DNA of 64,000 bases from Acidobacteriota bacterium (GTDB lineage: Bacteria; Acidobacteriota; Vicinamibacteria; Vicinamibacterales; UBA8438). How positions within the stretch are numbered: the stretch's first letter is position 1; each line of letters begins with the position of its first letter. Positions 1 to 64,000 of this stretch are shown piece after piece. The translations under genes were made by a program, and so were the position numbers. The notes beneath the pieces are model-generated. The model saw only the letters and a list, made by a program, of their open reading frames with translations, had not been told where the DNA came from and made no database searches. Location of the stretch: positions 10 to 64,009 of the forward strand of contig DQNS01000041.1 of the NCBI GenBank assembly GCA_015659035.1, read 5' to 3'.

Positions 1-1124
1 ATGCCCAGATTGAGGCTGAGCATCGCCATGAACCCGAAGAACACGACCCAGCTCACCCCCACCGCTTGACCCGTTAGCTGGAAGATGCCGACCGGCCCGG
101 CGAGCTGCGCCACTGGCACGTCACGCGTCAGCAGGCCCCAGAGGGTCTGGAAGAGCAGCCCCGAGGTCTCGTAGTTCTGCTCGAGGCTCATCGCAAACGC
201 CTCGAACGGTCCCAACTCGATGATGTGCATCTCGTACGGCGTGTTGAGCGCCACCCCGATCTTCCCGACGTCGCCGACGAGCTGGGGCGTGACCACGATG
301 TCCTGCCGCACACCGTCACGGCGGATCCGCAACGTGAGGGGGATGTCGGGGCTGGCTTGGATCATCGCCATCAGCGACTCTGTCGTGACCTCGCGCCCCT
401 CGATCGCCTCGATGACGTCGCCGACCAGGATCCCCGCCTCCTGCGCGGCCGACGAGGTCGTTGACATCATGTCGACGACCTGGGGAGGCACATCAGGCTC
501 GACACCGAGAACCCCCACTTTGAATGTGCCCCGGGACGCGGGTATCACCTGGACGGTCCGCTCGCCGCCGTCGCGCCGCAGGACCACGTCGATCTCCCGG
601 TCGGCGTGCGGCGCGACAGCGAACTCCATCTCTTCCCAGGTATCGACGTTACGCCCGGCCACACTGAGAATGCTGTCGCCAGCCTGGATTCCGGCCGTGG
701 CCGCCGGTGACCCATCGGGAACGATGCCCACAATCGGCGGCTGCTCCAGGTAGACTGGGACTGTCACCCCCTGATACAGCACACCGGCCAGGATCAATAC
801 CGCGAGGATGATGTTCATGACCGGTCCCGCGATCAGGATCTGGAACCGCTGCCACTTGGTCTTGGACGGGAACTCATCGTCCTTGCCCTCAGGCTTGTCG
901 TCCGGGCCTTCGCCCGCGCCGGCCATCTTGACGTAGCCACCCAGCGGGATCGCGCAGATGCAGTACACCGTGTCCCCGCGCTTGGTCTGGACCAGCTTGG
1001 GTCCAAAGCCGAGCGCGAAGGTCAAACACCGGACCCCGTGGAGCCGCGCCACCACGAAGTGCCCCAGCTCGTGGAAGAACACCAGCACACCGAGGACGAA
1101 CGCGAACGAGAGCAGACTGGTCAT
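1..1124 (-). CDS. rseP: RIP zinc metalloprotease RseP (site-2 protease); 3' end cut by window edge
   Basis: Minus-strand ORF open to the window edge, so absent from the ORF track. ATG at 1124 overlaps the dxr stop (ATGA). Translates MTSLLSFAFVLGVLVFFHELGHF (HExxH) and then a PDZ-like segment. Sits in the uppS-cdsA-dxr-rseP order. Confidence 0.85.
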   Translation of the reverse strand, partial: MTSLLSFAFVLGVLVFFHELGHFVVARLHGVRCLTFALGFGPKLVQTKRGDTVYCICAIPLGGYVKMAGAGEGPDDKPEGKDDEFPSKTKWQRFQILIAGPVMNIILAVLILAGVLYQGVTVPVYLEQPPIVGIVPDGSPAATAGIQAGDSILSVAGRNVDTWEEMEFAVAPHADREIDVVLRRDGGERTVQVIPASRGTFKVGVLGVEPDVPPQVVDMMSTTSSAAQEAGILVGDVIEAIEGREVTTESLMAMIQASPDIPLTLRIRRDGVRQDIVVTPQLVGDVGKIGVALNTPYEMHIIELGPFEAFAMSLEQNYETSGLLFQTLWGLLTRDVPVAQLAGPVGIFQLTGQAVGVSWVVFFGFMAMLSLNLG

Positions 1125-2302
1125 CCCTGTGATTGTAGCTCGCCCACGCGGGTCCGGGAAAACGCGCGGGCGCGGGCATCCACCCGGCGCACCTCGTCCA
1201 GCGTCGTCGGGCTGTCGAGCCCCTCGGCGTCGTCGAGCGCTGCCGCGATCACGACCGGAATCGCGGTGAACGGCACAGCCTCGTCGAGAAAGGCCTCGAC
1301 CGCAACCTCGTTCGCGGCGTTGAGCGCCACCGGCAGCGCCGGGCCGCCACCCAGCGCGCGGTAGGCCAGCGCCAGGCAGGGGAAACGCTCGGTGTCCGGT
1401 CGACCGAACTCCAGCCGCCCGTAGGCGGCCAGGTCGAGCGGGGGCAGACCCGTATCCCAGCGGTCCGGATACGAGAACGCGTACTGAATCGGCAGACGCA
1501 TGTCGGTCACACCGAGCTGTGCTATCTGAGAGCCGTCACGCAGCTCGACCAGCGAATGCACCACCGACTGCGGGTGCACGACCACGTCGATCCGGTCGGC
1601 CGGCACCCCGAACAGCCAGCGCGCCTCGATGACCTCAAGCCCCTTGTTCATCAGCGTCGCCGAGTCCACGGTGATCTTCCGCCCCATGCGCCAGGTGGGA
1701 TGGTCGAGGGCATCGGCCGGCGTGACATCCCTGAGTCGTTCGAGGGTCCAGTCGCGAAACGGTCCGCCCGAGGCGGTCAGGATCAGCCGTTTCACCTCGT
1801 CGGCCGACCGTCCGTGGAGACACTGATGGATCGCGTTGTGCTCGCTGTCGACCGGGAGAATCGAGACCCCGCGCCGCCGGGCCGCCTCCATGACGAGCCC
1901 ACCGGCCATGACAAGCACCTCCTTGTTGGCCAGCGCGATCGTCTTGCCCGCTTCGATCGCGGCGAACACCGTGTCGAGCGCCGTCGTGCCGGTGGTCGCG
2001 CACAGCACCAGATCGACGTCGGGATGCGTGGCGACGGCCAGCAGACCTGCGGGACCGGCGAGCGACCGCTCGAGGGACCCGGCAGACGATGCCGACAGCC
2101 GCGACCGCACAGACGCCAGTGCGTCGTCGGCCGCCATCGCGATGACACGAGGGCGATGCCGCTCGACCTGTTCGGCGAATCGCGACGCGTTGGCGCCGGC
2201 CGCCAGACCGACCACGTCGACCAGGTCGGGATGCGCCAGCGCGACCGAGAGCGCGCTGCACCCGATGGATCCGGTCGACCCGAGGATGGCGATGCGTCTC
2301 AC
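1121..2302 (-). CDS. dxr: 1-deoxy-D-xylulose 5-phosphate reductoisomerase
   Basis: RIAILGSTGSIG NADPH-binding N-terminus and full-length Dxr-like sequence. GTG at 2302 chosen as start, because the longer ORF to 2488 overlaps cdsA. Confidence 0.9.
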   Translation of the reverse strand: MRRIAILGSTGSIGCSALSVALAHPDLVDVVGLAAGANASRFAEQVERHRPRVIAMAADDALASVRSRLSASSAGSLERSLAGPAGLLAVATHPDVDLVLCATTGTTALDTVFAAIEAGKTIALANKEVLVMAGGLVMEAARRRGVSILPVDSEHNAIHQCLHGRSADEVKRLILTASGGPFRDWTLERLRDVTPADALDHPTWRMGRKITVDSATLMNKGLEVIEARWLFGVPADRIDVVVHPQSVVHSLVELRDGSQIAQLGVTDMRLPIQYAFSYPDRWDTGLPPLDLAAYGRLEFGRPDTERFPCLALAYRALGGGPALPVALNAANEVAVEAFLDEAVPFTAIPVVIAAALDDAEGLDSPTTLDEVRRVDARARAFSRTRVGELQSQG

Positions 2303-2315
2303 AAGTGTCCTGTTG

Positions 2316-3092
2316 TCACGCAAGCTTGAGGAACAGGTAGAAGCCGGGTGCGGCGAACAACAGGCTGTCGATGCGGTCGAGCATACCGCCGTGGCCCGGG
2401 ATGAGCACCGAGGCGTCCTTGACCCCGGCGCCACGCTTGAGCTGCGACTCGAAGAGATCTCCGGCGATACCCAGCCCGACGAGGGCAACGCCGAGCAGCG
2501 CCCGCTGCGGAACGGTCGACCGGTCGAGCCCCGGGGTGGCGATCACGAGCATCAGGGCGACCCCTGCGGCCAAACCGAACAGTGCCCCCTCAACCGTCTT
2601 CTTCGGACTGATCGCCGGCGCCAACGGGGTCCGCCCGAGCCACCGGCCGCCGTAGTACTGAGCGGTGTCGCTGACCATGATGGTCGCAAGCAGCAGCACC
2701 ACGGCCTCACGGCCGGCGAATTTGTGAACCGCCACCAGAGCGCCGATCGGCAACCCCAGATACAGAAGCGGAAATAGTGAGGAGGCGACGTCGAGCAGCA
2801 TCTGACTGCCGCGGCGACCGGTGGCGAGGCTGACGATCCCGATGGTCAGCCCCGCGGCCATCAGCACCACGAGGGTGACGTCGAACGCCACGGCGACCGC
2901 CGTCGCGGCCACGCCGACCACGGTCACGCCGTGGGACAGGCTGGCGCCGTACGCGGTGGCGAGCGCTGCGTACTCGCGAAACGCCAGAAGCAAGACGACC
3001 TCCGCCAGCACCAAGGTCGCCCACCACGGGAGGAACCAGATGGTCCCGATGACCAACGGGAGGAGCGCCAGCGCGCTGAGTACACGGGCCAT
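2316..3092 (-). CDS. cdsA: phosphatidate cytidylyltransferase
   Basis: 258-aa polytopic membrane ORF with C-terminal GHGGMLDRIDSLLFAAP signature. Lies between uppS and dxr. Confidence 0.85.
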   Translation of the reverse strand: MARVLSALALLPLVIGTIWFLPWWATLVLAEVVLLLAFREYAALATAYGASLSHGVTVVGVAATAVAVAFDVTLVVLMAAGLTIGIVSLATGRRGSQMLLDVASSLFPLLYLGLPIGALVAVHKFAGREAVVLLLATIMVSDTAQYYGGRWLGRTPLAPAISPKKTVEGALFGLAAGVALMLVIATPGLDRSTVPQRALLGVALVGLGIAGDLFESQLKRGAGVKDASVLIPGHGGMLDRIDSLLFAAPGFYLFLKLA

Positions 3093-3095
3093 GCC

Positions 3096-3881
3096 CTAGC
3101 GCCGGACGACGGCCGGGTGCGTGATGCCGCCATAGCGCCGATCGCGTTTCTGGTAGTCGAGAATCGCCTCGAGCAGGTGCCGCGCGCGGAAATCGGGCCA
3201 CAGGGTCTCGGTCACCCAGATCTCGGCATAGGCGATCTGCCACAGCAGGAAGTTGCTGACCCGCATCTCGCCGCTGGTGCGGATGAGCAGATCGGGGTCG
3301 GGCTGCCCCGCCGTGTAGAGCAGTTCGCCAAACCGTCGCTCATCGAGGTCGGACGGCCGGACCCCGTTCTCGATCGCGCGTCGCGCTGCCTCGACGATCT
3401 CCGCCCGCCCGCCGTAGTTGAGCGCGATGTTGAACAGCATGCCGTGGTTGCCGCTGGTCCGGTCCCGTCCGATGTCGAGCTCGCGCCGGACGTCGGCCGG
3501 CAACTCGTCCTGACGCCCGATGACCTGGAACTTGATGTCGTTCACGAGCAGGTTGTCGAGCTCGAGCCGCAGATACCGCTTGAGCAGACCCATCAGAACG
3601 GTGACCTCGGTGGGCGGGCGCTTCCAGTTCTCGACGGAGAACGCGTAGAGCGTCAACACGTCGAGACCGAGGCGGGCGGAGGTCTCCACGATGTCGCGCA
3701 CGGAATCGATTCCAGCGCGGTGGCCATCGACACGCGGCAGACGCCGCTGGGCGGCCCACCGGCCGTTCCCGTCCATGATCACCGCGACATGGGTCGGCAG
3801 CCGAGCAAAGTCGACCTGTCGGGCAAGCGATTCTTCCCGCGAACCGGCGGGCGCCCGGGTCAGTAGATCTTCGAGGCTCAT
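3096..3881 (-). CDS. uppS: undecaprenyl diphosphate synthase
   Basis: HVAVIMDGNGRWA and RTSGEMRVSNFLLWQ motifs. Start taken at ATG 3881 (MSLEDLL); the ORF is open up to 3986. Confidence 0.9.
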   Translation of the reverse strand: MSLEDLLTRAPAGSREESLARQVDFARLPTHVAVIMDGNGRWAAQRRLPRVDGHRAGIDSVRDIVETSARLGLDVLTLYAFSVENWKRPPTEVTVLMGLLKRYLRLELDNLLVNDIKFQVIGRQDELPADVRRELDIGRDRTSGNHGMLFNIALNYGGRAEIVEAARRAIENGVRPSDLDERRFGELLYTAGQPDPDLLIRTSGEMRVSNFLLWQIAYAEIWVTETLWPDFRARHLLEAILDYQKRDRRYGGITHPAVVRR

Positions 3882-4042
3882 CGGCGTGTCGTGCAGTTGG
3901 CCGAGGGTGTATGGCAGCACCGGTCCGCCACTGATCTGTCCTAGGGCCCGGTCAAGAACAACTTCACATTTCTGGCCGCCGCCCAAAAATGCGAACCTCT
4001 TCTTGACCGGACCCCTAACTTGTGATGATACAAGAAACCTAG

Positions 4043-4077
4043 GCTGGCGAAGCTCTCGTCTCCTGACTCCTTGGAGC
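4043..4077 (+). repeat. R1 family repeat unit (short copy)
   Basis: GCTGGCGAAGCTCTCGTCTCCTGACTCCTTGGAGC between the truA stop and the uppS start. Matches the R1 consensus GCTGGCGAAGCC..GGCTTCCTCCTGACTCCTGAC. Confidence 0.6.
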
Positions 4078-4082
4078 GCCCT

Positions 4083-4853
4083 CTAGTACTCCACTCGCAT
4101 CAGAAACAAGCCGTGCGGCGGGGCGGTCTGCCCAGCCGAGCCTCGGTCGCGGGAACGGAGCGCGTGCTCGACCGCGGCGCGGTCCCGTTGCCCACGGCCG
4201 ACCTCGACGAGCGTCCCGACGATGACGCGCACCATGTGACGCAGAAAGCCGCTGCCGCGCGCCTCGATGACGGTCAGGGCCGCGCCGGCACCACAAGCGA
4301 CGGACCTCGGGTCACGCGGTGCCCGGCTGAGGGTCAGCTCGAACAGCGTCCGCACCGTCGAATGCGTCGAGCTGCCGGATGCCTGAAAGGCCGCGAAATC
4401 GTGCTCGCCGACGAGCGCCCGCCCCGCGTCAACCATCCGTTCGTGGTCGAGGGGCTCGCCGACATGCCACGCGTAGCGGTGATCGAACGGGCTCACCACC
4501 GCGTCGTGCAACAGGCGATAGTGATAGGTCTTGGCGGTCGCGTCGAAGCGGGCATGAAACGGCTCCGGGCTGACCTCCGCCGCCACAACGCGGATGTCCG
4601 AGGGGAGCCTCGCATTGACGGCGCGCAGGAGCGCGTCGGGAGCGATCTGGTGCCGCAGCCGGACGCTGGCCACCTGCCCAAGCGCGTGGACCCCGGCGTC
4701 GGTCCGGCCCGCGCCCACCACCGCGACCGGGGCCTCCTCGATCTCGGCGAGCGCCGCCTCGAGACACCCCTGGATCGACGACCCGTTCGACTGCCGCTGC
4801 CAGCCTACGTAGGCGGTACCCTCGTAGGCGACGGTGATCTTCAGGGTGCGCAT
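4083..4853 (-). CDS. truA: tRNA pseudouridine(38-40) synthase TruA
   Basis: GRTDAGVHALGQV catalytic motif. Start taken at ATG 4853 (MRTLKITVAYEG). Confidence 0.9.
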   Translation of the reverse strand: MRTLKITVAYEGTAYVGWQRQSNGSSIQGCLEAALAEIEEAPVAVVGAGRTDAGVHALGQVASVRLRHQIAPDALLRAVNARLPSDIRVVAAEVSPEPFHARFDATAKTYHYRLLHDAVVSPFDHRYAWHVGEPLDHERMVDAGRALVGEHDFAAFQASGSSTHSTVRTLFELTLSRAPRDPRSVACGAGAALTVIEARGSGFLRHMVRVIVGTLVEVGRGQRDRAAVEHALRSRDRGSAGQTAPPHGLFLMRVEY

Positions 4854-4928
4854 CACGATGCCTAGCAGCCCTCGTCGCGCCTTGTCAGCTGGGCGCATCG
4901 CCTGTCTCGGCGCGACCCGGGACTTTCA

Positions 4929-5507
4929 CTACGAACTGCTAGGTCTGGAACCCGGCTTGGACACAGGCTCGCCACGGGCGCACATCGGGCATACGCCCGA
5001 CTCATAGGCGGGCAGCGGGATCTGCGCCAACGCATCGAATGGCACATCGAACCGGACCGGCTCTTCGCCACGGTCGATGATCGCCCCGGCACCAACGACT
5101 GTGCCGCCCGCCGCCACGGCCACGTCGATCGTCTCGCGGGTCGAGCCGCCGGTCGTGACGACGTCCTCCACGACCAGCACCCGTTCGCCAGGGGCGATCC
5201 AGAATCCACGACGCAACGTCAGCCGGCCGTCCCGACGCTCGGCGAACAGGGCCCGGACACCCAGGGCCCGCGCCACCTCGTGCCCGATGACGACCCCGCC
5301 CAGCGCCGGCGACAGCACAACCCCCGGCTCGAGACCGGCCGCCTGCGCGGCCAGCGCCTGCCCGAGCGCCGCCGCATGTGCGGGGTGCTGCAGCACCCGA
5401 GCGCACTGGAGATACCCGGCGCTGTGGAGCCCGGAGGACAGCTGGAAATGCCCCTCCAGGAGCCCTGCACATCGCCGGAACAGGTCGAGCACGGCGGTCG
5501 AGTCCAT
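4929..5507 (-). CDS. pyrE: orotate phosphoribosyltransferase
   Basis: VLVVEDVVTTGGS PRPP-binding motif. Start taken at ATG 5507 (MDSTAVLDLF). Confidence 0.85.
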   Translation of the reverse strand: MDSTAVLDLFRRCAGLLEGHFQLSSGLHSAGYLQCARVLQHPAHAAALGQALAAQAAGLEPGVVLSPALGGVVIGHEVARALGVRALFAERRDGRLTLRRGFWIAPGERVLVVEDVVTTGGSTRETIDVAVAAGGTVVGAGAIIDRGEEPVRFDVPFDALAQIPLPAYESGVCPMCARGEPVSKPGSRPSSS

Positions 5508-5746
5508 GGCAGTCCACACGGCGGCGGGCCCTCTGCCTCGCCTGCAGGCTCTGAGTATACAATCGAGGGAAAGACGAACTTGTCTTGCCGCTGCTCCGTC
5601 TAAAGCTCCAGCAGAGCCAGTATCAGTCGGGCAGCCAGCCCCTCCAGCCAAACATCTTCAAGAGGGTGACAATTGAGGCGGAGTACTGTCACTCCTCGAA
5701 GATGTCGAGCCCCTGCGTAGCGTCGCTCGGTTTCAGGAGATCTCAA

Positions 5747-7384
5747 ATGTATAGTCGAAGAACCATCGTTGCGATCCTTGTCGTGCTGTTCGGGCTGACC
5801 GCGTGGCCCACGCCCGCCGGCGCGCAGACCCGAGCCGGCTTCGGCAGGCCAGGAGAACTCGGTGCGCCCGTGGAGGTCGCGGGTCTCATCGTGCCACCGT
5901 CGGCGCTCCAACCAGCCGGTCGCCTCGTACGCCATCTGTCGGTGGACGAGGCGGTCACCCTGGCGCTCGAGCAGAACCTCGACCTGCGCGTGGAGCGGCT
6001 CAACCCTTTGATCCAGGACCTCAGCATCGCCCAGGCACGCTCGGTCTACGCCCCCACGTTGTCGACCACGCTGTTGACGAACAACCGGAACAGCCCATCC
6101 ATCAGCATCTTTGACGGCGGCGAAATCAAGGTGACCGACCGGGTACTGAGCGACAGCGTGGACGTGGTGCAGGAGCTGCCGTGGGCGGGTGGCCGCTACT
6201 CGATGAGCTGGGACGGCTCGCACAGGCGCACGACGAACGTCTTCACGTCGTTCAACCCGGTTCTCCGATCGAACCTAAACCTCGCCTACACCCAGCCGCT
6301 CCTACGCAATCTGGGGATCGACGGTCCACGCCTGCAGATCGCGATCACGCGCGTCAACCGGGAGATCTCGGATATCCAGCTCCGCCGTACCCTCGTTCAG
6401 ACGCAGCGGGCCGTCCGGTATGCGTACTGGGGGCTGGTCTTCGCCCAGTCGTTCCTCGAGGTCCAGCGTCAGTCGCTCGAGCTCGCCGAGGAGTCGCTGC
6501 GCAACAACCGCACGCGTGTCGAGGTGGGGACGATCGCGCCGATCGACATCGTCGAAGCGGAATCGGAGGTCGCGCGAAACGAGGAGTCGGTCATCATCGC
6601 TGAAGCCGACGTGGACCGCGCCGAGGACCAGCTGCGTATCCTCATCTTCGATCCGGACGTCTCCGATTTCTGGTCGATCCAACTACAGCCGAGCGACAGC
6701 CCGATCCTGCAGGCACGGACGATCGACGTGAACGCGGCGGTCCGGTACGCGCTCGACAACCGGACCGACCTGGACACGCTGGACAAGAACATCCAGAACA
6801 CCGACACGGACATCCGTTTCTACCGCAACCAGCGGCTCCCGGACGTGAACCTCCAGGTCAACTACTCGCTGAGCGGGGTGGGCGGCACCGAGTTCCTCCG
6901 TGGCGAGGGGTTTCTCGGCCCGATCACCGGCACGGAGCAGACGTCGTTCGGCAGCGCCCTGGGTGACATCTTCTCGAACGACTTCCCGAACTGGACCGTC
7001 GGTGTCACGGTGGCGTACCCCCTGGGCACCAGCGCCGCCAAGGCCAACCTCCAGCGGGCCCGGCTGGAACGGACCCAGGCCGACGTGACCCGCCGGAGTC
7101 TCGAGGTGCGGATCGCGGCCGACGTCCGGAACGCGGGCCGCAACGTCGCGACCAACCTACAGCGGGTCGACGCAACAGAGTCGGCGCGGCAACTGGCCGA
7201 ACGCCGGCTCGAGGCGGAACAGCGCAGGCTCGAAGTCGGCCTCTCCACCAGCTTCTTGGTGTTCCAGGCCCAGCGCGACCTGGGCGCGGCGCGGAACCGC
7301 TATCTGCGAGCGATCCTCGACTACACTCGGTCGCTCGTGGACTTCGACGCGGTGCAGGAAGTCCCGCTGGGCGGCCCGTTCTAA
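5747..7384 (+). CDS. TolC-family outer membrane efflux protein
   Basis: Signal peptide MYSRRTIVAILVVLFGLTAWPTPAGAQ. Two-repeat coiled-coil/beta-barrel OEP-like sequence (LSLDEAV..ALEQNLDL, ..YLRAILDY). Confidence 0.8.
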   Translation: MYSRRTIVAILVVLFGLTAWPTPAGAQTRAGFGRPGELGAPVEVAGLIVPPSALQPAGRLVRHLSVDEAVTLALEQNLDLRVERLNPLIQDLSIAQARSVYAPTLSTTLLTNNRNSPSISIFDGGEIKVTDRVLSDSVDVVQELPWAGGRYSMSWDGSHRRTTNVFTSFNPVLRSNLNLAYTQPLLRNLGIDGPRLQIAITRVNREISDIQLRRTLVQTQRAVRYAYWGLVFAQSFLEVQRQSLELAEESLRNNRTRVEVGTIAPIDIVEAESEVARNEESVIIAEADVDRAEDQLRILIFDPDVSDFWSIQLQPSDSPILQARTIDVNAAVRYALDNRTDLDTLDKNIQNTDTDIRFYRNQRLPDVNLQVNYSLSGVGGTEFLRGEGFLGPITGTEQTSFGSALGDIFSNDFPNWTVGVTVAYPLGTSAAKANLQRARLERTQADVTRRSLEVRIAADVRNAGRNVATNLQRVDATESARQLAERRLEAEQRRLEVGLSTSFLVFQAQRDLGAARNRYLRAILDYTRSLVDFDAVQEVPLGGPF

Positions 7385-7438
7385 GGAGTCAGAAGTCAGG
7401 AGTCAGGAGTCAGAAGGAAGCCGGTTGGCTTCGCCGGC
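7385..7438 (-). repeat. R1 family repeat unit
   Basis: GGAGTCAGAAGTCAGGAGTCAGGAGTCAGAAG followed by hairpin GAAGCC-GGTT-GGCTTC. Inverted relative to the copy at 8316-8375. Confidence 0.8.
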
Positions 7439-7522
7439 CTGAAGTTCAGTGGGGTCCCGTCGCGATCGACTGACCCGCCTGACTGGCCGACGCGGACCCG
7501 TGTCGATGCTACACTCGCGCCC

Positions 7523-8308
7523 GTGCCGAAGCTGTCGGTCGTCGTCATCACGCTGAACGAGGCGTCGAACATCGACGACGCGCTCGCGTCGGTTGCGTGG
7601 GCCAACGAGATCCTCGTCGTCGATTGCGGGAGCACCGACGAGACGGTCGCGCTGGCACGCCGTCATACCGACCGCGTGAGCCATCGAGACTGGACGGGCT
7701 ACGGCGACCAGAAGAACCACGCGACCGGGCTGGCCACGCACGACTGGGTGCTCTCGCTCGACGCCGATGAGCGGGTCTCACCCGAGCTCGCTACCGAGAT
7801 CACGACCCTGCTCGGGCAGGGCCCAACCCATCGCGGGTACCGGATTCCCCGCACCACCCGATATCTGGGCCGGTGGATCCGGACGACCGACTGGTATCCA
7901 GATCGCCAGTTGCGGCTGTATGACCGCCGGGTCGCCGTCTGGAGCGCAGACCGGGTGCACGAATCGGTGCGGGTCAACGCCAGCGTCGGCCGGCTCCGGC
8001 ACGAGATCCGCCACCACTCCTATCGGGACCTCTCGGATCACCTCGCGAGGATCGATCGGTACACGACCCTGTTGGCGACGCAGCTGCTGGACGACGGACG
8101 GCGCGCCGGACCGCTCGATCTCGTGGTGCACCCTCCGGTGACGTTTCTCCGGAACTACCTGCTCCGGCGCGGCTGCGTCCAGGGGGTCCCGGGCCTCGTC
8201 GTCTCGCTTATGAACGCCTACTACGTGTTCTTGAAATACGCGAAGCTGTGGGAGCTGCGGAACGAACAGCACGGAGCGCCTGACGAGCGCAGTCGCTCGT
8301 CGTCCTGA
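7523..8308 (+). CDS. family 2 glycosyltransferase (LPS-core type)
   Basis: N-terminal LSVVVITLNEASNIDDAL..VVDCGSTDET GT-A fold signature and DADE motif. GTG start. Confidence 0.8.
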   Translation: MPKLSVVVITLNEASNIDDALASVAWANEILVVDCGSTDETVALARRHTDRVSHRDWTGYGDQKNHATGLATHDWVLSLDADERVSPELATEITTLLGQGPTHRGYRIPRTTRYLGRWIRTTDWYPDRQLRLYDRRVAVWSADRVHESVRVNASVGRLRHEIRHHSYRDLSDHLARIDRYTTLLATQLLDDGRRAGPLDLVVHPPVTFLRNYLLRRGCVQGVPGLVVSLMNAYYVFLKYAKLWELRNEQHGAPDERSRSSS

Positions 8309-8315
8309 AGCAGAA

Positions 8316-8375
8316 GATGGTAAAGCCCTCCGGCTTTCTCCTGACTTCTGACTCCTGACTCCTGACTGCTTGAGC
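8316..8375 (+). repeat. R1 family repeat unit
   Basis: AAAGCC-CTCC-GGCTTT hairpin followed by CTCCTGACTTCTGACTCCTGACTCCTGAC. Confidence 0.8.
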
Positions 8376-8383
8376 ATCCCGCC

Positions 8384-9514
8384 ATGTTCTCCCTCCACGT
8401 CGACACGGCGCGTAGCTGGCGCGGCGGCCAGAACCAGGTGCTGCTGACCGTGCTGGGGCTCCGCGCCCGGGGCCACCGGACGACGCTGGTGGCACATCCT
8501 GACGGCGAGCTGCAACGGCGCGCAGCCGAGGGTCCGGACCTGATCCCGATCGCGTCGTCCGGCGAGATGGGCTTCCGTGCGGCCTGGCAGCTGTCACGAG
8601 TGCTGACGGCGCTGCGACCGACGGTGGTGCACGCCCACGACGCGCACGCGGTGGCGATGGTGGCGCTGGCCCGCTCGCTCGGCCGGCTCGACCCGTTGCC
8701 ACGATTCGTGGTGTCCCGCCGGGTCGACTTTCACGTCCGTCGCAACACGTTCTCCCGATGGAAGTACGCGCAGGTCGACCTGTTCCTGTGCGCATCGAAC
8801 GCGATTCGGACGATGCTCGTCGGCGACGGGGTGCCGGCGGAGCGCACCCTGACGGTCTACGAAGGCGTCGACCTCGAGCATGTCGCAGCGGCACCCCGGC
8901 TCGACGTCCACGCCGAGCTCTGGCTGCCGAGCGGCGCGCCGCTCGTCGGCAACGTGGCGGCGCTGGTGCCGCACAAGGGTCACCGGTATCTGATCAAGGC
9001 GGCGGCTACGGTGGTGCGACAGGTCCCGGACGCCCGGTTCGTGATCCTCGGCACGGGCGAGCTCGAGGCGACGCTGCGCAAGCAGGTCAAGGATCTCCAC
9101 CTCGAGCGACATGTCCTGCTCGCCGGGTTTCGCCCGGACGCGCTCTCACTCCAGAAGGGGTTCGATCTGTTCGCGATGAGCTCCCTCACCGAGGGGTTGG
9201 GCACGGTCCTGCTCGACGCGATGGCGCTAGGACAAGCGATCGTCGCCACGCGGGCGGGCGGCATCCCTGAGGTGGTCGCCCACGACCAGACCGGGGTGCT
9301 GGTGCCCCCACGCGATGCCGACGCGCTGGCCGCCGCCGTCGTACGCCTGCTCGGCGACGCCGACCGGCGGGCACAGCTCGGCCTAGCAGGCCGCGAGCGG
9401 GTGCGCGCGTCCTTCAGCGTCGAACGAATGGTCCAGGCGACACTCGACGCCTACGACCGGCTGGTCGACACACCCCTCGCAACGGGCACCGATCGTCGCG
9501 CTGTGGTCGGTTGA
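8384..9514 (+). CDS. family 4 (GT-B) glycosyltransferase
   Basis: C-terminal SSLTEGLGTVLLDAMALGQAIVATRAGGIPEVV motif typical of GT1/GT4 enzymes. Confidence 0.8.
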   Translation: MFSLHVDTARSWRGGQNQVLLTVLGLRARGHRTTLVAHPDGELQRRAAEGPDLIPIASSGEMGFRAAWQLSRVLTALRPTVVHAHDAHAVAMVALARSLGRLDPLPRFVVSRRVDFHVRRNTFSRWKYAQVDLFLCASNAIRTMLVGDGVPAERTLTVYEGVDLEHVAAAPRLDVHAELWLPSGAPLVGNVAALVPHKGHRYLIKAAATVVRQVPDARFVILGTGELEATLRKQVKDLHLERHVLLAGFRPDALSLQKGFDLFAMSSLTEGLGTVLLDAMALGQAIVATRAGGIPEVVAHDQTGVLVPPRDADALAAAVVRLLGDADRRAQLGLAGRERVRASFSVERMVQATLDAYDRLVDTPLATGTDRRAVVG

Positions 9515-10343
9515 ACCCGCAGGCGTCCATCATGCCCAAGTGGCAGATCGAGAAGTCGAAACGGACCGGGTCCTCGGGGTCCAGACGCCGCAACGACTCA
9601 GTGATCTCGCTCGCCATCCCCCAGCCGGGGCTCCGGTATCGCGTAAGGCCGAGGCACCGACCCACACGGATCACGTGCGTGTCGAGCGGGACGACCAGCT
9701 TGGACGGGGACAGCCCGGACCAGACACCGAGGTCGACCGCGTCCCGTCGCACCATCCACCGGAGAAACAGGTTGAGACGCTTGCAGGCGCTGCCGGCGGC
9801 GGGGCGGGGAAAGAAATAGGTCACCCAGCGCCGGCCGTCGTGGTCGCCATAGATCGCATCGAGGTCGATCGCCCGCGCCCGCATCGCAAACCGGTTCAGC
9901 GCCGGTCCGACATCCGACGCGGAGGCCGCGTGACCCTCGAGAAAGAACCGCTCGATCGACCCCGCCTTCGCGAGCATCCGTCGCAGGATCCAGAGCAGCG
10001 CGATCAGGTCCACGCCCCGGACCCAGCGGTGCACGAGTGGGCGTAGGCGATCTGTGTCGCGCGCGGGGTCGAAGTGGCGGACGAACGCGGCCGGACTGCC
10101 CCCCAGCACCGCGAGCAACGACTCGGTCGTGCTCAGCACGCTCGCGACCTTGCCGAACGCCAGCGCAGACGCGCAGAACGCAACCACCTCCCGGTCGGCA
10201 GGGGTGGTGTAGCGACGAACGACGTGGACCGGGTCGACCGCCGATTCGACATGGTTGAAGGTGGCGTACAGACGCTCGAGCGGCGCCTTGAGCCGGCGGA
10301 GTGTCGATGACGGCACCCGACGGCTAGTGGCCCGCATAGACAT
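9414..10343 (-). CDS. conserved hypothetical protein (possibly DUF2400/TIGR02757-like)
   Basis: 309-aa ORF with coding-like composition and a Cys-rich C-terminus (CHLGMMDACGF..CPLRGVC). Family assignment is from memory only. Confidence 0.55.
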   Translation of the reverse strand: MSMRATSRRVPSSTLRRLKAPLERLYATFNHVESAVDPVHVVRRYTTPADREVVAFCASALAFGKVASVLSTTESLLAVLGGSPAAFVRHFDPARDTDRLRPLVHRWVRGVDLIALLWILRRMLAKAGSIERFFLEGHAASASDVGPALNRFAMRARAIDLDAIYGDHDGRRWVTYFFPRPAAGSACKRLNLFLRWMVRRDAVDLGVWSGLSPSKLVVPLDTHVIRVGRCLGLTRYRSPGWGMASEITESLRRLDPEDPVRFDFSICHLGMMDACGFNRPQRDDRCPLRGVCRPAGRRRRVSPGPFVRR

Positions 10344-10379
10344 CTAGTGCCGCGTGCACCAGGCTCAGCCGCGAACCGC

Positions 10380-11774
10380 TCATGAGCGTCGATCGAACGA
10401 CGTTGCGCCGGGCACCGTCTCGTTCACGTAGACGGTCCGTCCGCCGACCATGGTGGCCGCCACACCGCCGTGTAGCGACCACCCGTCGAACGGCGTGTTT
10501 CGCGCCAACGACCTGAACGCGGCCGCCTCGACCCTGACGGCCAGATCTGGCGCCAACACCGTGATGTCGGCCGGCACGCCGGCGGTCAGCTCACCCCCCG
10601 GCACCCCGAGGACACGGGCCGGATTCACCGACAGCAACTCGACCAGACGGCTCAACCGGACGCGACCGGCGTGCACCAGCCGGTCCAGACAGATCGACAC
10701 CGCCGTTTCAAGACCGACGATCCCGAACGGCGCGCGGTCGAACTCCACAAGCTTCTCGTCGTAATGATGCGGAGCGTGGTCGGTGGCGATGCAATCGATG
10801 CTGCCGTCGCGCAACCCTTCCAGCATCGCCTCGACATCGGCCGCCTCGCGCAGCGGCGGATTCATCTTGTAGTTCGTGTCGTAGCCGGCAAGCTGCTCGT
10901 CGGTCAGTGTGAAGTGGTGCGGCGTCACCTCGCAGCTCACCCGGATACCCTTGTCCTTACCGGACCGAACCGCGTCCAGCGCTCCCCGCGCACTGATGTG
11001 CGCGATGTGCACCGGCGACCCGGTGAGACCGCTCAGGGTGACATCGCGCTCCACGATGATCTCCTCGGCGACTCCCGGCAGCCCGCGCAACCCCAGAACC
11101 GCCGCGTGATGACCTTCGTGCGCGACACCGTCCCCCGCGAGCGACACGTCCTCGCAGTGGTCGATCACCGGCATATCGAACATCGCCGCGTACTCGAGCG
11201 CACGTCGCATCAACGACGCGTTGGCCACCGGACGTCCATCGTCGGACACGGCGACACATCCGGCGGCCCGGAGCTCGCCAATCTGGGCGAGCTGCTCACC
11301 CGCCTGGCCCTTCGTGACCGCGCCGACCGGATAGACCCGCGCGAGCCTGGCCTGGGCCGCCCGGTCCAGGATCAGCCTCGTGATGCCGGCGTCGTCGTTG
11401 ACTGGGTCGGTGTTCGGCATACACGCGACGGCGGTGAAGCCGCCAGCCACCGCGGCGGCGACACCGGTCGCCACGGTTTCCTTGTACTCGTGCCCCGGCT
11501 CACGCAGATGGACATGCATGTCGATGAACCCGGGACAGACGACGCATCCGGGTGGCACCTCGATGATGACGGTGCCGGGCTCGATCTCGAGGTTCGGACC
11601 GACCCGGGTCACGCGACCACCGTCGATCAGCACGTCCGCCGACCCGTCGACGCCGTTGACCGGGTCGACGACGCGCCCGCCCTTGAGGATCGTCCTATCT
11701 GGGTTCGACACCTGTGTACCCACTGGTTCCCACGCGGACAAGTTCGGCCTCGCCCGCGTGGCGGTGCTGCTCAA
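10380..11774 (-). CDS. pyrC: dihydroorotase
   Basis: GFIDMHVHLREPG metal-binding motif. The true start may be GTG near 11711 (VSNPDRTILKGGRVVDP). Confidence 0.88.
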   Translation of the reverse strand: MSSTATRARPNLSAWEPVGTQVSNPDRTILKGGRVVDPVNGVDGSADVLIDGGRVTRVGPNLEIEPGTVIIEVPPGCVVCPGFIDMHVHLREPGHEYKETVATGVAAAVAGGFTAVACMPNTDPVNDDAGITRLILDRAAQARLARVYPVGAVTKGQAGEQLAQIGELRAAGCVAVSDDGRPVANASLMRRALEYAAMFDMPVIDHCEDVSLAGDGVAHEGHHAAVLGLRGLPGVAEEIIVERDVTLSGLTGSPVHIAHISARGALDAVRSGKDKGIRVSCEVTPHHFTLTDEQLAGYDTNYKMNPPLREAADVEAMLEGLRDGSIDCIATDHAPHHYDEKLVEFDRAPFGIVGLETAVSICLDRLVHAGRVRLSRLVELLSVNPARVLGVPGGELTAGVPADITVLAPDLAVRVEAAAFRSLARNTPFDGWSLHGGVAATMVGGRTVYVNETVPGATSFDRRS

Positions 11775-11814
11775 GAAGTCAGAAGTCAGGAGGAGGCCGG
11801 AGGGCTTCGCCAGC
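11772..11814 (-). repeat. R1 family repeat unit
   Basis: CAAGAAGTCAGAAGTCAGGAGGAGGCCGGAGGGCTTCGCCAGC between the pyrC start and the pyrB stop. Confidence 0.75.
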
Positions 11815-11908
11815 TTCTGTTCTACTCAACGGACCAACGACTCGAGCTACGTGAGCGTCATTTGTCCCCAGTCCCCAGTCCGCAGGTTCTGAGGTAATCA
11901 GCAACCTG

Positions 11909-12928
11909 CTACTCATGCCGGGCGCCGGCCAGCAAATACAGCACCGCCATGCGCACGGCGACACCGTTCGCCACCTGCTCGAGGATGACCGAGTAGGGCC
12001 CGTCGGCGACCTCCGACGCGATTTCGACACCGCGGTTCATCGGACCGGGATGCATGATGATGACGTCCCGCTTCGCGCGGCGGAGACGCGCCACCGTCAT
12101 CCCGAACTGCTGAAAATACTCGCGCAGCGACGGGAAGAAGTAGCCGCGCATCCGTTCCAGCTGGATCCGGAGCAGCATGATGACGTCGGCGTCCTCGACC
12201 GCCTCGTCGATCGAGGTGGTCGCCCGCACACTCAGCCGGGCCATGTCAGGCAACATCAAGGTGGCCGGCCCGCAGACGCACACCTCCGCACCGAGCGCGC
12301 GCAGCAGCAGCACGTTCGACCGCAGCACGCGGCTGTGGAGCAGGTCGCCGATGATGGAGACCTTCAGCCCCTCGACCCGGCCCTTGCGTTGCCGAATGGT
12401 CATCGCGTCGAGCAGCGCCTGGGTCGGGTGCTCGTGCATGCCGTCGCCCGCGTTGATGACCCGGGCGCGACAGAGACGCGCTGCCAGATGACCGGCCCCC
12501 GCCGCAGCATGCCGCAGCACGATCATGTCGGGGGCCATCGCCTCGAGATTGCGCACGGTATCGGCCAGGGTCTCCCCCTTCACGACGCTCGAACCGGTGG
12601 CCGCGACGTTCAGGGTGTCGGCGCTGAGCCGCTTCTCGGCGATCTCGAACGAGGCGCGGGTGCGGGTGCTCGCCTCGAAGAAGAGATTCACCACCGTCTT
12701 GCCCCGCAGCGTCGGCACCTTTTTGATCGTGCGGGTGCCAACCTCCTTCATGGCCTCGGCCGTATCGAGAATCAGCTGAATCTCGTCCGCCGACAGATCG
12801 CCGATGCTGAGCAGGTCCTTCGCACGCAGCCCCGCCGGAGTCTCGAATTCCGCTGGCGCGCCGGACGATCCACTCCCGGTGAGCGGAATCTCGGCATCGT
12901 GACGCGTGGGGTCAGTCCTCGGGAGCAT
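11909..12928 (-). CDS. pyrB: aspartate carbamoyltransferase catalytic subunit
   Basis: [13 protein letters not shown] and HPTQALLD motifs. Confidence 0.95.
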
Positions 12929-13442
12929 CTTCTAACACCACCTCATCCACCCCCTCGACCTCTTCCAGCCGGACCTGGACGCTCTGGCGGAGGGAGGTTG
13001 GCAGATTCTTGCCGACATAGTCGGCCTTGATCGGGAGCTCGCGGTGCCCCCGGTCCACGAGGACGACGAGCTCGATGGACCGAGGGCGACCAAAGTCAAT
13101 GAGCGCATCGAACGCCGCGCGAACTGTGCGACCGGTGTACAGGACGTCGTCGACCAGCAGAATCCGGCGGTCGTCGATCGAGAACTCGATCTCGGTCTTG
13201 CGTAGGACCGGTTGCGGTCCCACCGGGTGACGCATCAGGTCGTCCCGATACAACGTGATGTCGAGCACGCCCGTCGGCACGGCGACGTCCGTGATGTCGT
13301 GCAGCACGGCCGAGAGACGACGTGCGATCGGCACGCCGCGGGTCCGGATCCCGACCAGGGCCAGATCGTCGAGCGTGCGATGGCGCTCAACGATCTCGTG
13401 CGCAATCCGGGTAACGGTGCGCGCGACCTGGTCTGCCGCCAT
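12912..13442 (-). CDS. pyrR: bifunctional pyr operon regulator / uracil phosphoribosyltransferase PyrR
   Basis: [21 protein letters not shown] motif. Overlaps the pyrB start. Start taken at ATG 13442 ([10 protein letters not shown]); the ORF is open to 13511. Confidence 0.85.
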
Positions 13443-13571
13443 CACGACAGGCACGATAACTCCCTGGGGATCGCTGGCAGCCAGCACGTCGCCGCGGAAT
13501 AGACACCGCAACGAGACGGACTCCAGCAGGGTGAGATGGGGAGGACGCGTCGGGAACGGAACACTGTCACA

Positions 13572-13595
13572 CCTCTTTGCGGCCTCTCCGGGCCA
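13572..13595 (-). promoter_or_regulatory. candidate PyrR-binding hairpin in the pyrR leader
   Basis: Minus-strand RNA reads UGGCCCGGAGAGGCCGCAAAGAGG. The GGCC/GGCC stem presents CGGAGA, loosely like the UCCAGAGAGGCU PyrR loop recalled from Bacillus. Confidence 0.25.
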
Positions 13596-13627
13596 GCATT
13601 AAAGAGACTGATCAATATTAGCGTCCG

Positions 13628-13781
13628 GTCCCAGAGGTTCGCAACATAATTCCGCGCGGGGCATCCCGCCTGGACTGCGTTGCTCCTCTCACAAATCCCC
13701 AATTTGCTCCCTCGTCGCGCCTTGCAATGGCCGGGCGCGGCATGAGCACGACGCGGGACTCATGCCGCGAACCTCTGGGAC
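13628..13781 (-). ncRNA. candidate structured RNA element, SE family copy D
   Basis: Perfect 15-bp closing helix GTCCCAGAGGTTCGC/GCGAACCTCTGGGAC. Core reads GCAAGGCGCGACGAGGGAG..GAGAGGAGCAACG..CCAGGCGGGATGC. Sense with pyrR. Confidence 0.5.
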
Positions 13782-13860
13782 AGAACGCCAGTGCTCGGCC
13801 CGGTCGCTTGCCAAGCCATCGACAATATGCGCCAAGGGCGTTCAGGTATACTCGCCCGGT

Positions 13861-14679
13861 ATGCCGCTCGACGTCGACGCCGTCGTCGTGTCCAATACCC
13901 ACCTGTCAAACGACTACAACGTGCTGGTGCTGGCTGCCCCCGCCGTCGCGTCTCAGGTGCAACCGGGACAGTTCGTGATGGTCAAGCCCGGCGTCGGCGA
14001 CGACCCGCTGCTCCGCCGACCGTTCTCGGTGTTCGAGGTGCTGCGGGACGACGCGCGGGTCACTGGGCTCTCGCTGTTGAACAAGCGGGTCGGGGTCACC
14101 ACGCGAATGCTGTTCGCGCTGACACCGGGTGACCGGATCCGGTGTCTCGGTCCGCTCGGGCGACCGTTCTCGGTGACGGAACCGCCGGAACGGGCATGGA
14201 TGGTCGCCGGTGGGGTTGGGCTGGCGCCGTTCGCCACGCTCGCCGCGGCCCTCCGGGAGCGAAATGTGAAGACCACCCTGTTCTACGGTGGTCGGAGCGC
14301 GACCGACCTGTTTCATCTCGACGAGTTCCGTCAACGTGGTGTCAGCCTCACGCTGGCCACCGACGATGGGAGCCGGGGCGTGCAGGGGAACGTCACCGTC
14401 CCGCTCGCACGAGCCTTCTGTGACGCAGACCGGGCGACACCGATCCGGGTCTATGCCTGCGGACCGACGGCGATGATGCGCGCCGTGACGGAACTGGCGG
14501 CGACCCACGGACGCGCGATCGAGGTGTCGCTGGAGCAGGTGATGGGCTGCGGTCTCGGCGGGTGCTACAGCTGTGTCATACCGGTACAGCGCGACAGCGG
14601 TCCTGCCCGCCTCGTGCGTTCGTGTCTCGACGGACCGGTCTTCGACGGCGGCACCGTGGTCTGGGAGCAGCTAGGATGA
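13861..14679 (+). CDS. pyrK: dihydroorotate dehydrogenase electron-transfer subunit
   Basis: FAD/NAD-binding ferredoxin-reductase-like sequence with C-terminal CGLGGCYSC..C 2Fe-2S cysteines. ATGA overlap with pyrD. Confidence 0.85.
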   Translation: MPLDVDAVVVSNTHLSNDYNVLVLAAPAVASQVQPGQFVMVKPGVGDDPLLRRPFSVFEVLRDDARVTGLSLLNKRVGVTTRMLFALTPGDRIRCLGPLGRPFSVTEPPERAWMVAGGVGLAPFATLAAALRERNVKTTLFYGGRSATDLFHLDEFRQRGVSLTLATDDGSRGVQGNVTVPLARAFCDADRATPIRVYACGPTAMMRAVTELAATHGRAIEVSLEQVMGCGLGGCYSCVIPVQRDSGPARLVRSCLDGPVFDGGTVVWEQLG

Positions 14680-15620
14680 GCGTCGACCTGTCGGTTGACA
14701 TCGCCGGGTTGCACCTGCGCAATCCGTTCATTGCCGCGAGCGGCTGTTTCGGTTACGGCGTGGAATACGCCGATCTGGTGGACCTGTCGACTCTTGGCGG
14801 GGTCGCGGTCAAGGGGCTGTTTCTCGATGCGCGGGAAGGCCATCCACCGACACGAATCGTGGAAACGCCGAGCGGGATGCTGAACGCCATCGGGTTGCAG
14901 GGCATCGGTGTCCGGCGGTTCGTGGCCGAAAAGCTACCATTGCTCCGCGCGCACGGCGCCGTCGTGATCGTCAACATCTGCGGCTCGACGATCGACGAGT
15001 ATGCCGAGGTCGCGCGGATCCTGGACGACGCCGATGGGGTCGGCGCGCTGGAGGTGAACATCTCCTGCCCGAACATCAAGAAGGGCGGGATGATGTTCGG
15101 CTGCTCGCTGCAGGGCACGCGCGACGTCGTCGCCGCGGTACGCCGGGTCACCCGGCGTCCGGTCATCCCGAAGCTCACGCCGAACGTGACCGACGTCGCG
15201 TCGTTCGCCGCCGCGGCACGTGACGCGGGGGCGGACGCCGTCTCGCTCGTCAACACGTTCTTGGCGATGGCGATCGACGTCGAGACGCGCCGCCCCAAGC
15301 TCTCGAACGTGGTGGGCGGACTGAGCGGCCCGGCGATCCGGCCGATCGCGGTCCGGATGGTCCATGAGTGCCGGCAGGCGGTGGACCTGCCCATCATCGG
15401 CATGGGCGGCATCATGACCACCGGGGATGCACTGGAGTTCATCATCGCCGGCGCCACCGCCGTGCAGGTGGGCACGGCCAACTTCGTGGACCCGTTCATC
15501 TGGAACAAGCTGGTGACAGGCCTCACCGACTACTTGCAACGCCACGGGCTCGCGACGGTGTCCGACCTCGTCGGCACCCTCGACATCACGGACAGGGATA
15601 CGGTGTGGACCAGCTCCTAG
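14676..15620 (+). CDS. pyrD: dihydroorotate dehydrogenase (class 1B) catalytic subunit
   Basis: [16 protein letters not shown]-terminus and [19 protein letters not shown] motifs. Confidence 0.9.
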
Positions 15621-15906
15621 TGGCGCTCGATGTCGACACCCGAGAGCGGGCGCTCGAGCTGGCCGACCTGCTGCGTGGCACCGCCGGGGGGGCAAGATCG
15701 GGAGCCGGCTCTTCACGAGCGAAGGACCGTCGCTCATCTCAACGCTCACGCACCGCGGGGACCGGGTCTTCCTTGATCTCAAGTATCACGACATTCCGAC
15801 GGTCGCGGCCGAGGCGGTGCGCGCCGCCGCCCGTCTCGGGACCTGGATGCTCACGGTCCATTCATCGTGTCCCCGGACCCGCTCGCGTCCGCCAAGGCCA
15901 TCGTGA
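15605..15906 (+). pseudogene. pyrF: orotidine 5'-phosphate decarboxylase remnant (frameshifted and truncated)
   Basis: [23 protein letters not shown] in one frame, then [43 protein letters not shown] in another frame after a G7 run (15686-15692). Stops about 95 codons in, and the middle and C-terminal domain are missing. Confidence 0.6.
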
Positions 15907-15930
15907 GACAGCTAGAAGAGCAGCGCGCCC

Positions 15931-15960
15931 GGAGCCTGAAGCCTGAACCCTGCAGCCTGA
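15931..15960. repeat. R1-related short repeat (GCCTGAA variant)
   Basis: GGAGCCTGAAGCCTGAACCCTGCAGCCTGAA. Resembles the variant at 24920-24950. Confidence 0.4.
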
Positions 15961-15994
15961 AATGGTTCACCAGCCTGCTGAGGGCCCTCAACCC

Positions 15995-16240
15995 ATGCAT
16001 CTGACCCTCTACACCCGCCCGGGGTGCCATCTGTGCGACGACCTGAAGGAGACCCTGTTGCGAGTCCGCCGCCGGCAGGCGTTCGAGCTGAGGGAGGTCG
16101 ACATCTCGGGCGACCCGGCGCTCGAGCGGCGGTATGGACACGACATCCCGGTGCTGCTGCTCGACGGTGTCGAGACCGCGCGACACCGGATCGACGAGGC
16201 CGACCTCATACGCAGGTTGACTCGGGCACAGGCGGGATGA
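15995..16240 (+). CDS. glutaredoxin-like small thiol-disulfide protein
   Basis: MHLTLYTRPGCHLCDD CxxC motif in a thioredoxin-fold-sized ORF of about 81 aa. Confidence 0.7.
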   Translation: MHLTLYTRPGCHLCDDLKETLLRVRRRQAFELREVDISGDPALERRYGHDIPVLLLDGVETARHRIDEADLIRRLTRAQAG

Positions 16241-16242
16241 GT

Positions 16243-16398
16243 GGTCCGTCGCATACTTATAGCGACGCACCGAGGTCGTCGAGGCGCCCGGCCCGCAAGG
16301 CGCGAGTCGGGAGAAGACAGGGAGTATTTGACCGACGAGCAACGCAGCGGGACGGGATGCATCGGCGGCCGAATGCAGCCGTAATTATCCCACGGGCC
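16243..16398 (+). ncRNA. candidate structured RNA element, SE family copy C
   Basis: Starts 3 nt after the glutaredoxin-like stop. Core reads GCAAGGCGCGAGTCGGGAG..GACCGACGAGCAACG..GGGATGCATCGGCGGCC. Terminal arms pair at about 17 of 21 positions. Confidence 0.45.
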
Positions 16399-16406
16399 GC
16401 TAAGTC

Positions 16407-16434
16407 GTGTGTGCGGGGCGCTCCCCGCACACAC
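16407..16434. terminator. perfect 12-bp GC-rich hairpin between convergent genes
   Basis: GTGTGTGCGGGG-CGCT-CCCCGCACACAC. No U-tract, so function as an intrinsic terminator is inferred from position only. Confidence 0.45.
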
Positions 16435-16465
16435 GCTCAGAACGGTTCCGGTCGGGCGACCGGTC

Positions 16466-17044
16466 TTACTTGCCCGTGACGACGAAGTGCCCGCGCCGGT
16501 TGCGCGACCAGCACCCCTCGTGTGAATCGGTGCAGAAGGGCGACTCCTCGCCCCGGCTCACCGTCGCGATCCGGTTCGCCGCGATTCCAAGACTCACCAG
16601 ATAGTCCCTGACGGCAGTCGCGCGGCGCTCGCCGAGCGCGAGGTTGTACTCGTTGGTGCCGCGTTCGTCACAGTGGCCCTGCACGGTCACCCGCGTGGAG
16701 TCCCACTGGCCCATCCAGTCGGCGTTGCGCCGCAGCGCAGCCTGCCCGTCGGACAGCAACTCCGACATGTCGAGATCGAAGAACACCGGGTCGAGCGGCG
16801 AAGTGCTGTTGAGCTCCTCCAGCGACATCCGCGCGAACAACTCCTCGGGAGTCAGCGGCGCTGGCGGCGGCGGCGGCGGCGGTGGCGGCGGCGGTGGCGG
16901 CGGCGGTGGCGGTGGCGGTGGCGATGGTGCCGGCGGCGGCGGTGGCGGTGGCTCAGGCGGCGGGTTATCTGCGCAGCCCAGCGCACCAAGGCCGAGCACC
17001 AGGCTCAGGCACACGGCGAGCAGATAGCGATATGCGGACTTCAT
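16466..17044 (-). CDS. pal: OmpA-family peptidoglycan-associated lipoprotein with long polyproline linker
   Basis: Lipobox LGALGC, a Pro-rich linker of about 45 residues, and an OmpA_C-like domain (GHCDERGTNEYNLALGERRA). Confidence 0.8.
   Translation of the reverse strand: MKSAYRYLLAVCLSLVLGLGALGCADNPPPEPPPPPPPAPSPPPPPPPPPPPPPPPPPPPPAPLTPEELFARMSLEELNSTSPLDPVFFDLDMSELLSDGQAALRRNADWMGQWDSTRVTVQGHCDERGTNEYNLALGERRATAVRDYLVSLGIAANRIATVSRGEESPFCTDSHEGCWSRNRRGHFVVTGK
16863..16964. repeat. (GGY)n trinucleotide tract encoding the Pal polyproline linker
   Basis: About 100 nt of nearly uninterrupted GGCGGCGGT repeats on the plus strand (CCN codons on the minus strand). Confidence 0.9.
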
Positions 17045-17254
17045 TAGCAGCGTCTCCTGTTTCCGCGCTCCGATAAGGTCTTGTACGCCTTCTGGTTCAG
17101 ATACCGTATTCGAACGGAGCGCCCATATAGCCAGAAGTGCAAAGCTTACAGAGGAACGGTGAAATCTGTCAATTCACAGTATTTTCAACTACTTCCGACA
17201 CCCCGATCTCGGTGTCGACGCCAGGTGCGGCAGCACGGTCCGTTCTTGACCAGG

Positions 17255-17464
17255 TCAGTCGCCATCGCCGTCGCGGTCCTCGTCCTCGTCCGCCGGCTCA
17301 TCGAGGTCACCCGCGGCCTCCTCATCGGCCAGCTCGAGCGTGAGCGGCGACAACCCGAACACCACCAGATTGGCACCGCACTCGGAGCAACTCAGCTGGT
17401 CGCCACGGTCCACATCGAACTCGTCGACATCGATGTCGGCCCCGCACTCGCTGCAGATCGCCAT
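17255..17464 (-). CDS. small LysW-like zinc-ribbon protein with acidic tail
   Basis: MAICSECGADIDVDEFDVDRGDQLSCSECGANLVVFGLSPLTLEL has two CxxC pairs, followed by the acidic tail DEPADEDEDRDGDGD. Confidence 0.6.
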   Translation of the reverse strand: MAICSECGADIDVDEFDVDRGDQLSCSECGANLVVFGLSPLTLELADEEAAGDLDEPADEDEDRDGDGD

Positions 17465-17809
17465 CCCCTGTTCGCGGCTCCAACGGGACCGAGCGCAGAG
17501 CACACCAACACCCGAGACCGGCTCTCCACATCGCCGGATAGCGGGGTGCGGGCGCAGAAGTATAGCGGGAACCCGTAGCGGACCGCAACGCATAACGACG
17601 CTCGGCGAGGCACACGGGTTCGCACTTCCTGGTGAAAGGCGCGCGTCGCACCGACACTCGCCGCAATTGATGCCGCCCTCGGCCAGTACACCCCGCCGCG
17701 CAGAAAGATTTGTCCACGAATGTCTGACTCCGGACACACGCAACGCCGATAACATGACAAGCGCTAGCCCGATGTCCCGCCACGGCGGGATCGGTGGAGA
17801 ATCTTCCCG

Positions 17810-18526
17810 ATGATCGCCGCAGCCGTAGGCTCCCGAACCGTGCTGATCGCCTCCGCGGCGACCGGCGTCCGGGACCGGTTCGCCGAGGCGCTGCTGCAGG
17901 CCGGTCACCGAACGCTCACAGCAGCGCGGACATCCGACCTGCTCGGCTCGGTCGACACCGCCCGGCCCGGCGTGGACCTGCTGTTGCTCGATCTCGGCCT
18001 GGGGGGTGGCGACGGCGTGTCACTGATCCGGCACATACGTGACCACGCCGGCAGTCTGCCGATCATCGTCTTCAGTGGATCGGTCATCGGCGCCGACGAG
18101 GTGCGCGGGCTGGCGGCGCTCGGGGTCACCGGCTACGTGAACGAGCACGTCGACGCCCAGCAGATCCTGTCATCGCTGGCACCGCACTTGTTTCCCGACA
18201 GCTTCAACCGGCGCAGCAGTGCTCGGGTCGTGCTCGCGATCCCCGTGTCCTACCGGTTCGACAACACCATCGGCGGCGCACTGACGTTGAACATCAGCAA
18301 GGGCGGGCTGGCCATCCGCACGATGAGCCCGCTGGCGATCTCTACCGCGGTGCGCGCGCACTTCCAGCTCCCCGGCGCGGACCGCGAGATCAGCGCCGGT
18401 TCGCGGGTGGTGTGGAGCGACCGACGGGTGGGCATGGGACTGCAGTTCGAACAAGTGGATGCCGGCGACCAGACCGCGGTCGACGAATATGTCGACCGGC
18501 ATGATCAGGCTGGGCCGGACGCGTGA
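17810..18526 (+). CDS. response-regulator receiver domain fused to a PilZ domain
   Basis: REC-like N-terminus (DLLLLDLGLGGGDG..VTGYV). C-terminal RRSSAR..(N24)..LNISKGGLAI matches the PilZ RxxxR / (D/N)xSxxG pattern. Confidence 0.75.
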   Translation: MIAAAVGSRTVLIASAATGVRDRFAEALLQAGHRTLTAARTSDLLGSVDTARPGVDLLLLDLGLGGGDGVSLIRHIRDHAGSLPIIVFSGSVIGADEVRGLAALGVTGYVNEHVDAQQILSSLAPHLFPDSFNRRSSARVVLAIPVSYRFDNTIGGALTLNISKGGLAIRTMSPLAISTAVRAHFQLPGADREISAGSRVVWSDRRVGMGLQFEQVDAGDQTAVDEYVDRHDQAGPDA

Positions 18527-18589
18527 GCGTCTTGACACGCTTTCGGCCGTGCCGTTAGGTTCTATGGGGAGTGTTGCGGCCCTCACTCC

Positions 18590-18775
18590 AGCCGTCCGTA
18601 GTGAAAGTCCAGCGCGGCACCGCGACCCGTCGTGGTCGTGATCGATGCCGCGCCCGCCCAGCAAGGCGCGAGGAGCGCGCATTCCGGGAAGCGGGAAGTA
18701 TGTGCGCGACGGGCAACGAAGCCGGGCGGGATGCATCGGCGGCCAGCGTGGCATAGTTATTCCCGCCCGGGTGCC
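18590..18775 (+). ncRNA. candidate structured RNA element, SE family copy A (3' part divergent)
   Basis: GTGAAAGTCCAGCGCGGCACC..GCAAGGCGCGAGGAGCGCGCAT..ATGTGCGCGACGGGCAACG..CCGGGCGGGATGCATCGGCGGCC. Lies about 100 nt upstream of the ABC operon start. Confidence 0.4.
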
Positions 18776-18874
18776 AAAACAGTATCCAGAACCGGTCGTG
18801 CCCCACCGAACGCTCTGGGCGCCGGCGGGAACCTGCACGACGCCAGCGCGTCAGCTCTCGGGAGGAACCGTATC

Positions 18875-19888
18875 GTGATCGACGTGCAGCACGTGACCAA
18901 GCGCTATGGGCCGCTGACAGCGGTGGATGACCTCAGCTTCCGTGTCGAGCGAGGAGAGATCCTGGGATTCCTGGGTCCGAACGGCGCGGGCAAGACGACG
19001 ACCATGCGGATTCTGACGGGGTATCTGCCGGCGACCGAGGGCCGGGTACAGGTTGCCGGGTTCGACGTGTTCGAACAGCCGATCGAGGCCAAACGCCGAA
19101 CGGGATACCTCCCGGAGACACCGCCGCTCTATCCTGAGATGACGGTTGACGAGTATCTGCAGTTTGTCGCACGGATCAAGGGCGTGCCGGCGAGTGACCG
19201 TCAGGCCCAGATCGGCTCCGCCATGGAGCGCACCAGCATCGCGGACATGGGCGACCGCTACTGCGGCAGGCTGTCGAAAGGGTACCGACAGCGTGTCGGT
19301 CTGGCCCAGGCGATCCTGCACAACCCCGACGTGCTGATCCTCGACGAACCAACGGCGGGGCTGGACCCGAGACAGATCATCGAAACACGCAAACTGATCA
19401 CCGATCTGGCGGGCGACCACACGGTCATCCTCAGCACGCACATCCTGCCGGAGGTTTCGCAGACCTGCCAGCGCGTCGTCATCATCAACCGGGGCCGGGT
19501 GGTCGCGGTCGACACCCCGGACAACCTGACGGCGCGGCTGCAGGGGTCGCAGACCCTGTATCTGCAGGTCGACACGCAGGGCGCCGACCCGCTCCCGGCG
19601 CTCGAAGGCGTCGCCGGCGTCCTCAGCGTCACCGTCGCCGACAAGCGGGACGGCGTCGGCGGCTATCAGGTCGAAAGTGGCAGCGGTGACGACATCCGGC
19701 GCGAGCTGTCCCGGACCGTGGTCACGAACGGGTGGGGGCTGCTGGAGCTGCGGCCGCAGCAAATGAGCCTCGAGGACATCTTCCTGCAGCTGACGACCGA
19801 GGATGCGCCAGCCGACACCCTGGCGGCAGATGCCGGGACCGGGGACGACGCGGACGAGGCGAACACGGAGGACCGCACCGATGGGTAA
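18875..19888 (+). CDS. ABC transporter ATP-binding protein (ABC-2 / GldA-like)
   Basis: Walker A GPNGAGKTTT, signature LSKGYRQR, Walker B LILDEPT. GTG start 8 nt after GGAGGA. Confidence 0.9.
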   Translation: MIDVQHVTKRYGPLTAVDDLSFRVERGEILGFLGPNGAGKTTTMRILTGYLPATEGRVQVAGFDVFEQPIEAKRRTGYLPETPPLYPEMTVDEYLQFVARIKGVPASDRQAQIGSAMERTSIADMGDRYCGRLSKGYRQRVGLAQAILHNPDVLILDEPTAGLDPRQIIETRKLITDLAGDHTVILSTHILPEVSQTCQRVVIINRGRVVAVDTPDNLTARLQGSQTLYLQVDTQGADPLPALEGVAGVLSVTVADKRDGVGGYQVESGSGDDIRRELSRTVVTNGWGLLELRPQQMSLEDIFLQLTTEDAPADTLAADAGTGDDADEANTEDRTDG

Positions 19889-20648
19889 TATCCTGACCCT
19901 CGCACAGAAGGAACTGCGGGCCTACTTCGTGTCGCCGATCGCCTATGTGCTGCTTGTCTTCTTCGCCCTGTTGTTCGGGTATTTCTACGTATCCAGCATC
20001 AATTTTATGGTCCAGTTGAGCATGGGCCAGTTCGGCATGGGTGGTCCGCAGATCATCAACATCAACGAGTTCATGATCCGCCCGCTGTTCGGGAACACCG
20101 CGGTGATCCTCCTCTTCATGCTTCCGATGCTGACCATGCGGTCCTTCGCCGAAGAGAAGCGGTCCGGCACCATCGAGTTGCTGCTGACGTCGCCGCTCAC
20201 CGACTTCCAGATCATCCTGGGCAAGTTTCTCGGGGCGATGGCGCTCTACACGCTGATGCTGTCGCTCACCTTGGTCCACATCGGGGTGCTGTTCTGGTAC
20301 GGGGAGCCGGAATGGGCGCCGGTGCTCAGCGGCTACCTGGGATTGCTGCTCATGGGCGGGTCGTTCATCTCGATCGGCCTGGCGATCTCCAGCATGACGA
20401 AAAACCAGATCGTCGCCGGGGTCTCCACCTTCGCCGTGCTCCTCCTGTTCTGGATCATCAACTGGATGGGCGACGCCTCCGGCACCATGACGCAGTCGGT
20501 GCTGGCGTATCTGTCGATCCTCGAGCACCTCGACGATTTCTCGAAGGGTGTCATCGACACGACACACGTGACTTACTACGTCAGCTTCATCACGCTCGGG
20601 CTGTTCCTGACGGCGAAGTCGATGGACATGGCCCGCTGGAACGGATAG
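19881..20648 (+). CDS. ABC-2 type transporter permease (GldF-like)
   Basis: Six-TM-like hydrophobic ORF. Its start overlaps the ATPase stop. Confidence 0.8.
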   Translation: MGNILTLAQKELRAYFVSPIAYVLLVFFALLFGYFYVSSINFMVQLSMGQFGMGGPQIININEFMIRPLFGNTAVILLFMLPMLTMRSFAEEKRSGTIELLLTSPLTDFQIILGKFLGAMALYTLMLSLTLVHIGVLFWYGEPEWAPVLSGYLGLLLMGGSFISIGLAISSMTKNQIVAGVSTFAVLLLFWIINWMGDASGTMTQSVLAYLSILEHLDDFSKGVIDTTHVTYYVSFITLGLFLTAKSMDMARWNG

Positions 20649-20692
20649 CGGCTCAAGGACACGCTACGGGCCCGTAAGGCCCCTAATACCCG

Positions 20693-22330
20693 ATGCTGAA
20701 CAGACTTTTCGGCTCGCTCGGCTGGCTTGGTTCGATTCTGGTGTTCACAGCAGTGGGGATCTGGTTCGTCCGCCCGGATCTGGAGCAGTTGCGGCGGGTG
20801 CTGGCGTTCGCGGGTCTGGCGGGTCTCCTGCTCTACCTCGCCGGTCAGTGGCGTCAGGTGGCGCGGTCGTTCGAGCGACGGCAGACACGCTACGGCACCC
20901 TGGCGGGCACCGGCGTCGTGCTCGTGCTCGCGATCATCGTCGCGCTCAACTACGTCCTCGCGCGGCAGAACACGCGTTGGGACCTGACGGCGGCGCAGCA
21001 ATACTCTCTGTCGGACCAGACTCAGCGAGTGCTCGAGGGCCTGGAGTCGCCGATCAGGATCCTGGTGTTCGCCCGCGAACCGGAGTTTCCGCGGTATCGG
21101 GATCGACTGGACGAGTACGCCTATCTGTCGAGCCAGGTAACCGTCGACTACGTCGACGTGGACAGGCAGCCGATGCTGGCGCGTCAGTACGAGGTGCAGT
21201 CCTACGGGACGATCGTGTTCGACTACGAAGGGCGGGTCGAACGGGTCGTGTCGGACGCGGAGCAGGACCTGACCAACGGTCTGATCACGGTGATCGAAGG
21301 CAAGCAACAGACGGTGTACTTCCTCGAGGGACACGGCGAGAAGGAGCACACCGGCGCCGACCGCGACGGCTACTCCACCGTCTCGGGCGCCCTCGGTCTG
21401 GACAACTTCGAGGTCGAGTCCCTCGTGCTCGCGCAGCAGAGCGCCGTGCCGGAAGACGCCACCGTCGTGGTGGTCGCCGGACCGCAGACCGACCTGCTCC
21501 CGGGCGAGGTCGCGGCGCTCCGCGTCTATCTGGACCGTGGCGGCAAGCTGCTCGTGCTGATCGACCCGCCGAGCGACAGCGCAGCGCCGGAGCCGGAAGG
21601 GCTGCTCGGGTTGCTGCGCGAGTGGGGCATCGAGCCCGGCACCGACGTAGTGGTCGACGCGAGCGGGATGGGACAGCTGCTCGGCGCCGACGCCTCGGTC
21701 CCGGTCGTGGCCAACTACCCGTTCCATCCGATCACAGACCGGTTCAACCTGCTGACCGCCTACCCGCTGGCCCGCTCGGTGCTCGGCGCGACCGAGAGCC
21801 CCGCCGGCCGCGTCGCGCAGTCGTTCCTCGAAACAAGCGCGCAGAGCTGGGCGGAAGCGGATATCGACGAGCTGGCGACCGGTCAGGTCGAGCTGAACGA
21901 GGAGGCCGGCGACCGGCCCGGACCGGTGACGATCGGGATGGCGGTCTCGGCGCCGGCGCCGTCCGTCGAGCCGGCCGTGACCGGCACCGACGCGGATGGC
22001 GGTGAACCCGACGCCGAGGACGATGAGACCGACACGGAGGGCGATGGGACCGACGCGACACCGCCCGAGACACGGCTGGTCGTGATCGGCGATTCCGATT
22101 TCGCCACCAACGGCGTCGTCGGCATCCAGGGCAACCGGGACATGTTCCTGAACACGGTCAACTGGCTCGCACAGCAGGAGAACCTCATCTCGATTCGCGC
22201 GCGAGAGCCGGAGGACCGACGGCTCACGCTGACCGCGGACCAGCAGCGGCGGCTGTACTGGCTCTCGCTGCTCCTCGTGCCCGGGTTCGTGCTCGGCACC
22301 GGTGTCTACACCTGGTGGCGGAGACGCTGA
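20693..22330 (+). CDS. GldG-like ABC-transport auxiliary protein
   Basis: N- and C-terminal TM segments flank a large extracytoplasmic domain. Canonical position after the ABC-2 ATPase and permease. Confidence 0.7.
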   Translation: MLNRLFGSLGWLGSILVFTAVGIWFVRPDLEQLRRVLAFAGLAGLLLYLAGQWRQVARSFERRQTRYGTLAGTGVVLVLAIIVALNYVLARQNTRWDLTAAQQYSLSDQTQRVLEGLESPIRILVFAREPEFPRYRDRLDEYAYLSSQVTVDYVDVDRQPMLARQYEVQSYGTIVFDYEGRVERVVSDAEQDLTNGLITVIEGKQQTVYFLEGHGEKEHTGADRDGYSTVSGALGLDNFEVESLVLAQQSAVPEDATVVVVAGPQTDLLPGEVAALRVYLDRGGKLLVLIDPPSDSAAPEPEGLLGLLREWGIEPGTDVVVDASGMGQLLGADASVPVVANYPFHPITDRFNLLTAYPLARSVLGATESPAGRVAQSFLETSAQSWAEADIDELATGQVELNEEAGDRPGPVTIGMAVSAPAPSVEPAVTGTDADGGEPDAEDDETDTEGDGTDATPPETRLVVIGDSDFATNGVVGIQGNRDMFLNTVNWLAQQENLISIRAREPEDRRLTLTADQQRRLYWLSLLLVPGFVLGTGVYTWWRRR

Positions 22331-23670
22331 TGCGCGGGCTGCGATCCACGGCGGTGCTCCTGGTGGTGGCGCTTGGGCTGGGTGCGTACATCTACTTCGT
22401 CGAGTCGGACCGGCCACCGGGAGGGACACCGGAACCACGGGACATGGCGTTCGACTTCGAGTCGGACGACATCACCCGGCTCTCGGTGACGGCAGAGAGC
22501 GGCGACCGCACCGTGCTCGAGAAGACCGACGACCGGTGGCAGCTTGTCGAGCCGTTCGCCGGAGCGGTCGATGTGACCGAGGTGGTCGCGCTGTCCTCGA
22601 GTCTCGCCGCACTCGAGATGCAGCGGGTGGTGGCCGAACCGGAGGACGCCGCGGATCTGACGGCGTTCGGGCTGGGCGAGCCGCGGATCGAGGTCGGAGT
22701 CACAACGACGACCGGCACCGACGCGCGGCTGCTGATCGGCGAGCAGACCCCGACCGGTGGCGATCTGTATGCGACGGTCGCCGGGTCGAACCGCGTATTC
22801 TTGATCTCCGGGTATCTGGACGGCACCTTCAACAAGACGACGTTCGACCTCCGTGACAAGACCATTCTCGATTTCACTCGTGACCAAGTGGACTCGCTCG
22901 AGATCACCGGTGCCGACCTGGCCATCCGTCTCCGCCAGGTGGACAACCGCTGGTCGCTGGTCCACCCGATCGAGGCACACGCCGACCTGGGCGTCACCAA
23001 CGGTCTCGTCGGCCGATTGAGCACGGGGCAGATGGCCGCCATCGAGGCGGAGAGCACCGATGCACTGGAGTCGTTTGGGCTCGACACCCCACGGTTGACG
23101 GTCACCGTCGGTCTGGGCAGCTCGGCGGCGACGTTGCTGATCGGCGACGCGACGCCGGCGGGCACCGTCTATGCCCGCGACACCGCTCGCAACCTGGTGT
23201 TCACGGTCAGCGAATCGCTCCTGACCGAGCTCGAGCAAGAGGTCGACGAGTATCGCCGGAAGAACCTGTTCGCGTTCCGACCGTTCAACGCGACGGCGCT
23301 CGAGATCGACCGCGACGATGAGCGCTGGAAGTTCGAGAAGGTGGAGGCAACCGCCGAGGGTGAGGCGGACCGGTGGCGACGCACCACACCCAACGAGGGC
23401 GATGTCGAGCCGAACGTAATGGACGACCTGCTGGCCAAGCTGTCGAACCTGCGCGCCGAGTCGTTCGTCGCGTCCCGTGACGGAACAGGGCTCGACGCGC
23501 CGGGCTGGACCATGCTAGTCACGTTCGACGAGGACGGCGCGCAGGAACGGGTCGTCGTGGGTCGCGTCGACGACGAGGTGTTCGCCGTGAACGGCGATGA
23601 ACCTGGGGCAGCGCGTCTCAACACCCGAGCCTGGGACGATGCGCTGGAGGCGCTGGACGCGCTTGAGTAA
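22330..23670 (+). CDS. DUF4340-like membrane-anchored protein
   Basis: TGATG overlap with the preceding gene. N-terminal anchor LRSTAVLLVVALGLGAYIYF. This position after a GldG-like gene is typical for the family (from memory). Confidence 0.6.
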   Translation: MRGLRSTAVLLVVALGLGAYIYFVESDRPPGGTPEPRDMAFDFESDDITRLSVTAESGDRTVLEKTDDRWQLVEPFAGAVDVTEVVALSSSLAALEMQRVVAEPEDAADLTAFGLGEPRIEVGVTTTTGTDARLLIGEQTPTGGDLYATVAGSNRVFLISGYLDGTFNKTTFDLRDKTILDFTRDQVDSLEITGADLAIRLRQVDNRWSLVHPIEAHADLGVTNGLVGRLSTGQMAAIEAESTDALESFGLDTPRLTVTVGLGSSAATLLIGDATPAGTVYARDTARNLVFTVSESLLTELEQEVDEYRRKNLFAFRPFNATALEIDRDDERWKFEKVEATAEGEADRWRRTTPNEGDVEPNVMDDLLAKLSNLRAESFVASRDGTGLDAPGWTMLVTFDEDGAQERVVVGRVDDEVFAVNGDEPGAARLNTRAWDDALEALDALE

Positions 23671-23694
23671 TGCCCCACGGCGCGCGCGAAGGGG

Positions 23695-24903
23695 CTATTC
23701 GAGCGCCTGGCCCAAGAGTCGGCGAGCGAGCGCTGTGACCTCGTCGGGGTCGGCGTCGAACCCGCCGCCCTGCGCGACTTCCGGACGACCACCGCCGCGC
23801 CCAGCCCAGCGGCCCAGCAAGCCCCGGATCAGGGCGGCCGCGTCGAGGTCGACATCGTGGGCGCGCGCGACGACGACCGCGACCGGCCGTGCGTCCGACG
23901 TCAGGACAGCGACGTGACCCCCCCGGCGCACCACTTCGACGGCCACCGCCTTGAGCGACCCGGCGTCGTGCCCGGCGAGCCGTGACACCACCACGGTCGC
24001 CCCGCCAACCGGCTGTCCGGCCGCGACCAGCGATGCCGCATCGAGCGACACCAGACGGCCCTCGAGCGCCCGGGTCACCCGCCGCTGGTCACGCTGACCG
24101 GTCTGGACCCGCTTGATTTCCGACACCAGCTCCTCCGGCGTCACCGAGAGCAACCGGACACACCCGGCCACCTGCTCCCGCTGGGCGCGAACGTGTCGGA
24201 GCGCCCGTTCGCCACAGACGAACCCGACACGCGTACCGCCCTTGAAGCGCTCGGCGGACGACACGGCGATGATCCCGATGGCCCCGGTCCGTTCGACGTG
24301 CGTCCCGCCGCAGGCCGACAGGTCGCATCGGTCGATCTCGACAAGCCGGACCCGTCCGGTCCGACTGGACGGCTTTCGCAGCTCGAGCCGGGCTGCCTCC
24401 TCCGCACTGACGAGGCGGACCGTGACCACCCGGTCGTCCCAGACGACCGCGTTCGCCGCCGACTCACTCGCCACCACCTGCTCTGGTGACAGCGGCCGGT
24501 CGAGATCGATGGTCGAGGCTCGCTCTCCGAGATGAAAGCCGACCGTCCGGGCCGCGTATAACTGCGCGAACGCGGCCGAGAGCACATGCTGCCCGGAATG
24601 CTGCTGCATGTGGTCGAACCGGCGGGGCCAGTCGACCTGGCCGTGCACCGTCTCCCCGACCGCCGGGACCGGCGCCGCCTCCACCATGTGCCACACTGTT
24701 CCGTCCTCGCGATCGACGACGTCAACAACCCGGCCGGAGCCCAGGGAGCCGGTGTCGTTCGGCTGCCCACCCGAGGTCGGGTAAAAGGCGGTCCGGTCCA
24801 GCCGGACCGCCACGCATCCATCGGCCGGCTCGGCCGCCACGACGGCCGCCGCAAACTCCCTCAGCGTGGAGTCGGTGTAGTAGAGACGGGTGGTCGCGCT
24901 CAT
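23695..24903 (-). CDS. alaX: alanyl-tRNA editing protein (AlaX-L type)
   Basis: HxxxH ([10 protein letters not shown]) and CGGTHV zinc motifs of the tRNA-SAD editing domain, plus a C-terminal DHHA1-like part. Confidence 0.8.
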
Positions 24904-25637
24904 GGGTTCGTGCTCGTCCCTTCAGGCTTCGGGCTTCGGGCTTCAGGCTCGGCCGTGAGCGCCGGGTCGACGAGACCCGCCTGCGCAAAGCCGCGGGCGC
25001 GCAGCTGACAGCTGTCGCAGCGCCCGCAGGGACGTCCGTCCGGTGTGGGCGCATAGCAGCTGTGGGTCAACCCGTAGTCGAGACCCAGCGCGTGTCCGCG
25101 TGTGATGATTTCCACCTTCGACCAGCGAACCAGCGGCGCGTGCACGCGAAACCGCGCCCCCTCGACCCCGGCCTTCGTCGCCAGGGTGGCCAGCCGCTCG
25201 AACGCAGCGATGTACTCGGGGCGACAGTCGGGATACCCGGAGTAGTCGAGCGCGTTGACCCCGATGAACAGGTCGGTGACGCCGAGCACCTCGGCCCAGC
25301 CGAGCGCCAGCGACAGCAGCACGGTGTTGCGCGCCGGGACGTAGGTCGATGGGATACCGTCACGGTCCGGCGGCCGGTCCATCGGAACCTCGCCGGCCCC
25401 GGTCAACGCCGAGCCGCCGAACGCGGCCAGGTCGACCTCGAGCTCGAGATGGCGCGCGACATCCAGCGCGCGCGCCACCCGACGCGCCGCGTCGAGCTCG
25501 CACGTGTGGAGTTGCCCATAGCGGACCGTCAAGGCGAACAGGACGAACCCCTCGGCCCGCGCGATCGCCGCGGCCGTATACGAGTCGAGCCCGCCGCTCA
25601 GCAGCACGACCGCTCGTCGCGCCGTCCCATCAGCCAT
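24900..25637 (-). CDS. queC: 7-cyano-7-deazaguanine synthase
   Basis: [14 protein letters not shown]-loop and C-terminal CGRCDSC zinc cluster. The last 25 or so codons run through an R1-type repeat. Confidence 0.9.
24920..24950. repeat. R1-related repeat (CTTCGGG/CTTCAGG variant) inside the queC 3' end
   Basis: CTTCAGGCTTCGGGCTTCGGGCTTCAGGCTC. Confidence 0.5.
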
Positions 25638-25723
25638 GCCACGCTAGTGTCTCGTTGTTAGCGCCTCGCATCGCCGCCGCCTCAATCTGGCGCAGGCCGT
25701 TCCGAAATGTGTCTGAAGTCGAA

Positions 25724-25783
25724 GCTGGCAACGCCCTCCGGCTTCCTCCTGCCTTCTGTCTCCTGACTCCTGACTTCTTGAGC
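25724..25783 (+). repeat. R1 family repeat unit
   Basis: GCTGGCAACGCCCTCCGGCTTCCTCCTGCCTTCTGTCTCCTGACTCCTGACTTCTTGAGC between the queC start and the queE stop. Confidence 0.8.
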
Positions 25784-25790
25784 ATCTCCC

Positions 25791-26432
25791 TCAAACCCCC
25801 CGTGTCTCGGCTCCCCACAGATGCTTGTGCAGCTGGATCTGCAGCCGCACCGGCAGACGGTCGGCGAGCATCCACTCGGCGAGGCGCGCCGGCGGCAACA
25901 GGTCGTGTACGGCCGAGAACAGCACCGTCCCGCACCGCGTCTCGAGCGTGTGCCGCCGCACCACGTCCCGCGCGAACTCGTAGTCGACACGGTCGGCGAT
26001 GACGAACTTGACCTGGTCGCGGTCGGTCAGCCTCGAGAGGTTATCCCAGGCGTTCCGGTCACACTCGCCGCTCCCGGGACACTTGACGTCCACGACCTTG
26101 ACGACCGCGGCCGGCACACGGGCCACGCTCACGTGCCCGCCGGTCTCCAGCAGCACGGTGGCGCCGGTGGCCAGCAGCCGGTCCATCAGGGGATAGACGT
26201 CCTCCTGCAGCAGCGGCTCGCCCCCGGTGATCTCGACCAGGTCGCACCGGTACTGCTCGACAGCGGCGACGACCTCGTCCACGTCGAGCTTGCGCCCCTC
26301 GTGAAACGCATACGGCGTATCGCACCAGACACAGCGCAGATCGCAGCCGGTCAACCGCACAAAGACACACGGCCGGCCGGTGTGGGTGGACTCGCCTTGA
26401 ATCGAATGGAAGATCTCGTTGACAGTCAGCAT
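25791..26432 (-). CDS. queE: 7-carboxy-7-deazaguanine synthase (radical SAM)
   Basis: EIFHSIQGES and CDLRCVWCDT radical-SAM cluster motif. Start taken at ATG 26432 (MLTVNEIF). Confidence 0.9.
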   Translation of the reverse strand: MLTVNEIFHSIQGESTHTGRPCVFVRLTGCDLRCVWCDTPYAFHEGRKLDVDEVVAAVEQYRCDLVEITGGEPLLQEDVYPLMDRLLATGATVLLETGGHVSVARVPAAVVKVVDVKCPGSGECDRNAWDNLSRLTDRDQVKFVIADRVDYEFARDVVRRHTLETRCGTVLFSAVHDLLPPARLAEWMLADRLPVRLQIQLHKHLWGAETRGV

Positions 26433-26534
26433 GGCCGAGGGCGCCCACATCCATTCTACCCGTGGCGCCAGTGCGCTAGCACCAGCCGTGCGTGACGAAG
26501 CAGGATGTGTACTTCAAGGCGGCGCTTCGCTAGA

Positions 26535-27515
26535 ATGGCACCCGTCATGGAAGTCCGGATCGGTACAGCGGGCTGGAGCTATCCATCCGGGGCGGGCACC
26601 TGGGACGGCATCTTCTACCCGGCCCGCGGCCGGGGCATCCGCCCGCGCGGGTTCGACGAGCTCGCCTACTACGCAGAGCGCTTCGACACCGTGGAGGTGA
26701 ACTCTACGTTCTACCGTCCCCCCAGCGCCGCGGTCACGCGACGGTGGGTCGAGCGCACCCCACCCGGATTCGTGTTCTCAGTGAAGCTCTACCAGCAGTT
26801 CACGCATCCCAAGATGTTCCAGGCGGCGACCGGCGCGGGGACGTGGTCGGTCGGTCAGCCCGACGTCGACCGTTGTCTGCTGGGCCTCGACCCGATCGCG
26901 GCCGCCGGAAAGCTCGGCGTGCTGCTGGCCCAGTTTCCGCCGAGCTTCAAGCAGGACGAGACGTCGTTATCGTATCTGGAGTGGCTGCTGACTCGGTTCC
27001 ACGACTGGCCGCTCGCGGTGGAGCTGCGTCATCGCAGCTGGAGTGACCATGTGGCGGACACCCTCACGCGGCTGAATCAGCTGGGTGCGGCCTGGGTCCA
27101 GATCGACGAGCCGAAGTTCCGGTTCTCCATCCAGCAGAACCAGCTACCCAACGTCGAGAGCTTCTACTACATGCGGCTCCACGGCCGTAACGCGGAGAAG
27201 TGGTGGCGGCACGACACGGCGGAGCAACGCTACGACTACCTGTACACGGACGCCGAGCTGGCGCCGTTCGCCCGGACCGCCGACGCCGCGCGACGGCTGG
27301 TCAAGAAGCTGTATCTCTATCTGAACAACCATTTCGCCGCCAAGGCGGTCGCCAACGCGGTCTCGCTGAAGGCAGCGCTGGGAGAGCCGATCACCGGCGA
27401 CTACCCGCAAGCGTTCGTCGAGCGGTATCCTCAGGTTCGAGATCTGGTCCACCCGCACGTGTCCGACCTGCTGCGGGCGACCTCCTTCGCCAAGGCTGCG
27501 GCGGATCCGCCATAG
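26535..27515 (+). CDS. DUF72 family protein
   Basis: VRIGTAGWSYP..YYAERFDTVEVNSTFYR is the typical DUF72 N-terminus. An alternative ATG lies at 26547. Confidence 0.75.
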   Translation: MAPVMEVRIGTAGWSYPSGAGTWDGIFYPARGRGIRPRGFDELAYYAERFDTVEVNSTFYRPPSAAVTRRWVERTPPGFVFSVKLYQQFTHPKMFQAATGAGTWSVGQPDVDRCLLGLDPIAAAGKLGVLLAQFPPSFKQDETSLSYLEWLLTRFHDWPLAVELRHRSWSDHVADTLTRLNQLGAAWVQIDEPKFRFSIQQNQLPNVESFYYMRLHGRNAEKWWRHDTAEQRYDYLYTDAELAPFARTADAARRLVKKLYLYLNNHFAAKAVANAVSLKAALGEPITGDYPQAFVERYPQVRDLVHPHVSDLLRATSFAKAAADPP

Positions 27516-27588
27516 ATCGCCGAGGGAGTTGCACCGGCGAGCGGAGGCGGAACCCTGAAGCCCAGGAGCAGGCTGATGCCTGCCCCCG

Positions 27589-28314
27589 TCACGTCCCCAC
27601 CTTGGCCACACCGATCCGCGGGCACAGCGCCGCAATAGCGCAGCGGCCGCAAGTCGGGTAGACCGGCTTACAGACGTTCTGTCCCCAGGTCACCAGATAC
27701 AGGTTGATCTGGGGCCACCAGCGGCGCGCCGCCACCTGGTAGAGCGCCTGCTCGGTCTCCTCAGGTGTGCGTGTCTCGACCCACCCCAGGCGGTTGGAGA
27801 TCCGATGGACGTGGGTGTCGACACAGATGTTGTCCTCGCTTCCGAGCGCTACAATGAGCACGAGGTTGGCGGTCTTGCGGCCGACACCCGGCAGGGTGAG
27901 CAGCTCCGGCATCGTCGTCGGCACCCGTCCGCCATACCGATCCAGCAGCAGCCGGCATGTCTGCCTGACGTGCTGCGCCTTGTGCCGGTAGAAGCTGACC
28001 GGGTAGATCAGCGTCTCGATGGTGCTCACGCGCAGCCTGACCATCTCGCGCGGCGTGCCGGCGCGAGCAAAGAGCCGGTTGGAAGCCTCGAACGTGACCG
28101 GGTCCCGTGTCTGGGCCGACAACATCGTGGCGACCAGCACCTTGAAGGGATCGGAGTGCTCCTCCTCGGCGATCTTCTCGACCGCCGGCTCGGCCATCGA
28201 GCGCATCGCGGCTTCCAGCCGGTGCATCACCCGGGCCACCTGCCGACGGGCGGTATCAGACGAACCAGGACGTGGCCCACGCACGCGACCGCCGGTTCTC
28301 TTCGCACTGCTCAT
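27589..28314 (-). CDS. nth: endonuclease III
   Basis: HhH-GPD motif LPGVGRKTANLVL and C-terminal Cx6Cx2Cx5C Fe-S cluster loop. Confidence 0.9.
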   Translation of the reverse strand: MSSAKRTGGRVRGPRPGSSDTARRQVARVMHRLEAAMRSMAEPAVEKIAEEEHSDPFKVLVATMLSAQTRDPVTFEASNRLFARAGTPREMVRLRVSTIETLIYPVSFYRHKAQHVRQTCRLLLDRYGGRVPTTMPELLTLPGVGRKTANLVLIVALGSEDNICVDTHVHRISNRLGWVETRTPEETEQALYQVAARRWWPQINLYLVTWGQNVCKPVYPTCGRCAIAALCPRIGVAKVGT

Positions 28315-29369
28315 GACTCGGTATCACCGGATGTACGCCTGATGCTGGCGAAGCCCTCCTGCTTCCTCCTGACTCCCGCCGTCTGACTCCTGCCTCCTGT
28401 AGGGAGTCTCACCGGCGTGATCGCCGGCCGGCCGCAGAGCACCGCCACGACGTTCCGCGCGGCGAGGTCGGCCATCGTGGCCCGGGTCTCGCGCGTCGCG
28501 CTGCCCAGATGCGGCACCAGACAGACGTTTTCACGCGACAGCAGCCCCTCGTGCACGCGCGGCTCCCGTTCGTAGACGTCCAGACCCGCCCCGGCGATCA
28601 GACGTTCCTCCAGCGCCCACACCAGCGCCGCCTCGTCGACCACGGGACCGCGTGACGTGTTGATCAGAAACGCAGAGCGTTTCATGCGCGCCAGCGCCCG
28701 CCGGTCGATCAAGTGGCGTGTCTCCGCCCTCATCGGCACGTGCAGAGACACGACGTCGGAGCTCAGCAGCAGCTGGTCGAGTGGAAGCACAGCGGCGGCC
28801 GTCTCTGGGCCGGACACGTCGCCGCCGGGTCGGGCGGCGAACACGGCGCGCATGCCGAACGCCGGCGCCACCGCCGCAACGGCACGACCGATCCGCCCCG
28901 CGCCGATGATCCCGAGCTGCTTGCCGCGCAGCTCGGTGCCCAGCATGAAATCGAACGTCCACCCCGACCACGCACCGCGGCGGATGACACGCTCCCCTTC
29001 GCCGAGACGACGCGTCACGGCGAGAATCAGGGCCCAGGTCAGCTCGGCGGTCGCGCCGGTCAGCACATTCGGTGTGTTCGTCACGACGATGCCCCGTGTG
29101 GCCGCGGCCGTCACATCGATATTGTCGAAGCCGACCGCGACCGTGGCGATGACCCGGAGCTGGTCACCCGCGGCAATCACCGCGGCGTCGATCCGGTCGG
29201 TGAAGACGCAGATGATCCCCTGCTTCCCCCGTAGCCGGGCGCACAGCGCCTCGTGCGTCAGGTCGTCGGGCTCGGTGTGCAGGTCGATCTCGCCGACCGC
29301 GTCGAGCTGAGCGAGCACGGCGGACGGCATCCGCCGCGTCACGAGGACGGCTGGCTTTGGCGGGACCAT
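28311..29369 (-). CDS. D-isomer-specific 2-hydroxyacid dehydrogenase (glyoxylate/hydroxypyruvate reductase-like)
   Basis: GIIGAGRIGRAVA NAD-binding motif and catalytic-domain similarity. The last 30 or so codons are R1-repeat derived. Confidence 0.85.
   Translation of the reverse strand: MVPPKPAVLVTRRMPSAVLAQLDAVGEIDLHTEPDDLTHEALCARLRGKQGIICVFTDRIDAAVIAAGDQLRVIATVAVGFDNIDVTAAATRGIVVTNTPNVLTGATAELTWALILAVTRRLGEGERVIRRGAWSGWTFDFMLGTELRGKQLGIIGAGRIGRAVAAVAPAFGMRAVFAARPGGDVSGPETAAAVLPLDQLLLSSDVVSLHVPMRAETRHLIDRRALARMKRSAFLINTSRGPVVDEAALVWALEERLIAGAGLDVYEREPRVHEGLLSRENVCLVPHLGSATRETRATMADLAARNVVAVLCGRPAITPVRLPTGGRSQTAGVRRKQEGFASIRRTSGDTES
28344..28398 (+). repeat. R1 family repeat unit (inside the 3' end of the dehydrogenase ORF)
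   Basis: GCTGGCGAAGCCCTCCTGCTTCCTCCTGACTCCCGCCGTCTGACTCCTGCCTCCTG. Confidence 0.75.
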
Positions 29370-29380
29370 CTTCTCTCGTT

Positions 29381-29397
29381 GGTTTGAGGCGCAGCGT
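29381..29397 (-). repeat. R2 family partial copy
   Basis: GGTTTGAGGCGCAGCG is the reverse complement of the R2 5' block CGCTGCGCCTCAAACC. Confidence 0.5.
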
Positions 29398-29399
29398 TA

Positions 29400-29663
29400 C
29401 TATCCCGTCGGGTCGACGATGCCGACAATCGCCGCGTCCACCGGGGCCGCGCGCCGGCCGAGGGCGGCACCCGCGGCGCGTCCCTCGAGCACGAGCAACA
29501 CCAGCTCGCCGACACCGGCGCCGACCGAATCGACGGCCAGCTGGACCCCGCCCACCGGCTGACCGTCCCGGTCCACCGGCTGGGTCAACAGCAGCTTCGC
29601 ACCGACGAGCGTGCGGTGCTTCCGCGTCGCCACGACGGAGCCAATGACCCGAGCCAGACGCAT
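29400..29663 (-). CDS. BMC vertex protein (BMC-P, EutN/CcmL family), paralog 1
   Basis: MRLARVIGSVVATRKH..LLLTQPVD..AVDSVGAGVGELVLL..PVDAAIVGIVD is the canonical EutN/CcmL pattern. Confidence 0.85.
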   Translation of the reverse strand: MRLARVIGSVVATRKHRTLVGAKLLLTQPVDRDGQPVGGVQLAVDSVGAGVGELVLLVLEGRAAGAALGRRAAPVDAAIVGIVDPTG

Positions 29664-29740
29664 GGTGCAGTCCTAGACAGCTCCTACGGGATGAGATAGT
29701 AACGTCTGAAGCAAGTTTTCATGACACGCGGAGATGTCTA

Positions 29741-29829
29741 GGCCCCGCGTAGCGGGGCTGTGAGAAAAGCTTCTGCTAGCGAGGCTGCGCGTCACTTTTC
29801 TCGTCGATTTGAGGCGCAGCTTCGCTAGC
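29741..29829 (-). repeat. R2 family repeat unit
   Basis: Reverse complement reads CTAGCGAAGCTGCGCCTCAAATCGAC..CTCGCTAGCAGAAGC..AGCCCCGCTACGCGGGGCC. Lies between BMC-P1 and BMC-P2. Confidence 0.8.
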
Positions 29830-30145
29830 GTCTCGGGGCCCGACGTCTTGGGGACCGTCGCGGCGGGCCGGCGGGGACGTCGTCAGTCGTCCAGTGGTCG
29901 CAGATCCCGGTAACGGCGGCGTCGGTCGGCACCACAGCCGGGAGAAACGGAAAGGACGCCGCCCGCCCGCGGACGAAGAACACCTCTTCCCCGGCGCCGG
30001 CGCCGACGGCGTCGACTGCCACGAGCGGCCTGCCCACGGCCTCACGGGCGGGTGAGAGCGGTTGCACCACGAGCAACGTGAGCCCGACCAGACCCGGGTC
30101 CTTGATGGTCGAGACGACGTTGCCGATCACCCGCGCAAGCTGCAT
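29825..30145 (-). CDS. BMC vertex protein (BMC-P), paralog 2, with basic C-terminal tail
   Basis: MQLARVIGNVVSTIKDPGLVGLTLLVVQPL..AVDAVGAGAGEEVFF. The tail PPRRSPRRRAPRR partly overlaps the R2 copy. Confidence 0.8.
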   Translation of the reverse strand: MQLARVIGNVVSTIKDPGLVGLTLLVVQPLSPAREAVGRPLVAVDAVGAGAGEEVFFVRGRAASFPFLPAVVPTDAAVTGICDHWTTDDVPAGPPRRSPRRRAPRR

Positions 30146-30197
30146 CGATCGAAAGCCCTGGAGTGCGTGGGATTCGGGTTTCCACGCTGCGATCTCT

Positions 30198-30482
30198 TCA
30201 GGTCGAGTCGTCGGTCTCGACGATATCGACGATATCGACGATGCCGACGATCGCGGCGTCGACCGGGCGGTCGGCCAGACCGGCCGCCATCCGCGCGGAG
30301 CTCCCGCTGACGATCAGCACGGTCTCGGCGGCGCCGGCGTCCACGGTGTCGACCGCTACCAGCTGGGCGCCGCGCGGCTCGCCATCGGGCGAGACGGGCT
30401 GTACGAGCAGCAGCGTGCTGCCGACCAGACGCTCGTCCTTACGCGTCGCGACGACGGTACCCACCACCTTGGCGAGGATCAT
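30198..30482 (-). CDS. BMC vertex protein (BMC-P), paralog 3, with acidic repeat tail
   Basis: MILAKVVGTVVATRKDERLVGSTLLLVQPV..AVDTVDAGAAETVLI..PVDAAIVGIVDIVDIVETDDST. Confidence 0.85.
   Translation of the reverse strand: MILAKVVGTVVATRKDERLVGSTLLLVQPVSPDGEPRGAQLVAVDTVDAGAAETVLIVSGSSARMAAGLADRPVDAAIVGIVDIVDIVETDDST
30217..30252. repeat. 4 x 9-nt tandem repeat (NTCGACGAT) in the BMC-P3 3' end
   Basis: CTCGACGAT ATCGACGAT ATCGACGAT GCCGACGAT encodes the reiterated IVD motif. Confidence 0.85.
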
Positions 30483-30492
30483 GTCGTGTCTG

Positions 30493-30582
30493 CTAGCGAA
30501 GCTGCGCCTCAAACCGACAAGTGAACGCGGTGCGCCCCCTCGCTAGCAGAAGCATTTTGCAGAGCCCCGCTACGCGGGGGCT
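30493..30582 (+). repeat. R2 family repeat unit
   Basis: CTAGCGAAGCTGCGCCTCAAACCGAC..CTCGCTAGCAGAAGC..AGCCCCGCTACGCGGGGGCT between the BMC-H stop and the BMC-P3 start. Confidence 0.8.
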
Positions 30583-30608
30583 CGCGCGGGTCCGCCCGGC
30601 GGACACGG

Positions 30609-30896
30609 TCACTGGCCGGTGCTCTTGCCGATCGGCAGGACGTCCTCGAGGTTGCTGTGGGGCCGCGGGATCACGTGGACCGACACGAGCTCGCCGACCC
30701 GACGAGCCGCGGCGGCGCCGGCGTCGGTGGCCGCCTTCACCGCCGCCACGTCGCCTCGGACGAGCGCGGTCACGAACCCTGCGCCGATCTTCTCCCAACC
30801 GACCAACGTGACATTGGCGGCCTTGACCATGGCATCCGACGCTTCGATCATCGCCACCAGTCCCTTGGTCTCCACCATTCCGAGCGCCTCGCCCAT
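30609..30896 (-). CDS. BMC hexamer shell protein (BMC-H, PduA/EutM-like)
   Basis: [54 protein letters not shown] lies 7 nt upstream of ATG 30896. Confidence 0.9.
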
Positions 30897-30909
30897 GAGA
30901 TGCCTCCCG

Positions 30910-31794
30910 CTACCGTAGCTGCTTGACGGCATCTGCGATCAGCGCCGTCAGCTCGCGGTATGTTAATCGAATTCCGTCGTCCGGATCTAACAGTCCGAGG
31001 TGACAGTCCCGCGTCGCGGCACCACCGGACCCGACCGTCTGCGCCTCGACCAGCCGCGCCCCTGGCTGCGACGGCGCCTCGAGCACCTGACAGCTAACGT
31101 CCTCTCCCTCCTTGCCCTCCTCCCGAGCCGGCGGGCAGAGCGGCGCCGGTGCCGCGATGCCATAGCGGTCCCGGAGGCCCTGCAACCGGTTCACTTCTTC
31201 CCGTGACAACAGCCGCTCGCCGCCGAGCTGTCTGGCCACCAGGCTGATCCGCGCGAAGTGCTCCACCGTCTCCATCTTGTAATAGGCGCCGAACAGATCG
31301 TGCGCCACGGTCAGGGCGCCGTGGTTGGCCAGCAACAATCCGTCGTGCGCGCGGATGTAGTGCCGCACGGCATCGGCCAGCTCGCTGGTGGATGGGGTGC
31401 CGTAGTCAGCGATCGGTATGCTTCCGAGGGTCGTGACGACCTCGGCCAGGACCGCCCGGTCGAGCGGGATCCCGGCAACCGAGAACCCGGTGGCGGTCGG
31501 CGGGTGCGCGTGCACGACCGCCTCGATCTCCGGCCGGTGCTCGTAGACCGCCAGATGCATGAGGATTTCAGACGACGGCTCCCGTTCCCCGGTCAGCTTG
31601 CGCCCACTGAAGTCGGTGGTGACCATCATGTCCGGCGTCATGAACCCCTTGGAGACGCCGGCCGGGGTCGTCAACAGCCGCTCGGCATCAAGCCGCACGC
31701 TGATGTTGCCGTCATTCGACGCAACGAAGCCGCGGTCGTGCAATCGCCGCCCGATCTCGACGATGTCGGCGCGGAGCCGTTCCTCGATCTGCAT
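30910..31794 (-). CDS. class II aldolase/adducin-family protein with C-terminal extension
   Basis: [14 protein letters not shown] and [11 protein letters not shown] zinc-ligand region. About 75 extra C-terminal residues end in an amphipathic helix. Confidence 0.85.
30913..30972 (-). other. putative encapsulation peptide of the aldolase
   Basis: Terminal [20 protein letters not shown] is an amphipathic helix preceded by a Pro/Gly/Ser/Glu-rich linker. This is the typical architecture of BMC cargo targeting peptides. Confidence 0.55.
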
Positions 31795-31806
31795 CTCGTG
31801 TCTCGA

Positions 31807-32027
31807 GTCCGAAGTTCGCGAACATTTTCCGGGCGGGGCATCCCGCCTGGCGGCGCCAGCCGCCGCCCGGCCCGTTCATGGCCGGGCTATGGCCAGGTCT
31901 CGCCGAAGCCGTGGCGACGGCGGATTGCTCCTCGGTCGAATGCTGCCGGTATGCTCCCTCGTCGCGCCTGCACTGGCCGGACGCAGCATGAGTACGACGC
32001 CGGAAAATCTGTCCGCGAACCTCTGAC
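31807..32027 (-). ncRNA. candidate structured RNA element, SE family copy E (with about 70-nt insertion)
   Basis: Closing helix GTCAGAGGTTCGCG/CGCGAACTTCGGAC pairs at 13 of 14 positions. Core reads GCAGGCGCGACGAGGGAG..GACCGAGGAGCAAT..[GC-rich insert]..CCAGGCGGGATGC. Ends 13 nt before the aldolase ATG. Confidence 0.5.
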
Positions 32028-32035
32028 CCGAAACA

Positions 32036-32323
32036 CTAGTCTCGGGCTCGGGCTCGCGATTCCTGCTGGAACGCCGTGCGGCAGTACTCGGAGCAGAAGT
32101 AGTGCATCCCCCCCTTCCGGCGGAGCGTCAGGGCCCGCGCCTGGTCGACGTAAGTCCCGCACACCGGGTCCCGCACCAACGGTACCCCTTTCGCGGGAGG
32201 TATCTGAGGCCGGCGCGCGGCACCCTCGACGACACCGCCGATAAACTTCCAGACCAGCCGCACCAGCAGCATCACGACGAGAAACCGGATGAGCCAGCCA
32301 AACACCATTTGAGTCGGCGACAC
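32036..32323 (-). CDS. small membrane protein with YHS/TRASH-like metal-binding domain
   Basis: N-terminal TM segment, then VRDPVCGTYVD..YFCSEYC pattern. Confidence 0.65.
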   Translation of the reverse strand: MSPTQMVFGWLIRFLVVMLLVRLVWKFIGGVVEGAARRPQIPPAKGVPLVRDPVCGTYVDQARALTLRRKGGMHYFCSEYCRTAFQQESRARARD

Positions 32324-32339
32324 GCGCCAGGCCCGCCTG

Positions 32340-32384
32340 CTAGTGGCCTGTCTGGGCCACTTGTGGCCTGTATAGGGCCACTAG
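32340..32384. repeat. double palindrome GTGGCC-N6/7-GGCCAC
   Basis: CTAGTGGCCTGTCTGGGCCACTTGTGGCCTGTATAGGGCCACTAG. A related half copy TGTGGCCCGTATAGGGC lies at 35182-35198. Confidence 0.7.
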
Positions 32385-32956
32385 GGATGTGCGGCACGGA
32401 TGCGTTCGATCGCGTCGGCGGCGGCGAGCGCTTCGGGGCTGCCAGGGGCGACCCGCTGGACCTCTTCCCAGGCTTCGATGGCACCCTCGAGATTCTGTTT
32501 CCCGAAGGCCCGGACGATACCAAGGTTCAGGATCGTCTTGGCGTGCGCCGGGTCCACGTCCAGTGACCGGGCAAACTGCAAGAGCGCGCGATCGGTGTCG
32601 TCCATGTAGTAGTACGCCACCCCAAGATCGGTGCTGACCTCAACCTCCTCTGGGCTCAGCGCAAGCGCTGCTTCAAACCAGGGGATCGCGTCTTCGAAGC
32701 GATGGGCGTCAAAGTAAAGATTCCCGAGGTCCACACGAACCTGGACATCCTCTGGTGCGTTCTCAGCGGCCGCGCGCAGCTCCACCGCGCGCGCCTCGTC
32801 GATGGGCGGCACCTCCGGCACCGGTAGGGTCTGAGCGGGGGGCGTCTGGGTCGCGGCCACCGGATCCGCCGGCCACTGGCTCCAGATAATCCAGCCCATC
32901 AGCCCACCCGCCAGCGCCAGCGACAAGACGAGGGGCAGCGGTTCGGTGCGGCTCAT
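32381..32956 (-). CDS. membrane-anchored tetratricopeptide-repeat protein
   Basis: N-terminal TM segment (LPLVLSLALAGGLMGWIIW). TPR-like repeats (LGNLYFDAHRFEDAIPWFEAAL, LGVAYYYMDD..). Confidence 0.7.
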   Translation of the reverse strand: MSRTEPLPLVLSLALAGGLMGWIIWSQWPADPVAATQTPPAQTLPVPEVPPIDEARAVELRAAAENAPEDVQVRVDLGNLYFDAHRFEDAIPWFEAALALSPEEVEVSTDLGVAYYYMDDTDRALLQFARSLDVDPAHAKTILNLGIVRAFGKQNLEGAIEAWEEVQRVAPGSPEALAAADAIERIRAAHP

Positions 32957-33020
32957 GAGGAATGTCTGGCCTTCTCGAGCCGATCATAACAACGCGACCC
33001 GAACGGCGTCCACACGCGCG

Positions 33021-33728
33021 TCAGCCGAGAAGAACGACCATCTCGCGGACGGCCCTTTCCAGACCCACCAGGACAGCGCGCGCGACGATGCTGTGACCGA
33101 TGTTGAGCTCGACGATCTCCGGAATGGCGGCGACTGGCTTCACATTCACGTAGGTCAGCCCGTGACCGCCGAGCACCTCGAGCCCGTCCTCGTGCGCCTG
33201 GCTGGCCGCCTGCCGGATCCGCACGAGCTCCGCCGTTCGTCCGTCAGGGGTGGCATCGGCGTAGGGGCCTGTGTTGAGCTCGACCGCGGTCGCCCCCGTC
33301 TCACGAGCCTGCACGATCTGGTCCGGCGCCGGGTCAATGAACAGACTGACCGTGATACCGGCCGCCTGCAACCGCCCTACCACGCCGGCAATCGCCGTCT
33401 GGTGCTGCACAACGTCAAGACCCCCGGTCGTGGTTACCTCGTCCGGGTACTCCGGCACCAGCGTCACTTGACCCGGCTTCACGTCGCCGGCGATCGCGAC
33501 CATCTCGTCGGTCGCCGCCATCTCTACGTTGAGCCGAGTCGACACCACCTCGCGCAACAGCCGCAGGTCGCGGTCCTGGATGTGGCGCCGGTCTCCGCGC
33601 AGATGCACGGTGATGCCATCTGCGCCGGCCAGTTCCGCCAGCGCCGCCGCCGTCACCGGCTCCGGCTCGCGTGCGCGCCGCGCCTGTCGAATCGTCGCCA
33701 CGTGGTCGATGTTGACGCCAAGACGCAT
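33021..33728 (-). CDS. pdxJ: pyridoxine 5'-phosphate synthase
   Basis: [19 protein letters not shown]-terminus and ELNIGHSIV near the C-terminus. Confidence 0.92.
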
Positions 33729-33752
33729 GATCGCCCCCCCCAAGGCATGCCC

Positions 33753-33819
33753 GAGAAGTCAGGTGTCAGAAGACGTCTTCTGGTCTTCTCACCGCTGCAT
33801 TCTGGCTGCTGACTTCTTG
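33753..33819. repeat. R1-related palindromic repeat
   Basis: GAGAAGTCAGGTGTCAGAAGAC/GTCTTCTGGTCTTCTC hairpin followed by CTGCTGACTTCTTG. Confidence 0.6.
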
Positions 33820-33825
33820 TGTGTC

Positions 33826-35178
33826 TTACGACGCGCCCTCCCCGAGATCGACCCGCACACGTGCCGCGATCGTCTCGGCGAGTCGCTGGATCGCCTCCTG
33901 ATCCGGTCCTTCGATCATGATCCGCAGCAGCGGCTCGGTTCCCGAGTAGCGGACGAGCACCCGACCCTTCCCCACGAGATCGCGCTCGGCCTTCTTGATG
34001 AGCCGCGACACCTCGAGGAGCTTCGCCAGCGCGGTCCGCTGCCGCACTCGCACATTCACCAGCACCTGGGGCAACGGCACCAGATCAGCGGCCAGGTCGG
34101 CCAACTCCCGTCCGGTCTCGATGACCGCCCGCACGATCACCAGGGTGGTGGCCAGCCCGTCGCCGGTCGCCAGGTGGTCGGCGAAGATCGTGTGTCCGGA
34201 CTGTTCGCCGCCGAGCGCGATGCCGCGCCGGTTCATTTCCGCCCACACCAGCCGGTCCCCTACCGAACACCGGTGCACCGCGATGCCGTCGGCGCGCAGG
34301 GCGTGCTCCAGCCCGATGTTGCTCATCACGGTCGCCACCACCGCCTCCCGAGGCAGCCGTCCCGCCGCCGCGAGCCGGCGGGCCGCTATCAGCAGCACCG
34401 CGTCGCCGTTGACCAGCGTGCCTCGGTGGTCGACAAACACGACCCGGTCGCCGTCGCCGTCGAAGGCCGCGCCCAGCCGGCATCCCTGCTCGACCACCAC
34501 CCGCGCCAGACGCTCTGGATGGGTGGAGCCGCAGTCGAGGTTGATGTTGCGACCATCCGGCCGATCGTGCAGCACGATCGGGTCCAGCCCCAACCCCCGC
34601 AGTACCGCCGGCGCCAACTGGCTGGTGGCGCCGTTCGCACAGTCGATGGCGATCCGCAGGTCCGCCGGCACCGTCACCCCGTTGAGAATCCGGCTGGTGT
34701 GGGCGATGTACGATTCGCTGAACGCGATGGGCTCCACCGACGGAACCGGGGTGTCGGGCACCGCCCAGGTCTCGTCGGTTACTAACGCCGTGATCCGCGC
34801 CTCCAGATCGTCATCCGCTTTCTCGCCGTCTCCCGTGATGACCTTGACCCCGTTATCCCGGAACGGGTTGTGCGAAGCGGAAACAACGATGCCCGCGTCG
34901 AACTCGCCGTCACGTGTGAGAAACGCGACCGCCGGTGTCGACAGGAGACCGCCGTCGGTCACGCTGCCCGCCTCGCTCTCGATCCCGCGCGCCAGCTGAG
35001 CTGTGATCCACTCGCCCGACTCGCGCGTGTCTCGGCCGATGAGCACCTGGACGGAGTCGCCGGCGCCGCTGTGCATCCTGACGACAGCCGCGCCGAGCCG
35101 CGCGAGCGTGCGCGCGTCCAGCGGAGGCTCGCCGGGCGTACCACGAACGCCATCGGTGCCGAACAACCTCGTGGACAT
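33826..35178 (-). CDS. glmM: phosphoglucosamine mutase
   Basis: MSTRLFGTDGVRG N-terminus and SASHNPFRDNGVK active-site serine loop. The ORF is open to 35208. Confidence 0.93.
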   Translation of the reverse strand: MSTRLFGTDGVRGTPGEPPLDARTLARLGAAVVRMHSGAGDSVQVLIGRDTRESGEWITAQLARGIESEAGSVTDGGLLSTPAVAFLTRDGEFDAGIVVSASHNPFRDNGVKVITGDGEKADDDLEARITALVTDETWAVPDTPVPSVEPIAFSESYIAHTSRILNGVTVPADLRIAIDCANGATSQLAPAVLRGLGLDPIVLHDRPDGRNINLDCGSTHPERLARVVVEQGCRLGAAFDGDGDRVVFVDHRGTLVNGDAVLLIAARRLAAAGRLPREAVVATVMSNIGLEHALRADGIAVHRCSVGDRLVWAEMNRRGIALGGEQSGHTIFADHLATGDGLATTLVIVRAVIETGRELADLAADLVPLPQVLVNVRVRQRTALAKLLEVSRLIKKAERDLVGKGRVLVRYSGTEPLLRIMIEGPDQEAIQRLAETIAARVRVDLGEGAS

Positions 35179-35265
35179 ACCTGTGGCCCGTATAGGGCGA
35201 ATCAGCATCGCTCTCCGGGTGAATACAACGGGGCGTTCACCACGGGCTGCCAGGGGGGCCTGCGC

Positions 35266-36189
35266 TCACCGAAGGGTGACCAGCACGATCGTGGGCTCGA
35301 CCTGGGTGACCTCGAAGGCACGCTGTGGCGCGAACTCGACCGACAGATTGTAGCTGCCGGCTTCCCGGCCGGCTAGGTCGACGAAGGCACCCACCATGCT
35401 GCTGTCGAGCCCGCGCATCTGCTCTGGCGGTCCATACACGGTGACCGTGATCGACTCCGGTGTGACCCTGGCCGACAGCCCTGACGGCGCATTTCGCACC
35501 CGGACCGGCACCTCGACCAGCGTCCGCTCGACCGGCGCACGCACGATCTCGACCGTCACCCGTGCTGCGCCTGGAGTCTCGAGCCGCAAGTTCGGGTCCG
35601 CCAGGCCGACCGTGAGTGATTCCTCCAGTGGAACTGAGGCGTTCGTCACGTCGAGCGGCTCGGTGATCGCCTCGGTCAGCTGACGCAGCAGGCTCAGCGG
35701 ACCGACGACCGCCACAGTGGACGGGTCGGCGACAACACGGCCTACCACGAACCCCGGCGCCGGCTCACCCTCGACCACCGGCACGACCGGCACGACCCGA
35801 GGTGACCCCGCGTCCTCGAGCGTCAGCGAGACTGTCGACGGAATCACCTGGGTCACCTGGACACCGGGTGGAGCGCCACGGACGCGATCGGCCGTCATGT
35901 CGAACAGACGGGGCCCCAGACGCTCTGACTTCAGATCGATGATCGCCGTCACCTCCCCCGCTTCGAGACGGCGCAGTACCGCCGATGGTCCGCGGAGCCG
36001 CACCTCCACCTCGTCGGGCAATTCCCCCAGGATCTCCACCGAAGCCGGCACGTTCTCGAACTCCAGCGGAACGCGCAGACCCCGCTCCGCGACCGGGTCC
36101 CCGCCGACCGTCAACCACCAGAGCAGCACGGCCAGCGCGGTCGCTAACACCTTCAGCCCGAGGTCCCGGAAGAGCGGAACGGCCATCAT
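35266..36189 (-). CDS. cdaR: YbbR-domain protein (CdaR-like regulator of diadenylate cyclase)
   Basis: N-terminal anchor plus repeated YbbR-like beta segments. Conserved cdaA-cdaR-glmM order. Confidence 0.7.
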   Translation of the reverse strand: MMAVPLFRDLGLKVLATALAVLLWWLTVGGDPVAERGLRVPLEFENVPASVEILGELPDEVEVRLRGPSAVLRRLEAGEVTAIIDLKSERLGPRLFDMTADRVRGAPPGVQVTQVIPSTVSLTLEDAGSPRVVPVVPVVEGEPAPGFVVGRVVADPSTVAVVGPLSLLRQLTEAITEPLDVTNASVPLEESLTVGLADPNLRLETPGAARVTVEIVRAPVERTLVEVPVRVRNAPSGLSARVTPESITVTVYGPPEQMRGLDSSMVGAFVDLAGREAGSYNLSVEFAPQRAFEVTQVEPTIVLVTLR

Positions 36190-37004
36190 GCGCCGAGTGG
36201 CTTCGCCTCCTCGCGGGGCTGACGTCCTGTGCGACGCAGCATCAGCGCTTCGAGCCGATACCGCAGCTGGTCCGGTTCGAGATCCTGCTCGATCTGCCCG
36301 TCCAGCACCAGCGACAGCAGACCGGTCTCTTCCGAGACGACGAGGGCGACGGCATCGGTCTCCTCGCTCAACCCGATGGCCGCGCGGTGACGGGAACCCA
36401 GGTTCTTGCTGACGCTGGGATTGACGGTCAGGGGCAGAAAACAGGCGGCGGCGGCGATCCGATCCTGCTGGATGACCACTGCGCCGTCGTGCAACGGTGA
36501 GCCCGGCCGGAACACGCTGACCAGCAGGTCGTAGCTGACCGCCGCGTCGAGCGGGATGCCGCTCTCGACGTAGTTGCCCAGCCCGATCTCCCGCTCGATC
36601 GCAACGATGGCGCCCTGACGTTGCTCGGACAGCATGCGCAACGCCACCACGACTTCCTCGATCGTCTCGTCAGTGGCCTCCGGCCGGTTGAGATATCGGA
36701 AGAACGGGGCACGTCCGAAGTGCGCGAGCGCCCGCCGGATGTCCGCCTGGAACAGCACGATCGCGGCGAAGACGATGTAGCCGAACATATCCCGGACCAG
36801 CCAGTTGAGCGTCTGTAGCGGAGTGAACCGCGACGCGTAGTACAGCCCGACGACCAGACCGACGCCGATGGAAATTTGAACCGCGTGCGCGCGACGGATC
36901 AGCTTCAGGACCTCGTAAATCAGCAGCCCGACGATCAGGATGTCGACCAGATCCCACAAGCTGACCCGGTTCAGCCGCAACACGCTGGTCAGACTCTCAA
37001 TCAT
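36186..37004 (-). CDS. cdaA: membrane-bound diadenylate cyclase
   Basis: Three N-terminal TM segments. DAC domain motifs DGAVVI and LGSRHRAAIGLSEETDAVALVVSEETG. Confidence 0.9.
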   Translation of the reverse strand: MIESLTSVLRLNRVSLWDLVDILIVGLLIYEVLKLIRRAHAVQISIGVGLVVGLYYASRFTPLQTLNWLVRDMFGYIVFAAIVLFQADIRRALAHFGRAPFFRYLNRPEATDETIEEVVVALRMLSEQRQGAIVAIEREIGLGNYVESGIPLDAAVSYDLLVSVFRPGSPLHDGAVVIQQDRIAAAACFLPLTVNPSVSKNLGSRHRAAIGLSEETDAVALVVSEETGLLSLVLDGQIEQDLEPDQLRYRLEALMLRRTGRQPREEAKPLGA

Positions 37005-37019
37005 TCCTGGTGCCCTGTC

Positions 37020-37904
37020 TCAGCCGGCCGGTACGGATTCTGGTACCGCGCCGTGCGCGCGGATCCGGTCCGCCACCCTGACCACCTGCACCATCTCGCG
37101 AACCCCGTGCACGCGCACGATGTGTGCACCGTCGAGGACCGCCGCCGTGACGGCGGCCGCGGTTCCCCACTCCCGGTCATCCGGGCCGCCATCACCGTCC
37201 CCGCCCAGGAACGACTTCCGCGACGGACCAACCAACAGCGGGCGGTCCAGTAGCGCCAGACGTCCAAGCGCGGCCAAGGCCGCGTAGGTGTGCTCGGCGC
37301 GTTTGGCGAACCCGAGACCAGGATCGATGATGATTCCCGAACGAGCAACCCCGGCCTCAACCGCCGCGTCGATCCGGTCCCCGAGCTCGCCGGCCACCTC
37401 GACGCCGACGTCGCCATACGCGGCCTCCTGGTACATGTCGCGCGAGCGTCCTCGATTGTGCATCAACACCAGCGCGGCGCCGCGTTCGGCCGCCACAGCC
37501 GCCAACGCCGGGTCGTAGAGTAGCCCCGACACATCGTTGACGATCGCCGCGCCGTGGTCGAGCGCGATGCGGGCGACCTCGGCCTTGTAGGTGTCGACCG
37601 ACACCGGCACCCGAACCCGCCCAGCCAGCCGGTCGAGCACCGGCACGATGCGCGCCAGCTCCTCCTCGACCGACAACGCGACAGCACCGGGCCGGGTCGA
37701 CTCGCCCCCGATGTCCAGCAGATCGGCGCCAGCGGCCTCCATTTCCTGCGCGTGGTCCGCGGCACGATCCGGGTCCAAACACAGCCCGCCGTCCGAGAAC
37801 GAGTCCGGGGTCACGTTCACGATCCCCATCACCAACGTCCGGCCGCCCAGCTGGAGCGGGGCCGTGTCCGGCAGCGGCACCGTGTAGTGACACCGAGGAA
37901 GCAT
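37020..37904 (-). CDS. folP: dihydropteroate synthase
   Basis: VMGIVNVTPDSFSDGG and DIGGESTRPG motifs. Confidence 0.93.
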   Translation of the reverse strand: MLPRCHYTVPLPDTAPLQLGGRTLVMGIVNVTPDSFSDGGLCLDPDRAADHAQEMEAAGADLLDIGGESTRPGAVALSVEEELARIVPVLDRLAGRVRVPVSVDTYKAEVARIALDHGAAIVNDVSGLLYDPALAAVAAERGAALVLMHNRGRSRDMYQEAAYGDVGVEVAGELGDRIDAAVEAGVARSGIIIDPGLGFAKRAEHTYAALAALGRLALLDRPLLVGPSRKSFLGGDGDGGPDDREWGTAAAVTAAVLDGAHIVRVHGVREMVQVVRVADRIRAHGAVPESVPAG

Positions 37905-37928
37905 GGGGCCCCTAGAGACTACCCCAAA

Positions 37929-37955
37929 GGAGACAGGAGGCAGGAGAAACCGGGG

Positions 37956-37964
<9 letters not shown>
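37929..37964 (-). repeat. R1 family repeat unit (short)
   Basis: GGAGACAGGAGGCAGGAGAAACCGGGGCTACTCCTG at the folP/ftsH junction. Confidence 0.55.
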
Positions 37965-39860
<1,896 letters not shown>

Positions 39861-39863
39861 TAG

Positions 39864-41279
39864 TTATCCCCCAGAAGGTCTGACTTTCAAGACTAGCACG
39901 CTTGCCGCACCCCGCGTGACCCGAAAATCGTCGCTGACACCCTGCCCCACGACCCAGACGATGCGGTCCTGGGGGTCGAGCACCAGCGGAATCCGGGCTC
40001 GCTCGAAGCGGCTCACCTTGCGGTCGACGAACAGATCCTGGAGCTTTTTCCGGTGCCCCTGGAGGCCGAGTGGCCGAAACCGATCTCCAGGTTGCCAGTT
40101 CCGCACCGCGAACGGACCCGCCGCCGCCACCGCGACCACCCGTTCGGTCCCGTGTTTTCCGGCCGTGTCCGGCCGACAGAGCGGCCGAAAAAGCCCCGGT
40201 CCAGCCGGCTCCGCGCTGATCGTCACGCCGGCCTCGGGGACCTTCACCTCGCCGGGAACCTCCAACCGATAGGCGAACGGCTCGACCCGGGCGACCGCCC
40301 CCCGACCAGCACGGGTGGTCAGGCGGATGACACCCTCGAGCCGCTCGGCCCGGCACCGGGGAAAATCGACCCGCGTGGGGGCGTCCTCGACCAGCCGGCG
40401 GAGCCGCTCGATGTGGTCGAAACCGACTGCGCGCCCGGAGACCCGAACCAGCGCATCGCGCGCGACCCGCCTCCCCAACGCCGGGTGCAGCGCCGCCAAC
40501 CCGGCGGCGTCGATCTCCACACCCCCCGTGGTACTTTGGACGAGATTGGCGCTCGATTCGTTTGCGGCGCGCGCAAGCCACTCCTCGTCGGCTTGCGCGA
40601 TCTCGGCCTCTCGAGCCAGCACCTCGACGACGCGCGGAGAGTACGCCCGCAGCGACGGGATCAGGTCGTGCCGGATCCGGTTGCGGGGCACACCCCGGTC
40701 GAGATTGGATGCATCCTCGCGGAACGACGCCTGCTTTGACGCCAGATACACGCGCAACTCGGTGCGCGAGACCCTCAGCAACGGTCGCACGACCAGACCG
40801 AGACGCGGTCGGATGGCCGAGAACCCGGCGGCGCCGGCCCCCCGCAGCAAACGGAGCAGATAGGTCTCGGCCTGGTCGTCGATCGTGTGACCGAGCGCCA
40901 CCCGGCAGGCGCCGAGACGACCGGCGGCCCGCCCGAAAAACGCGTGACGCGCCCGGTGACCCGCATGCTCGACAGAGATCCGCTCCGACCGCGCCATCTC
41001 GGCGACGTCGGCCGACTCGACGACGAACGGCAGGCCAAACCGGGTTGCCAGATCCCGGCAGAAACGCTCGTCTTCGTCGGAGGTCGGCGGCCGCAGCCGG
41101 TGATTGAAATGCGCCACACCTACCAGTGCGACCGCGTTCCGCTCGGCCAGCTCGGCGAGCAGATGCAGCAGCGCCACCGAGTCTCCGCCGCCCGACACCG
41201 CGGCCAGTACGCGGCCGCCAGGCGGGATCAGCCTCTGTCGACGCACCGACACGAGCACACGCTTGGCGAGTGGGTCCAT
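39864..41279 (-). CDS. tilS: tRNA(Ile)-lysidine synthase
   Basis: PP-loop AAVSGGGDS. Start taken at ATG 41279 (MDPLAKRV), because the longer ORF runs through the tRNA gene. Confidence 0.88.
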   Translation of the reverse strand: MDPLAKRVLVSVRRQRLIPPGGRVLAAVSGGGDSVALLHLLAELAERNAVALVGVAHFNHRLRPPTSDEDERFCRDLATRFGLPFVVESADVAEMARSERISVEHAGHRARHAFFGRAAGRLGACRVALGHTIDDQAETYLLRLLRGAGAAGFSAIRPRLGLVVRPLLRVSRTELRVYLASKQASFREDASNLDRGVPRNRIRHDLIPSLRAYSPRVVEVLAREAEIAQADEEWLARAANESSANLVQSTTGGVEIDAAGLAALHPALGRRVARDALVRVSGRAVGFDHIERLRRLVEDAPTRVDFPRCRAERLEGVIRLTTRAGRGAVARVEPFAYRLEVPGEVKVPEAGVTISAEPAGPGLFRPLCRPDTAGKHGTERVVAVAAAGPFAVRNWQPGDRFRPLGLQGHRKKLQDLFVDRKVSRFERARIPLVLDPQDRIVWVVGQGVSDDFRVTRGAASVLVLKVRPSGG

Positions 41280-41292
41280 GGGTCCGGGAAAA

Positions 41293-41369
41293 TGGTGCCG
41301 GTGCAGGGACTTGAACCCCGGACAACGCGGATATGAGCCGCGTGCTCTAACCAACTGAGCTACACCGGC
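41293..41369 (-). tRNA. tRNA with CAU anticodon (elongator Met or lysidine-dependent Ile2)
   Basis: Reverse complement GCCGGTG-TA-GCTC-AGTTGGTTA-GAGC-A-CGCGG-CTCATAT-CCGCG-TTGTC-CGGGG-TTCAAGT-CCCTG-CACCGGC-A-CCA folds as a full cloverleaf. G1:C72 argues against an initiator tRNA. Confidence 0.9.
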
Positions 41370-41518
41370 GAAGTAACGACGCGGCGCCGCCCTGACGAGC
41401 GTCGGCGCCACATCCCTAGGCTGTGCTTCCTACAGTCCCGCTCCGCGGGGGCTGGCCGCCCGGACGATCGTCGGCGCGCCGAAGCGAACCAGCAGGGGTG
41501 TATTGTATCAACTCTGAC

Positions 41519-41605
41519 AGGCTTCAGGCTTCAGAGAATCGGGTGGCTTCGTACGCCCGTCGAGCGAAACCCCCAGGTTTCTCGTGCCTCCTGACTCCTG
41601 TCGAG
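41519..41605 (+). repeat. R1 family repeat unit (long, degenerate)
   Basis: AGGCTTCAGGCTTCAGAG..GGTGGCTTCG..GTTTCTCGTGCCTCCTGACTCCTGTCGAGC, abutting the queA stop. Confidence 0.6.
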
Positions 41606-41606
41606 C

Positions 41607-42653
41607 TCACAGAATCAACATCGCGTCGCCGTAGCTGTAGAACCGGTAGCCATGTCGTACCGCCTCGGCATAGGCGGCCAGCACCCGCTCCCGCCCGGCG
41701 AAGGCGCTGACGAGCAGCAGCAGCGACGACCGGGGTAGATGAAAGTTGGTGAACAGGGCGCCGGTGACCTGGAACGTCACGCCAGGATACAGGTAGAGGT
41801 CGCTGACACCCCCGCCCACCGGCAGCCGACCGGCCCCAGCCCGAACCGCCGTTTCGAGCGTGCGCGTCGTGGTGGTGCCGACCGCCACGACCCGTCGGCC
41901 CTCATCGATGGCGCGGTTGAGGGTCGCGGCGGTCGCGGCGGGCACGTGGTATGGCTCCGGCTCGACGCGGTGCTCCTCGACACGGTCCACGCGGACCGGC
42001 TGAAACGTGCCGTAGCCGACGTGCAGCGTCACCCGCGCTACGTCGACCCCTCGGTTCCGGACACGCGTCAGCAAGGCGTCGGTCAGATGGAGACCCGCAG
42101 TCGGCGCCGCCACCGAGCCGCGGACCGTGGCATAGACCGTCTGGTAGCGCTCACGGTCGGCCGGCTCATCCGGCCGTTTGATGTAGGGGGGCAGCGGCAC
42201 GTGCCCGAGCGTGTCGATCGCCGCGTCGACCGGGGACCCGTCTTCAACCCAGAGCCGGATCGTGCGACGTCCATGGAACCGACGCGCAAGCACTTCGCCG
42301 CGCAGCCGGAGCCCGTCCCGCTCGAACACGACGGCGGCGCCAACCCGCAGCTTCTGCCCCGGATGCATCAGGGCATCCCACTGCTCCGCATCGAGTCGTC
42401 TCAGGAGCAGACACTCGACCGCGCCACCACTCGGCACGCGACGGCCGAGCAGCCGCGCAGGGAACACGCGGGTGTCGTTGACGACGAGCAGGTCGCCCGG
42501 CGTCAGCAACTCGGGCAGATCGGCGACCGTCCGGTGGCACACGGTGCCGCGGTCGCGGTCGAGCACCAGCAACCGGGCCGCCTCACGGTCCGGCGTCGGA
42601 GTCTGCGCGATGCGGTCTGCCGGCAGCTCGAAATCGAAATCGGAGAGAAGCAT
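41607..42653 (-). CDS. queA: S-adenosylmethionine:tRNA ribosyltransferase-isomerase
   Basis: MLLSDFDFELPADRIAQTP N-terminus and C-terminal FYSYGDAMLI. Confidence 0.93.
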   Translation of the reverse strand: MLLSDFDFELPADRIAQTPTPDREAARLLVLDRDRGTVCHRTVADLPELLTPGDLLVVNDTRVFPARLLGRRVPSGGAVECLLLRRLDAEQWDALMHPGQKLRVGAAVVFERDGLRLRGEVLARRFHGRRTIRLWVEDGSPVDAAIDTLGHVPLPPYIKRPDEPADRERYQTVYATVRGSVAAPTAGLHLTDALLTRVRNRGVDVARVTLHVGYGTFQPVRVDRVEEHRVEPEPYHVPAATAATLNRAIDEGRRVVAVGTTTTRTLETAVRAGAGRLPVGGGVSDLYLYPGVTFQVTGALFTNFHLPRSSLLLLVSAFAGRERVLAAYAEAVRHGYRFYSYGDAMLIL

Positions 42654-42799
42654 GGAGGATCGCACGCGGCTCGGTACGCTCTCCGCGTCGCGAAGGCGAT
42701 GGCTTTGGGCGCTCTGGAGCTACGCTCATCGAGGGTCGCACGCGACTCGTAGGCCCGCCGCGTCGCGAAGGCTATGGGCTAAAGCCGGCAGAACAGTCT

Positions 42800-43837
42800 C
42801 TAGTAGGCCCACCGCAGGAGCACGGCGCCGACGGTGAATCCGGCGCCAACCGAGGCGAGCAGCACCAGGTTGCCCTTCTTCAGCCGCCCGGCGGCAAGCG
42901 CGTCGGCCAGCGCCAGCGGGATGGTTGCGCCGGTGGTGTTGCCGTACCGATCGATGTTGATGACGACCTTCTCGTCAGGCAGGCCAAGCTGGTCGGCGGC
43001 GCCCTTGATGATCCGCCGGTTCGCCTGATGTGACACAAAGAGATCGACGTCGGTCGGCTGCAACTGGTTCCGCTCGAGAATGCGACGGCTGATCTCGCTG
43101 GTCTTGCGGACGGCGAATTTGAAGACGGCCGCACCGTCCTGATGCACGTAGTGCAGCCGCTGGTCGATCGTCTCGTGGGAGGCCGGCAACCGGCTGCCCC
43201 CGGCCGGCATTCGGAGCGCATGCCCGCCGCTGCCGTCCACCTCGTGGACAAAATCGATGATGCTCAGCTCCGGGTCTACCGCGGGTGACATGACGACCGC
43301 CCCCGCGCCGTCACCGAAGATCACACAGGTGGCGCGATCCTCATAGTCGATGATCCGGGACATGACGTCGGCCCCGATGGCGAGCACCTGCTCGTGCGTC
43401 CCGGTGGCCACCAGCTGCAGAGCGGTCGTCAGAGCGTACGTGAACCCGGAACAGGCGGCGCCCAGATCGAACCCCCAGGCCGCGCCGGCGCCGATCTTGT
43501 CCTGGACCAGACAGGCGGTGCTCGGGAAGAACATGTCCGGCGTGGTCGTCCCGACCACGAGAAACTCGATGTCGGACGGGGTCAGATGAGCCTGGGCGAT
43601 CGCACCCCGCGCCGCCTCGGCCGCCAGATCCGACGTCGCCACGCCGGCGTCGGCGATGTGGCGCTCGCGGACACCGGTGCGCTTGAGGATCCACTCGTCC
43701 GACGTGTCGACCATCGCCTCGAGGTCGCTGTTGGTCAGCACCCGCGGTGGCACAGAGATAGCCAGCGAGGAGATCTGTACCCGCCGGACTACCCGCACCC
43801 GACCGTCGCCCGGTCGGCTCGATGCCGCGTCGTTCAT
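42800..43837 (-). CDS. fabH: 3-oxoacyl-ACP synthase III
   Basis: DEWILKRTGVRERH, active-site AACSGF, and GNTTGATIPLAL motifs. Confidence 0.92.
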   Translation of the reverse strand: MNDAASSRPGDGRVRVVRRVQISSLAISVPPRVLTNSDLEAMVDTSDEWILKRTGVRERHIADAGVATSDLAAEAARGAIAQAHLTPSDIEFLVVGTTTPDMFFPSTACLVQDKIGAGAAWGFDLGAACSGFTYALTTALQLVATGTHEQVLAIGADVMSRIIDYEDRATCVIFGDGAGAVVMSPAVDPELSIIDFVHEVDGSGGHALRMPAGGSRLPASHETIDQRLHYVHQDGAAVFKFAVRKTSEISRRILERNQLQPTDVDLFVSHQANRRIIKGAADQLGLPDEKVVINIDRYGNTTGATIPLALADALAAGRLKKGNLVLLASVGAGFTVGAVLLRWAY

Positions 43838-43937
43838 CTAGCGAAGCTCCGCCTTAAGCCATCTAGCGGAATGAGACTCGACACCGCCGGCTCCGCTTCG
43901 CCAGATAGCATCTATCACAGCCCCGCTACGCGGGGCT
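43838..43937 (+). repeat. R2 family repeat unit
   Basis: Starts directly next to the fabH start codon. Reads CTAGCGAAGCTCCGCCTTAAGCC..GGCTCCGCTTCGCCAGATAG..AGCCCCGCTACGCGGGGCT. Confidence 0.8.
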
Positions 43938-44011
43938 AACCGTGGTGTGCCGGCGAAGTGTACACCCTTTGACCGATCGGGCACGGCTAGGGCTCCTCCT
44001 TGCTCCCTGCG

Positions 44012-45043
44012 CTACCAGAGCCGGCCCTCGCGGTCCGGCGCCGGCAAGCCGAAGTAGTCGTAGGCGCGGGCGGTCGCCACCCGCCCACGCGGAGTGCGGT
44101 CGAGAAACCCGATCTGGATCAGGAACGGCTCGTAGATATCCTCGATCGCCTCTTTCTCCTCGCTGATGGCGGCGGCGATGCTGTTCAACCCGACCGGCCC
44201 ACCCCCAAACTTGTCGATGATGGCGCGCAGCAGCCGCCGGTCCGCCTCGTCGAACCCGTTGCTGTCCACCTCGAGCAACTCCAGCGCCCGCAGGGCCACC
44301 GACTGGGTAATCGCGCCGTCGGCCCGCACCTCGGCGAAGTCCCGCACTCTCCGCAGCAACCGGTTGGCGACCCGCGGTGTCCCGCGCGAGCGGCGCGCAA
44401 TCTCGGCGGTCGCGTCGTCGTCGATCGGCACCCCGAAGATCCCGGCCGACCGCCCCACGATCTCCTGGATGTCCACATCGCGGTAGAAGTCCAGACGGTG
44501 CACGATGCCGAACCGGGCGCGGAGCGGCGCTGTGAGGAGCCCAGCCCGGGTCGTCGCGCCGATCAACGTGAACCGCTGCACGGGCACCTTGACCGACCGT
44601 GCGCCCGGGCCCTGGCCAATGACGATGTCGAGCTCGTAGTCCTCCATCGCCGGATAGAGAATCTCCTCGATGACCGGGCTCATCCTGTGGATCTCGTCGA
44701 TGAACAGCACCTCGTGCTCTTTGAGATTGGTCAGGATCGCGGCCAGGTCGCCCGGCTTCTCGAGCACGGGCCCAGCCGTCGTCCGAATCGGCACGCCGAG
44801 CTCGTTGGCGATGACATACGCCAGGGTGGTCTTACCGAGCCCCGGCGGACCGTAGAGCAGCACATGGTCGAGCGCCTCGCCACGCTGGCGTGTCGCCGCA
44901 ATCGAGACCTCGAGGTTCTCGCGCAGCCGCTCCTGGCCGATATAGGCGTCGAGGGTCCGCGGGCGCAGCCCCGCCTCGAACTGGTCGTCGTCGCCCAGCC
45001 GGACGGAGCTGACCACGCGGCTTGGTGAGACCTCGTCGCTCAT
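44012..45043 (-). CDS. ruvB: Holliday junction branch migration helicase RuvB
   Basis: Walker [10 protein letters not shown] and full-length RuvB-like sequence. Confidence 0.97.
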
Positions 45044-45636
45044 CGGGCGAGCTCCTTCAGCGCCTGTCTCAGAGTCTGCTGAAACGTGCCGTCCCCGGCC
45101 TTGAGCGCGGCGCTCACGGCGCGTTCCGCCAGCGGCCGGTGATAGCCGAGGTTCAGCAGCGCCGATAGCAGGTCGGCCCGCATATCGGTCTCGCCTACCA
45201 CGAGGTCCAGACCGCCGGATTCGAGATCGAGCCCCGCCGACAGCCGATCCTTCAGCTCCAGCCCGATCCGCTCGGCGGTCTTCTTGCCGACGCCTGGGAT
45301 CCCCGTCAGCCGCGCCACGTCCCCCTGGCGCACGGCCCGCACGAGGTCGGCCGACTCGATCCCGGACAGCACCCCGAGCGCGAGCCGCGGACCGATGCCG
45401 GTGATCCCGATCAACCGCTGGAAGAGCTGCAGCTCGAGCAGGGTCGCGAACCCGAACAGCGCGAGTGTGTCCTCCCGGACCTGGGTATGCACGCGGAAGA
45501 CCACATCAGACCCCGGCTCACCCAGCCCGTAGAACGTCGACAACGGGACGTGCACGTCATAGCCGACACCTTGGACATCAACGATCACCCGGTTCGGGTG
45601 TTTCTCAACCAGCCGGCCGCGGAGCTGCGCGATCAT
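45040..45636 (-). CDS. ruvA: Holliday junction DNA-binding protein RuvA
   Basis: [27 protein letters not shown] and HhH motif [13 protein letters not shown]. Start at ATG 45636. Confidence 0.95.
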
Positions 45637-45640
45637 CCGC

Positions 45641-46183
45641 TCACCCCTGCGGACGATACTGGCGCCAGCTCCGGACACCGCCGCGCCCGACCGAGCGCGC
45701 GGCCGCCAGCGGGGACGACGTGGTGTGGGCATGACAAACCGCGAGAGCCAGGGCGTCCGACACGTCGTACGGGGCCGGCGCCTCATCGAGTCCGAGCAAC
45801 AGCGCGACCATCTGCTGGACCTGTCTCTTGTCCGCCCGTCCATACCCCACGACGGCGCGCTTGACCTCGGTGGGGGCGTACTCGGCAACCGGCAGCCCCG
45901 CCTTGGACGCAGCCAGCATGGCCACGCCCCGGACATGCCCCAACTTCAACGCGCTGCTGGCATTACGGGCGAAAAAGACCTCCTCGATCGCCACGCACGC
46001 GGGTCGGTGCCGGGCCAGCAGCGACGCCAGCTCGTCGTAAACGCGGGTCAGCTTGTCCGAAAACGGGGTACGCGCAGGCACCGTGATGGCGCCGCAGACC
46101 ACGACACGGCATCGGCTGCCATCGGTGTCGATGCAACCATACCCGGTGCGCCGGGAGCCGGGGTCGATCCCGAAGATCCTCAC
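45641..46183 (-). CDS. ruvC: crossover junction endodeoxyribonuclease RuvC
   Basis: MRIFGIDPGSRRTGYG N-terminus. Confidence 0.95.
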   Translation of the reverse strand: MRIFGIDPGSRRTGYGCIDTDGSRCRVVVCGAITVPARTPFSDKLTRVYDELASLLARHRPACVAIEEVFFARNASSALKLGHVRGVAMLAASKAGLPVAEYAPTEVKRAVVGYGRADKRQVQQMVALLLGLDEAPAPYDVSDALALAVCHAHTTSSPLAAARSVGRGGVRSWRQYRPQG

Positions 46184-46929
46184 GCGAGCGAGGCCTCGAT
46201 CTCCTTTTCGCTGATGTCGACGTTCGACCAGACGTGCCGGATGTCGTCCAGATCCTCGAGCGCGCCCATCAGCTTCAACATCTGCTGGGCCGGCTTCCCC
46301 TCGAGCGTGACGAAGCTCTGAGGCAGCATCGCGACCTGAGCCGCCGCCGGCTCAACCCCGAGCGCCCGGACCGCCTCGGCGACCGCGTCAAACGTCTCGG
46401 GCGTGCTGATGATCTCCCAGCTTCCGTCCTCGTCGCGGAAGTCCTCGGCGCCGGCGTCGATGGCGGCGGTCATCAGCGTCTCCTCGTCGGCACTCTCCTT
46501 CTCCACCAGGATGTAGCCCCGCTTGTCGAACATCCAGGCCACGCTGTTCGTCGAGCCGAGATTGCCGCCGTGCTTGGTCAGCAGATGCCGGACCTCGCTG
46601 ACGGCCCGGTTCTTGTTGTCGGTCAACACCTCGAGCAGCAGCGCCACACCGCCCGGCCCGTAGCCTTCGTAGATGATCTCGTCGTAGCTCACCCCGGGCT
46701 CCTCGCCCGTGCCTCGACGAATCGCGCGCTTGATGTTGTCGGCCGGCATGTTGCCCGCCTTGGCGTCGGCGATCACGGTCCGCAACCGGGGGTTGCAGTC
46801 TGGATCGCCCCCACCGTCACGCGCGGCAACGGTGAGTTCCTTGATGATGCGTGTGAACAGCTTGCCGCGCTTGGCGTCGGCCGCGCCCTTCTTGTGCTTG
46901 ATCGAATGCCACTTGGAATGGCCGGACAT
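46180..46929 (-). CDS. yebC: YebC/PmpR family DNA-binding regulator
   Basis: MSGHSKWHSIKHKKGAADAKRGKLFT N-terminus. Confidence 0.95.
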   Translation of the reverse strand: MSGHSKWHSIKHKKGAADAKRGKLFTRIIKELTVAARDGGGDPDCNPRLRTVIADAKAGNMPADNIKRAIRRGTGEEPGVSYDEIIYEGYGPGGVALLLEVLTDNKNRAVSEVRHLLTKHGGNLGSTNSVAWMFDKRGYILVEKESADEETLMTAAIDAGAEDFRDEDGSWEIISTPETFDAVAEAVRALGVEPAAAQVAMLPQSFVTLEGKPAQQMLKLMGALEDLDDIRHVWSNVDISEKEIEASLA

Positions 46930-47041
46930 GGCAGGGCTCCGTCAGTGTGCGAGAGGGAGATCGCCGGAATTCTATCACGACCGGTTCCTGGGCCAGGCCC
47001 GGGCGCCACGTCGTAACCGTCCCGGCGGCGCGGACAGGACA

Positions 47042-47812
47042 CTAGCCCTTTCGCGCCAGGACGATCCAGGTCTCGGCCTCCCGGTGCCACTCACCACCGG
47101 TGTAGTCACCCAACACCGTCTCGATGGTGAACCCGGCGCGGCGCAGCCTCCCCCTCATCTGCCGCACCGACAAGGTGCGAAACACCAGCGAGAACCGATG
47201 CGCGGTCCGCATGTGGCCGCGCCGCTCGACGAACTCCTGGTCGAAGATGGTCAGCCGTCTGGACCAGTCCTGTCTGACGGACTCGATGAGGCTGATCCGG
47301 ACCGCGCCGCCGCGACCGCGTCCCCGTAGACTGACGCGGCGGGCGTATTCGCTCCATCGCGGGAGGTCCGGGACGAGGTCCATGGCGAAGGTCCCGCCCC
47401 GCCGGAGCACGCCGAAGACCGAGCGCAACGTGTCCCGTAGGTCGCGGTCGCGCAACAGGGACTGCAGCATGCCGTAAGGCGCCATCACCAGCCGAAACCG
47501 ACTCGCCCCCCGGAACGGCAACGACCGGACGTCCCCCCGCACGAGTCGCAGCAGAGTACCCCGTCCACCGCGCCGGAGCCGGCGCTGGGCCTGGCGAAGC
47601 ATCGCGTCCGACCGGTCGATGCCGACGACCCGGTCCACCGTCCTGGCGACCGGCACCGCCACGCGACCGGTGCCGCACCCCAGTTCGAGCACCGGTCCAC
47701 CACACTGCTCCGCCAGCCGCTGCCAGAACCGGATGTCCCTGCGCCCGACCGTGCGCGCGTTCTCCCAGTCGTAGAACGGCGCGTAGTCGTCCCAGCCGTG
47801 CCAGCCTTCCAT
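47042..47812 (-). CDS. class I SAM-dependent methyltransferase
   Basis: VLELGCGTGR motif I. Start taken at ATG 47812 (MEGWHGWDDYAPFYD). Confidence 0.8.
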   Translation of the reverse strand: MEGWHGWDDYAPFYDWENARTVGRRDIRFWQRLAEQCGGPVLELGCGTGRVAVPVARTVDRVVGIDRSDAMLRQAQRRLRRGGRGTLLRLVRGDVRSLPFRGASRFRLVMAPYGMLQSLLRDRDLRDTLRSVFGVLRRGGTFAMDLVPDLPRWSEYARRVSLRGRGRGGAVRISLIESVRQDWSRRLTIFDQEFVERRGHMRTAHRFSLVFRTLSVRQMRGRLRRAGFTIETVLGDYTGGEWHREAETWIVLARKG

Positions 47813-47857
47813 GTCGTGGGTCTCAGTGTGGCAAAGTATCATAAGGGTTACGTCGTC

Positions 47858-48364
47858 ATGTCCCTCATCCCTGACTGGGCGCCCAATCTGCACCCGCTGC
47901 TCGTGCATTTCCCGGTGACGCTCCTGGCCGGCGCCGTGGCGGTGGACATGGCGAGCCTGCTGATGCCGGCCAGGCCGGTCCTCCGAGACACCGCCACCCT
48001 GTTCTATTGCGCCGGGGCGTTCATGGCGATGGCCGCGTATTTCAGCGGGCTGAGCGCCGCCCAGGGGACGCCGGTATCCCCCGAGGAGAGCGCGGCGGTG
48101 ACCGCGCACTTCACCTGGGCCGATCGCACGACGTGGTTCTTTGTCTTCTTCGCCTCGCTCCGGATGGCGTTCTCCTACATCTGGCGACCGCCCGCCCGCT
48201 GGGCGGCGGTCGTGGCGTTTGTGGTGGCGCTGGGGGGTGTCGGGTTGCTGCTGGTGACCGCCGAGCATGGAGGTCGGCTCGTGTTCCACCACGGTCTCGG
48301 TGTCGCCACGGTGCCATCCTCCAGCGGACAACCGTGGACCATGCCGGACCGCCCACCCATTTAG
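47858..48364 (+). CDS. DUF2231-like integral membrane protein
   Basis: LHPLLVHFPVTLL N-terminal motif and four hydrophobic segments. Confidence 0.65.
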   Translation: MSLIPDWAPNLHPLLVHFPVTLLAGAVAVDMASLLMPARPVLRDTATLFYCAGAFMAMAAYFSGLSAAQGTPVSPEESAAVTAHFTWADRTTWFFVFFASLRMAFSYIWRPPARWAAVVAFVVALGGVGLLLVTAEHGGRLVFHHGLGVATVPSSSGQPWTMPDRPPI

Positions 48365-48846
48365 GCGGGGTCCGGATCCAGCTGATGCGCCATGGGAGTG
48401 AAGATGATCCCGTTGACCGAGCGCTCGGGCCCGGTTTGTCGAAACCCGAGCTTCTCGTAGATTGGCACCCCAAATCGGGATGAGTTGACCGTGACGCGGT
48501 CGAGACCCGGCTTCGCGGGACGGGCCACCGACAGCGCGCGCATGAGCAGCTCACGCGCAAGGCCGTGACGCTGAAACCGGCTGTCCACGAACAGCAGCGA
48601 GACGTGGTCGTTGTCGCGTAACTCGATGACACCGGCGGGACGCTCGCCGGCCAGTGCCACCAGCACGAAGTGGTTCGACCGTGACCGATCGATGATCGCC
48701 TCGGGCCGGACAAACCGCGCGAACTCCGCGCGGCCCTCGTCCGAGTACTCCCCCGCGATGAACTCGCCGAACGAGTCGAGGATGAGCCGCGACACCGCTT
48801 TCGCGTCGGCCGGCTCCATCGGACGGTAGACGATCGGGTCGGTCAT
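48361..48846 (-). CDS. GNAT family N-acetyltransferase
   Basis: Acetyl-CoA binding motif FQRHGLAREL. Confidence 0.8.
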   Translation of the reverse strand: MTDPIVYRPMEPADAKAVSRLILDSFGEFIAGEYSDEGRAEFARFVRPEAIIDRSRSNHFVLVALAGERPAGVIELRDNDHVSLLFVDSRFQRHGLARELLMRALSVARPAKPGLDRVTVNSSRFGVPIYEKLGFRQTGPERSVNGIIFTPMAHQLDPDPA

Positions 48847-48870
48847 CTAGCGAAGCTCCGCTTCAAACGG
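48847..48870 (+). repeat. R2 family partial copy (5' block only)
   Basis: CTAGCGAAGCTCCGCTTCAAACGG directly abutting the GNAT start codon. Confidence 0.6.
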
Positions 48871-48883
48871 TTTGCACGCTCTC

Positions 48884-49306
48884 TCACCGGTCAGGCACGG
48901 CTAGCGTCTTCAGATAGTTGACGAGATGCCAGATATCCTCATCGCTGAGCCGGTTTGCATAGGGCTGCATGTCGGCTGTGACCCCGTCCCTGATGACGAG
49001 GAACATCTCGCCGTCGCTCGGCCCGTGCAGCCAGACGTCGTCGGTAAAGTCCGGCACCTCGCCGCCCGCATGCGCCATGTCCCCGTCACCGAGCCCGCGG
49101 TTCCCGTGGCACTCGCGGCACATGAACACGTACCGCTGCCTGCCGGTCGACACCGAGTCCCGGGTCGAGGGTACCGGGTTCTCAAGTGCCTGCCCCTCCG
49201 CATGCCGGTGCGGCTCCGGGGGGTGGGTCTGCATGCCGGCTGCGGTGACGACTGCGGCACCGACGACACCGAGCACGACGGCCAGTCGCACGCAGTCATC
49301 GATCAT
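48884..49306 (-). CDS. exported monoheme c-type cytochrome
   Basis: CRECHG heme-binding motif and an N-terminal hydrophobic signal. Start at ATG 49306. Confidence 0.8.
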   Translation of the reverse strand: MIDDCVRLAVVLGVVGAAVVTAAGMQTHPPEPHRHAEGQALENPVPSTRDSVSTGRQRYVFMCRECHGNRGLGDGDMAHAGGEVPDFTDDVWLHGPSDGEMFLVIRDGVTADMQPYANRLSDEDIWHLVNYLKTLAVPDR

Positions 49307-49317
49307 CAACTCTCCAT

Positions 49318-49920
49318 CTACTCTTCCGGCGCGTCGAAACTCTCCCACATGTACTCGGGGTGATACGCGTGGAGATACACGAAAATCTCGTGTACGAGGT
49401 TGACCACCCGGTTGACGCCGTACTCGTGGTGGTTGCGTGTCGCCACGAGCTCCAGCGACACGGCGCCGCGGGACAGCACACACCGTATCCTGGCGCGGCG
49501 GCGGTCAACCCGTCGGTGCGCCGGCAGGCGCGGAGAGGCGCGACCGGAGACGAACGCCTGCAGGTCCCGATGAAGCGGCGAGCGCGCCGTCACGTCGGGC
49601 AGCAGGTTCCGGAACACGAAGGTCCCGGTCGTGGGCGTGTAGACAAGCGACACCGGCCGCGTCCCCAACCACGAGAATCGGAACCGGTATCGCCCGGCGG
49701 CCGGAGACTGCTCGCTGAACCCGCGGAACACCCCACGATCGGCGTAGCCCTGGAGCCGCTCCCGCACCACCGCCAACGACCGCGCCGGTGTCAGCCGAGG
49801 TCTCGCCGGCCGGCGCTCGGCCCCCGCCGGACTAGGCTGGGCCAGGCCCCGGCGCGACGCGCGCCCGCGTGGTGTGGATCCGGCCGACGGCCGACGAGCT
49901 GTCACGATGTCACAGATCAC
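49318..49920 (-). CDS. hypothetical protein
   Basis: ORF with coding-like composition in its C-terminal two thirds (..FVFRNLLPDV..HHEYGVNRVVNLVHEIFVYLHAYHPEYMWESF). No family recognised and start uncertain. Confidence 0.5.
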   Translation of the reverse strand: MICDIVTARRPSAGSTPRGRASRRGLAQPSPAGAERRPARPRLTPARSLAVVRERLQGYADRGVFRGFSEQSPAAGRYRFRFSWLGTRPVSLVYTPTTGTFVFRNLLPDVTARSPLHRDLQAFVSGRASPRLPAHRRVDRRRARIRCVLSRGAVSLELVATRNHHEYGVNRVVNLVHEIFVYLHAYHPEYMWESFDAPEE

Positions 49921-49927
49921 TGAAGAA

Positions 49928-49972
49928 GCGGCGAAGCCCTCCGGTTTCTCCTGTCTCCTGCCTCCTTCGAGC
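49928..49972 (+). repeat. R1 family repeat unit
   Basis: GCGGCGAAGCCCTCCGGTTTCTCCTGTCTCCTGCCTCCTTCGAGC. Confidence 0.75.
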
Positions 49973-49973
49973 G

Positions 49974-51905
<1,932 letters not shown>

Positions 51906-51969
51906 ATCCTGTCTCCTGCTGAATCGTGTCACCGAGAATGGCACGCGAGCGGCGTCGAGTGCAAGCCCG

Positions 51970-52842
51970 TTACTGGGCCACGACGGCCCGCACATCGCGC
52001 GCGCACCGGACGCCGATGTTGCTGGTCTGTCCGGTCTGCGCAAACGGCAGACGCACCGACGTCCGCAACGCCGCCGGAAAGTTCAACCAGGACCCGCCCC
52101 GGGCGATGCGGGCATAGCCGGTGGCCGCCCCGGGCGGATCGATGGACGGCGACGACCCATAGTAATCGTCGTCGAGCCAGCCGCCGACCCACTCCCAAAC
52201 GTTGCCCGCCATGTCGTAGAGCCCGAAATCGTTGGGCGGGAACGACCGCACCGGCCCCGTGTTCAGCCACCCGTCCGCGCCGCCGGTCGCGCCGGCGCAG
52301 CACTGCTCGGCGCCATAGTTGGCCCGGTCCCGGGACGCCTCGTTCCCCCACCCATAGACCAGCCCCATCCGACCGCCGCGCGCGGCGTACTCCCACTCGG
52401 CCTCGGTGGGTAGACGGACGCCGGCCCAGGCGCAAAAGGCGACCGCATCGTCCCAGCTCAGCAGGACGACCGGATGCCGGTCGGTCTGGCGATAGTCCGG
52501 TTCCGGCGGAGACGGATACCCGGTGTCCAGGGGGAACCGGGCGTACTGCCCAACGGTGACCTCGGCGGCCATCAACTCGAACGGCTGAAGAAACGTGACC
52601 TCGTGGCGCGGGTGCTCGTTGTCGAGACAGCTGGTGTCGGCCTCGACGCAGCCCATGAGGAACGTGCCGGCCGGCACACGGACCCATCCGAGACCCGCCG
52701 CCACCTGGAGGGCGCCGTTCGGTGCCACGGTGCCGCGAGACGTCGCGGCCGCGACCACAGCGGTACCAAGAACGACCAGCGCAACAGGCCCCGCGACGAC
52801 CAGCATCATCAGGACAACGGCCACACCAAGTCTTCGCATCAC
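51970..52842 (-). CDS. formylglycine-generating-enzyme (SUMF1) family protein with N-terminal anchor
   Basis: [15 protein letters not shown] and [10 protein letters not shown] motifs. Confidence 0.8.
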
Positions 52843-52895
52843 TCGGTGCTCATGTCAGTCTGTGCCAAAGTCCAAAGCCTGTGCCCCCCAGAACC

Positions 52896-54767
52896 TCACC
52901 ACCCGATGGCATACATCATCCGGCGTGGGTCGGCGCCGGCCACCATCGTGCCGGTCTCCGGGTTCCTCAGGATCCCCTGCATGTTGCCGATGGAGTACTC
53001 CCGGACCGACTGCGCGTCGTGCCCCATCTCCGACAACCGGCTGATGACGAACGGCGCCACCCGGCCCTCCACACGCACGGTCACGTCGGCGCCCGGCTTG
53101 TAGAAACTCGGGGCCGCGCTCAGCGAGATACGGGGTGCCTCGATCGCCTCCTGGATACCCATACGGAAATCGATCACGTTCAACAGGACCTGAAACTGGG
53201 TCTGCCCGATCGTCTCCCCGCCCGGGGTACCCAGCGCGAGGAAGAACTCGCCGTCCTTCAGGACCAGCGTCGGCGAGTTGTTGAGAATCGGAATCTGACC
53301 GCCACGCACGTAATTCACATCGTCCGGATACGGCGAGGTCGAGCCGATCCTGGTGCCGTTGTTGAGAAACAATCCGGTGCTCCCCACCACGACCCCGGTG
53401 CCCCATCCGCTGCCGAGGGTCGGGGTAGCGACGACGACGTTCCCCCAGCGATCGACGATCGAGAAGCTGGTCGTGCTGCCGGGGTAGGCGGTCTCTGCGA
53501 GCGTCGGTCCGCTAGCCGCGCCGAGCAACGCCGACGTTGACGTCATCGGCGACGACTGGGCCCCGGGCGGCGTGCCGTGGTCGGGGTAGGACATCGCGTG
53601 ATCGGGCGAGATCAGTATCCGCCGTGTGTCGGCGAACGCCTTGGAGGTCATGCCGGCGGTCGGCATGTCGGCGTGCTTCGGGTCGGTCACGAAGTGATAG
53701 ATGTCCGACTTGGCGACCTTGATCGACTCGGCGATCAGATGCAGCGCCGTGGCCGAGTTGTGCCCAAGCGAGGCCAAGTCGAAGCCCTCGATCAGGTTGA
53801 GCTGCATCACGACCTCCAGCCCGCCACGTGACGTCGCGGGGCTCGAGTAGACGTCGTAGCCGCGGTAGGTCGTGTGGACCGGCTCCGTCCAGATCGGCTC
53901 GTAGGCCGCGAAATCAGCGCGTGTGAACAGCCCGCCGTCACGCTGATAGAACCGGGCCATCTCGCGGGCGATATCGCCTCGGTAGAACCGGTTGAACGCG
54001 GCGCGCAGACCGGTCTCGCGTGACACCCCGTCGAGCCGCGCGGTCTCCTCGGCCTCCACCAGCTTGTGGAACGTTCTGGCCAGATCCGGGTATCTGAAGA
54101 GCTGTCCCACGACCGGCGCCTTACCATCCGGCAGAAACACTGCGGCGGTCGAGGGATACCGCTCGAGCAGCTCCCGGGAGCGGCTGATCGAGGTAGCGAC
54201 GAACGCGTCCAGTGGATGACCGCGCTCGGCGTACTCGATCGCCGGTTCGAGCACCTGGCCGAGCGTCATCGTGCCGAACCGCTCCAGCACCGCGATCCAG
54301 CCGCCGAACAACCCCGGTACCACCCCGGCCTTCATGCCGCGGTTCAGCTCTTCCGGCGTGATCGTCGCCGCATCGAGCGCCTTCGGCGCCGCGCCGGTGG
54401 CATTCAGCGAGTAGACGCGGTCGGTCTCGGCGTCATAGATCGTCATGAAGCCATTGCCACCGGCGCCCGACATCATCGGCTCGACCTGGTTCAGGGTCGC
54501 CAGCACTGTCACGGCGGCGTCGGCGGCGGTCCCACCCTGCATCAGGATCCGCATGCCGGCCATCGCGGCAAGCGGGTGACCGGCCGTGATCAGCCCGTGG
54601 ACACCCGGCACCGCCGGTCGGTGCGCCACGAGCCCGTCGGTGATCGGATCGGCGCTCAGCGCCGGTGCCGGATCGGTGGCTTCGACGACCGCCGGCACTT
54701 CACCGGCGCAACCGGCGGTGAAGATGACCACGGCGAGCAACATGGTGGACGTGCGGAAGTGCAACAT
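52896..54767 (-). CDS. ggt: gamma-glutamyltransferase (lipoprotein-type signal)
   Basis: GGTAADAAV, MSGAGGNGFM, and autoprocessing site GSTTSFSIVD. Confidence 0.9.
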   Translation of the reverse strand: MLHFRTSTMLLAVVIFTAGCAGEVPAVVEATDPAPALSADPITDGLVAHRPAVPGVHGLITAGHPLAAMAGMRILMQGGTAADAAVTVLATLNQVEPMMSGAGGNGFMTIYDAETDRVYSLNATGAAPKALDAATITPEELNRGMKAGVVPGLFGGWIAVLERFGTMTLGQVLEPAIEYAERGHPLDAFVATSISRSRELLERYPSTAAVFLPDGKAPVVGQLFRYPDLARTFHKLVEAEETARLDGVSRETGLRAAFNRFYRGDIAREMARFYQRDGGLFTRADFAAYEPIWTEPVHTTYRGYDVYSSPATSRGGLEVVMQLNLIEGFDLASLGHNSATALHLIAESIKVAKSDIYHFVTDPKHADMPTAGMTSKAFADTRRILISPDHAMSYPDHGTPPGAQSSPMTSTSALLGAASGPTLAETAYPGSTTSFSIVDRWGNVVVATPTLGSGWGTGVVVGSTGLFLNNGTRIGSTSPYPDDVNYVRGGQIPILNNSPTLVLKDGEFFLALGTPGGETIGQTQFQVLLNVIDFRMGIQEAIEAPRISLSAAPSFYKPGADVTVRVEGRVAPFVISRLSEMGHDAQSVREYSIGNMQGILRNPETGTMVAGADPRRMMYAIGW

Positions 54768-54803
54768 CGGGAGCCTCCTCTCGAGTCCAATCGGTCGACG
54801 CCG

Positions 54804-55265
54804 CTACGGCCGTCGGACCGCGACGCCCATCACCTCGAACCGCGCGCCCCGTAGCAAGGCGCCTGACCCGACAAACGCCCGGGCGGGCGGGTCGCTCGTG
54901 AAGTAGCTGGTGTACACCGCATTGAAATCGGCGTAGTGGGCCACGTCGGAACAGAACACCTGGACGCTGACGAGATCGTCCATCGTCATCCCGGCCTCCT
55001 CGAGCACCGACTTGATCCCATCGAGCACGTTCCGGGCTTCCTGCCGCGGCTCCGCGGGAGGTTGCCCGGTCTCCGGGTCCATGCCCAGCCGACCGGAGAG
55101 ATAGAGCGTGTCACCGGCCAGCACCGCGTCGCTGAACGGTGCCTGGGTGGTGCGCCCCGGCAGATTGATTGCGCGTCGCTCCGGCTGCGCCGACACCGAC
55201 CCGAGCCCGCCGACAACGACACCGCCCAGGACGAGACCCGCAACGAAGATGTGCAACGTTCTCAT
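54804..55265 (-). CDS. RidA/YjgF family protein with N-terminal signal peptide
   Basis: Signal-like MRTLHIFVAGLVLGGVVVGGLGSVSAQ. RidA-like core ending in RFEVMGVAV. Confidence 0.75.
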   Translation of the reverse strand: MRTLHIFVAGLVLGGVVVGGLGSVSAQPERRAINLPGRTTQAPFSDAVLAGDTLYLSGRLGMDPETGQPPAEPRQEARNVLDGIKSVLEEAGMTMDDLVSVQVFCSDVAHYADFNAVYTSYFTSDPPARAFVGSGALLRGARFEVMGVAVRRP

Positions 55266-56251
55266 GACTCCTTCCCCTCCATCATCAGGACCGTCGAACC
55301 GGTTGTCTTCCGCGCTTCCAGGTCACGATGCGCCTGCGCCGCATCCTTGAGCGCGAACATCTGGCTCACCTCCACTTTGACGGCGCCGCTTAGCACGACG
55401 TCGAACAGCTCGGTCGTGGCCGCGTCAAGCTCCTCGCGTGTGCCGATATAGGTGGCCAACGTCGGCCGGGTCAGGAACAGCGAGCCTTTCGCCGCCAGGA
55501 CCCCCGGGCTGAACGGCTCGACCGCGCCGGACGCATTGCCGTAGCTGACCATCAGCCCGCGCGGCTGTAGACAATCGAGCGACGCCATGAACGTGTCCCG
55601 CCCGACCGAGTCGAACACCACCGGCACCCCCGCACCGTCGGTCAGCGCTTTGACCCGCTCGACGACGTTCTCCCGGGTGTAGACGATCGGATGGTCGCAT
55701 CCGTGGGCCCGCGCCAGCTCCGCCTTCTCGTCGCTGCCGACCGTGCCGATGACCGTCGCGCCGAGATGCTTCGCCCACTGACAAGCGATGAGCCCGACCC
55801 CACCGGCCGCGGCATGCAGCAGGATGGTGTCCCCCGCCTTGACCGGGTAGATCCGCCGCACGAGATACTGCACCGTGCACCCCTTGAGCATCATCGCCGC
55901 CGCCTGCTGGTCGGTGATACCGTCGGGGACTCGGACGAGCCGCGCCGCATCGACCAATCGCTGCTCGGCGTAGCCGCCCAAGCTCATGCAATAGGCCACC
56001 CGGTCGCCGACGCGCACCTCCGACACCCCGTCGCCCACCGCCTCCACCACACCGGCGCCTTCGTTGCCGATGACGGCCGGCATCGCCGGGACCGGGTACA
56101 ATCCGGTGCGGTGATACACGTCGATGAAATTGAGACCGGCCGCCGTCTGCCGGATCAGCGCCTGACCGGTCCCCGGTGTACCGGGGTCCACCTCGTCCCA
56201 GCGCAACACTTCGGGACCACCGTGCTCGTGAATGCGAATCGCTCTCGTCAT
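55262..56251 (-). CDS. NADPH:quinone oxidoreductase-like MDR dehydrogenase
   Basis: GNEGAGVVEAVG and AAAGGVGL nucleotide-binding motifs. Confidence 0.85.
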   Translation of the reverse strand: MTRAIRIHEHGGPEVLRWDEVDPGTPGTGQALIRQTAAGLNFIDVYHRTGLYPVPAMPAVIGNEGAGVVEAVGDGVSEVRVGDRVAYCMSLGGYAEQRLVDAARLVRVPDGITDQQAAAMMLKGCTVQYLVRRIYPVKAGDTILLHAAAGGVGLIACQWAKHLGATVIGTVGSDEKAELARAHGCDHPIVYTRENVVERVKALTDGAGVPVVFDSVGRDTFMASLDCLQPRGLMVSYGNASGAVEPFSPGVLAAKGSLFLTRPTLATYIGTREELDAATTELFDVVLSGAVKVEVSQMFALKDAAQAHRDLEARKTTGSTVLMMEGKES

Positions 56252-56430
56252 GTGTCTGCTCCAGCCTCCTTGGAGCCCGCAGCATCGTGGGCACCGGAAT
56301 CATATCTGCGCGGCCGGTCGGCTCTCAACCGCCCACCCGGCGTGATCTCTTGACTGCTACCTTCTGACCTCTGTCTTCTTGACGCGCGCGAGAGTGACAA
56401 GACGTGCGTCTTTGGGCACACTGTGACGGC

Positions 56431-57780
56431 ATGACACGTTCCGCCTTCGACACGCACCACGCGCCGGACCCGGCGCTGGTCGCCGATTGCGTACATTGCG
56501 GATTCTGTCTGCCAACCTGCCCGACCTACCTGCTCTGGGGCCGGGAGACCGACTCGCCGCGGGGCCGGATCGCGCTCATCAAGGGCGGGCTCGCAGGCGA
56601 GACGACCATCACGGACCGCTTCATCCACCATTTCGACACCTGTCTGGGCTGCATGGCCTGTGTCACCGCCTGCCCATCCGGGGTGCAATACGACAAGCTG
56701 ATCGAGGCCACGCGACCGCAGATCGAGCGGCAGGGCGACCGGACGCTGGGGGACCGACTGTTTCGGCGGATCATCTTCGGGTTGTTCCCGTACCCCGGTC
56801 GTCTACGACTCGCCGCCGTGACGCTGTGGGCGTATCAGCGGCTCGGTCTGCAACAGTTGGTCCGCACGACCGGCCTGTTGCACCTGCTGCCGGCACGGCT
56901 GCGCGCCATGGAGGCGGTGCTGCCGGCCGTGTCGCTCCGCCGGGCCTGGTCGAACCCGCCCGTCCGGGTGCCGGCCAGCGGCGAGCGGCGCCGCCGGGTC
57001 GGGCTGCTGCTCGGCTGCGTACAGCGGGTCTTCTTCGACGAGGTGAACGCCGCGACCATCCGGGTGCTGGCAGCGGAGGGCTGCGAGGTCGTCATCCCGC
57101 GGTCCCAGGGCTGCTGCGGCGCGTTGATGCTGCACAGCGGGCTCGAGGCAGACGCGGCAGAGATGGCGCGACGCTTCATCGACGCGTTCGAGGCGGAAGC
57201 GGCCGACGTCGACACCATCGTGATCAACGCCGCCGGCTGCGGCTCGACACTGAAGCAGTACGGCCATCTGCTCCGGGACGACCCGGTCTACGCCGAGCGG
57301 GCGCGCGCGCTGGCCGTTAAGTGCACCGACATCTCGGAGCTGCTCGACGAGCTGGAGCCTCGGGCACCGCGGCACCCGGTGCCGCTCCGGATCGCCTACC
57401 ACGACGCCTGCCACCTGCAGCACGCGCAAGGCGTGACCGAAGAGCCCCGACGGGTGCTACGGACGATCCCGGGTCTGGAGCTGTGCGAGATCCCGGAAGC
57501 GGACATCTGCTGCGGCTCGGCCGGCGTCTACAACCTGGTCGAGCCACACACCGCCGTCGAGCTCGGTGACCGCAAGGCCCGCCACATCCTGACGACCCGC
57601 GCCGACGCGGTGGTGTCGAGCAACCCGGGCTGCCTGCTGCAGATCGCGAGTCGGTTGGAGCAGGCGGGACAGCCGACCCGGTCATATCACCTGGTCGAGC
57701 TGCTGGACGCGTCGATCAAGGGAGAGGCGATTGCGCTTCCAACGAACGGCCTTGAGCCGAGGCAGGCGCGCCAAGATTAG
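56431..57780 (+). CDS. glcF: glycolate oxidase Fe-S subunit (CCG-domain protein)
   Basis: Two 4Fe-4S motifs (CVHCGFCLPTCP, CLGCMACVTACP) and two CCG cysteine-rich repeats. Confidence 0.8.
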   Translation: MTRSAFDTHHAPDPALVADCVHCGFCLPTCPTYLLWGRETDSPRGRIALIKGGLAGETTITDRFIHHFDTCLGCMACVTACPSGVQYDKLIEATRPQIERQGDRTLGDRLFRRIIFGLFPYPGRLRLAAVTLWAYQRLGLQQLVRTTGLLHLLPARLRAMEAVLPAVSLRRAWSNPPVRVPASGERRRRVGLLLGCVQRVFFDEVNAATIRVLAAEGCEVVIPRSQGCCGALMLHSGLEADAAEMARRFIDAFEAEAADVDTIVINAAGCGSTLKQYGHLLRDDPVYAERARALAVKCTDISELLDELEPRAPRHPVPLRIAYHDACHLQHAQGVTEEPRRVLRTIPGLELCEIPEADICCGSAGVYNLVEPHTAVELGDRKARHILTTRADAVVSSNPGCLLQIASRLEQAGQPTRSYHLVELLDASIKGEAIALPTNGLEPRQARQD

Positions 57781-57983
57781 TGTCCCGTGTCAGAAATTCG
57801 GGTTAAAGCCAGTCAAATGGTGGTCTATGGACCAATGCCTCGGTAGATACCTTTGGCCTTTCGAGGAGGAACCTGGAGTGTCATGGAGACACTGAAGTAA
57901 AAGGCACCCTCAAGAGCCATTGGCCCCCAGCTCCCTTACCCAAAAAGGAGAGAGGTGCATCATCCCAGGACCCTGGCTCGCAC

Positions 57984-59264
57984 TCACAGCCCGCCTGGAC
58001 CGCGACCGGGGTTCAGCGTGTTCGTGGGATCGAAGCGGCGCTTGACCTCCTGCATAATCCGCAGACCGTCGCCAACTCGACCCCAGACATCGACCAGCGC
58101 CTTCAGCTTGGGGTCGGCGCGCGAGATCACCGCGCTGCCGCGGCCGACCGGAAATCGCTCGCGCAGGGTGGTGACCAGCGATGCCTGTTCCGACACCGAG
58201 CCGTTCAGCCCGAGATACAACACCCCGAGACCGGCGCGGCCGGTCGCCACGTAGTCGAGCTGCCGCCTCTTCGCGGCGTCGTCCAGCCAGGCGAGAGTGG
58301 ACGACACCTTGCTCGGCACGACTACGAGCTTCACGATCGTCCCCTCCCGGTCGAACACACGGGCGTCGTGCTCGCGCCAGGCCACGGTCTCGTCCTCCCC
58401 GGCCAGGACGACCACTGTACCGCCGTGGCCCCGGGCCAGCGTGGCGGCCTGCTCCGCCTGCTCGACCGCCACCGTCTCGACCGACTCGAACCGGATGAGC
58501 ATCGTCGCGGGGGGCGTCGCCAGTTCCAGCGCCGTCGGCGTGGAGGCGTGCGTGCGCAGATCGGCAACAAGCGGACCACACTGCGCGGTCGCGGGAAACT
58601 CCACCGACACCGTCCGCGAGGCCTCCGCCAGCGGCGCGAGCTTGAAGGTCGCGGTCAGGATGACCCCGAGACACCCGAACGAGCCGGTCAGCAGCCGCGC
58701 CAGGTCGTACCCAGCAACGTTCTTCACCACGATGCCGCCGGTCTTCGCCAGTAGGCCATCGGCTCGCGCCAGCGTCATCCCGATGATCAGGTCGCGCGGC
58801 GCTCCGTGACGCTGGCGGCGCGGCCCGCTGTCGTTCGCGGCGACGATCCCGCCGATCGTGGCCCGATCACTCCAGGGCGGGTCAAGCGGCAGCCACTGGC
58901 GGTGCCGGCTCAGGACGGCATTCGTCTCGGCGAGCGTCGCGCCGGCCTCCACCGTGGCGGTCAGGTCGCCGTGGCGATGCTTGACCACCGCGTTCATCGC
59001 CGTGGTCGACAACAGGAGGTCGACCGGTCCAGGTGGCGGCCCCCAGCCCAGCTTGGTGCCCCCGCCCCGCACGACCACGGTGCGCCCGGTCTCGGTCGCC
59101 CAGGCAAGCGTCTTCGCGAGCGCGTCGGGCGTCGCCGGCGTGGCGACGACACTGGGCACGACGCCGTCGATGGCGTCGGCTGCCGATCCCGGACGCGCGA
59201 CACCGGCGCCGGCCGCGCCCACCTCGGCTACGATGGCGTCGCGTGAGGGTGACCGGCTCGTCAT
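57984..59264 (-). CDS. glcE: FAD-binding PCMH-type oxidoreductase subunit (GlcE-like)
   Basis: VVVRGGGTKLGWG FAD-binding region. Adjacent to glcD. Confidence 0.7.
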   Translation of the reverse strand: MTSRSPSRDAIVAEVGAAGAGVARPGSAADAIDGVVPSVVATPATPDALAKTLAWATETGRTVVVRGGGTKLGWGPPPGPVDLLLSTTAMNAVVKHRHGDLTATVEAGATLAETNAVLSRHRQWLPLDPPWSDRATIGGIVAANDSGPRRQRHGAPRDLIIGMTLARADGLLAKTGGIVVKNVAGYDLARLLTGSFGCLGVILTATFKLAPLAEASRTVSVEFPATAQCGPLVADLRTHASTPTALELATPPATMLIRFESVETVAVEQAEQAATLARGHGGTVVVLAGEDETVAWREHDARVFDREGTIVKLVVVPSKVSSTLAWLDDAAKRRQLDYVATGRAGLGVLYLGLNGSVSEQASLVTTLRERFPVGRGSAVISRADPKLKALVDVWGRVGDGLRIMQEVKRRFDPTNTLNPGRGPGGL

Positions 59265-59285
59265 TCACTGTCCCGTGGGAGGATC

Positions 59286-60734
59286 TCAGACACGATCGGC
59301 GAGACCCGCAATCTCCGTCGGGTGGGCGCGATACGGCCCAGGAACCTCGCCGCACAGACGCGGGGTGGGAAACAGCTTGCCGGGGTTGCAGAGCTGGCCG
59401 GGGTCGAACGACGCACGCACGAACTGCATCGTCTCGAGATCCTCGGCGGTGAACATCTTCGGCATGTGACACGCCTTGTCGGCGCCGATGCCGTGTTCGC
59501 CGGTCAGCGAGCCGCCGACATCGAGACAGTAAGTCAGGATCTGGGTGGCGACCTGTTCCGCGAGGTCGGCCTGACCGTCGACCGCGTCGTCGTAGCAGAC
59601 GAGCGGGTGCAGATTGCCGTCGCCCGCGTGGAACACGTTGCCGATCGTGAGCCCGGACTCGATCTCGAGCTGACGGATCCGCCGAAGCACCTCCGGCAGC
59701 TTGCTCCGCGGGATGACGCCGTCCTGGACGTAGTAGTTGGGGGCGATTCGCCCCATCGCGGCGAAGGCCGCCTTGCGCCCCATCCAGATCCGGCCCCGCT
59801 GCGCCTCGTCGCGCGCCACCTGCAGACCCCAGCCGTCGTTCCGGACGCACACCGCCTCGACCTGTGCGAACAGGGCCGCCACCTCGCTCTGCGGTCCGTC
59901 GAGCTCGACGATCAGCACCGCCTCGGCATCGGGGAACCCGGGGTGTACCGCCGCCTCGGCGGCCCGGATCGTGGTGCGGTCCATCATCTCGATCGCCGCC
60001 GGGATGATCCCGGCCGAGATGATCTCGGACACCGCGTTCCCTGCGGCGTCGGTCGAATCGAACGCCGCTAGCAACGTCTGCACCGCCTCGGGGCGGCGGA
60101 CCAGCCGGAGCGTGACCTTGGTGACCACTGCCAGCGTGCCCTCCGACCCGACGAGCACCCCCAGCAGATCGAGCCCTGGACTGTCGAGCGCCTGGCCGCC
60201 CAGGTGCACCAACTCACCATCCGGAAGCACCGCCTCGACCCCGAGCACGTGATGGACCGTGAACCCGTACTTGAGGCAATGAGCGCCCCCGGAGTTCTCG
60301 GCGACGTTGCCTCCGATGGAGCAAATGACCTGGCTGGACGGGTCGGGTGCGTAGTAGTAACCGGCGGACGCCACCCGCCGGGTCACCTCCAGATTCGTCA
60401 CCCCGGGCTCGACCGTGATCCGCTGGTTCGGAAGGTCGATGTCGAGCACCCGGTTCAACCGGGTCATGACAATCAGCACACCATCGGGATGCGGCAACGC
60501 GCCGCCCGACAACCCGGTGCCTGAACCACGCGCCACGAACGGCACCTTCGACCGATGACAGAGCCGGACCACCCGCTGCACCTGGTCCACCGTGTCGGGC
60601 AGCACCGCCGCCGCCGGCCGCTCTCGCAGACGGACCAGCGCGTCCGACTCGTAGGTCAGCAACTCGCCGGCGTCCCGGACCAACGCGTCCGGTCCGACAA
60701 TCCGCTCGAGCTCGGCCAGGAAAAGGGACTCCAT
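59286..60734 (-). CDS. glcD: FAD-linked glycolate/D-lactate oxidase subunit (GlcD-like)
   Basis: FVARGSGTGLSGG FAD motif and C-terminal GEHGIG. Start at ATG 60734 (MESLFLAELERIVG). Confidence 0.85.
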   Translation of the reverse strand: MESLFLAELERIVGPDALVRDAGELLTYESDALVRLRERPAAAVLPDTVDQVQRVVRLCHRSKVPFVARGSGTGLSGGALPHPDGVLIVMTRLNRVLDIDLPNQRITVEPGVTNLEVTRRVASAGYYYAPDPSSQVICSIGGNVAENSGGAHCLKYGFTVHHVLGVEAVLPDGELVHLGGQALDSPGLDLLGVLVGSEGTLAVVTKVTLRLVRRPEAVQTLLAAFDSTDAAGNAVSEIISAGIIPAAIEMMDRTTIRAAEAAVHPGFPDAEAVLIVELDGPQSEVAALFAQVEAVCVRNDGWGLQVARDEAQRGRIWMGRKAAFAAMGRIAPNYYVQDGVIPRSKLPEVLRRIRQLEIESGLTIGNVFHAGDGNLHPLVCYDDAVDGQADLAEQVATQILTYCLDVGGSLTGEHGIGADKACHMPKMFTAEDLETMQFVRASFDPGQLCNPGKLFPTPRLCGEVPGPYRAHPTEIAGLADRV

Positions 60735-60743
60735 ACAACTCAC

Positions 60744-60852
60744 AGGAGCCAGGAGACAGGAGCCAGGAGACAGGAGCGAACGGATGGGCTTCGCCCTATT
60801 TCTTGAAACCGCGGCAGCATCAGACTTCCTCCTGTCTCCGTCTCCTGGCTCC
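60744..60852. repeat. R1 family, complete two-armed copy
   Basis: Left arm GGAGCCAGGAGACAGGAGCCAGGAGACAGGAG, centre GGGCTTCGCCC, right arm CTCCTGTCTCCGTCTCCTGGCTCC. The arms are complementary. Confidence 0.8.
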
Positions 60853-60859
60853 TTCGGGC

Positions 60860-62314
60860 CTACGGCGTGGCGTACAGGTCGATGACACGCTCGATCGCCC
60901 GGCTGCACACGCGGCAGAACCCAACCGGGTTACGCGTGAACATGATGCAATCGACCTCGGGTCGATACAGGCCGGTCGATTCATAGGAGGCCCCCTCGAA
61001 CGCCCCGACCGTGCCGGCATGCTCCATCCCACCGAGCAACGCGGTTTCGCGCTCCATCTGCTCGGTGAACAGCTCGTCCATCGCCGTCTCGGGGGCGCCG
61101 TCGGCCCGCAGCCCGCGGCGCTTCTGTTGGGCCGCGACGCTCCCGGCCTCGAACAGATCTTTGTCCCACGGCGTCGGCACCGGGACATCCACCCCGATCA
61201 GATCGCCCCACTTCACGCCAGCGGGGTCGTGCAGCGCGGTGACGTTCGGCTCCCACGGCTCCGGGTGATACGCCGCGCCGGTCTCGTAGGCCACGTCCGA
61301 CGTGTAGTACTCGTCGGCCAGCCCGGCGAAGTGATGACCGAACTCGTGGATGAACACGTACTCGGCGAACCCGGTGTCGGCCGCCGCCGTCGCCTGGAAA
61401 TTGAAGATCCCGCCACCGCCGTACTGCGCCTCGTTGACGAGAATCTCGAGAAACTCGTACGGGGCCGCCGACGCCGCGTCCCGGAGGGCTCGGTTGTCGT
61501 AGGTCAGGACGTAGCGCTCCGAATCGAAGATGTTGTACTCGGCCGACAACGGCGTCCGACGGAACTGCCCGGCGCGTGGCCGGCTGACACCGGACTCGGC
61601 CGACGGCAGGTCGAGCCCCCACACGTTGAAGTCACCCTTCCGGCTCCGGAACGGCTCCTCGTCGAACAACGCGTTCACGAGCCGGGTCGCATCGGCATGG
61701 AACTTGGGAATCTCTGCCACGGTGTAGCCCTCGCCGATCACCAGCAGGTCGACCTTCTCGGACGGCGAGCCGTTCTCGAACAGCGGCCAGACCTCGCCCA
61801 TCGGCTCCCGGTCGGTCGAGTTGACAAACCGCGAGTCCGGGTCGATCACGACAGACCAAATCTCGTGGAAGCTGTTCTCGGTATCGCGGGCCTTCAACAC
61901 CACCTGGACCGGCGCCTTCGGCCAGGGGAACCGCAGCGACTCACGAAAGCTCCGGTAGACCTCCCGGGACTCGGCGGTGGTCTCCCACTCGCCGTAGATC
62001 GACGCGAACCCACGCGAGTACAGGACCCGGTTCGTTCGCCGGTCGAGCACTTCGAACAGATACTTCCCCAGGTTCAGACCGTCGACCAGCCGCGTGCGGC
62101 TACCGGCCCACGGCCCGTCCGAGACCACCTGGTCCAACCCGATGATCTCCTGACCCAGCCCGCCCGAGTGGACGTAGTCGACCCGCATCGTCTTGCCCCG
62201 GAAGAAGGTGTCGAAGTCGGGCGGCGCCTGACCGGCGGTCTGGCCACCAAGCGCGAGTGTGACGGCCAGGGCGGCGGGGAGGCCGGCGGTGAACCGATGT
62301 CGAGAGCGAGTCAT
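60860..62314 (-). CDS. M64-family (IgA-peptidase-like) secreted metallopeptidase
   Basis: Signal peptide, then FIHEFGHHFAGLADEY HExxH..E motif. Confidence 0.8.
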   Translation of the reverse strand: MTRSRHRFTAGLPAALAVTLALGGQTAGQAPPDFDTFFRGKTMRVDYVHSGGLGQEIIGLDQVVSDGPWAGSRTRLVDGLNLGKYLFEVLDRRTNRVLYSRGFASIYGEWETTAESREVYRSFRESLRFPWPKAPVQVVLKARDTENSFHEIWSVVIDPDSRFVNSTDREPMGEVWPLFENGSPSEKVDLLVIGEGYTVAEIPKFHADATRLVNALFDEEPFRSRKGDFNVWGLDLPSAESGVSRPRAGQFRRTPLSAEYNIFDSERYVLTYDNRALRDAASAAPYEFLEILVNEAQYGGGGIFNFQATAAADTGFAEYVFIHEFGHHFAGLADEYYTSDVAYETGAAYHPEPWEPNVTALHDPAGVKWGDLIGVDVPVPTPWDKDLFEAGSVAAQQKRRGLRADGAPETAMDELFTEQMERETALLGGMEHAGTVGAFEGASYESTGLYRPEVDCIMFTRNPVGFCRVCSRAIERVIDLYATP

Positions 62315-62330
62315 GGCGATATTCTAGCAG

Positions 62331-62482
62331 CCCGTGGTGGAAGTCCAGCGTTGCACCGAGACCGGTGATGTGCCCGGTTGGCAAGGCGCGACGAGGGAGA
62401 ATACCGGCAGTATGTGACCGAGGAGCAACGACGCCAGGCGGGATACAGCGCCGGTCGAATGCAGCTGGGCTTTCACCACGGG
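62331..62482 (+). ncRNA. candidate structured RNA element, SE family copy B (best-formed copy)
   Basis: 19-bp closing helix CCCGTGGTGGAAGTCCAGC/GCTGGGCTTTCACCACGGG with 2 G-U pairs. GTTGC..GCAAC inner helix. Core reads GGCAAGGCGCGACGAGGGAG-ATAC/GTAT hairpin-GACCGAGGAGCAACG-CCAGGCGGGATAC. Confidence 0.55.
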
Positions 62483-62597
62483 TTGCCCGTGTCCCGTCAC
62501 AGGAGCATGCGAAATGATTCCCGGACCTTCCCCGTCTGTACGGACACGGTGTGTTGAACCACCGACCATCCTTCTGCCTTGATTGACCGACACGTGG

Positions 62598-62813
62598 ATG
62601 AATAGACTCGAGCAGAAGACCACCGACGCGCTGATCGCCCGAGGGTTCGCCGACACCCACGCGGCGGGCGACTGCCCGGAACCCGGCGTGCTGGCGGCGT
62701 TGCACGAACGGACACTCGAAGCGGATGAGACCCAGCGCTGGCTCCCTCACGTCGCCGATGGCCGGCGGTTCCGCACCGTCGACGGCGGCGCGCGGTGGGC
62801 ACCGCTGCCGTGA
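62598..62813 (+). CDS. anti-sigma-factor-like N-terminal fragment (degenerate zinc-finger region)
   Basis: CPEPGVLAALHERTLEADETQRWLPHVADGRRFRTV resembles the HxxxCxxC anti-sigma region, but Gly and Phe replace the two Cys. Ends at a TGA that is in frame with the next ORF. Confidence 0.4.
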   Translation: MNRLEQKTTDALIARGFADTHAAGDCPEPGVLAALHERTLEADETQRWLPHVADGRRFRTVDGGARWAPLP

Positions 62814-62873
62814 GCAGGCTGCCGAGGAACACAGCCGTTCGGTCGCAACAGAGAGAGAAATCCAAGACCGGGA

Positions 62874-63086
62874 ATGACCGCACACCCGCCCCGTGACGAC
62901 GCGGCGCCCGACGGCCCAACCAAGCACACCGCGATCGGTGTCGGGCTCAACCTCCTGTTGCTGGCCATGATCGGCTACGGCTACTGGCGGTCGGAGGACT
63001 GGAAATGGACTTGGGTGCTGGTCGGCATTCCGATCACCATCGTCACCCTCCGCTACGCGTGGCACCTGCTACGGTCGCGTCCATGA
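62874..63086 (+). CDS. small two-TM membrane protein (possibly the distal part of the preceding ORF)
   Basis: IGVGLNLLLLAMIGYGYW and WVLVGIPITIVTL hydrophobic segments. Same reading frame as 62598-62813. Confidence 0.4.
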   Translation: MTAHPPRDDAAPDGPTKHTAIGVGLNLLLLAMIGYGYWRSEDWKWTWVLVGIPITIVTLRYAWHLLRSRP

Positions 63087-63191
63087 AGTCGCTCCCCATC
63101 AACGCCGGCCGGCACAACCCGGACGCGCCGGGCGACGTGCATGTCGAACAGCGCGATATCGAGACCCAGTGCGCCAGAATACCCGTCAGAC

Positions 63192-63965
63192 TCAATCCGA
63201 CACAGCCAGCTCGCCTGGAACAATCGGGCGGGTGCGGGGCAGCTTGCCGCGATACGACAACCAGCCGACGAACGCAAGGACGCCGACGAAGACCGCCAGC
63301 TTCAGCACATCACCCGTCCGGCCATATGGCAGCACGGTCCACAGGAACCAGGCGATCGGCTGCGCGATGCACATCGCCCAGGTCGAGCCGTAGAAGTAGC
63401 GCCGCTCGACCCCCTCGTCCTTGGTCGATGGCGTCACCCGCGGCAGCCGGCCGGCCGCCCCAAGCACCCAGACCGCGATCGCCACCGGAAAATAGCCGAG
63501 GTCGTATATCTGCCGCTGGTTCCACACGCCGGTGAGAACCGCCACGACGAGCCCGGCGATGTTGAGCACCCCGAACGAGACGACCCCGCTCCAGGCGAAT
63601 GTGTAGCAGACCCGGCGATAGAGCGGGTTGGGCCGGTCCTCGGTAAACCGGATGATGTAGGGTCGCTGCTCGCACCCGGGCAGTCGGCCCCGCAGCCCGG
63701 CGATCCCGGTCCCAACCAGGACCACGCCGAGCCAGATCGCCATGCGCCGGTCGAACCCGCTCTCGAAGAGGTCGAAGATGAGCGGTCCCGGCGTGATGAA
63801 GAAGATGAAGATCCAAATCGGCCAGTGGGACAACCGGTAGTGGGGCTTGTTGCGGTAGCGGATCTTCCGTTCGCTGGCCAGTTCGACAGGGATCCCCGCT
63901 GCTGGCACCGGCGCGGTGTCCTCGACAGTCACATCAACTTTTATACCGTACGGACAGATCGGCAA
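63192..63965 (-). CDS. hypothetical polytopic membrane protein
   Basis: 257-aa ORF with about 6 hydrophobic segments. No family recognised. Confidence 0.6.
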   Translation of the reverse strand: MPICPYGIKVDVTVEDTAPVPAAGIPVELASERKIRYRNKPHYRLSHWPIWIFIFFITPGPLIFDLFESGFDRRMAIWLGVVLVGTGIAGLRGRLPGCEQRPYIIRFTEDRPNPLYRRVCYTFAWSGVVSFGVLNIAGLVVAVLTGVWNQRQIYDLGYFPVAIAVWVLGAAGRLPRVTPSTKDEGVERRYFYGSTWAMCIAQPIAWFLWTVLPYGRTGDVLKLAVFVGVLAFVGWLSYRGKLPRTRPIVPGELAVSD

Positions 63966-64000
63966 CGTGGTCGAGCGTCGCCTTGAACATGCTGAACCGA

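Follow-up and report, generated by a model that had tools for sequence, protein, structure and literature searches.

Analysis of a 64,000-nucleotide stretch of DNA (hereafter the window) from a marine bacterium of the Vicinamibacterales, an order placed within Acidobacteriota by taxonomy look-up, revealed five consecutive minus-strand genes at positions 29400-31794. These encode a class II aldolase, one hexamer shell protein (BMC-H) and three pentamer shell proteins (BMC-P) of a bacterial microcompartment (BMC), a protein-shelled organelle. An earlier note on this DNA had proposed the same five genes as a microcompartment locus, and the open reading frames (ORFs), translations and Pfam domains agreed with it. 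The BMC-H gene (30609-30896, minus strand) encodes an EutM/PduA-like protein of 95 aa, counted from the gene callers' start at 30896 within an ORF of 30609-30932. Its product matched the Pfam BMC domain (PF00936) with an E-value of 1.6e-29, scored 149 bits against the NCBIfam EutM model, above the 133-bit cut-off, and carried the KAAN and PRPH facet-interface motifs in its translation; its PDB matches were EutM, PduA and HO-5815. The locus thus has the single PduA/EutM-like hexamer gene that had been described. Comparisons were made with the best 80 related loci and genomes (aldolase identity 64-89%), all but two of which were titled Vicinamibacteria (which we take to be Subdivision 6), Vicinamibacterales, Vicinamibacteraceae or Acidobacteria/Acidobacteriota MAGs. 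BMC-H was found in 76 of 76 related loci.

The BMC-P genes are three divergent EutN/CcmL paralogs with 50-58% mutual identity, and their tails (one plain, one basic, one an acidic IVD repeat) are as the earlier note had them. Paralog 1 (P1; 30198-30482, minus strand; PF03319, E = 1e-30) is 94 aa long from its likely start at 30482 in an ORF of 30198-30512, and has a short acidic tail with the C-terminal end IVGIVDIVDIVETDDST. Such a tail is general among relatives; the IVD repeat is specific to the window's lineage. The nearest solved structure to P1 is the Haliangium ochraceum BMC-P in 5V74. Paralog 2 (P2; 29825-30145, minus strand; PF03319, E = 5.5e-26) has 106 aa and ends in the Arg-rich tail PRRSPRRRAPRR, which is restricted to the window's closer relatives; its orthogroup is marked by the motifs FFVRGxEASFPF and DHW. 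Paralog 3 (P3; 29400-29663, minus strand; PF03319, E = 8.4e-30) is a tailless protein of 87 aa. Across the 68 loci with three resolved BMC-P genes, the window included, these proteins formed three orthogroups in the fixed order P1-P2-P3, and the nearest neighbour of a BMC-P sequence fell in the same positional class for all 204 of 204 sequences.

The aldolase gene (30910-31794, minus strand) encodes a class II (Zn-type, FucA/OtnC-like) aldolase-family enzyme of 294 aa, the presumed signature cargo. The Pfam Aldolase_II domain (PF00596) spans aa 10-184 with an E-value of 3e-48 and the catalytic domain covers approximately aa 1-212, followed by roughly 80 further C-terminal residues (about 75 in the earlier note) that end in an amphipathic helix (aa 275-294; 30913-30972, minus strand). 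Among the 80 orthologues, the commonest residue in the helix columns had a mean frequency of 0.8-0.9, whereas the preceding linker was variable and gapped; R276, L277, T278, Y279, E281, L282, L285, A289 and V290 were invariant in 41 database homologues. The possibility that this tail is not conserved among orthologues, raised in the earlier note as evidence against its proposal of an encapsulation-peptide-like tail, is therefore not borne out. AlphaFold2 prediction, which the note had suggested, placed a helix at aa 279-293, following a stretch of low confidence (aa 212-277), and the hydrophobic residues lie on one face in the pattern i, i+3, i+4, i+7, i+8, i+11. Conservation, model and hydrophobic pattern together suggest that the tail behaves as an encapsulation peptide (EP). 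Column conservation identified a second element within the linker (aa 216-249; 31048-31149, minus strand), located in the low-confidence AlphaFold2 region. This element carries the motif CQxLEAPSxPGxRLV; P216, C220, C235, Q236, A240 and P241 were invariant in the 41 homologues, and S242, P244, L248 and V249 nearly so.

Further genes flank the shell and aldolase genes. A D-isomer-specific 2-hydroxyacid dehydrogenase (HADH; 28311-29369, minus strand; PF02826 and PF00389) resembles glyoxylate/hydroxypyruvate reductases and scored 326 bits against the NCBIfam glyoxylate reductase model, for which the cut-off is 455. HADH was present in 54 of 68 related loci. Its orthologues end at ...LTPV, and the approximately 30 additional residues in the window are not conserved, so the protein has no conserved targeting extension. 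On the other side of the locus lies a gene for a 95-aa YHS/TRASH-type protein (32036-32323, minus strand; PF04945, E = 1.9e-9), a small gene directly upstream of the aldolase that the earlier note had overlooked. Its product combines a hydrophobic helix at the N-terminus with three cysteines (CGT...FCSxxC) and matches the NCBIfam PP0621 family weakly over the full length. The N-terminus has a mean hydrophobicity of 0.58 and a low hydrophobic moment, and so resembles a membrane helix more closely than it does an amphipathic EP. Apparent YHS-aldolase fusions in three loci were artefacts of extended tblastn matches, since checking the reading frame revealed a stop codon in each locus. Next to the YHS gene is a gene for a TPR protein with an N-terminal membrane helix (32381-32956, minus strand; TPR Pfam matches), which occurred in 65 of 77 loci and was lost in a whole subclade that retains YHS-aldolase. 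TPR is a frequent but dispensable upstream neighbour, and it is uncertain whether it belongs to the system. A gene for a protein of 73-80 aa with an EP-like N-terminal helix and a C-terminal Cys/His motif (CxxxxxxxCxxCxxC/His) follows P3 in 34 of 71 relatives but is absent from the window.

Examination of the related loci revealed the conserved order YHS-aldolase-BMC-H-P1-P2-P3-(small protein)-(HADH), and all 80 loci lay in one chromosomal neighbourhood, GlmM-(PdxJ)-...-(Nth)-QueE-QueC. Loci without PdxJ and Nth, in which the block from TPR to HADH might seem to have moved as a unit, proved to be local gene losses in this same neighbourhood and are hence uninformative. The window's arrangement recurred in 15 of 60 long related loci, which makes it a common sub-variant rather than a type of its own.

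We also examined the surroundings for the usual enzymatic partners of a BMC. Pfam searches of every large ORF identified no BMC-T, aldehyde dehydrogenase (AldDH), PduL-type phosphotransacylase or Fe-dependent alcohol dehydrogenase in the 64-kb window, and no further shell genes were found there by Pfam or by tblastn with the shell proteins. The sole alcohol dehydrogenase-family gene is of the Zn type and lies 24 kb from the shell genes. The metagenome contig continues past the window start, and approximately 8 kb of this extension held only housekeeping genes, with no AldDH or extra shell gene, so the lack of nearby BMC-T, AldDH, phosphotransacylase and alcohol dehydrogenase genes that had been reported extends over roughly 72 kb. 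The canonical metabolosome core (pfam00171 AldDH, pfam06130 phosphotransacylase and alcohol dehydrogenase beside the shell genes) is thus missing here. No BMC-type AldDH was detected within 10 kb on either side of the locus in the 80 related genomes with an approximate EutE-like probe, which makes this result a lead only; one weak match 10 kb from a related locus proved to be an AldDH of the ordinary non-acylating kind, 471 aa long and lacking an EP. At gathering level, Rfam returned only a tRNA over the window, a permissive Rfam search over 28200-33100 gave one chance-level match, and a promoter and terminator scan yielded nothing usable for the operon.

This combination of genes matches a published BMC type. 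The ACI type comprises 125 loci, found only in Acidobacteria and mainly in Subdivisions 4 and 6 (Sutter, Melnicki, Schulz, Woyke & Kerfeld 2021, Nat Commun 12:3809; PMC8217296). Its main locus encodes a pfam00596 aldolase that bears an EP at its C-terminus, a hydroxyacid dehydrogenase (pfam00389/02826) that is a regular component and for which a dedicated HMM was built, an adjacent BMC-P triplet and at least one BMC-H with standard motifs; the EP-bearing AldDH (pfam00171) is encoded on a satellite locus (PMC8217296). Small uncharacterised proteins are also described, one of about 80 aa with an N-terminal EP and conserved cysteines and another with three conserved histidines (PMC8217296). The window shares the acidobacterial host, the pfam00596 aldolase with its conserved C-terminal helix (encapsulation itself being predicted from sequence and model), the minus-strand dehydrogenase with both domains in the main locus, the three adjacent BMC-P genes, the single BMC-H with KAAN and PRPH motifs, and a main locus without AldDH; the lack of AldDH in approximately 72 kb fits the satellite location described for ACI. 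Judged by its gene content, the locus is very probably the main locus of an ACI-type BMC. Unlike about half of its relatives, the window lacks the 73-80 aa EP-plus-cysteine protein after P3, and it is in this respect a reduced variant. The YHS protein may correspond to one of the small proteins listed as uncharacterised for ACI.

The window is therefore an ordinary member of an already described type, and its gene architecture, catalogued in 2021, is not new. An aldolase core with one BMC-H and three BMC-P genes had been called unusual in the earlier note; together with the dehydrogenase and the lack of a local AldDH, this gene set is instead the published ACI definition. The suggestion of a satellite locus with partners elsewhere was half right: the locus is the main one, and an AldDH partner elsewhere is what the ACI description leads one to expect. 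The note had also named a match to a described BMC type of known function as evidence against its view. Such a match exists, but for a type with no demonstrated function in the literature searched, so the description of a poorly characterised BMC stands; beyond the 2021 catalogue and its preprint, no functional work on ACI or acidobacterial BMCs was found in that literature.

A narrower reading, which we consider rather unlikely, is that HADH, TPR and YHS are housekeeping neighbours kept by vertical synteny and that the functional unit consists of the aldolase and the four shell genes. The single GlmM to QueC neighbourhood in all 80 loci makes the adjacency of these three genes inseparable from inherited synteny. 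No HADH is present in 14 of 68 loci and no TPR gene in 12 of 77, HADH has no conserved extension, the N-termini of YHS and TPR resemble membrane helices, the PP0621 match of YHS is full-length, if weak, and in the window's lineage YHS and the aldolase are 241 bp apart. Against this, the ACI description counts the hydroxyacid dehydrogenase, as well as small uncharacterised proteins, among the regular components (PMC8217296), and YHS stays beside the aldolase in 79 of 80 loci despite the losses of TPR and PdxJ.

Comparison with other BMC types revealed partial similarities. The HO loci of the H. ochraceum model shell encode three BMC-T proteins. The window shares with the HO BMC of H. ochraceum and its relatives the BMC-P triplet and the association of a class II aldolase with BMC-P genes, its P1 being closest to the HO pentamer of 5V74 and its BMC-H close to HO-5815; it differs in host phylum and in having no BMC-T. 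In PVM (Planctomycetes/Verrucomicrobia) and GRM5 loci, genes for AldDH and phosphotransacylase accompany the adjacent shell genes. These PVM, PVM-like and GRM5 metabolosomes, which degrade fucose and rhamnose, have a pfam00596 aldolase as their signature enzyme, as does the window, and this common enzyme is the basis of the proposed carbohydrate-related function. In contrast, the window has neither AldDH nor phosphotransacylase beside its shell genes, and a Leu in its aldolase aligns with a Tyr of FucA. The ACI aldolase has been described as 'quite distinct', nearest to HO/MIC3 (PMC8217296).

Under the ACI assignment, BMC-H hexamers would tile the shell facets and the three BMC-P paralogs would provide the vertex pentamers. 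The conserved amphipathic helix at the C-terminus of the aldolase, carried on a long, poorly ordered linker, would bring the enzyme into the lumen. Once encapsulated, it would most likely split a phosphorylated ketose, such as a fuculose-, rhamnulose- or ribulose-1-phosphate-like substrate, into DHAP and a short aldehyde. The aldehyde would be kept inside the shell and oxidised by an EP-bearing AldDH, whose satellite locus we infer to lie elsewhere in this particular genome. HADH could either handle the resulting 2-hydroxy/2-oxo acid or rebalance NAD(H) and, having no obvious targeting peptide, probably acts outside the shell. We regard this explanation as a whole, from ACI main locus to encapsulated aldolase, as likely; the aldehyde-forming aldolase step, taken separately, has at best an even chance of being correct.

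The reservation about this step stems from the catalytic domain. The top NCBIfam match of the aldolase was not FucA (117 bits) but OtnC, a 3-oxo-tetronate 4-phosphate decarboxylase (136 bits). An invariant Leu116 aligns with the catalytic Tyr, part of the HYM/SYL motif, in the FucA structures 4c24 and 6btd, and the surrounding loop aligns better with RPFTPYVVMRVGDVP of PDB 6voq/6vop. The enzyme could thus be another member of the class II aldolase fold, an OtnC-like decarboxylase, an epimerase or a dehydratase, with chemistry other than the conversion of a sugar phosphate to an aldehyde. We consider this improbable. The OtnC and FucA scores are both below their curated cut-offs (FucA models gave 81-117 bits against cut-offs of 250-400, short of FucA proper), so no family assignment from these models is secure. 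The best PDB matches were FucA structures, S74, E76, H95, H97 and H158 were among the residues invariant in the 41 homologues, and, as in FucA, the enzyme keeps the three Zn-ligand histidines and the PSSE motif, which includes Glu76. The dedicated EP-bearing AldDH reported for ACI (PMC8217296) also implies an aldehyde intermediate.

A bolder version holds that the ACI 'aldolase' is something other than a fuculose/rhamnulose-phosphate aldolase and that the compartment encapsulates an undescribed, possibly metal-dependent reaction of central metabolism, within a shell that in this lineage is made of one BMC-H and three BMC-P only. It draws on the missing FucA Tyr, the better score of the decarboxylase family, the conserved linker element with its two invariant cysteines, and a housekeeping neighbourhood without a local regulator, transporter or kinase; we give it only a slim chance. 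The earlier note's reading of a new minimal, aldolase-only BMC type whose AldDH is absent from the entire genome takes its support from the approximately 72 kb without AldDH, phosphotransacylase, alcohol dehydrogenase or BMC-T, from the approximate probe of the 80 related genomes and from the missing EP-plus-cysteine protein, but the recurrence of this arrangement as a common sub-variant makes it highly improbable.

Taken together, these data place the locus in the ACI type. Discovery value is small, because the architecture has been catalogued since 2021 and aldolase orthologues are very common in public data (at least 7,999 proteins at E <= 1e-10 in a protein search). Vicinamibacteria are widespread in soils and oceans, and the window, whose seven genes include neither BMC-T nor the small Cys protein, offers a compact version of the ACI compartment in which assembly of the shell and targeting by the tail could be tested. 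If the aldolase were to catalyse an undescribed reaction, this would be a new encapsulated reaction in a group of Acidobacteria that is very abundant in soil and sea.

The class II aldolase, the BMC-H shell gene and the three BMC-P shell genes listed in the earlier note were all confirmed on the minus strand by translation and Pfam searches. The aldolase-family protein (294 aa, 30910-31794) matched PF00596 over residues 10-184 (E 3e-48), BMC-H (30609-30932) matched PF00936 (E 1.6e-29), and the EutN/CcmL paralogs P1 (30198-30512), P2 (29825-30145) and P3 (29400-29663) matched PF03319 (E 1e-30 to 5.5e-26). That list had overlooked a 95-aa YHS/TRASH-type gene (PF04945, 32036-32323, minus strand) directly upstream of the aldolase. 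A TPR protein (32381-32956) is encoded upstream of YHS, and a D-isomer 2-hydroxyacid dehydrogenase (HADH; 28311-29369) was identified by Pfam, both on the minus strand. Marine metagenome contigs that encode an identical aldolase, among them one of 121,839 bp from JGI sample 3300001783, have their genes in the same order; on them, BMC-H is called from 30896 (95 aa) and P1 from 30482 (94 aa). BMC-H scored above the curated EutM equivalog cut-off (149 versus 133 bits), and KAAN and PRPH interface motifs were read in its translation. P1, P2 and P3 share 50-58% pairwise identity and all match solved BMC-P structures; their tails were acidic, basic and plain, respectively, as first described.

We compared the locus with the acidobacterial microcompartment (ACI) type, which Sutter et al. 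2021 (PMC8217296) catalogued from 125 loci, all of them acidobacterial and most from Subdivisions 4 and 6. In ACI loci BMC-H carries typical interface motifs, the BMC-P trio is adjacent in almost all cases, the uncharacterized proteins include one of ~80 aa with an N-terminal encapsulation peptide (EP) and conserved cysteines, and PduS/PduT pairs occur occasionally, at satellite sites only (PMC8217296, Supplementary Data 2). The ACI features found here were an acidobacterial host (a taxonomy look-up placed Vicinamibacterales within Acidobacteriota), an aldolase with a C-terminal EP, HADH, the BMC-P triplet and the BMC-H motifs. Of the small proteins in the ACI description, the window may encode one, the three-cysteine YHS/TRASH-type protein. 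The gene set agrees with the catalogue item by item, and the window very probably carries an ACI-type main locus.

To place the locus among its relatives, one genome per species was scanned, yielding 304 relatives, and the best 80 were used for comparison. Aldolase identity in these 80 was 64-89% over residues 1-294, and 78 were titled Vicinamibacteria, Vicinamibacterales, Vicinamibacteraceae or Acidobacteria/Acidobacteriota MAGs. The aldolase family itself is very common (at least 7,999 proteins at E <= 1e-10). Gene order in the 80 loci was (PdxJ)-TPR-YHS-aldolase-BMC-H-P1-P2-P3-(small protein)-(HADH)-(Nth). Counting only loci among these 80 with enough flank, BMC-H was present in 76/76 and BMC-P genes in every locus, YHS in 79/80, TPR in 65/77, HADH in 54/68 and the small protein after P3 in 34/71. 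The BMC-P trio formed three orthogroups in fixed order, with mean identities of 0.65-0.74 within a positional class versus 0.48-0.51 between classes, and the nearest neighbour lay in the same class for 204/204 sequences. This fixed arrangement of orthogroups indicates that the triplet is older than the radiation of these genomes. The P2 Arg-rich tail and the P1 IVD repeat were lineage-specific; short acidic P1 tails were general.

The small gene 3' of P3, located before HADH/Nth, encodes 73-80 aa (for example L081 11360-11581 and L058 12265-12504). One such protein reads MTDEEIRLLVRTAIAKHLG...CVIEPEVRCNHCGYCQCHGH; the N-terminal helix EELRALVREAVARHL resembles the aldolase EP (LxALIxxAVxxxL), and a Cys/His motif, CxIEPxVxCxHCGYCxSxGH, lies at the C-terminus. 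In contrast to fuller ACI loci, the window lacks this EP-like, Cys/His-containing protein, as do its ~45 closest relatives, and the P3-HADH gap in the window is ~30 bp. A subclade of related loci (L051, L053, L060, L064 and L071) kept this protein and apparently has two BMC-P genes only, without HADH or TPR. The exact gene pattern of the window was the second commonest, found in 15/60 long loci. Given the ACI features listed above, the system is of an already described kind, in a common reduced sub-variant; the earlier note had called the architecture unusual, and comparison with the published catalogue overturned that view.

Pfam analysis of every large ORF in the 64 kb window identified no PF00171 aldehyde dehydrogenase, PduL-type phosphotransacylase or BMC-T, in line with the original reading, and together with tblastn using the shell proteins revealed no second BMC or EutN gene. 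The canonical metabolosome core was absent at the window locus, and ~8 kb of the parent contig past the window start held housekeeping genes only. The locus is itself set among housekeeping genes, with no regulator, transporter or sugar kinase beside it: a conserved CdaA (diadenylate cyclase)-YbbR-GlmM operon with FolP, FtsH and TilS lies upstream (33826-37004), and queuosine genes lie on either side (QueA 41607-42665, QueE 25791-26450, QueC 24900-25637). The sole RNA gene detected in the window was tRNA-Met (CAT) (41293-41369). A glycolate-oxidase-like set (56404-60908; two minus-strand FAD_binding_4/FAD-oxidase_C genes and a divergent CCG/4Fe-4S gene) lies ~25 kb from the locus, near genes for RidA (54804-55265), a Zn-type ADH (55262-56251), gamma-glutamyltranspeptidase (52896-54767), an FGE-sulfatase-family protein (51970-52842) and a TPP enzyme (49974-52043).

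The aldolase's most constant companion was YHS, whose N-terminus showed strong hydrophobicity with a low hydrophobic moment. The whole YHS protein gave a weak PP0621 family match, under the cut-off; TPR starts with a membrane-like helix. Because all 80 loci represent one inherited neighbourhood, adjacency alone is no proof that the shell functions together with YHS, TPR or HADH. The case for HADH and the small proteins as ACI parts comes from the catalogue, which includes Subdivision 4. HADH was closest to a glyoxylate reductase model (326 bits versus an NCBIfam cut-off of 455). Its orthologues end near ...LTPV, begin directly with the catalytic domain and carry no conserved targeting extension; the window ORF runs ~30 unconserved residues past this point (28311-28400), overlapping the longest Nth ORF, for which gene callers place a later start (212 aa). 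The YHS-aldolase spacer (31795-32035) is 241 bp in the window lineage, against ~5-60 bp for the majority of relatives; a GC-rich stretch resembling a hairpin lies within it, and it gave no Rfam match and no convincing promoter match.

Across the 80 orthologues the aldolase catalytic domain was kept to about residue 220, residues 221-270 were variable and partly gapped, and the commonest residue per column had a mean frequency of 0.8-0.9 over the last 24 residues. R276, L277, T278, Y279, E281, L282, L285, A289 and V290 were invariant in 41 database homologues. AlphaFold2, run on the 41-homologue alignment, gave a core confident in places, then a stretch of low confidence (212-277) before a terminal helix (279-293); as mean pLDDT was 67.6, only the secondary-structure layout was used. 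The predicted helix is amphipathic, with I275, Y279, L282, L285, I286, A289, V290 and L293 on one face. The tail, which the earlier note allowed might prove unconserved, is thus conserved among orthologues, and its predicted anatomy is that of a standard EP. Within the linker (residues 216-249, 31048-31149; low AlphaFold2 confidence) C220, C235 and CQxLEAPSxPGxRLV were invariant or nearly so, and this element may bind a metal or serve as a further site of interaction.

The authors of the ACI type suggest a link to carbohydrate degradation (PMC8217296), and searches of the paper library turned up no post-2021 functional work on ACI. The catalogue's model is the best supported, its direct basis here being the parts list and tail conservation: the EP would target the aldolase-family enzyme to the shell lumen, the shell would confine the aldehyde product, and an EP-bearing aldehyde dehydrogenase encoded elsewhere would oxidize it. 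The enzyme keeps Glu76, His95, His97 and His158. It reached no curated NCBIfam model (best match, the decarboxylase OtnC), and its invariant Leu116 aligns with the HYM/SYL-motif Tyr of FucA structures, in a loop more like PDB 6voq/6vop. These two results weaken a specific fuculose/rhamnulose aldolase step, and the window enzyme is not a certified FucA.

Follow-up and report, generated by a model that had tools for sequence, protein, structure and literature searches.

The repeats analysed here, first seen as five copies in a 64-kb stretch of DNA (hereafter the window), were found to belong to a large family of hairpin-shaped elements, which is probably a MITE family with IS630- or IS5-like target duplications and not a gene-regulating RNA. 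As in MITEs, the copies are small, non-coding and dispersed, end in terminal inverted repeats, are accompanied by target-site duplications and show insertion polymorphism. The family is absent from Rfam, and no description of it was found in the searchable literature.

The five copies listed by the initial annotation were real, with nhmmer and shuffle tests far above chance; the core pattern built from that finding matched four of the five against 0.00 expected (100 shuffles). The sites had been placed correctly, whereas the true ends lie a few bases farther out, reaching the flanking TA, and the list was incomplete, a deleted copy, a remnant and micro-hairpins being present as well. In all, this one family is represented in the window by five full copies, one copy with an internal deletion and several tiny remnants, or 6-7 copies in 64 kb:

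62327..62486, + strand: copy B, the copy under study; full-length, 160 nt, left end GCAGCCCGTGG; nhmmer E = 2e-37
16241..16400, + strand: copy A; full-length, 160 nt, left end GTGGTCCG; nhmmer E = 5e-35
18589..18775, + strand: copy C; chimeric, left boundary approximate, recognised by sequence and alignment; nhmmer E = 2e-24
13621..13788, - strand: copy D; left end GCGTTCTGTCCC, arm of GTGTCCCG type; nhmmer E = 1e-19
31798..32036, - strand: copy E; long variant, recognised by sequence, ORFs and empty orthologous sites (L124, L126, L128); nhmmer E = 5e-11
4865..4939, - strand: internally deleted copy; nhmmer E = 2e-9, profile positions 2-74
62489..62547, + strand: 59-nt remnant with termini GTGTCC…GGACAC and without core; terminal-repeat seed match
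32343..32380, - strand: two tandem micro-hairpins of 17-18 nt (TGGCCCTATACAGGCCAC, TGGCCCAGACAGGCCAC); element termini only

Copy B is flanked by CTA at the left, while the TA of its right side has decayed to CC, and the 59-nt remnant directly adjoins it. Its RNA minimum free energy was -99.1 kcal/mol (z = -9.4) vs -73.7 for the opposite strand. The terminal stem of 19 bp described for this copy does pair, but two G·U pairs lie inside it and it is not fully Watson-Crick. Copy C combines a left arm of the CAGCC..GTGAAAGTCC type with a right arm of the ..GTTATTCCC..GGG type and has an enlarged apical loop; the hairpin GCGCGCAT/ATGTGCGC lies in this copy, at 18.6 kb of the window, and not in the one that the initial annotation had called its copy A. 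Copy D, upstream of the pyrR leader, carries an additional small hairpin branch within the 5' arm, and copy E an added domain of ~75 nt between GAGCAA and CCAGGCGGGAT. The internally deleted copy, with CTAG at both flanks, retains its left arm and the first part of the core (…AAGGCGCGACGAGGG), fused straight to the right terminus (CTGC). The micro-hairpins, bounded by TAG/AAG/TAG and located 3' of the stop codon of a TPR gene, are probably footprints or extreme deletion derivatives. At least four arm types occur in one genome, and four were present in the window alone.

Searches with nhmmer gave 253 matches in 1.6 Mb of genome and metagenome DNA, the core pattern was found at no fewer than 115 genome loci (at least), and a half-core pattern on at least 64 metagenome contigs; some loci carried several copies per 10 kb. 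According to the titles of MAG records, from which the taxonomy was taken, most members belong to Vicinamibacterales (Acidobacteriota), with further carriers among Gammaproteobacteria, Acidimicrobiia, Gaiellales, Myxococcales and Desulfobacterota MAGs. Neither blastn with two subtypes against 72,556 plasmids nor a pattern scan of IMG/VR viral contigs gave a match. In agreement with the label 'unclassified' given in the initial annotation, cmscan against Rfam 15 returned nothing at gathering thresholds and nothing overlapping the window copies at E<=10 (four regions searched). The echoes of RNase P and the glycine riboswitch noted earlier did not appear even at E<=10, and no score at or near the gathering threshold was obtained for Rfam families including RNase P, glycine, PyrR and cobalamin. 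The only Rfam echoes of the element were weak matches to generic plant miRNA-precursor hairpin models, obtained for one copy (L059) on both strands, such as MIR1437 (41.6 bits vs a gathering score of 168).

Element length was 160±1 nt; the 5-95% range was 158-162 for each subfamily. Loop indels and differing arms left no conserved reading frame in the alignment, and thus no coding capacity; a candidate small ORF starting in the invariant GGGATGC was rejected, its frame differing between subtypes. Each copy forms a continuous rod-like hairpin over its whole body, on one defined strand, and the arms covary freely, their sequence changing while pairing is kept. The conserved core with covarying helices described by the initial annotation was borne out in 111 copies, with compensatory changes in 36 of 46 pairs, 93.6% of cells paired (33-40% with partners slid) and a covariation score of 0.524 (0.06-0.08 in slid controls). 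Helix 1 comprises 19 pairs (91.6% of cells paired), and its outermost 8-10 bp constitute the terminal inverted repeats, with consensus G-N-R-G-Y-C-C-Y-G. The apical 60 nt are conserved across phyla, an invariance partly produced by the search patterns used. Within it, tandem G·A/A·G pairs of the sheared type and covarying Watson-Crick pairs follow each other in alternation (AAGGCGCGA-S-GA-GS-GA-G … Y-GA-S'C-GA-S'-GAGCAACG). In the metagenome set, which is the less biased one, core pair 140-181 was CG in 23 copies, GC in 20, AU in 7 and UA in 1, pair 143-177 was GC in 28 and CG in 14, and pair 144-176 was CG in 24, GC in 17 and UA in 3, while in a few copies Watson-Crick pairs stood in place of the tandem G·A pairs. 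One copy on an AT-rich Desulfococcus contig (L029) has AT-rich arms and an intact GC-rich core. A branch-type insertion domain is present in a subset of copies, and many copies are decayed, chimeric or deleted.

The fold is strand-specific. G·U outnumbered A·C combinations by 328:63 (still 3-4:1 after clustering), and the top strand proved the more stable one under both RNA parameters (108 of 110 copies) and DNA parameters (109 of 110). This strand bias is inherited by whole subfamilies.

The element inserts and duplicates its target. Target sites are CTAG or C-TNA-G, very often stop codons (in genomes of 67% G+C), with TA or TNA duplicated, so that the flanks are TA or TNA direct repeats and often comprise a gene's stop codon. 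Among copies of the GGGCCC type, 22 of 35 had identical flanking 3-mers, and the two flanks agreed in being TAA or TTA (15:1:0:5; Fisher p = 3e-4). In the other types TA/TA flanks were found in 42 of 73 copies, a count that is ambiguous, TA being palindromic; for G…C-ended types a stem with a palindromic extension would look the same as a 2-bp TA duplication. Different copies from one MAG (LejiaC_64_15; L023, L049) had TAA/TAA and TTA/TTA flanks, and three copies had unusual or non-TNA direct repeats (TTT/TTT, TGA/TGA and CTG/CTG); L085 shows the arrangement TGA-element-TGA-element-TGA, and in L027 and L011 the flanks were altered in a compensatory fashion. Duplications of 4 bp (CTAG) and 5 bp (CTWAG) were also considered and rejected in favour of TA/TNA, because the outer C and G vary independently on each side (c/g/t at left, g/a/c at right).

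Empty and filled sites were found in related genomes. Copy E lies exactly at the TAG stop codon of a YHS-domain gene and adjoins the ATG of a class II aldolase gene; its site is empty in the orthologous L124, L126 and L128, the junction reading 'CAC TAG ATG' in L126 and 'GAC TAG[element]GAG ATG' in the window. Conversely, the BMC|EutN junction is an empty CTAG in the window and CTG[element]TAG in L128. The stop codon of the TPR gene carries full elements in L124, L126 and L128 and micro-hairpins in the window, is empty in L130, and has received several independent insertions. Such target-site duplications and empty/filled CTAG sites run counter to the initial statement that the repeats do not fit a transposon.

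The initial annotation had viewed the family as an unclassified structured RNA, either cis-regulatory or stand-alone, with control over downstream operons from a sense-oriented 5' position. Strong covariation, a conserved core with RNA-like non-canonical pairs, the branch-type domain in a subset of copies and the absence of an Rfam family agree with such a role, yet among 92 copies with callable neighbours orientation was near random: 31 were co-directional and 22 anti-directional, 24 lay between convergent genes and 15 between divergent ones. About half of the copies adjoin the 3' end of a gene, at the stop codon, and those copies were sense in 30 cases and antisense in 21. No neighbour protein recurred in an all-against-all clustering of ORFs (115 loci), the largest cluster being found in 11 of the 115, and sequences representing the ten largest clusters look, on inspection, like unrelated ordinary proteins (TonB-type receptors, ABC or FtsX transporter components, sigma-54 regulators, PQQ dehydrogenases), with no transposase noticed among them. 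The test for a riboswitch or cis-regulatory leader thus gave neither a fixed sense orientation nor a recurrent set of downstream genes. Random orientation and target-site duplications had been named in advance as evidence that would speak against the RNA proposal, and both were observed. The regulatory reading fails because orientation is near random, neighbours are unrelated, targets are duplicated and copies are polymorphic in their presence; the density of several copies per 10 kb also argues against it, and we consider it highly improbable.

As regards mobilisation of the presumed MITE, IS630/Tc1-mariner DDE transposases target CTAG and duplicate TA, and IS5/PIF-Harbinger enzymes duplicate TNA. 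Given the TA/TNA signature, the element would most likely be mobilised in trans by a DDE transposase of one of these two types. Next to the 253 copies in 1.6 Mb (the window and ~250 loci), neither an autonomous element whose termini match nor a gene for a transposase was found, and any assignment of the mobilising enzyme is therefore a guess. Pairs of inverted terminal 14-mers spaced by 0.6-2.6 kb likewise disclosed no autonomous element; two candidates (L002, L072) were rejected as ordinary genes or solo arms on reading. Double-strand cut-and-paste by a DDE enzyme alone does not explain the strand-specific folding, the fixed 160-nt length or a centre better conserved than the ends, which speaks against the MITE interpretation. 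As orientation in the genome is unconstrained, yet strand bias is inherited by subfamilies, selection would seem to act on the element's own propagation. This would imply that a single-stranded form must fold, whether a transcript or DNA that becomes exposed in the course of replication or transposition, and that the folded core may provide the mobilising machinery, or a host factor, with a recognition or stability module. Within the MITE explanation, the core may, with roughly even probability, be conserved because the element requires it for spreading in the single-stranded state.

Bacterial MITEs derived from insertion sequences of the IS5 or IS630 family share with the present family the insertion at CTAG or YTAA-like sites with a 2-4 bp duplication and the presence/absence polymorphism among relatives. 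The family also resembles them, with MITEPsy1 of Pseudomonas syringae as the example, in being small, non-coding and multi-copy with short terminal inverted repeats; MITEPsy1 is IS5-family derived and duplicates CTAG or YTAA (PMC3189936), and the insertion site recognised by elements of the IS1031 group comprises three nucleotides (PMC2516522). Unlike in those MITEs, no parent insertion sequence was found here (in the window and ~250 loci), the termini vary by subfamily within one genome while the centre is kept across phyla, and the element folds, over its entire body, into a single strand-specific hairpin whose length is fixed.

Alternatively, the family could be a REPIN-like element moved as single-stranded DNA by an HUH tyrosine transposase (IS200/IS605-like; RAYT or TIRYT) that reads the folded hairpin instead of a double-stranded terminal repeat. 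REP/REPIN sequences with their RAYT/TIRYT enzymes are structure-defined, strand-specific palindromes served in trans, whose termini can give TAG stops, as do those of GTAG REPs, and Acidobacteria encode TIRYTs, TIR-associated tyrosine transposases that form a group of their own and are accompanied by repeat families (PMC3733652). Strand-specific folding with tolerance of G·U, conservation of structure with variable sequence, and copies that adjoin no transposase, a situation also seen in REPs with their single-copy RAYT, would all fit such an origin. However, the 3-bp direct repeats differ between copies of one genome (L023, L049; also TGA/TGA in L085), whereas HUH transposition leaves no duplication, and the element, at 160 nt, is 4-8x the length of REPs (20-40 nt), has YTA/TAR ends and lacks a GTAG or CGTC tag at its head. 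Orientation relative to local GC skew was 63:49 (p = 0.26), 8-kb skew being a weak proxy of moderate power. In L018 and L075, the two loci where copies form inverted pairs, the ORFs between the copies, judged by eye, showed no HUH/Y1 hallmarks and no RAYT layout, and no Y1 transposase gene was flanked by copies at the loci examined. Movement by an HUH enzyme is accordingly regarded as unlikely.

An equally low probability was given to a MITE co-opted by its hosts, in which the core would be kept for the service of the transcribed hairpin to the cell (as 3'-UTR stabiliser, RNase barrier or docking site for RNA-binding proteins), as proposed for REP, ERIC and Correia sequences. The frequent position directly 3' of stop codons, the high stability of the hairpin on either strand and the resemblance of the GA-rich helix to a protein-binding module are in line with co-option, as is the near-invariance of copy E, fixed in all 8 listed contigs (8 samples; 8 of 23 contigs) together with an identical aldolase, with one variable base, a result uninformative as to polymorphism of this copy within populations. 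In that case, however, the well-folding strand should be the transcribed one, whereas the 3'-end copies showed the sense to antisense ratio given above; the same core occurs across phyla with different RNA machinery, pointing to selection at the level of the element, and the many decayed, chimeric or deleted copies also argue against a cellular function.

A further reading, tentative and rather doubtful although less so than the preceding two, takes the GA-rich apical helix as the true recognition module: an enzyme supplied in trans would attach to the folded single strand and carry out its reaction at the rod's base, at a fixed distance of 160 nt (~50 pairs). If so, only pairing, length and the last few arm bases would matter, and the family would be a structure-read mobile element like attC or REPs, yet one that leaves TA/TNA duplications, in at least five phyla; put equivalently, it would be a mobile RNA/DNA aptamer-like module on interchangeable termini.

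Other repeat families share some of these traits. ERIC/IRU, Correia (CREE/NEMIS), RUP, BOX and SMAG are, like the present family, high-copy imperfect palindromes (100-170 bp), and Correia and ERIC also duplicate TA. Repeats of the ERIC/Correia type are likewise co-transcribed with their neighbours into RNA hairpins and have variants with insertions at fixed internal sites, but they are confined to a genus or family, whereas MAG labels place the present element in several phyla, and it has no sequence similarity to them. To our knowledge, a GA-rich helical core with extensive covariation of the arms has not been described for such repeats. The fold-back hairpin shape is shared with the eukaryotic Tourist and Stowaway MITEs, as are their duplications (TWA for Tourist, of PIF-Harbinger type, and TA for Stowaway, of Tc1-mariner type); unlike these, the present element is bacterial, has a non-canonical conserved core and is not homologous. 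Integron attC sites are recognised as a folded single strand, with a strand-specific fold and free sequence but kept structure. The present element is similar in its strand-specific fold and in varying its sequence while keeping its structure, but it has no RYYYAAC/GTTRRRY core sites, cassette arrays or nearby integrase; its termini are TAG…CTA or TAA…TAA, and its copies, with target duplications, point in both directions and occupy either strand between housekeeping genes. Behaviour like that of mobile elements is also shown by some multi-copy structured RNA motifs, TwoAYGGAY among them (bioRxiv 10.64898/2026.09.22.753630), and the family resembles TwoAYGGAY-type motifs in being structured, in its extreme copy-number variation and in its flanking repeats, whereas it differs from TwoAYGGAY in lacking AYGGAY loops and an Rfam match.

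As a MITE, the family offers a clean natural case of a transposon in which the centre, and not the ends, is conserved and the fold is strand-specific, making the question of what a MITE needs beyond its terminal repeats directly testable. As a side effect, an element in a transcribed 3' UTR would give a highly stable RNA hairpin whichever way it points, and its ends may supply stop codons. Vicinamibacterales are among the commoner soil bacteria, and the family is very abundant in soil and marine genomes of this order, where it accounts for many long hairpins between genes and many stop-codon contexts. Once recognised, its copies need no longer be mistaken for riboswitches, small RNAs or small ORFs, and they provide insertion-polymorphism markers for strain tracking.

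Direct reading of the sequence showed that the five copies of the hairpin repeat in the window had an ordered core in common, consisting of GCAAGGCGCGA-S-GAG-S-G-M-G, a short variable hairpin, GA-S-G-R-GCAA and G-R-CGGGATGC. This core pattern matched four of the five copies (0.00 expected from 100 dinucleotide-preserving shuffles), and copy E was missed because of an insertion of ~75 nt between GAGCAA and CCAGGCGGGAT. With a profile derived from numerous family members, all five were recovered (E-values from 2e-37 to 5e-11), so that the five-copy family with a shared core described in the initial annotation was confirmed by both searches.

Elements and related features in the window and in comparison loci (L-numbers, fetched from other genomes or contigs)
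4865-4939 (-): sixth, internally deleted copy (profile match)
13621-13788 (-): copy D
16241-16400 (+): copy A
~18589-18775 (+): copy C
31798-32036 (-): copy E, long variant
62327-62486 (+): copy B
L128 ~965-1205, L130 1254-1497, L124 943-1190: long variants
32343-32380, L128 ~943-965, L124 ~1190-1210: micro-hairpins of 17-18 nt, element termini only (e.g. TGGCCCTATACAGGCCAC)
41296-41369 (-): tRNA gene (Rfam 15, 68.8 bits), the only window match at gathering threshold

The consensus structure obtained with RNAalifold from an alignment of 111 copies was a single continuous rod of 46 predicted pairs, 36 of which showed compensatory double changes. On this fixed structure, standard pairs occupied 93.6% of cells, compared with 33-40% when the 3' partners were slid by 1-3 columns, and the covariation score was 0.524 vs. 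0.06-0.08 in the slid controls; none of 500 shuffles reached the observed values. The covarying helices proposed around the conserved core were thus upheld, though a transposase binding both ends, rather than folding, could account for covariation of the terminal 10 bp. Total length (median 160 nt, 5-95% range 158-162 nt; 5' arm 55-57 nt, 3' arm 42-43 nt) was constant in every arm subtype, despite almost wholly different arm sequences. Additional sequence formed side branches and not longer helices, namely a small hairpin branch in the 5' arm (copy D and L065) and a structured ~75-nt domain at one fixed point (copy E and three related loci). The latter (…UCCGCCNUCGCCAAGGCUUCGGCGAGACCUGGCCAUAGCCCGG…GGGCCGGGCGGCGGCUGGCG…), located between GAGCAA and CCAGGCGGGAU, was seen in the window's own clade only, and looks like a side branch with a possible UUCG-capped hairpin.

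The apical core was a helix in which Watson-Crick pairs alternated with purine-purine oppositions. Beginning with pairs 136-185 and 137-184, it continued through G138·A183 and A139·G182, S140-S'181, G141·A180 and A142·G179, G143-C177 and S144-S'176, then G145·A175 and M146·R174, and ended with G147-Y173, which closed the variable hairpin. Watson-Crick positions of the core covaried freely in the metagenome sample, which was less biased, and the tandem GA/GA steps were retained in 43/53 and 37/53 copies. A few copies (L096, L225) carried two Watson-Crick pairs in place of a tandem G·A step, confirming that those bases face each other. The core arms resemble direct repeats of CGA-S-GAG; tandem protein sites on duplex DNA were nevertheless ruled out, since S and S' are complementary rather than identical, and the constraint on the core is therefore one of pairing.

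Core pairs in the metagenome sample
140-181: CG 23, GC 20, AU 7, UA 1
143-177: GC 28, CG 14
144-176: CG 24, GC 17, UA 3
147-173: GU 33, GC 15, AU 3

Predicted pairs included 328 G·U vs. 63 A·C, a ratio that was still 3-4:1 once copies were collapsed into 23-87 sequence clusters. Under RNA parameters, the strand carrying AGGCGCGA folded better than the complementary one in 108/110 copies (mean -101.9 vs. -87.6 kcal/mol), and under DNA parameters in 109/110; for copy B the values were -99.1 kcal/mol (z = -9.4) and -73.7 on the opposite strand. The fold is strand-specific because tandem G·A becomes tandem C·U (C·T) on the opposite strand, and such steps do not stack.

The initial annotation had proposed a candidate structured RNA, with all five copies sense-oriented to an adjacent transcription unit and four of them directly 5' of operons. 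Among 92 copies with neighbours callable by a simple, crude GC3-based rule, 31 were co-directional with both neighbours, 22 were anti-directional, 24 lay between convergent and 15 between divergent genes, and no recurring neighbour protein family was found in the 115 listed loci (largest cluster, 11/115; the top clusters resembled ordinary transporters, receptors and regulators), so that a leader function was not sustained. Orientation with respect to local GC skew was 63:49 (p = 0.26, a weak test). In about half of the copies an element end lay within a few bases of a neighbouring gene's stop codon, 30 times at the 5' end and 21 times at the 3' end, the left boundary of copy E being the TAG that terminates a YHS-domain gene. 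Hosts may, as a by-product, have co-opted the element as a 3'-UTR hairpin, but this does not agree with the 30:21 sense/antisense split among copies abutting gene ends. A perfect GC-rich hairpin at 16408-16435 (GTGTGTGCGGGGCGCTCCCCGCACACAC), which closely follows copy A in a gap between convergent genes, is probably an ordinary terminator unrelated to the element. Between copy D and the start of pyrR (13511), a low-scoring match to the PyrR binding-site model (13552-13609(-), 22.8 bits against a gathering score of 54, E = 7.7, GGCCCGGAGAGGCC loop) is probably a real pyrR attenuator, which would place copy D upstream of a true pyrR leader.

Flanking sequences pointed to target duplication. In the GGGCCC-ended subtype the flanking trinucleotides were direct repeats, identical in 22/35 copies (TAA…TAA 15, TTA…TTA 5, mixed 1; Fisher p = 3e-4), with one TTT…TTT and one TGA…TGA; duplications of 4 or 5 bp were discarded, since bases beyond the trinucleotide varied independently on the left and right. 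The G…C-ended subtypes had TA…TA flanks in 42/73 copies, mostly within CTAG, a palindromic duplication indistinguishable from stem extension, as well as TTA…TTA (3) and CTG…CTG (1). At L085 153-471, two elements in direct tandem after a stop codon (TGA-element-TGA-element-TGA, one TGA common to both) show that one duplicated target was used repeatedly. Empty and filled sites were compared on contigs of window-aldolase orthologues (86-90% identity).

Empty and filled sites
YHS stop/aldolase start, L126: CAC-TAG-ATG, no element
YHS stop/aldolase start, L124: GGC-TAG-ATC-TAG-ATG, no element
YHS stop/aldolase start, L128: CC-TGATG, no element
YHS stop/aldolase start, window: GAC-TAG-[239-nt element]-GAG-ATG, filled
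BMC/EutN gap, window: TTCG-CTAG-CAGACACGAC, empty
BMC/EutN gap, L128: GCCG-CTG-[160-nt element]-TAG-CAGACACGAC, filled

At the stop codon of a TPR gene, L124, L126 and L128 carried different element subtypes, L130 was empty, and the window had two micro-hairpins of 17-18 nt built of element termini. Micro-hairpins were flanked by TAG repeats at sites bearing full elements in relatives, and may have been left by excision or by extreme deletion. A conserved bacterial microcompartment locus (29400-31794(-) and L116-L130) encodes a 2-hydroxyacid dehydrogenase, a class II aldolase and a YHS-domain protein together with a BMC-H shell protein and three EutN/CcmL pentamer proteins; it is syntenic in Vicinamibacterales relatives, with insertions varying in nearly every intergenic gap.

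The earlier view that the family is not a transposon was overturned by the near-random orientation and the target duplications, both of which the initial annotation had itself named as refuting it: the element is a transposon, not a leader RNA. Insertion occurred at CTAG or C-TNA-G sites, with TA or TNA duplicated. IS630/Tc1-mariner elements duplicate TA, IS630 itself targeting CTAG, and IS5-family groups (IS1031, ISL2, IS427), like their eukaryotic relatives PIF/Harbinger, duplicate TNA/TWA or 2-4 bp. A DDE transposase of IS630 or IS5 type would thus move the elements in trans, and the common terminal consensus GNRGYCCYG is a candidate binding site. The IS5-derived MITEPsy1 duplicates CTAG or YTAA (PMC3189936), and three nucleotides are recognised at IS1031-group insertion sites (PMC2516522). 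Neither the window nor any of the loci yielded a transposase gene with matching ends. A tyrosine (HUH) transposase that works on single-stranded DNA, as with REP/REPIN, is the main rival to a DDE enzyme. Acidobacteria have a separate group of such enzymes, associated with repeat families of its own (PMC3733652), but the direct duplications argue against this rival.

The core pattern was present in at least 115 loci of GTDB species-representative genomes, the majority of those listed being Vicinamibacterales or other Acidobacteriota MAGs. The remainder were labelled Gammaproteobacteria (among them a closed 3.1-Mb chromosome, OX639965.1), Acidimicrobiia, Gaiellales, Myxococcales, Desulfococcus and Thermodesulfobacteriota, labels taken from MAG record titles, so that binning error could explain single cases. 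In the Desulfococcus-labelled contig L029, flanks and element arms were AT-rich and the GC-rich core was intact, which argues that the element truly resides in another genome. Metagenome contigs were also scanned, with a pattern limited to the 3' half of the core; nhmmer confirmed at least 64 true members (64/94 complete windows among the matches listed), and the 5' half-core AAGGCGCGA was conserved although it was not demanded. Only 18 of these 64 fitted the strict pattern, the family being far more varied than first implied. The profile matched 253 times in 1.6 Mb of fetched DNA. Abundance is a lower bound and part of the core invariance is ascertainment, because the scan patterns came from the core and the matches listed were a subset. 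The closest named homologues of the window aldolase were labelled Vicinamibacterales or Acidobacteria, and identical proteins occurred on contigs named PicMicro, Vondamm and MCRcombined, names that suggest Mid-Cayman Rise hydrothermal samples; the organism is a marine Vicinamibacterales relative.

The elements were absent from known Rfam families: the tRNA was the sole window match in Rfam 15 at gathering thresholds, and at E<=10 no match overlapped the elements within 13500-18900 and 62300-62560. One copy from another genome matched generic GC-rich plant miRNA hairpin models only, on both strands (41.6 bits, gathering score 168). No description of the family was found in a literature search, and no element in 72,556 plasmids or in IMG/VR viral contigs. 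Palindromic MITE-like repeats giving RNA hairpins are well known (ERIC, Correia, REP), and in kind the element is a MITE; its cross-phylum spread, conserved non-canonical core, fixed length and strand-specific folding deserve a test.

The transposon label leaves unaccounted the conserved centre, arm diversity, fixed length and strand-specific fold. The centre was better conserved than the ends, several arm types occurred per genome (four in the window alone), and arms drifted toward host base composition while the core did not (L029). The fold was strand-specific although copies were unoriented with respect to transcription and, by the weak skew test, replication; this bias was inherited across whole subfamilies and must be selected in propagating copies. 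As a best inference, a single-stranded form of the element would need folding for efficient spread, the GA-rich helix acting as a putative recognition or stability module. Chimeric copies (copy C, 18589-18775; the second copy in L085, 313-471; L130 1254-1497) combined left and right arms of different subtypes, with a poor terminal stem, and likely arose when neighbouring copies recombined at their conserved cores.
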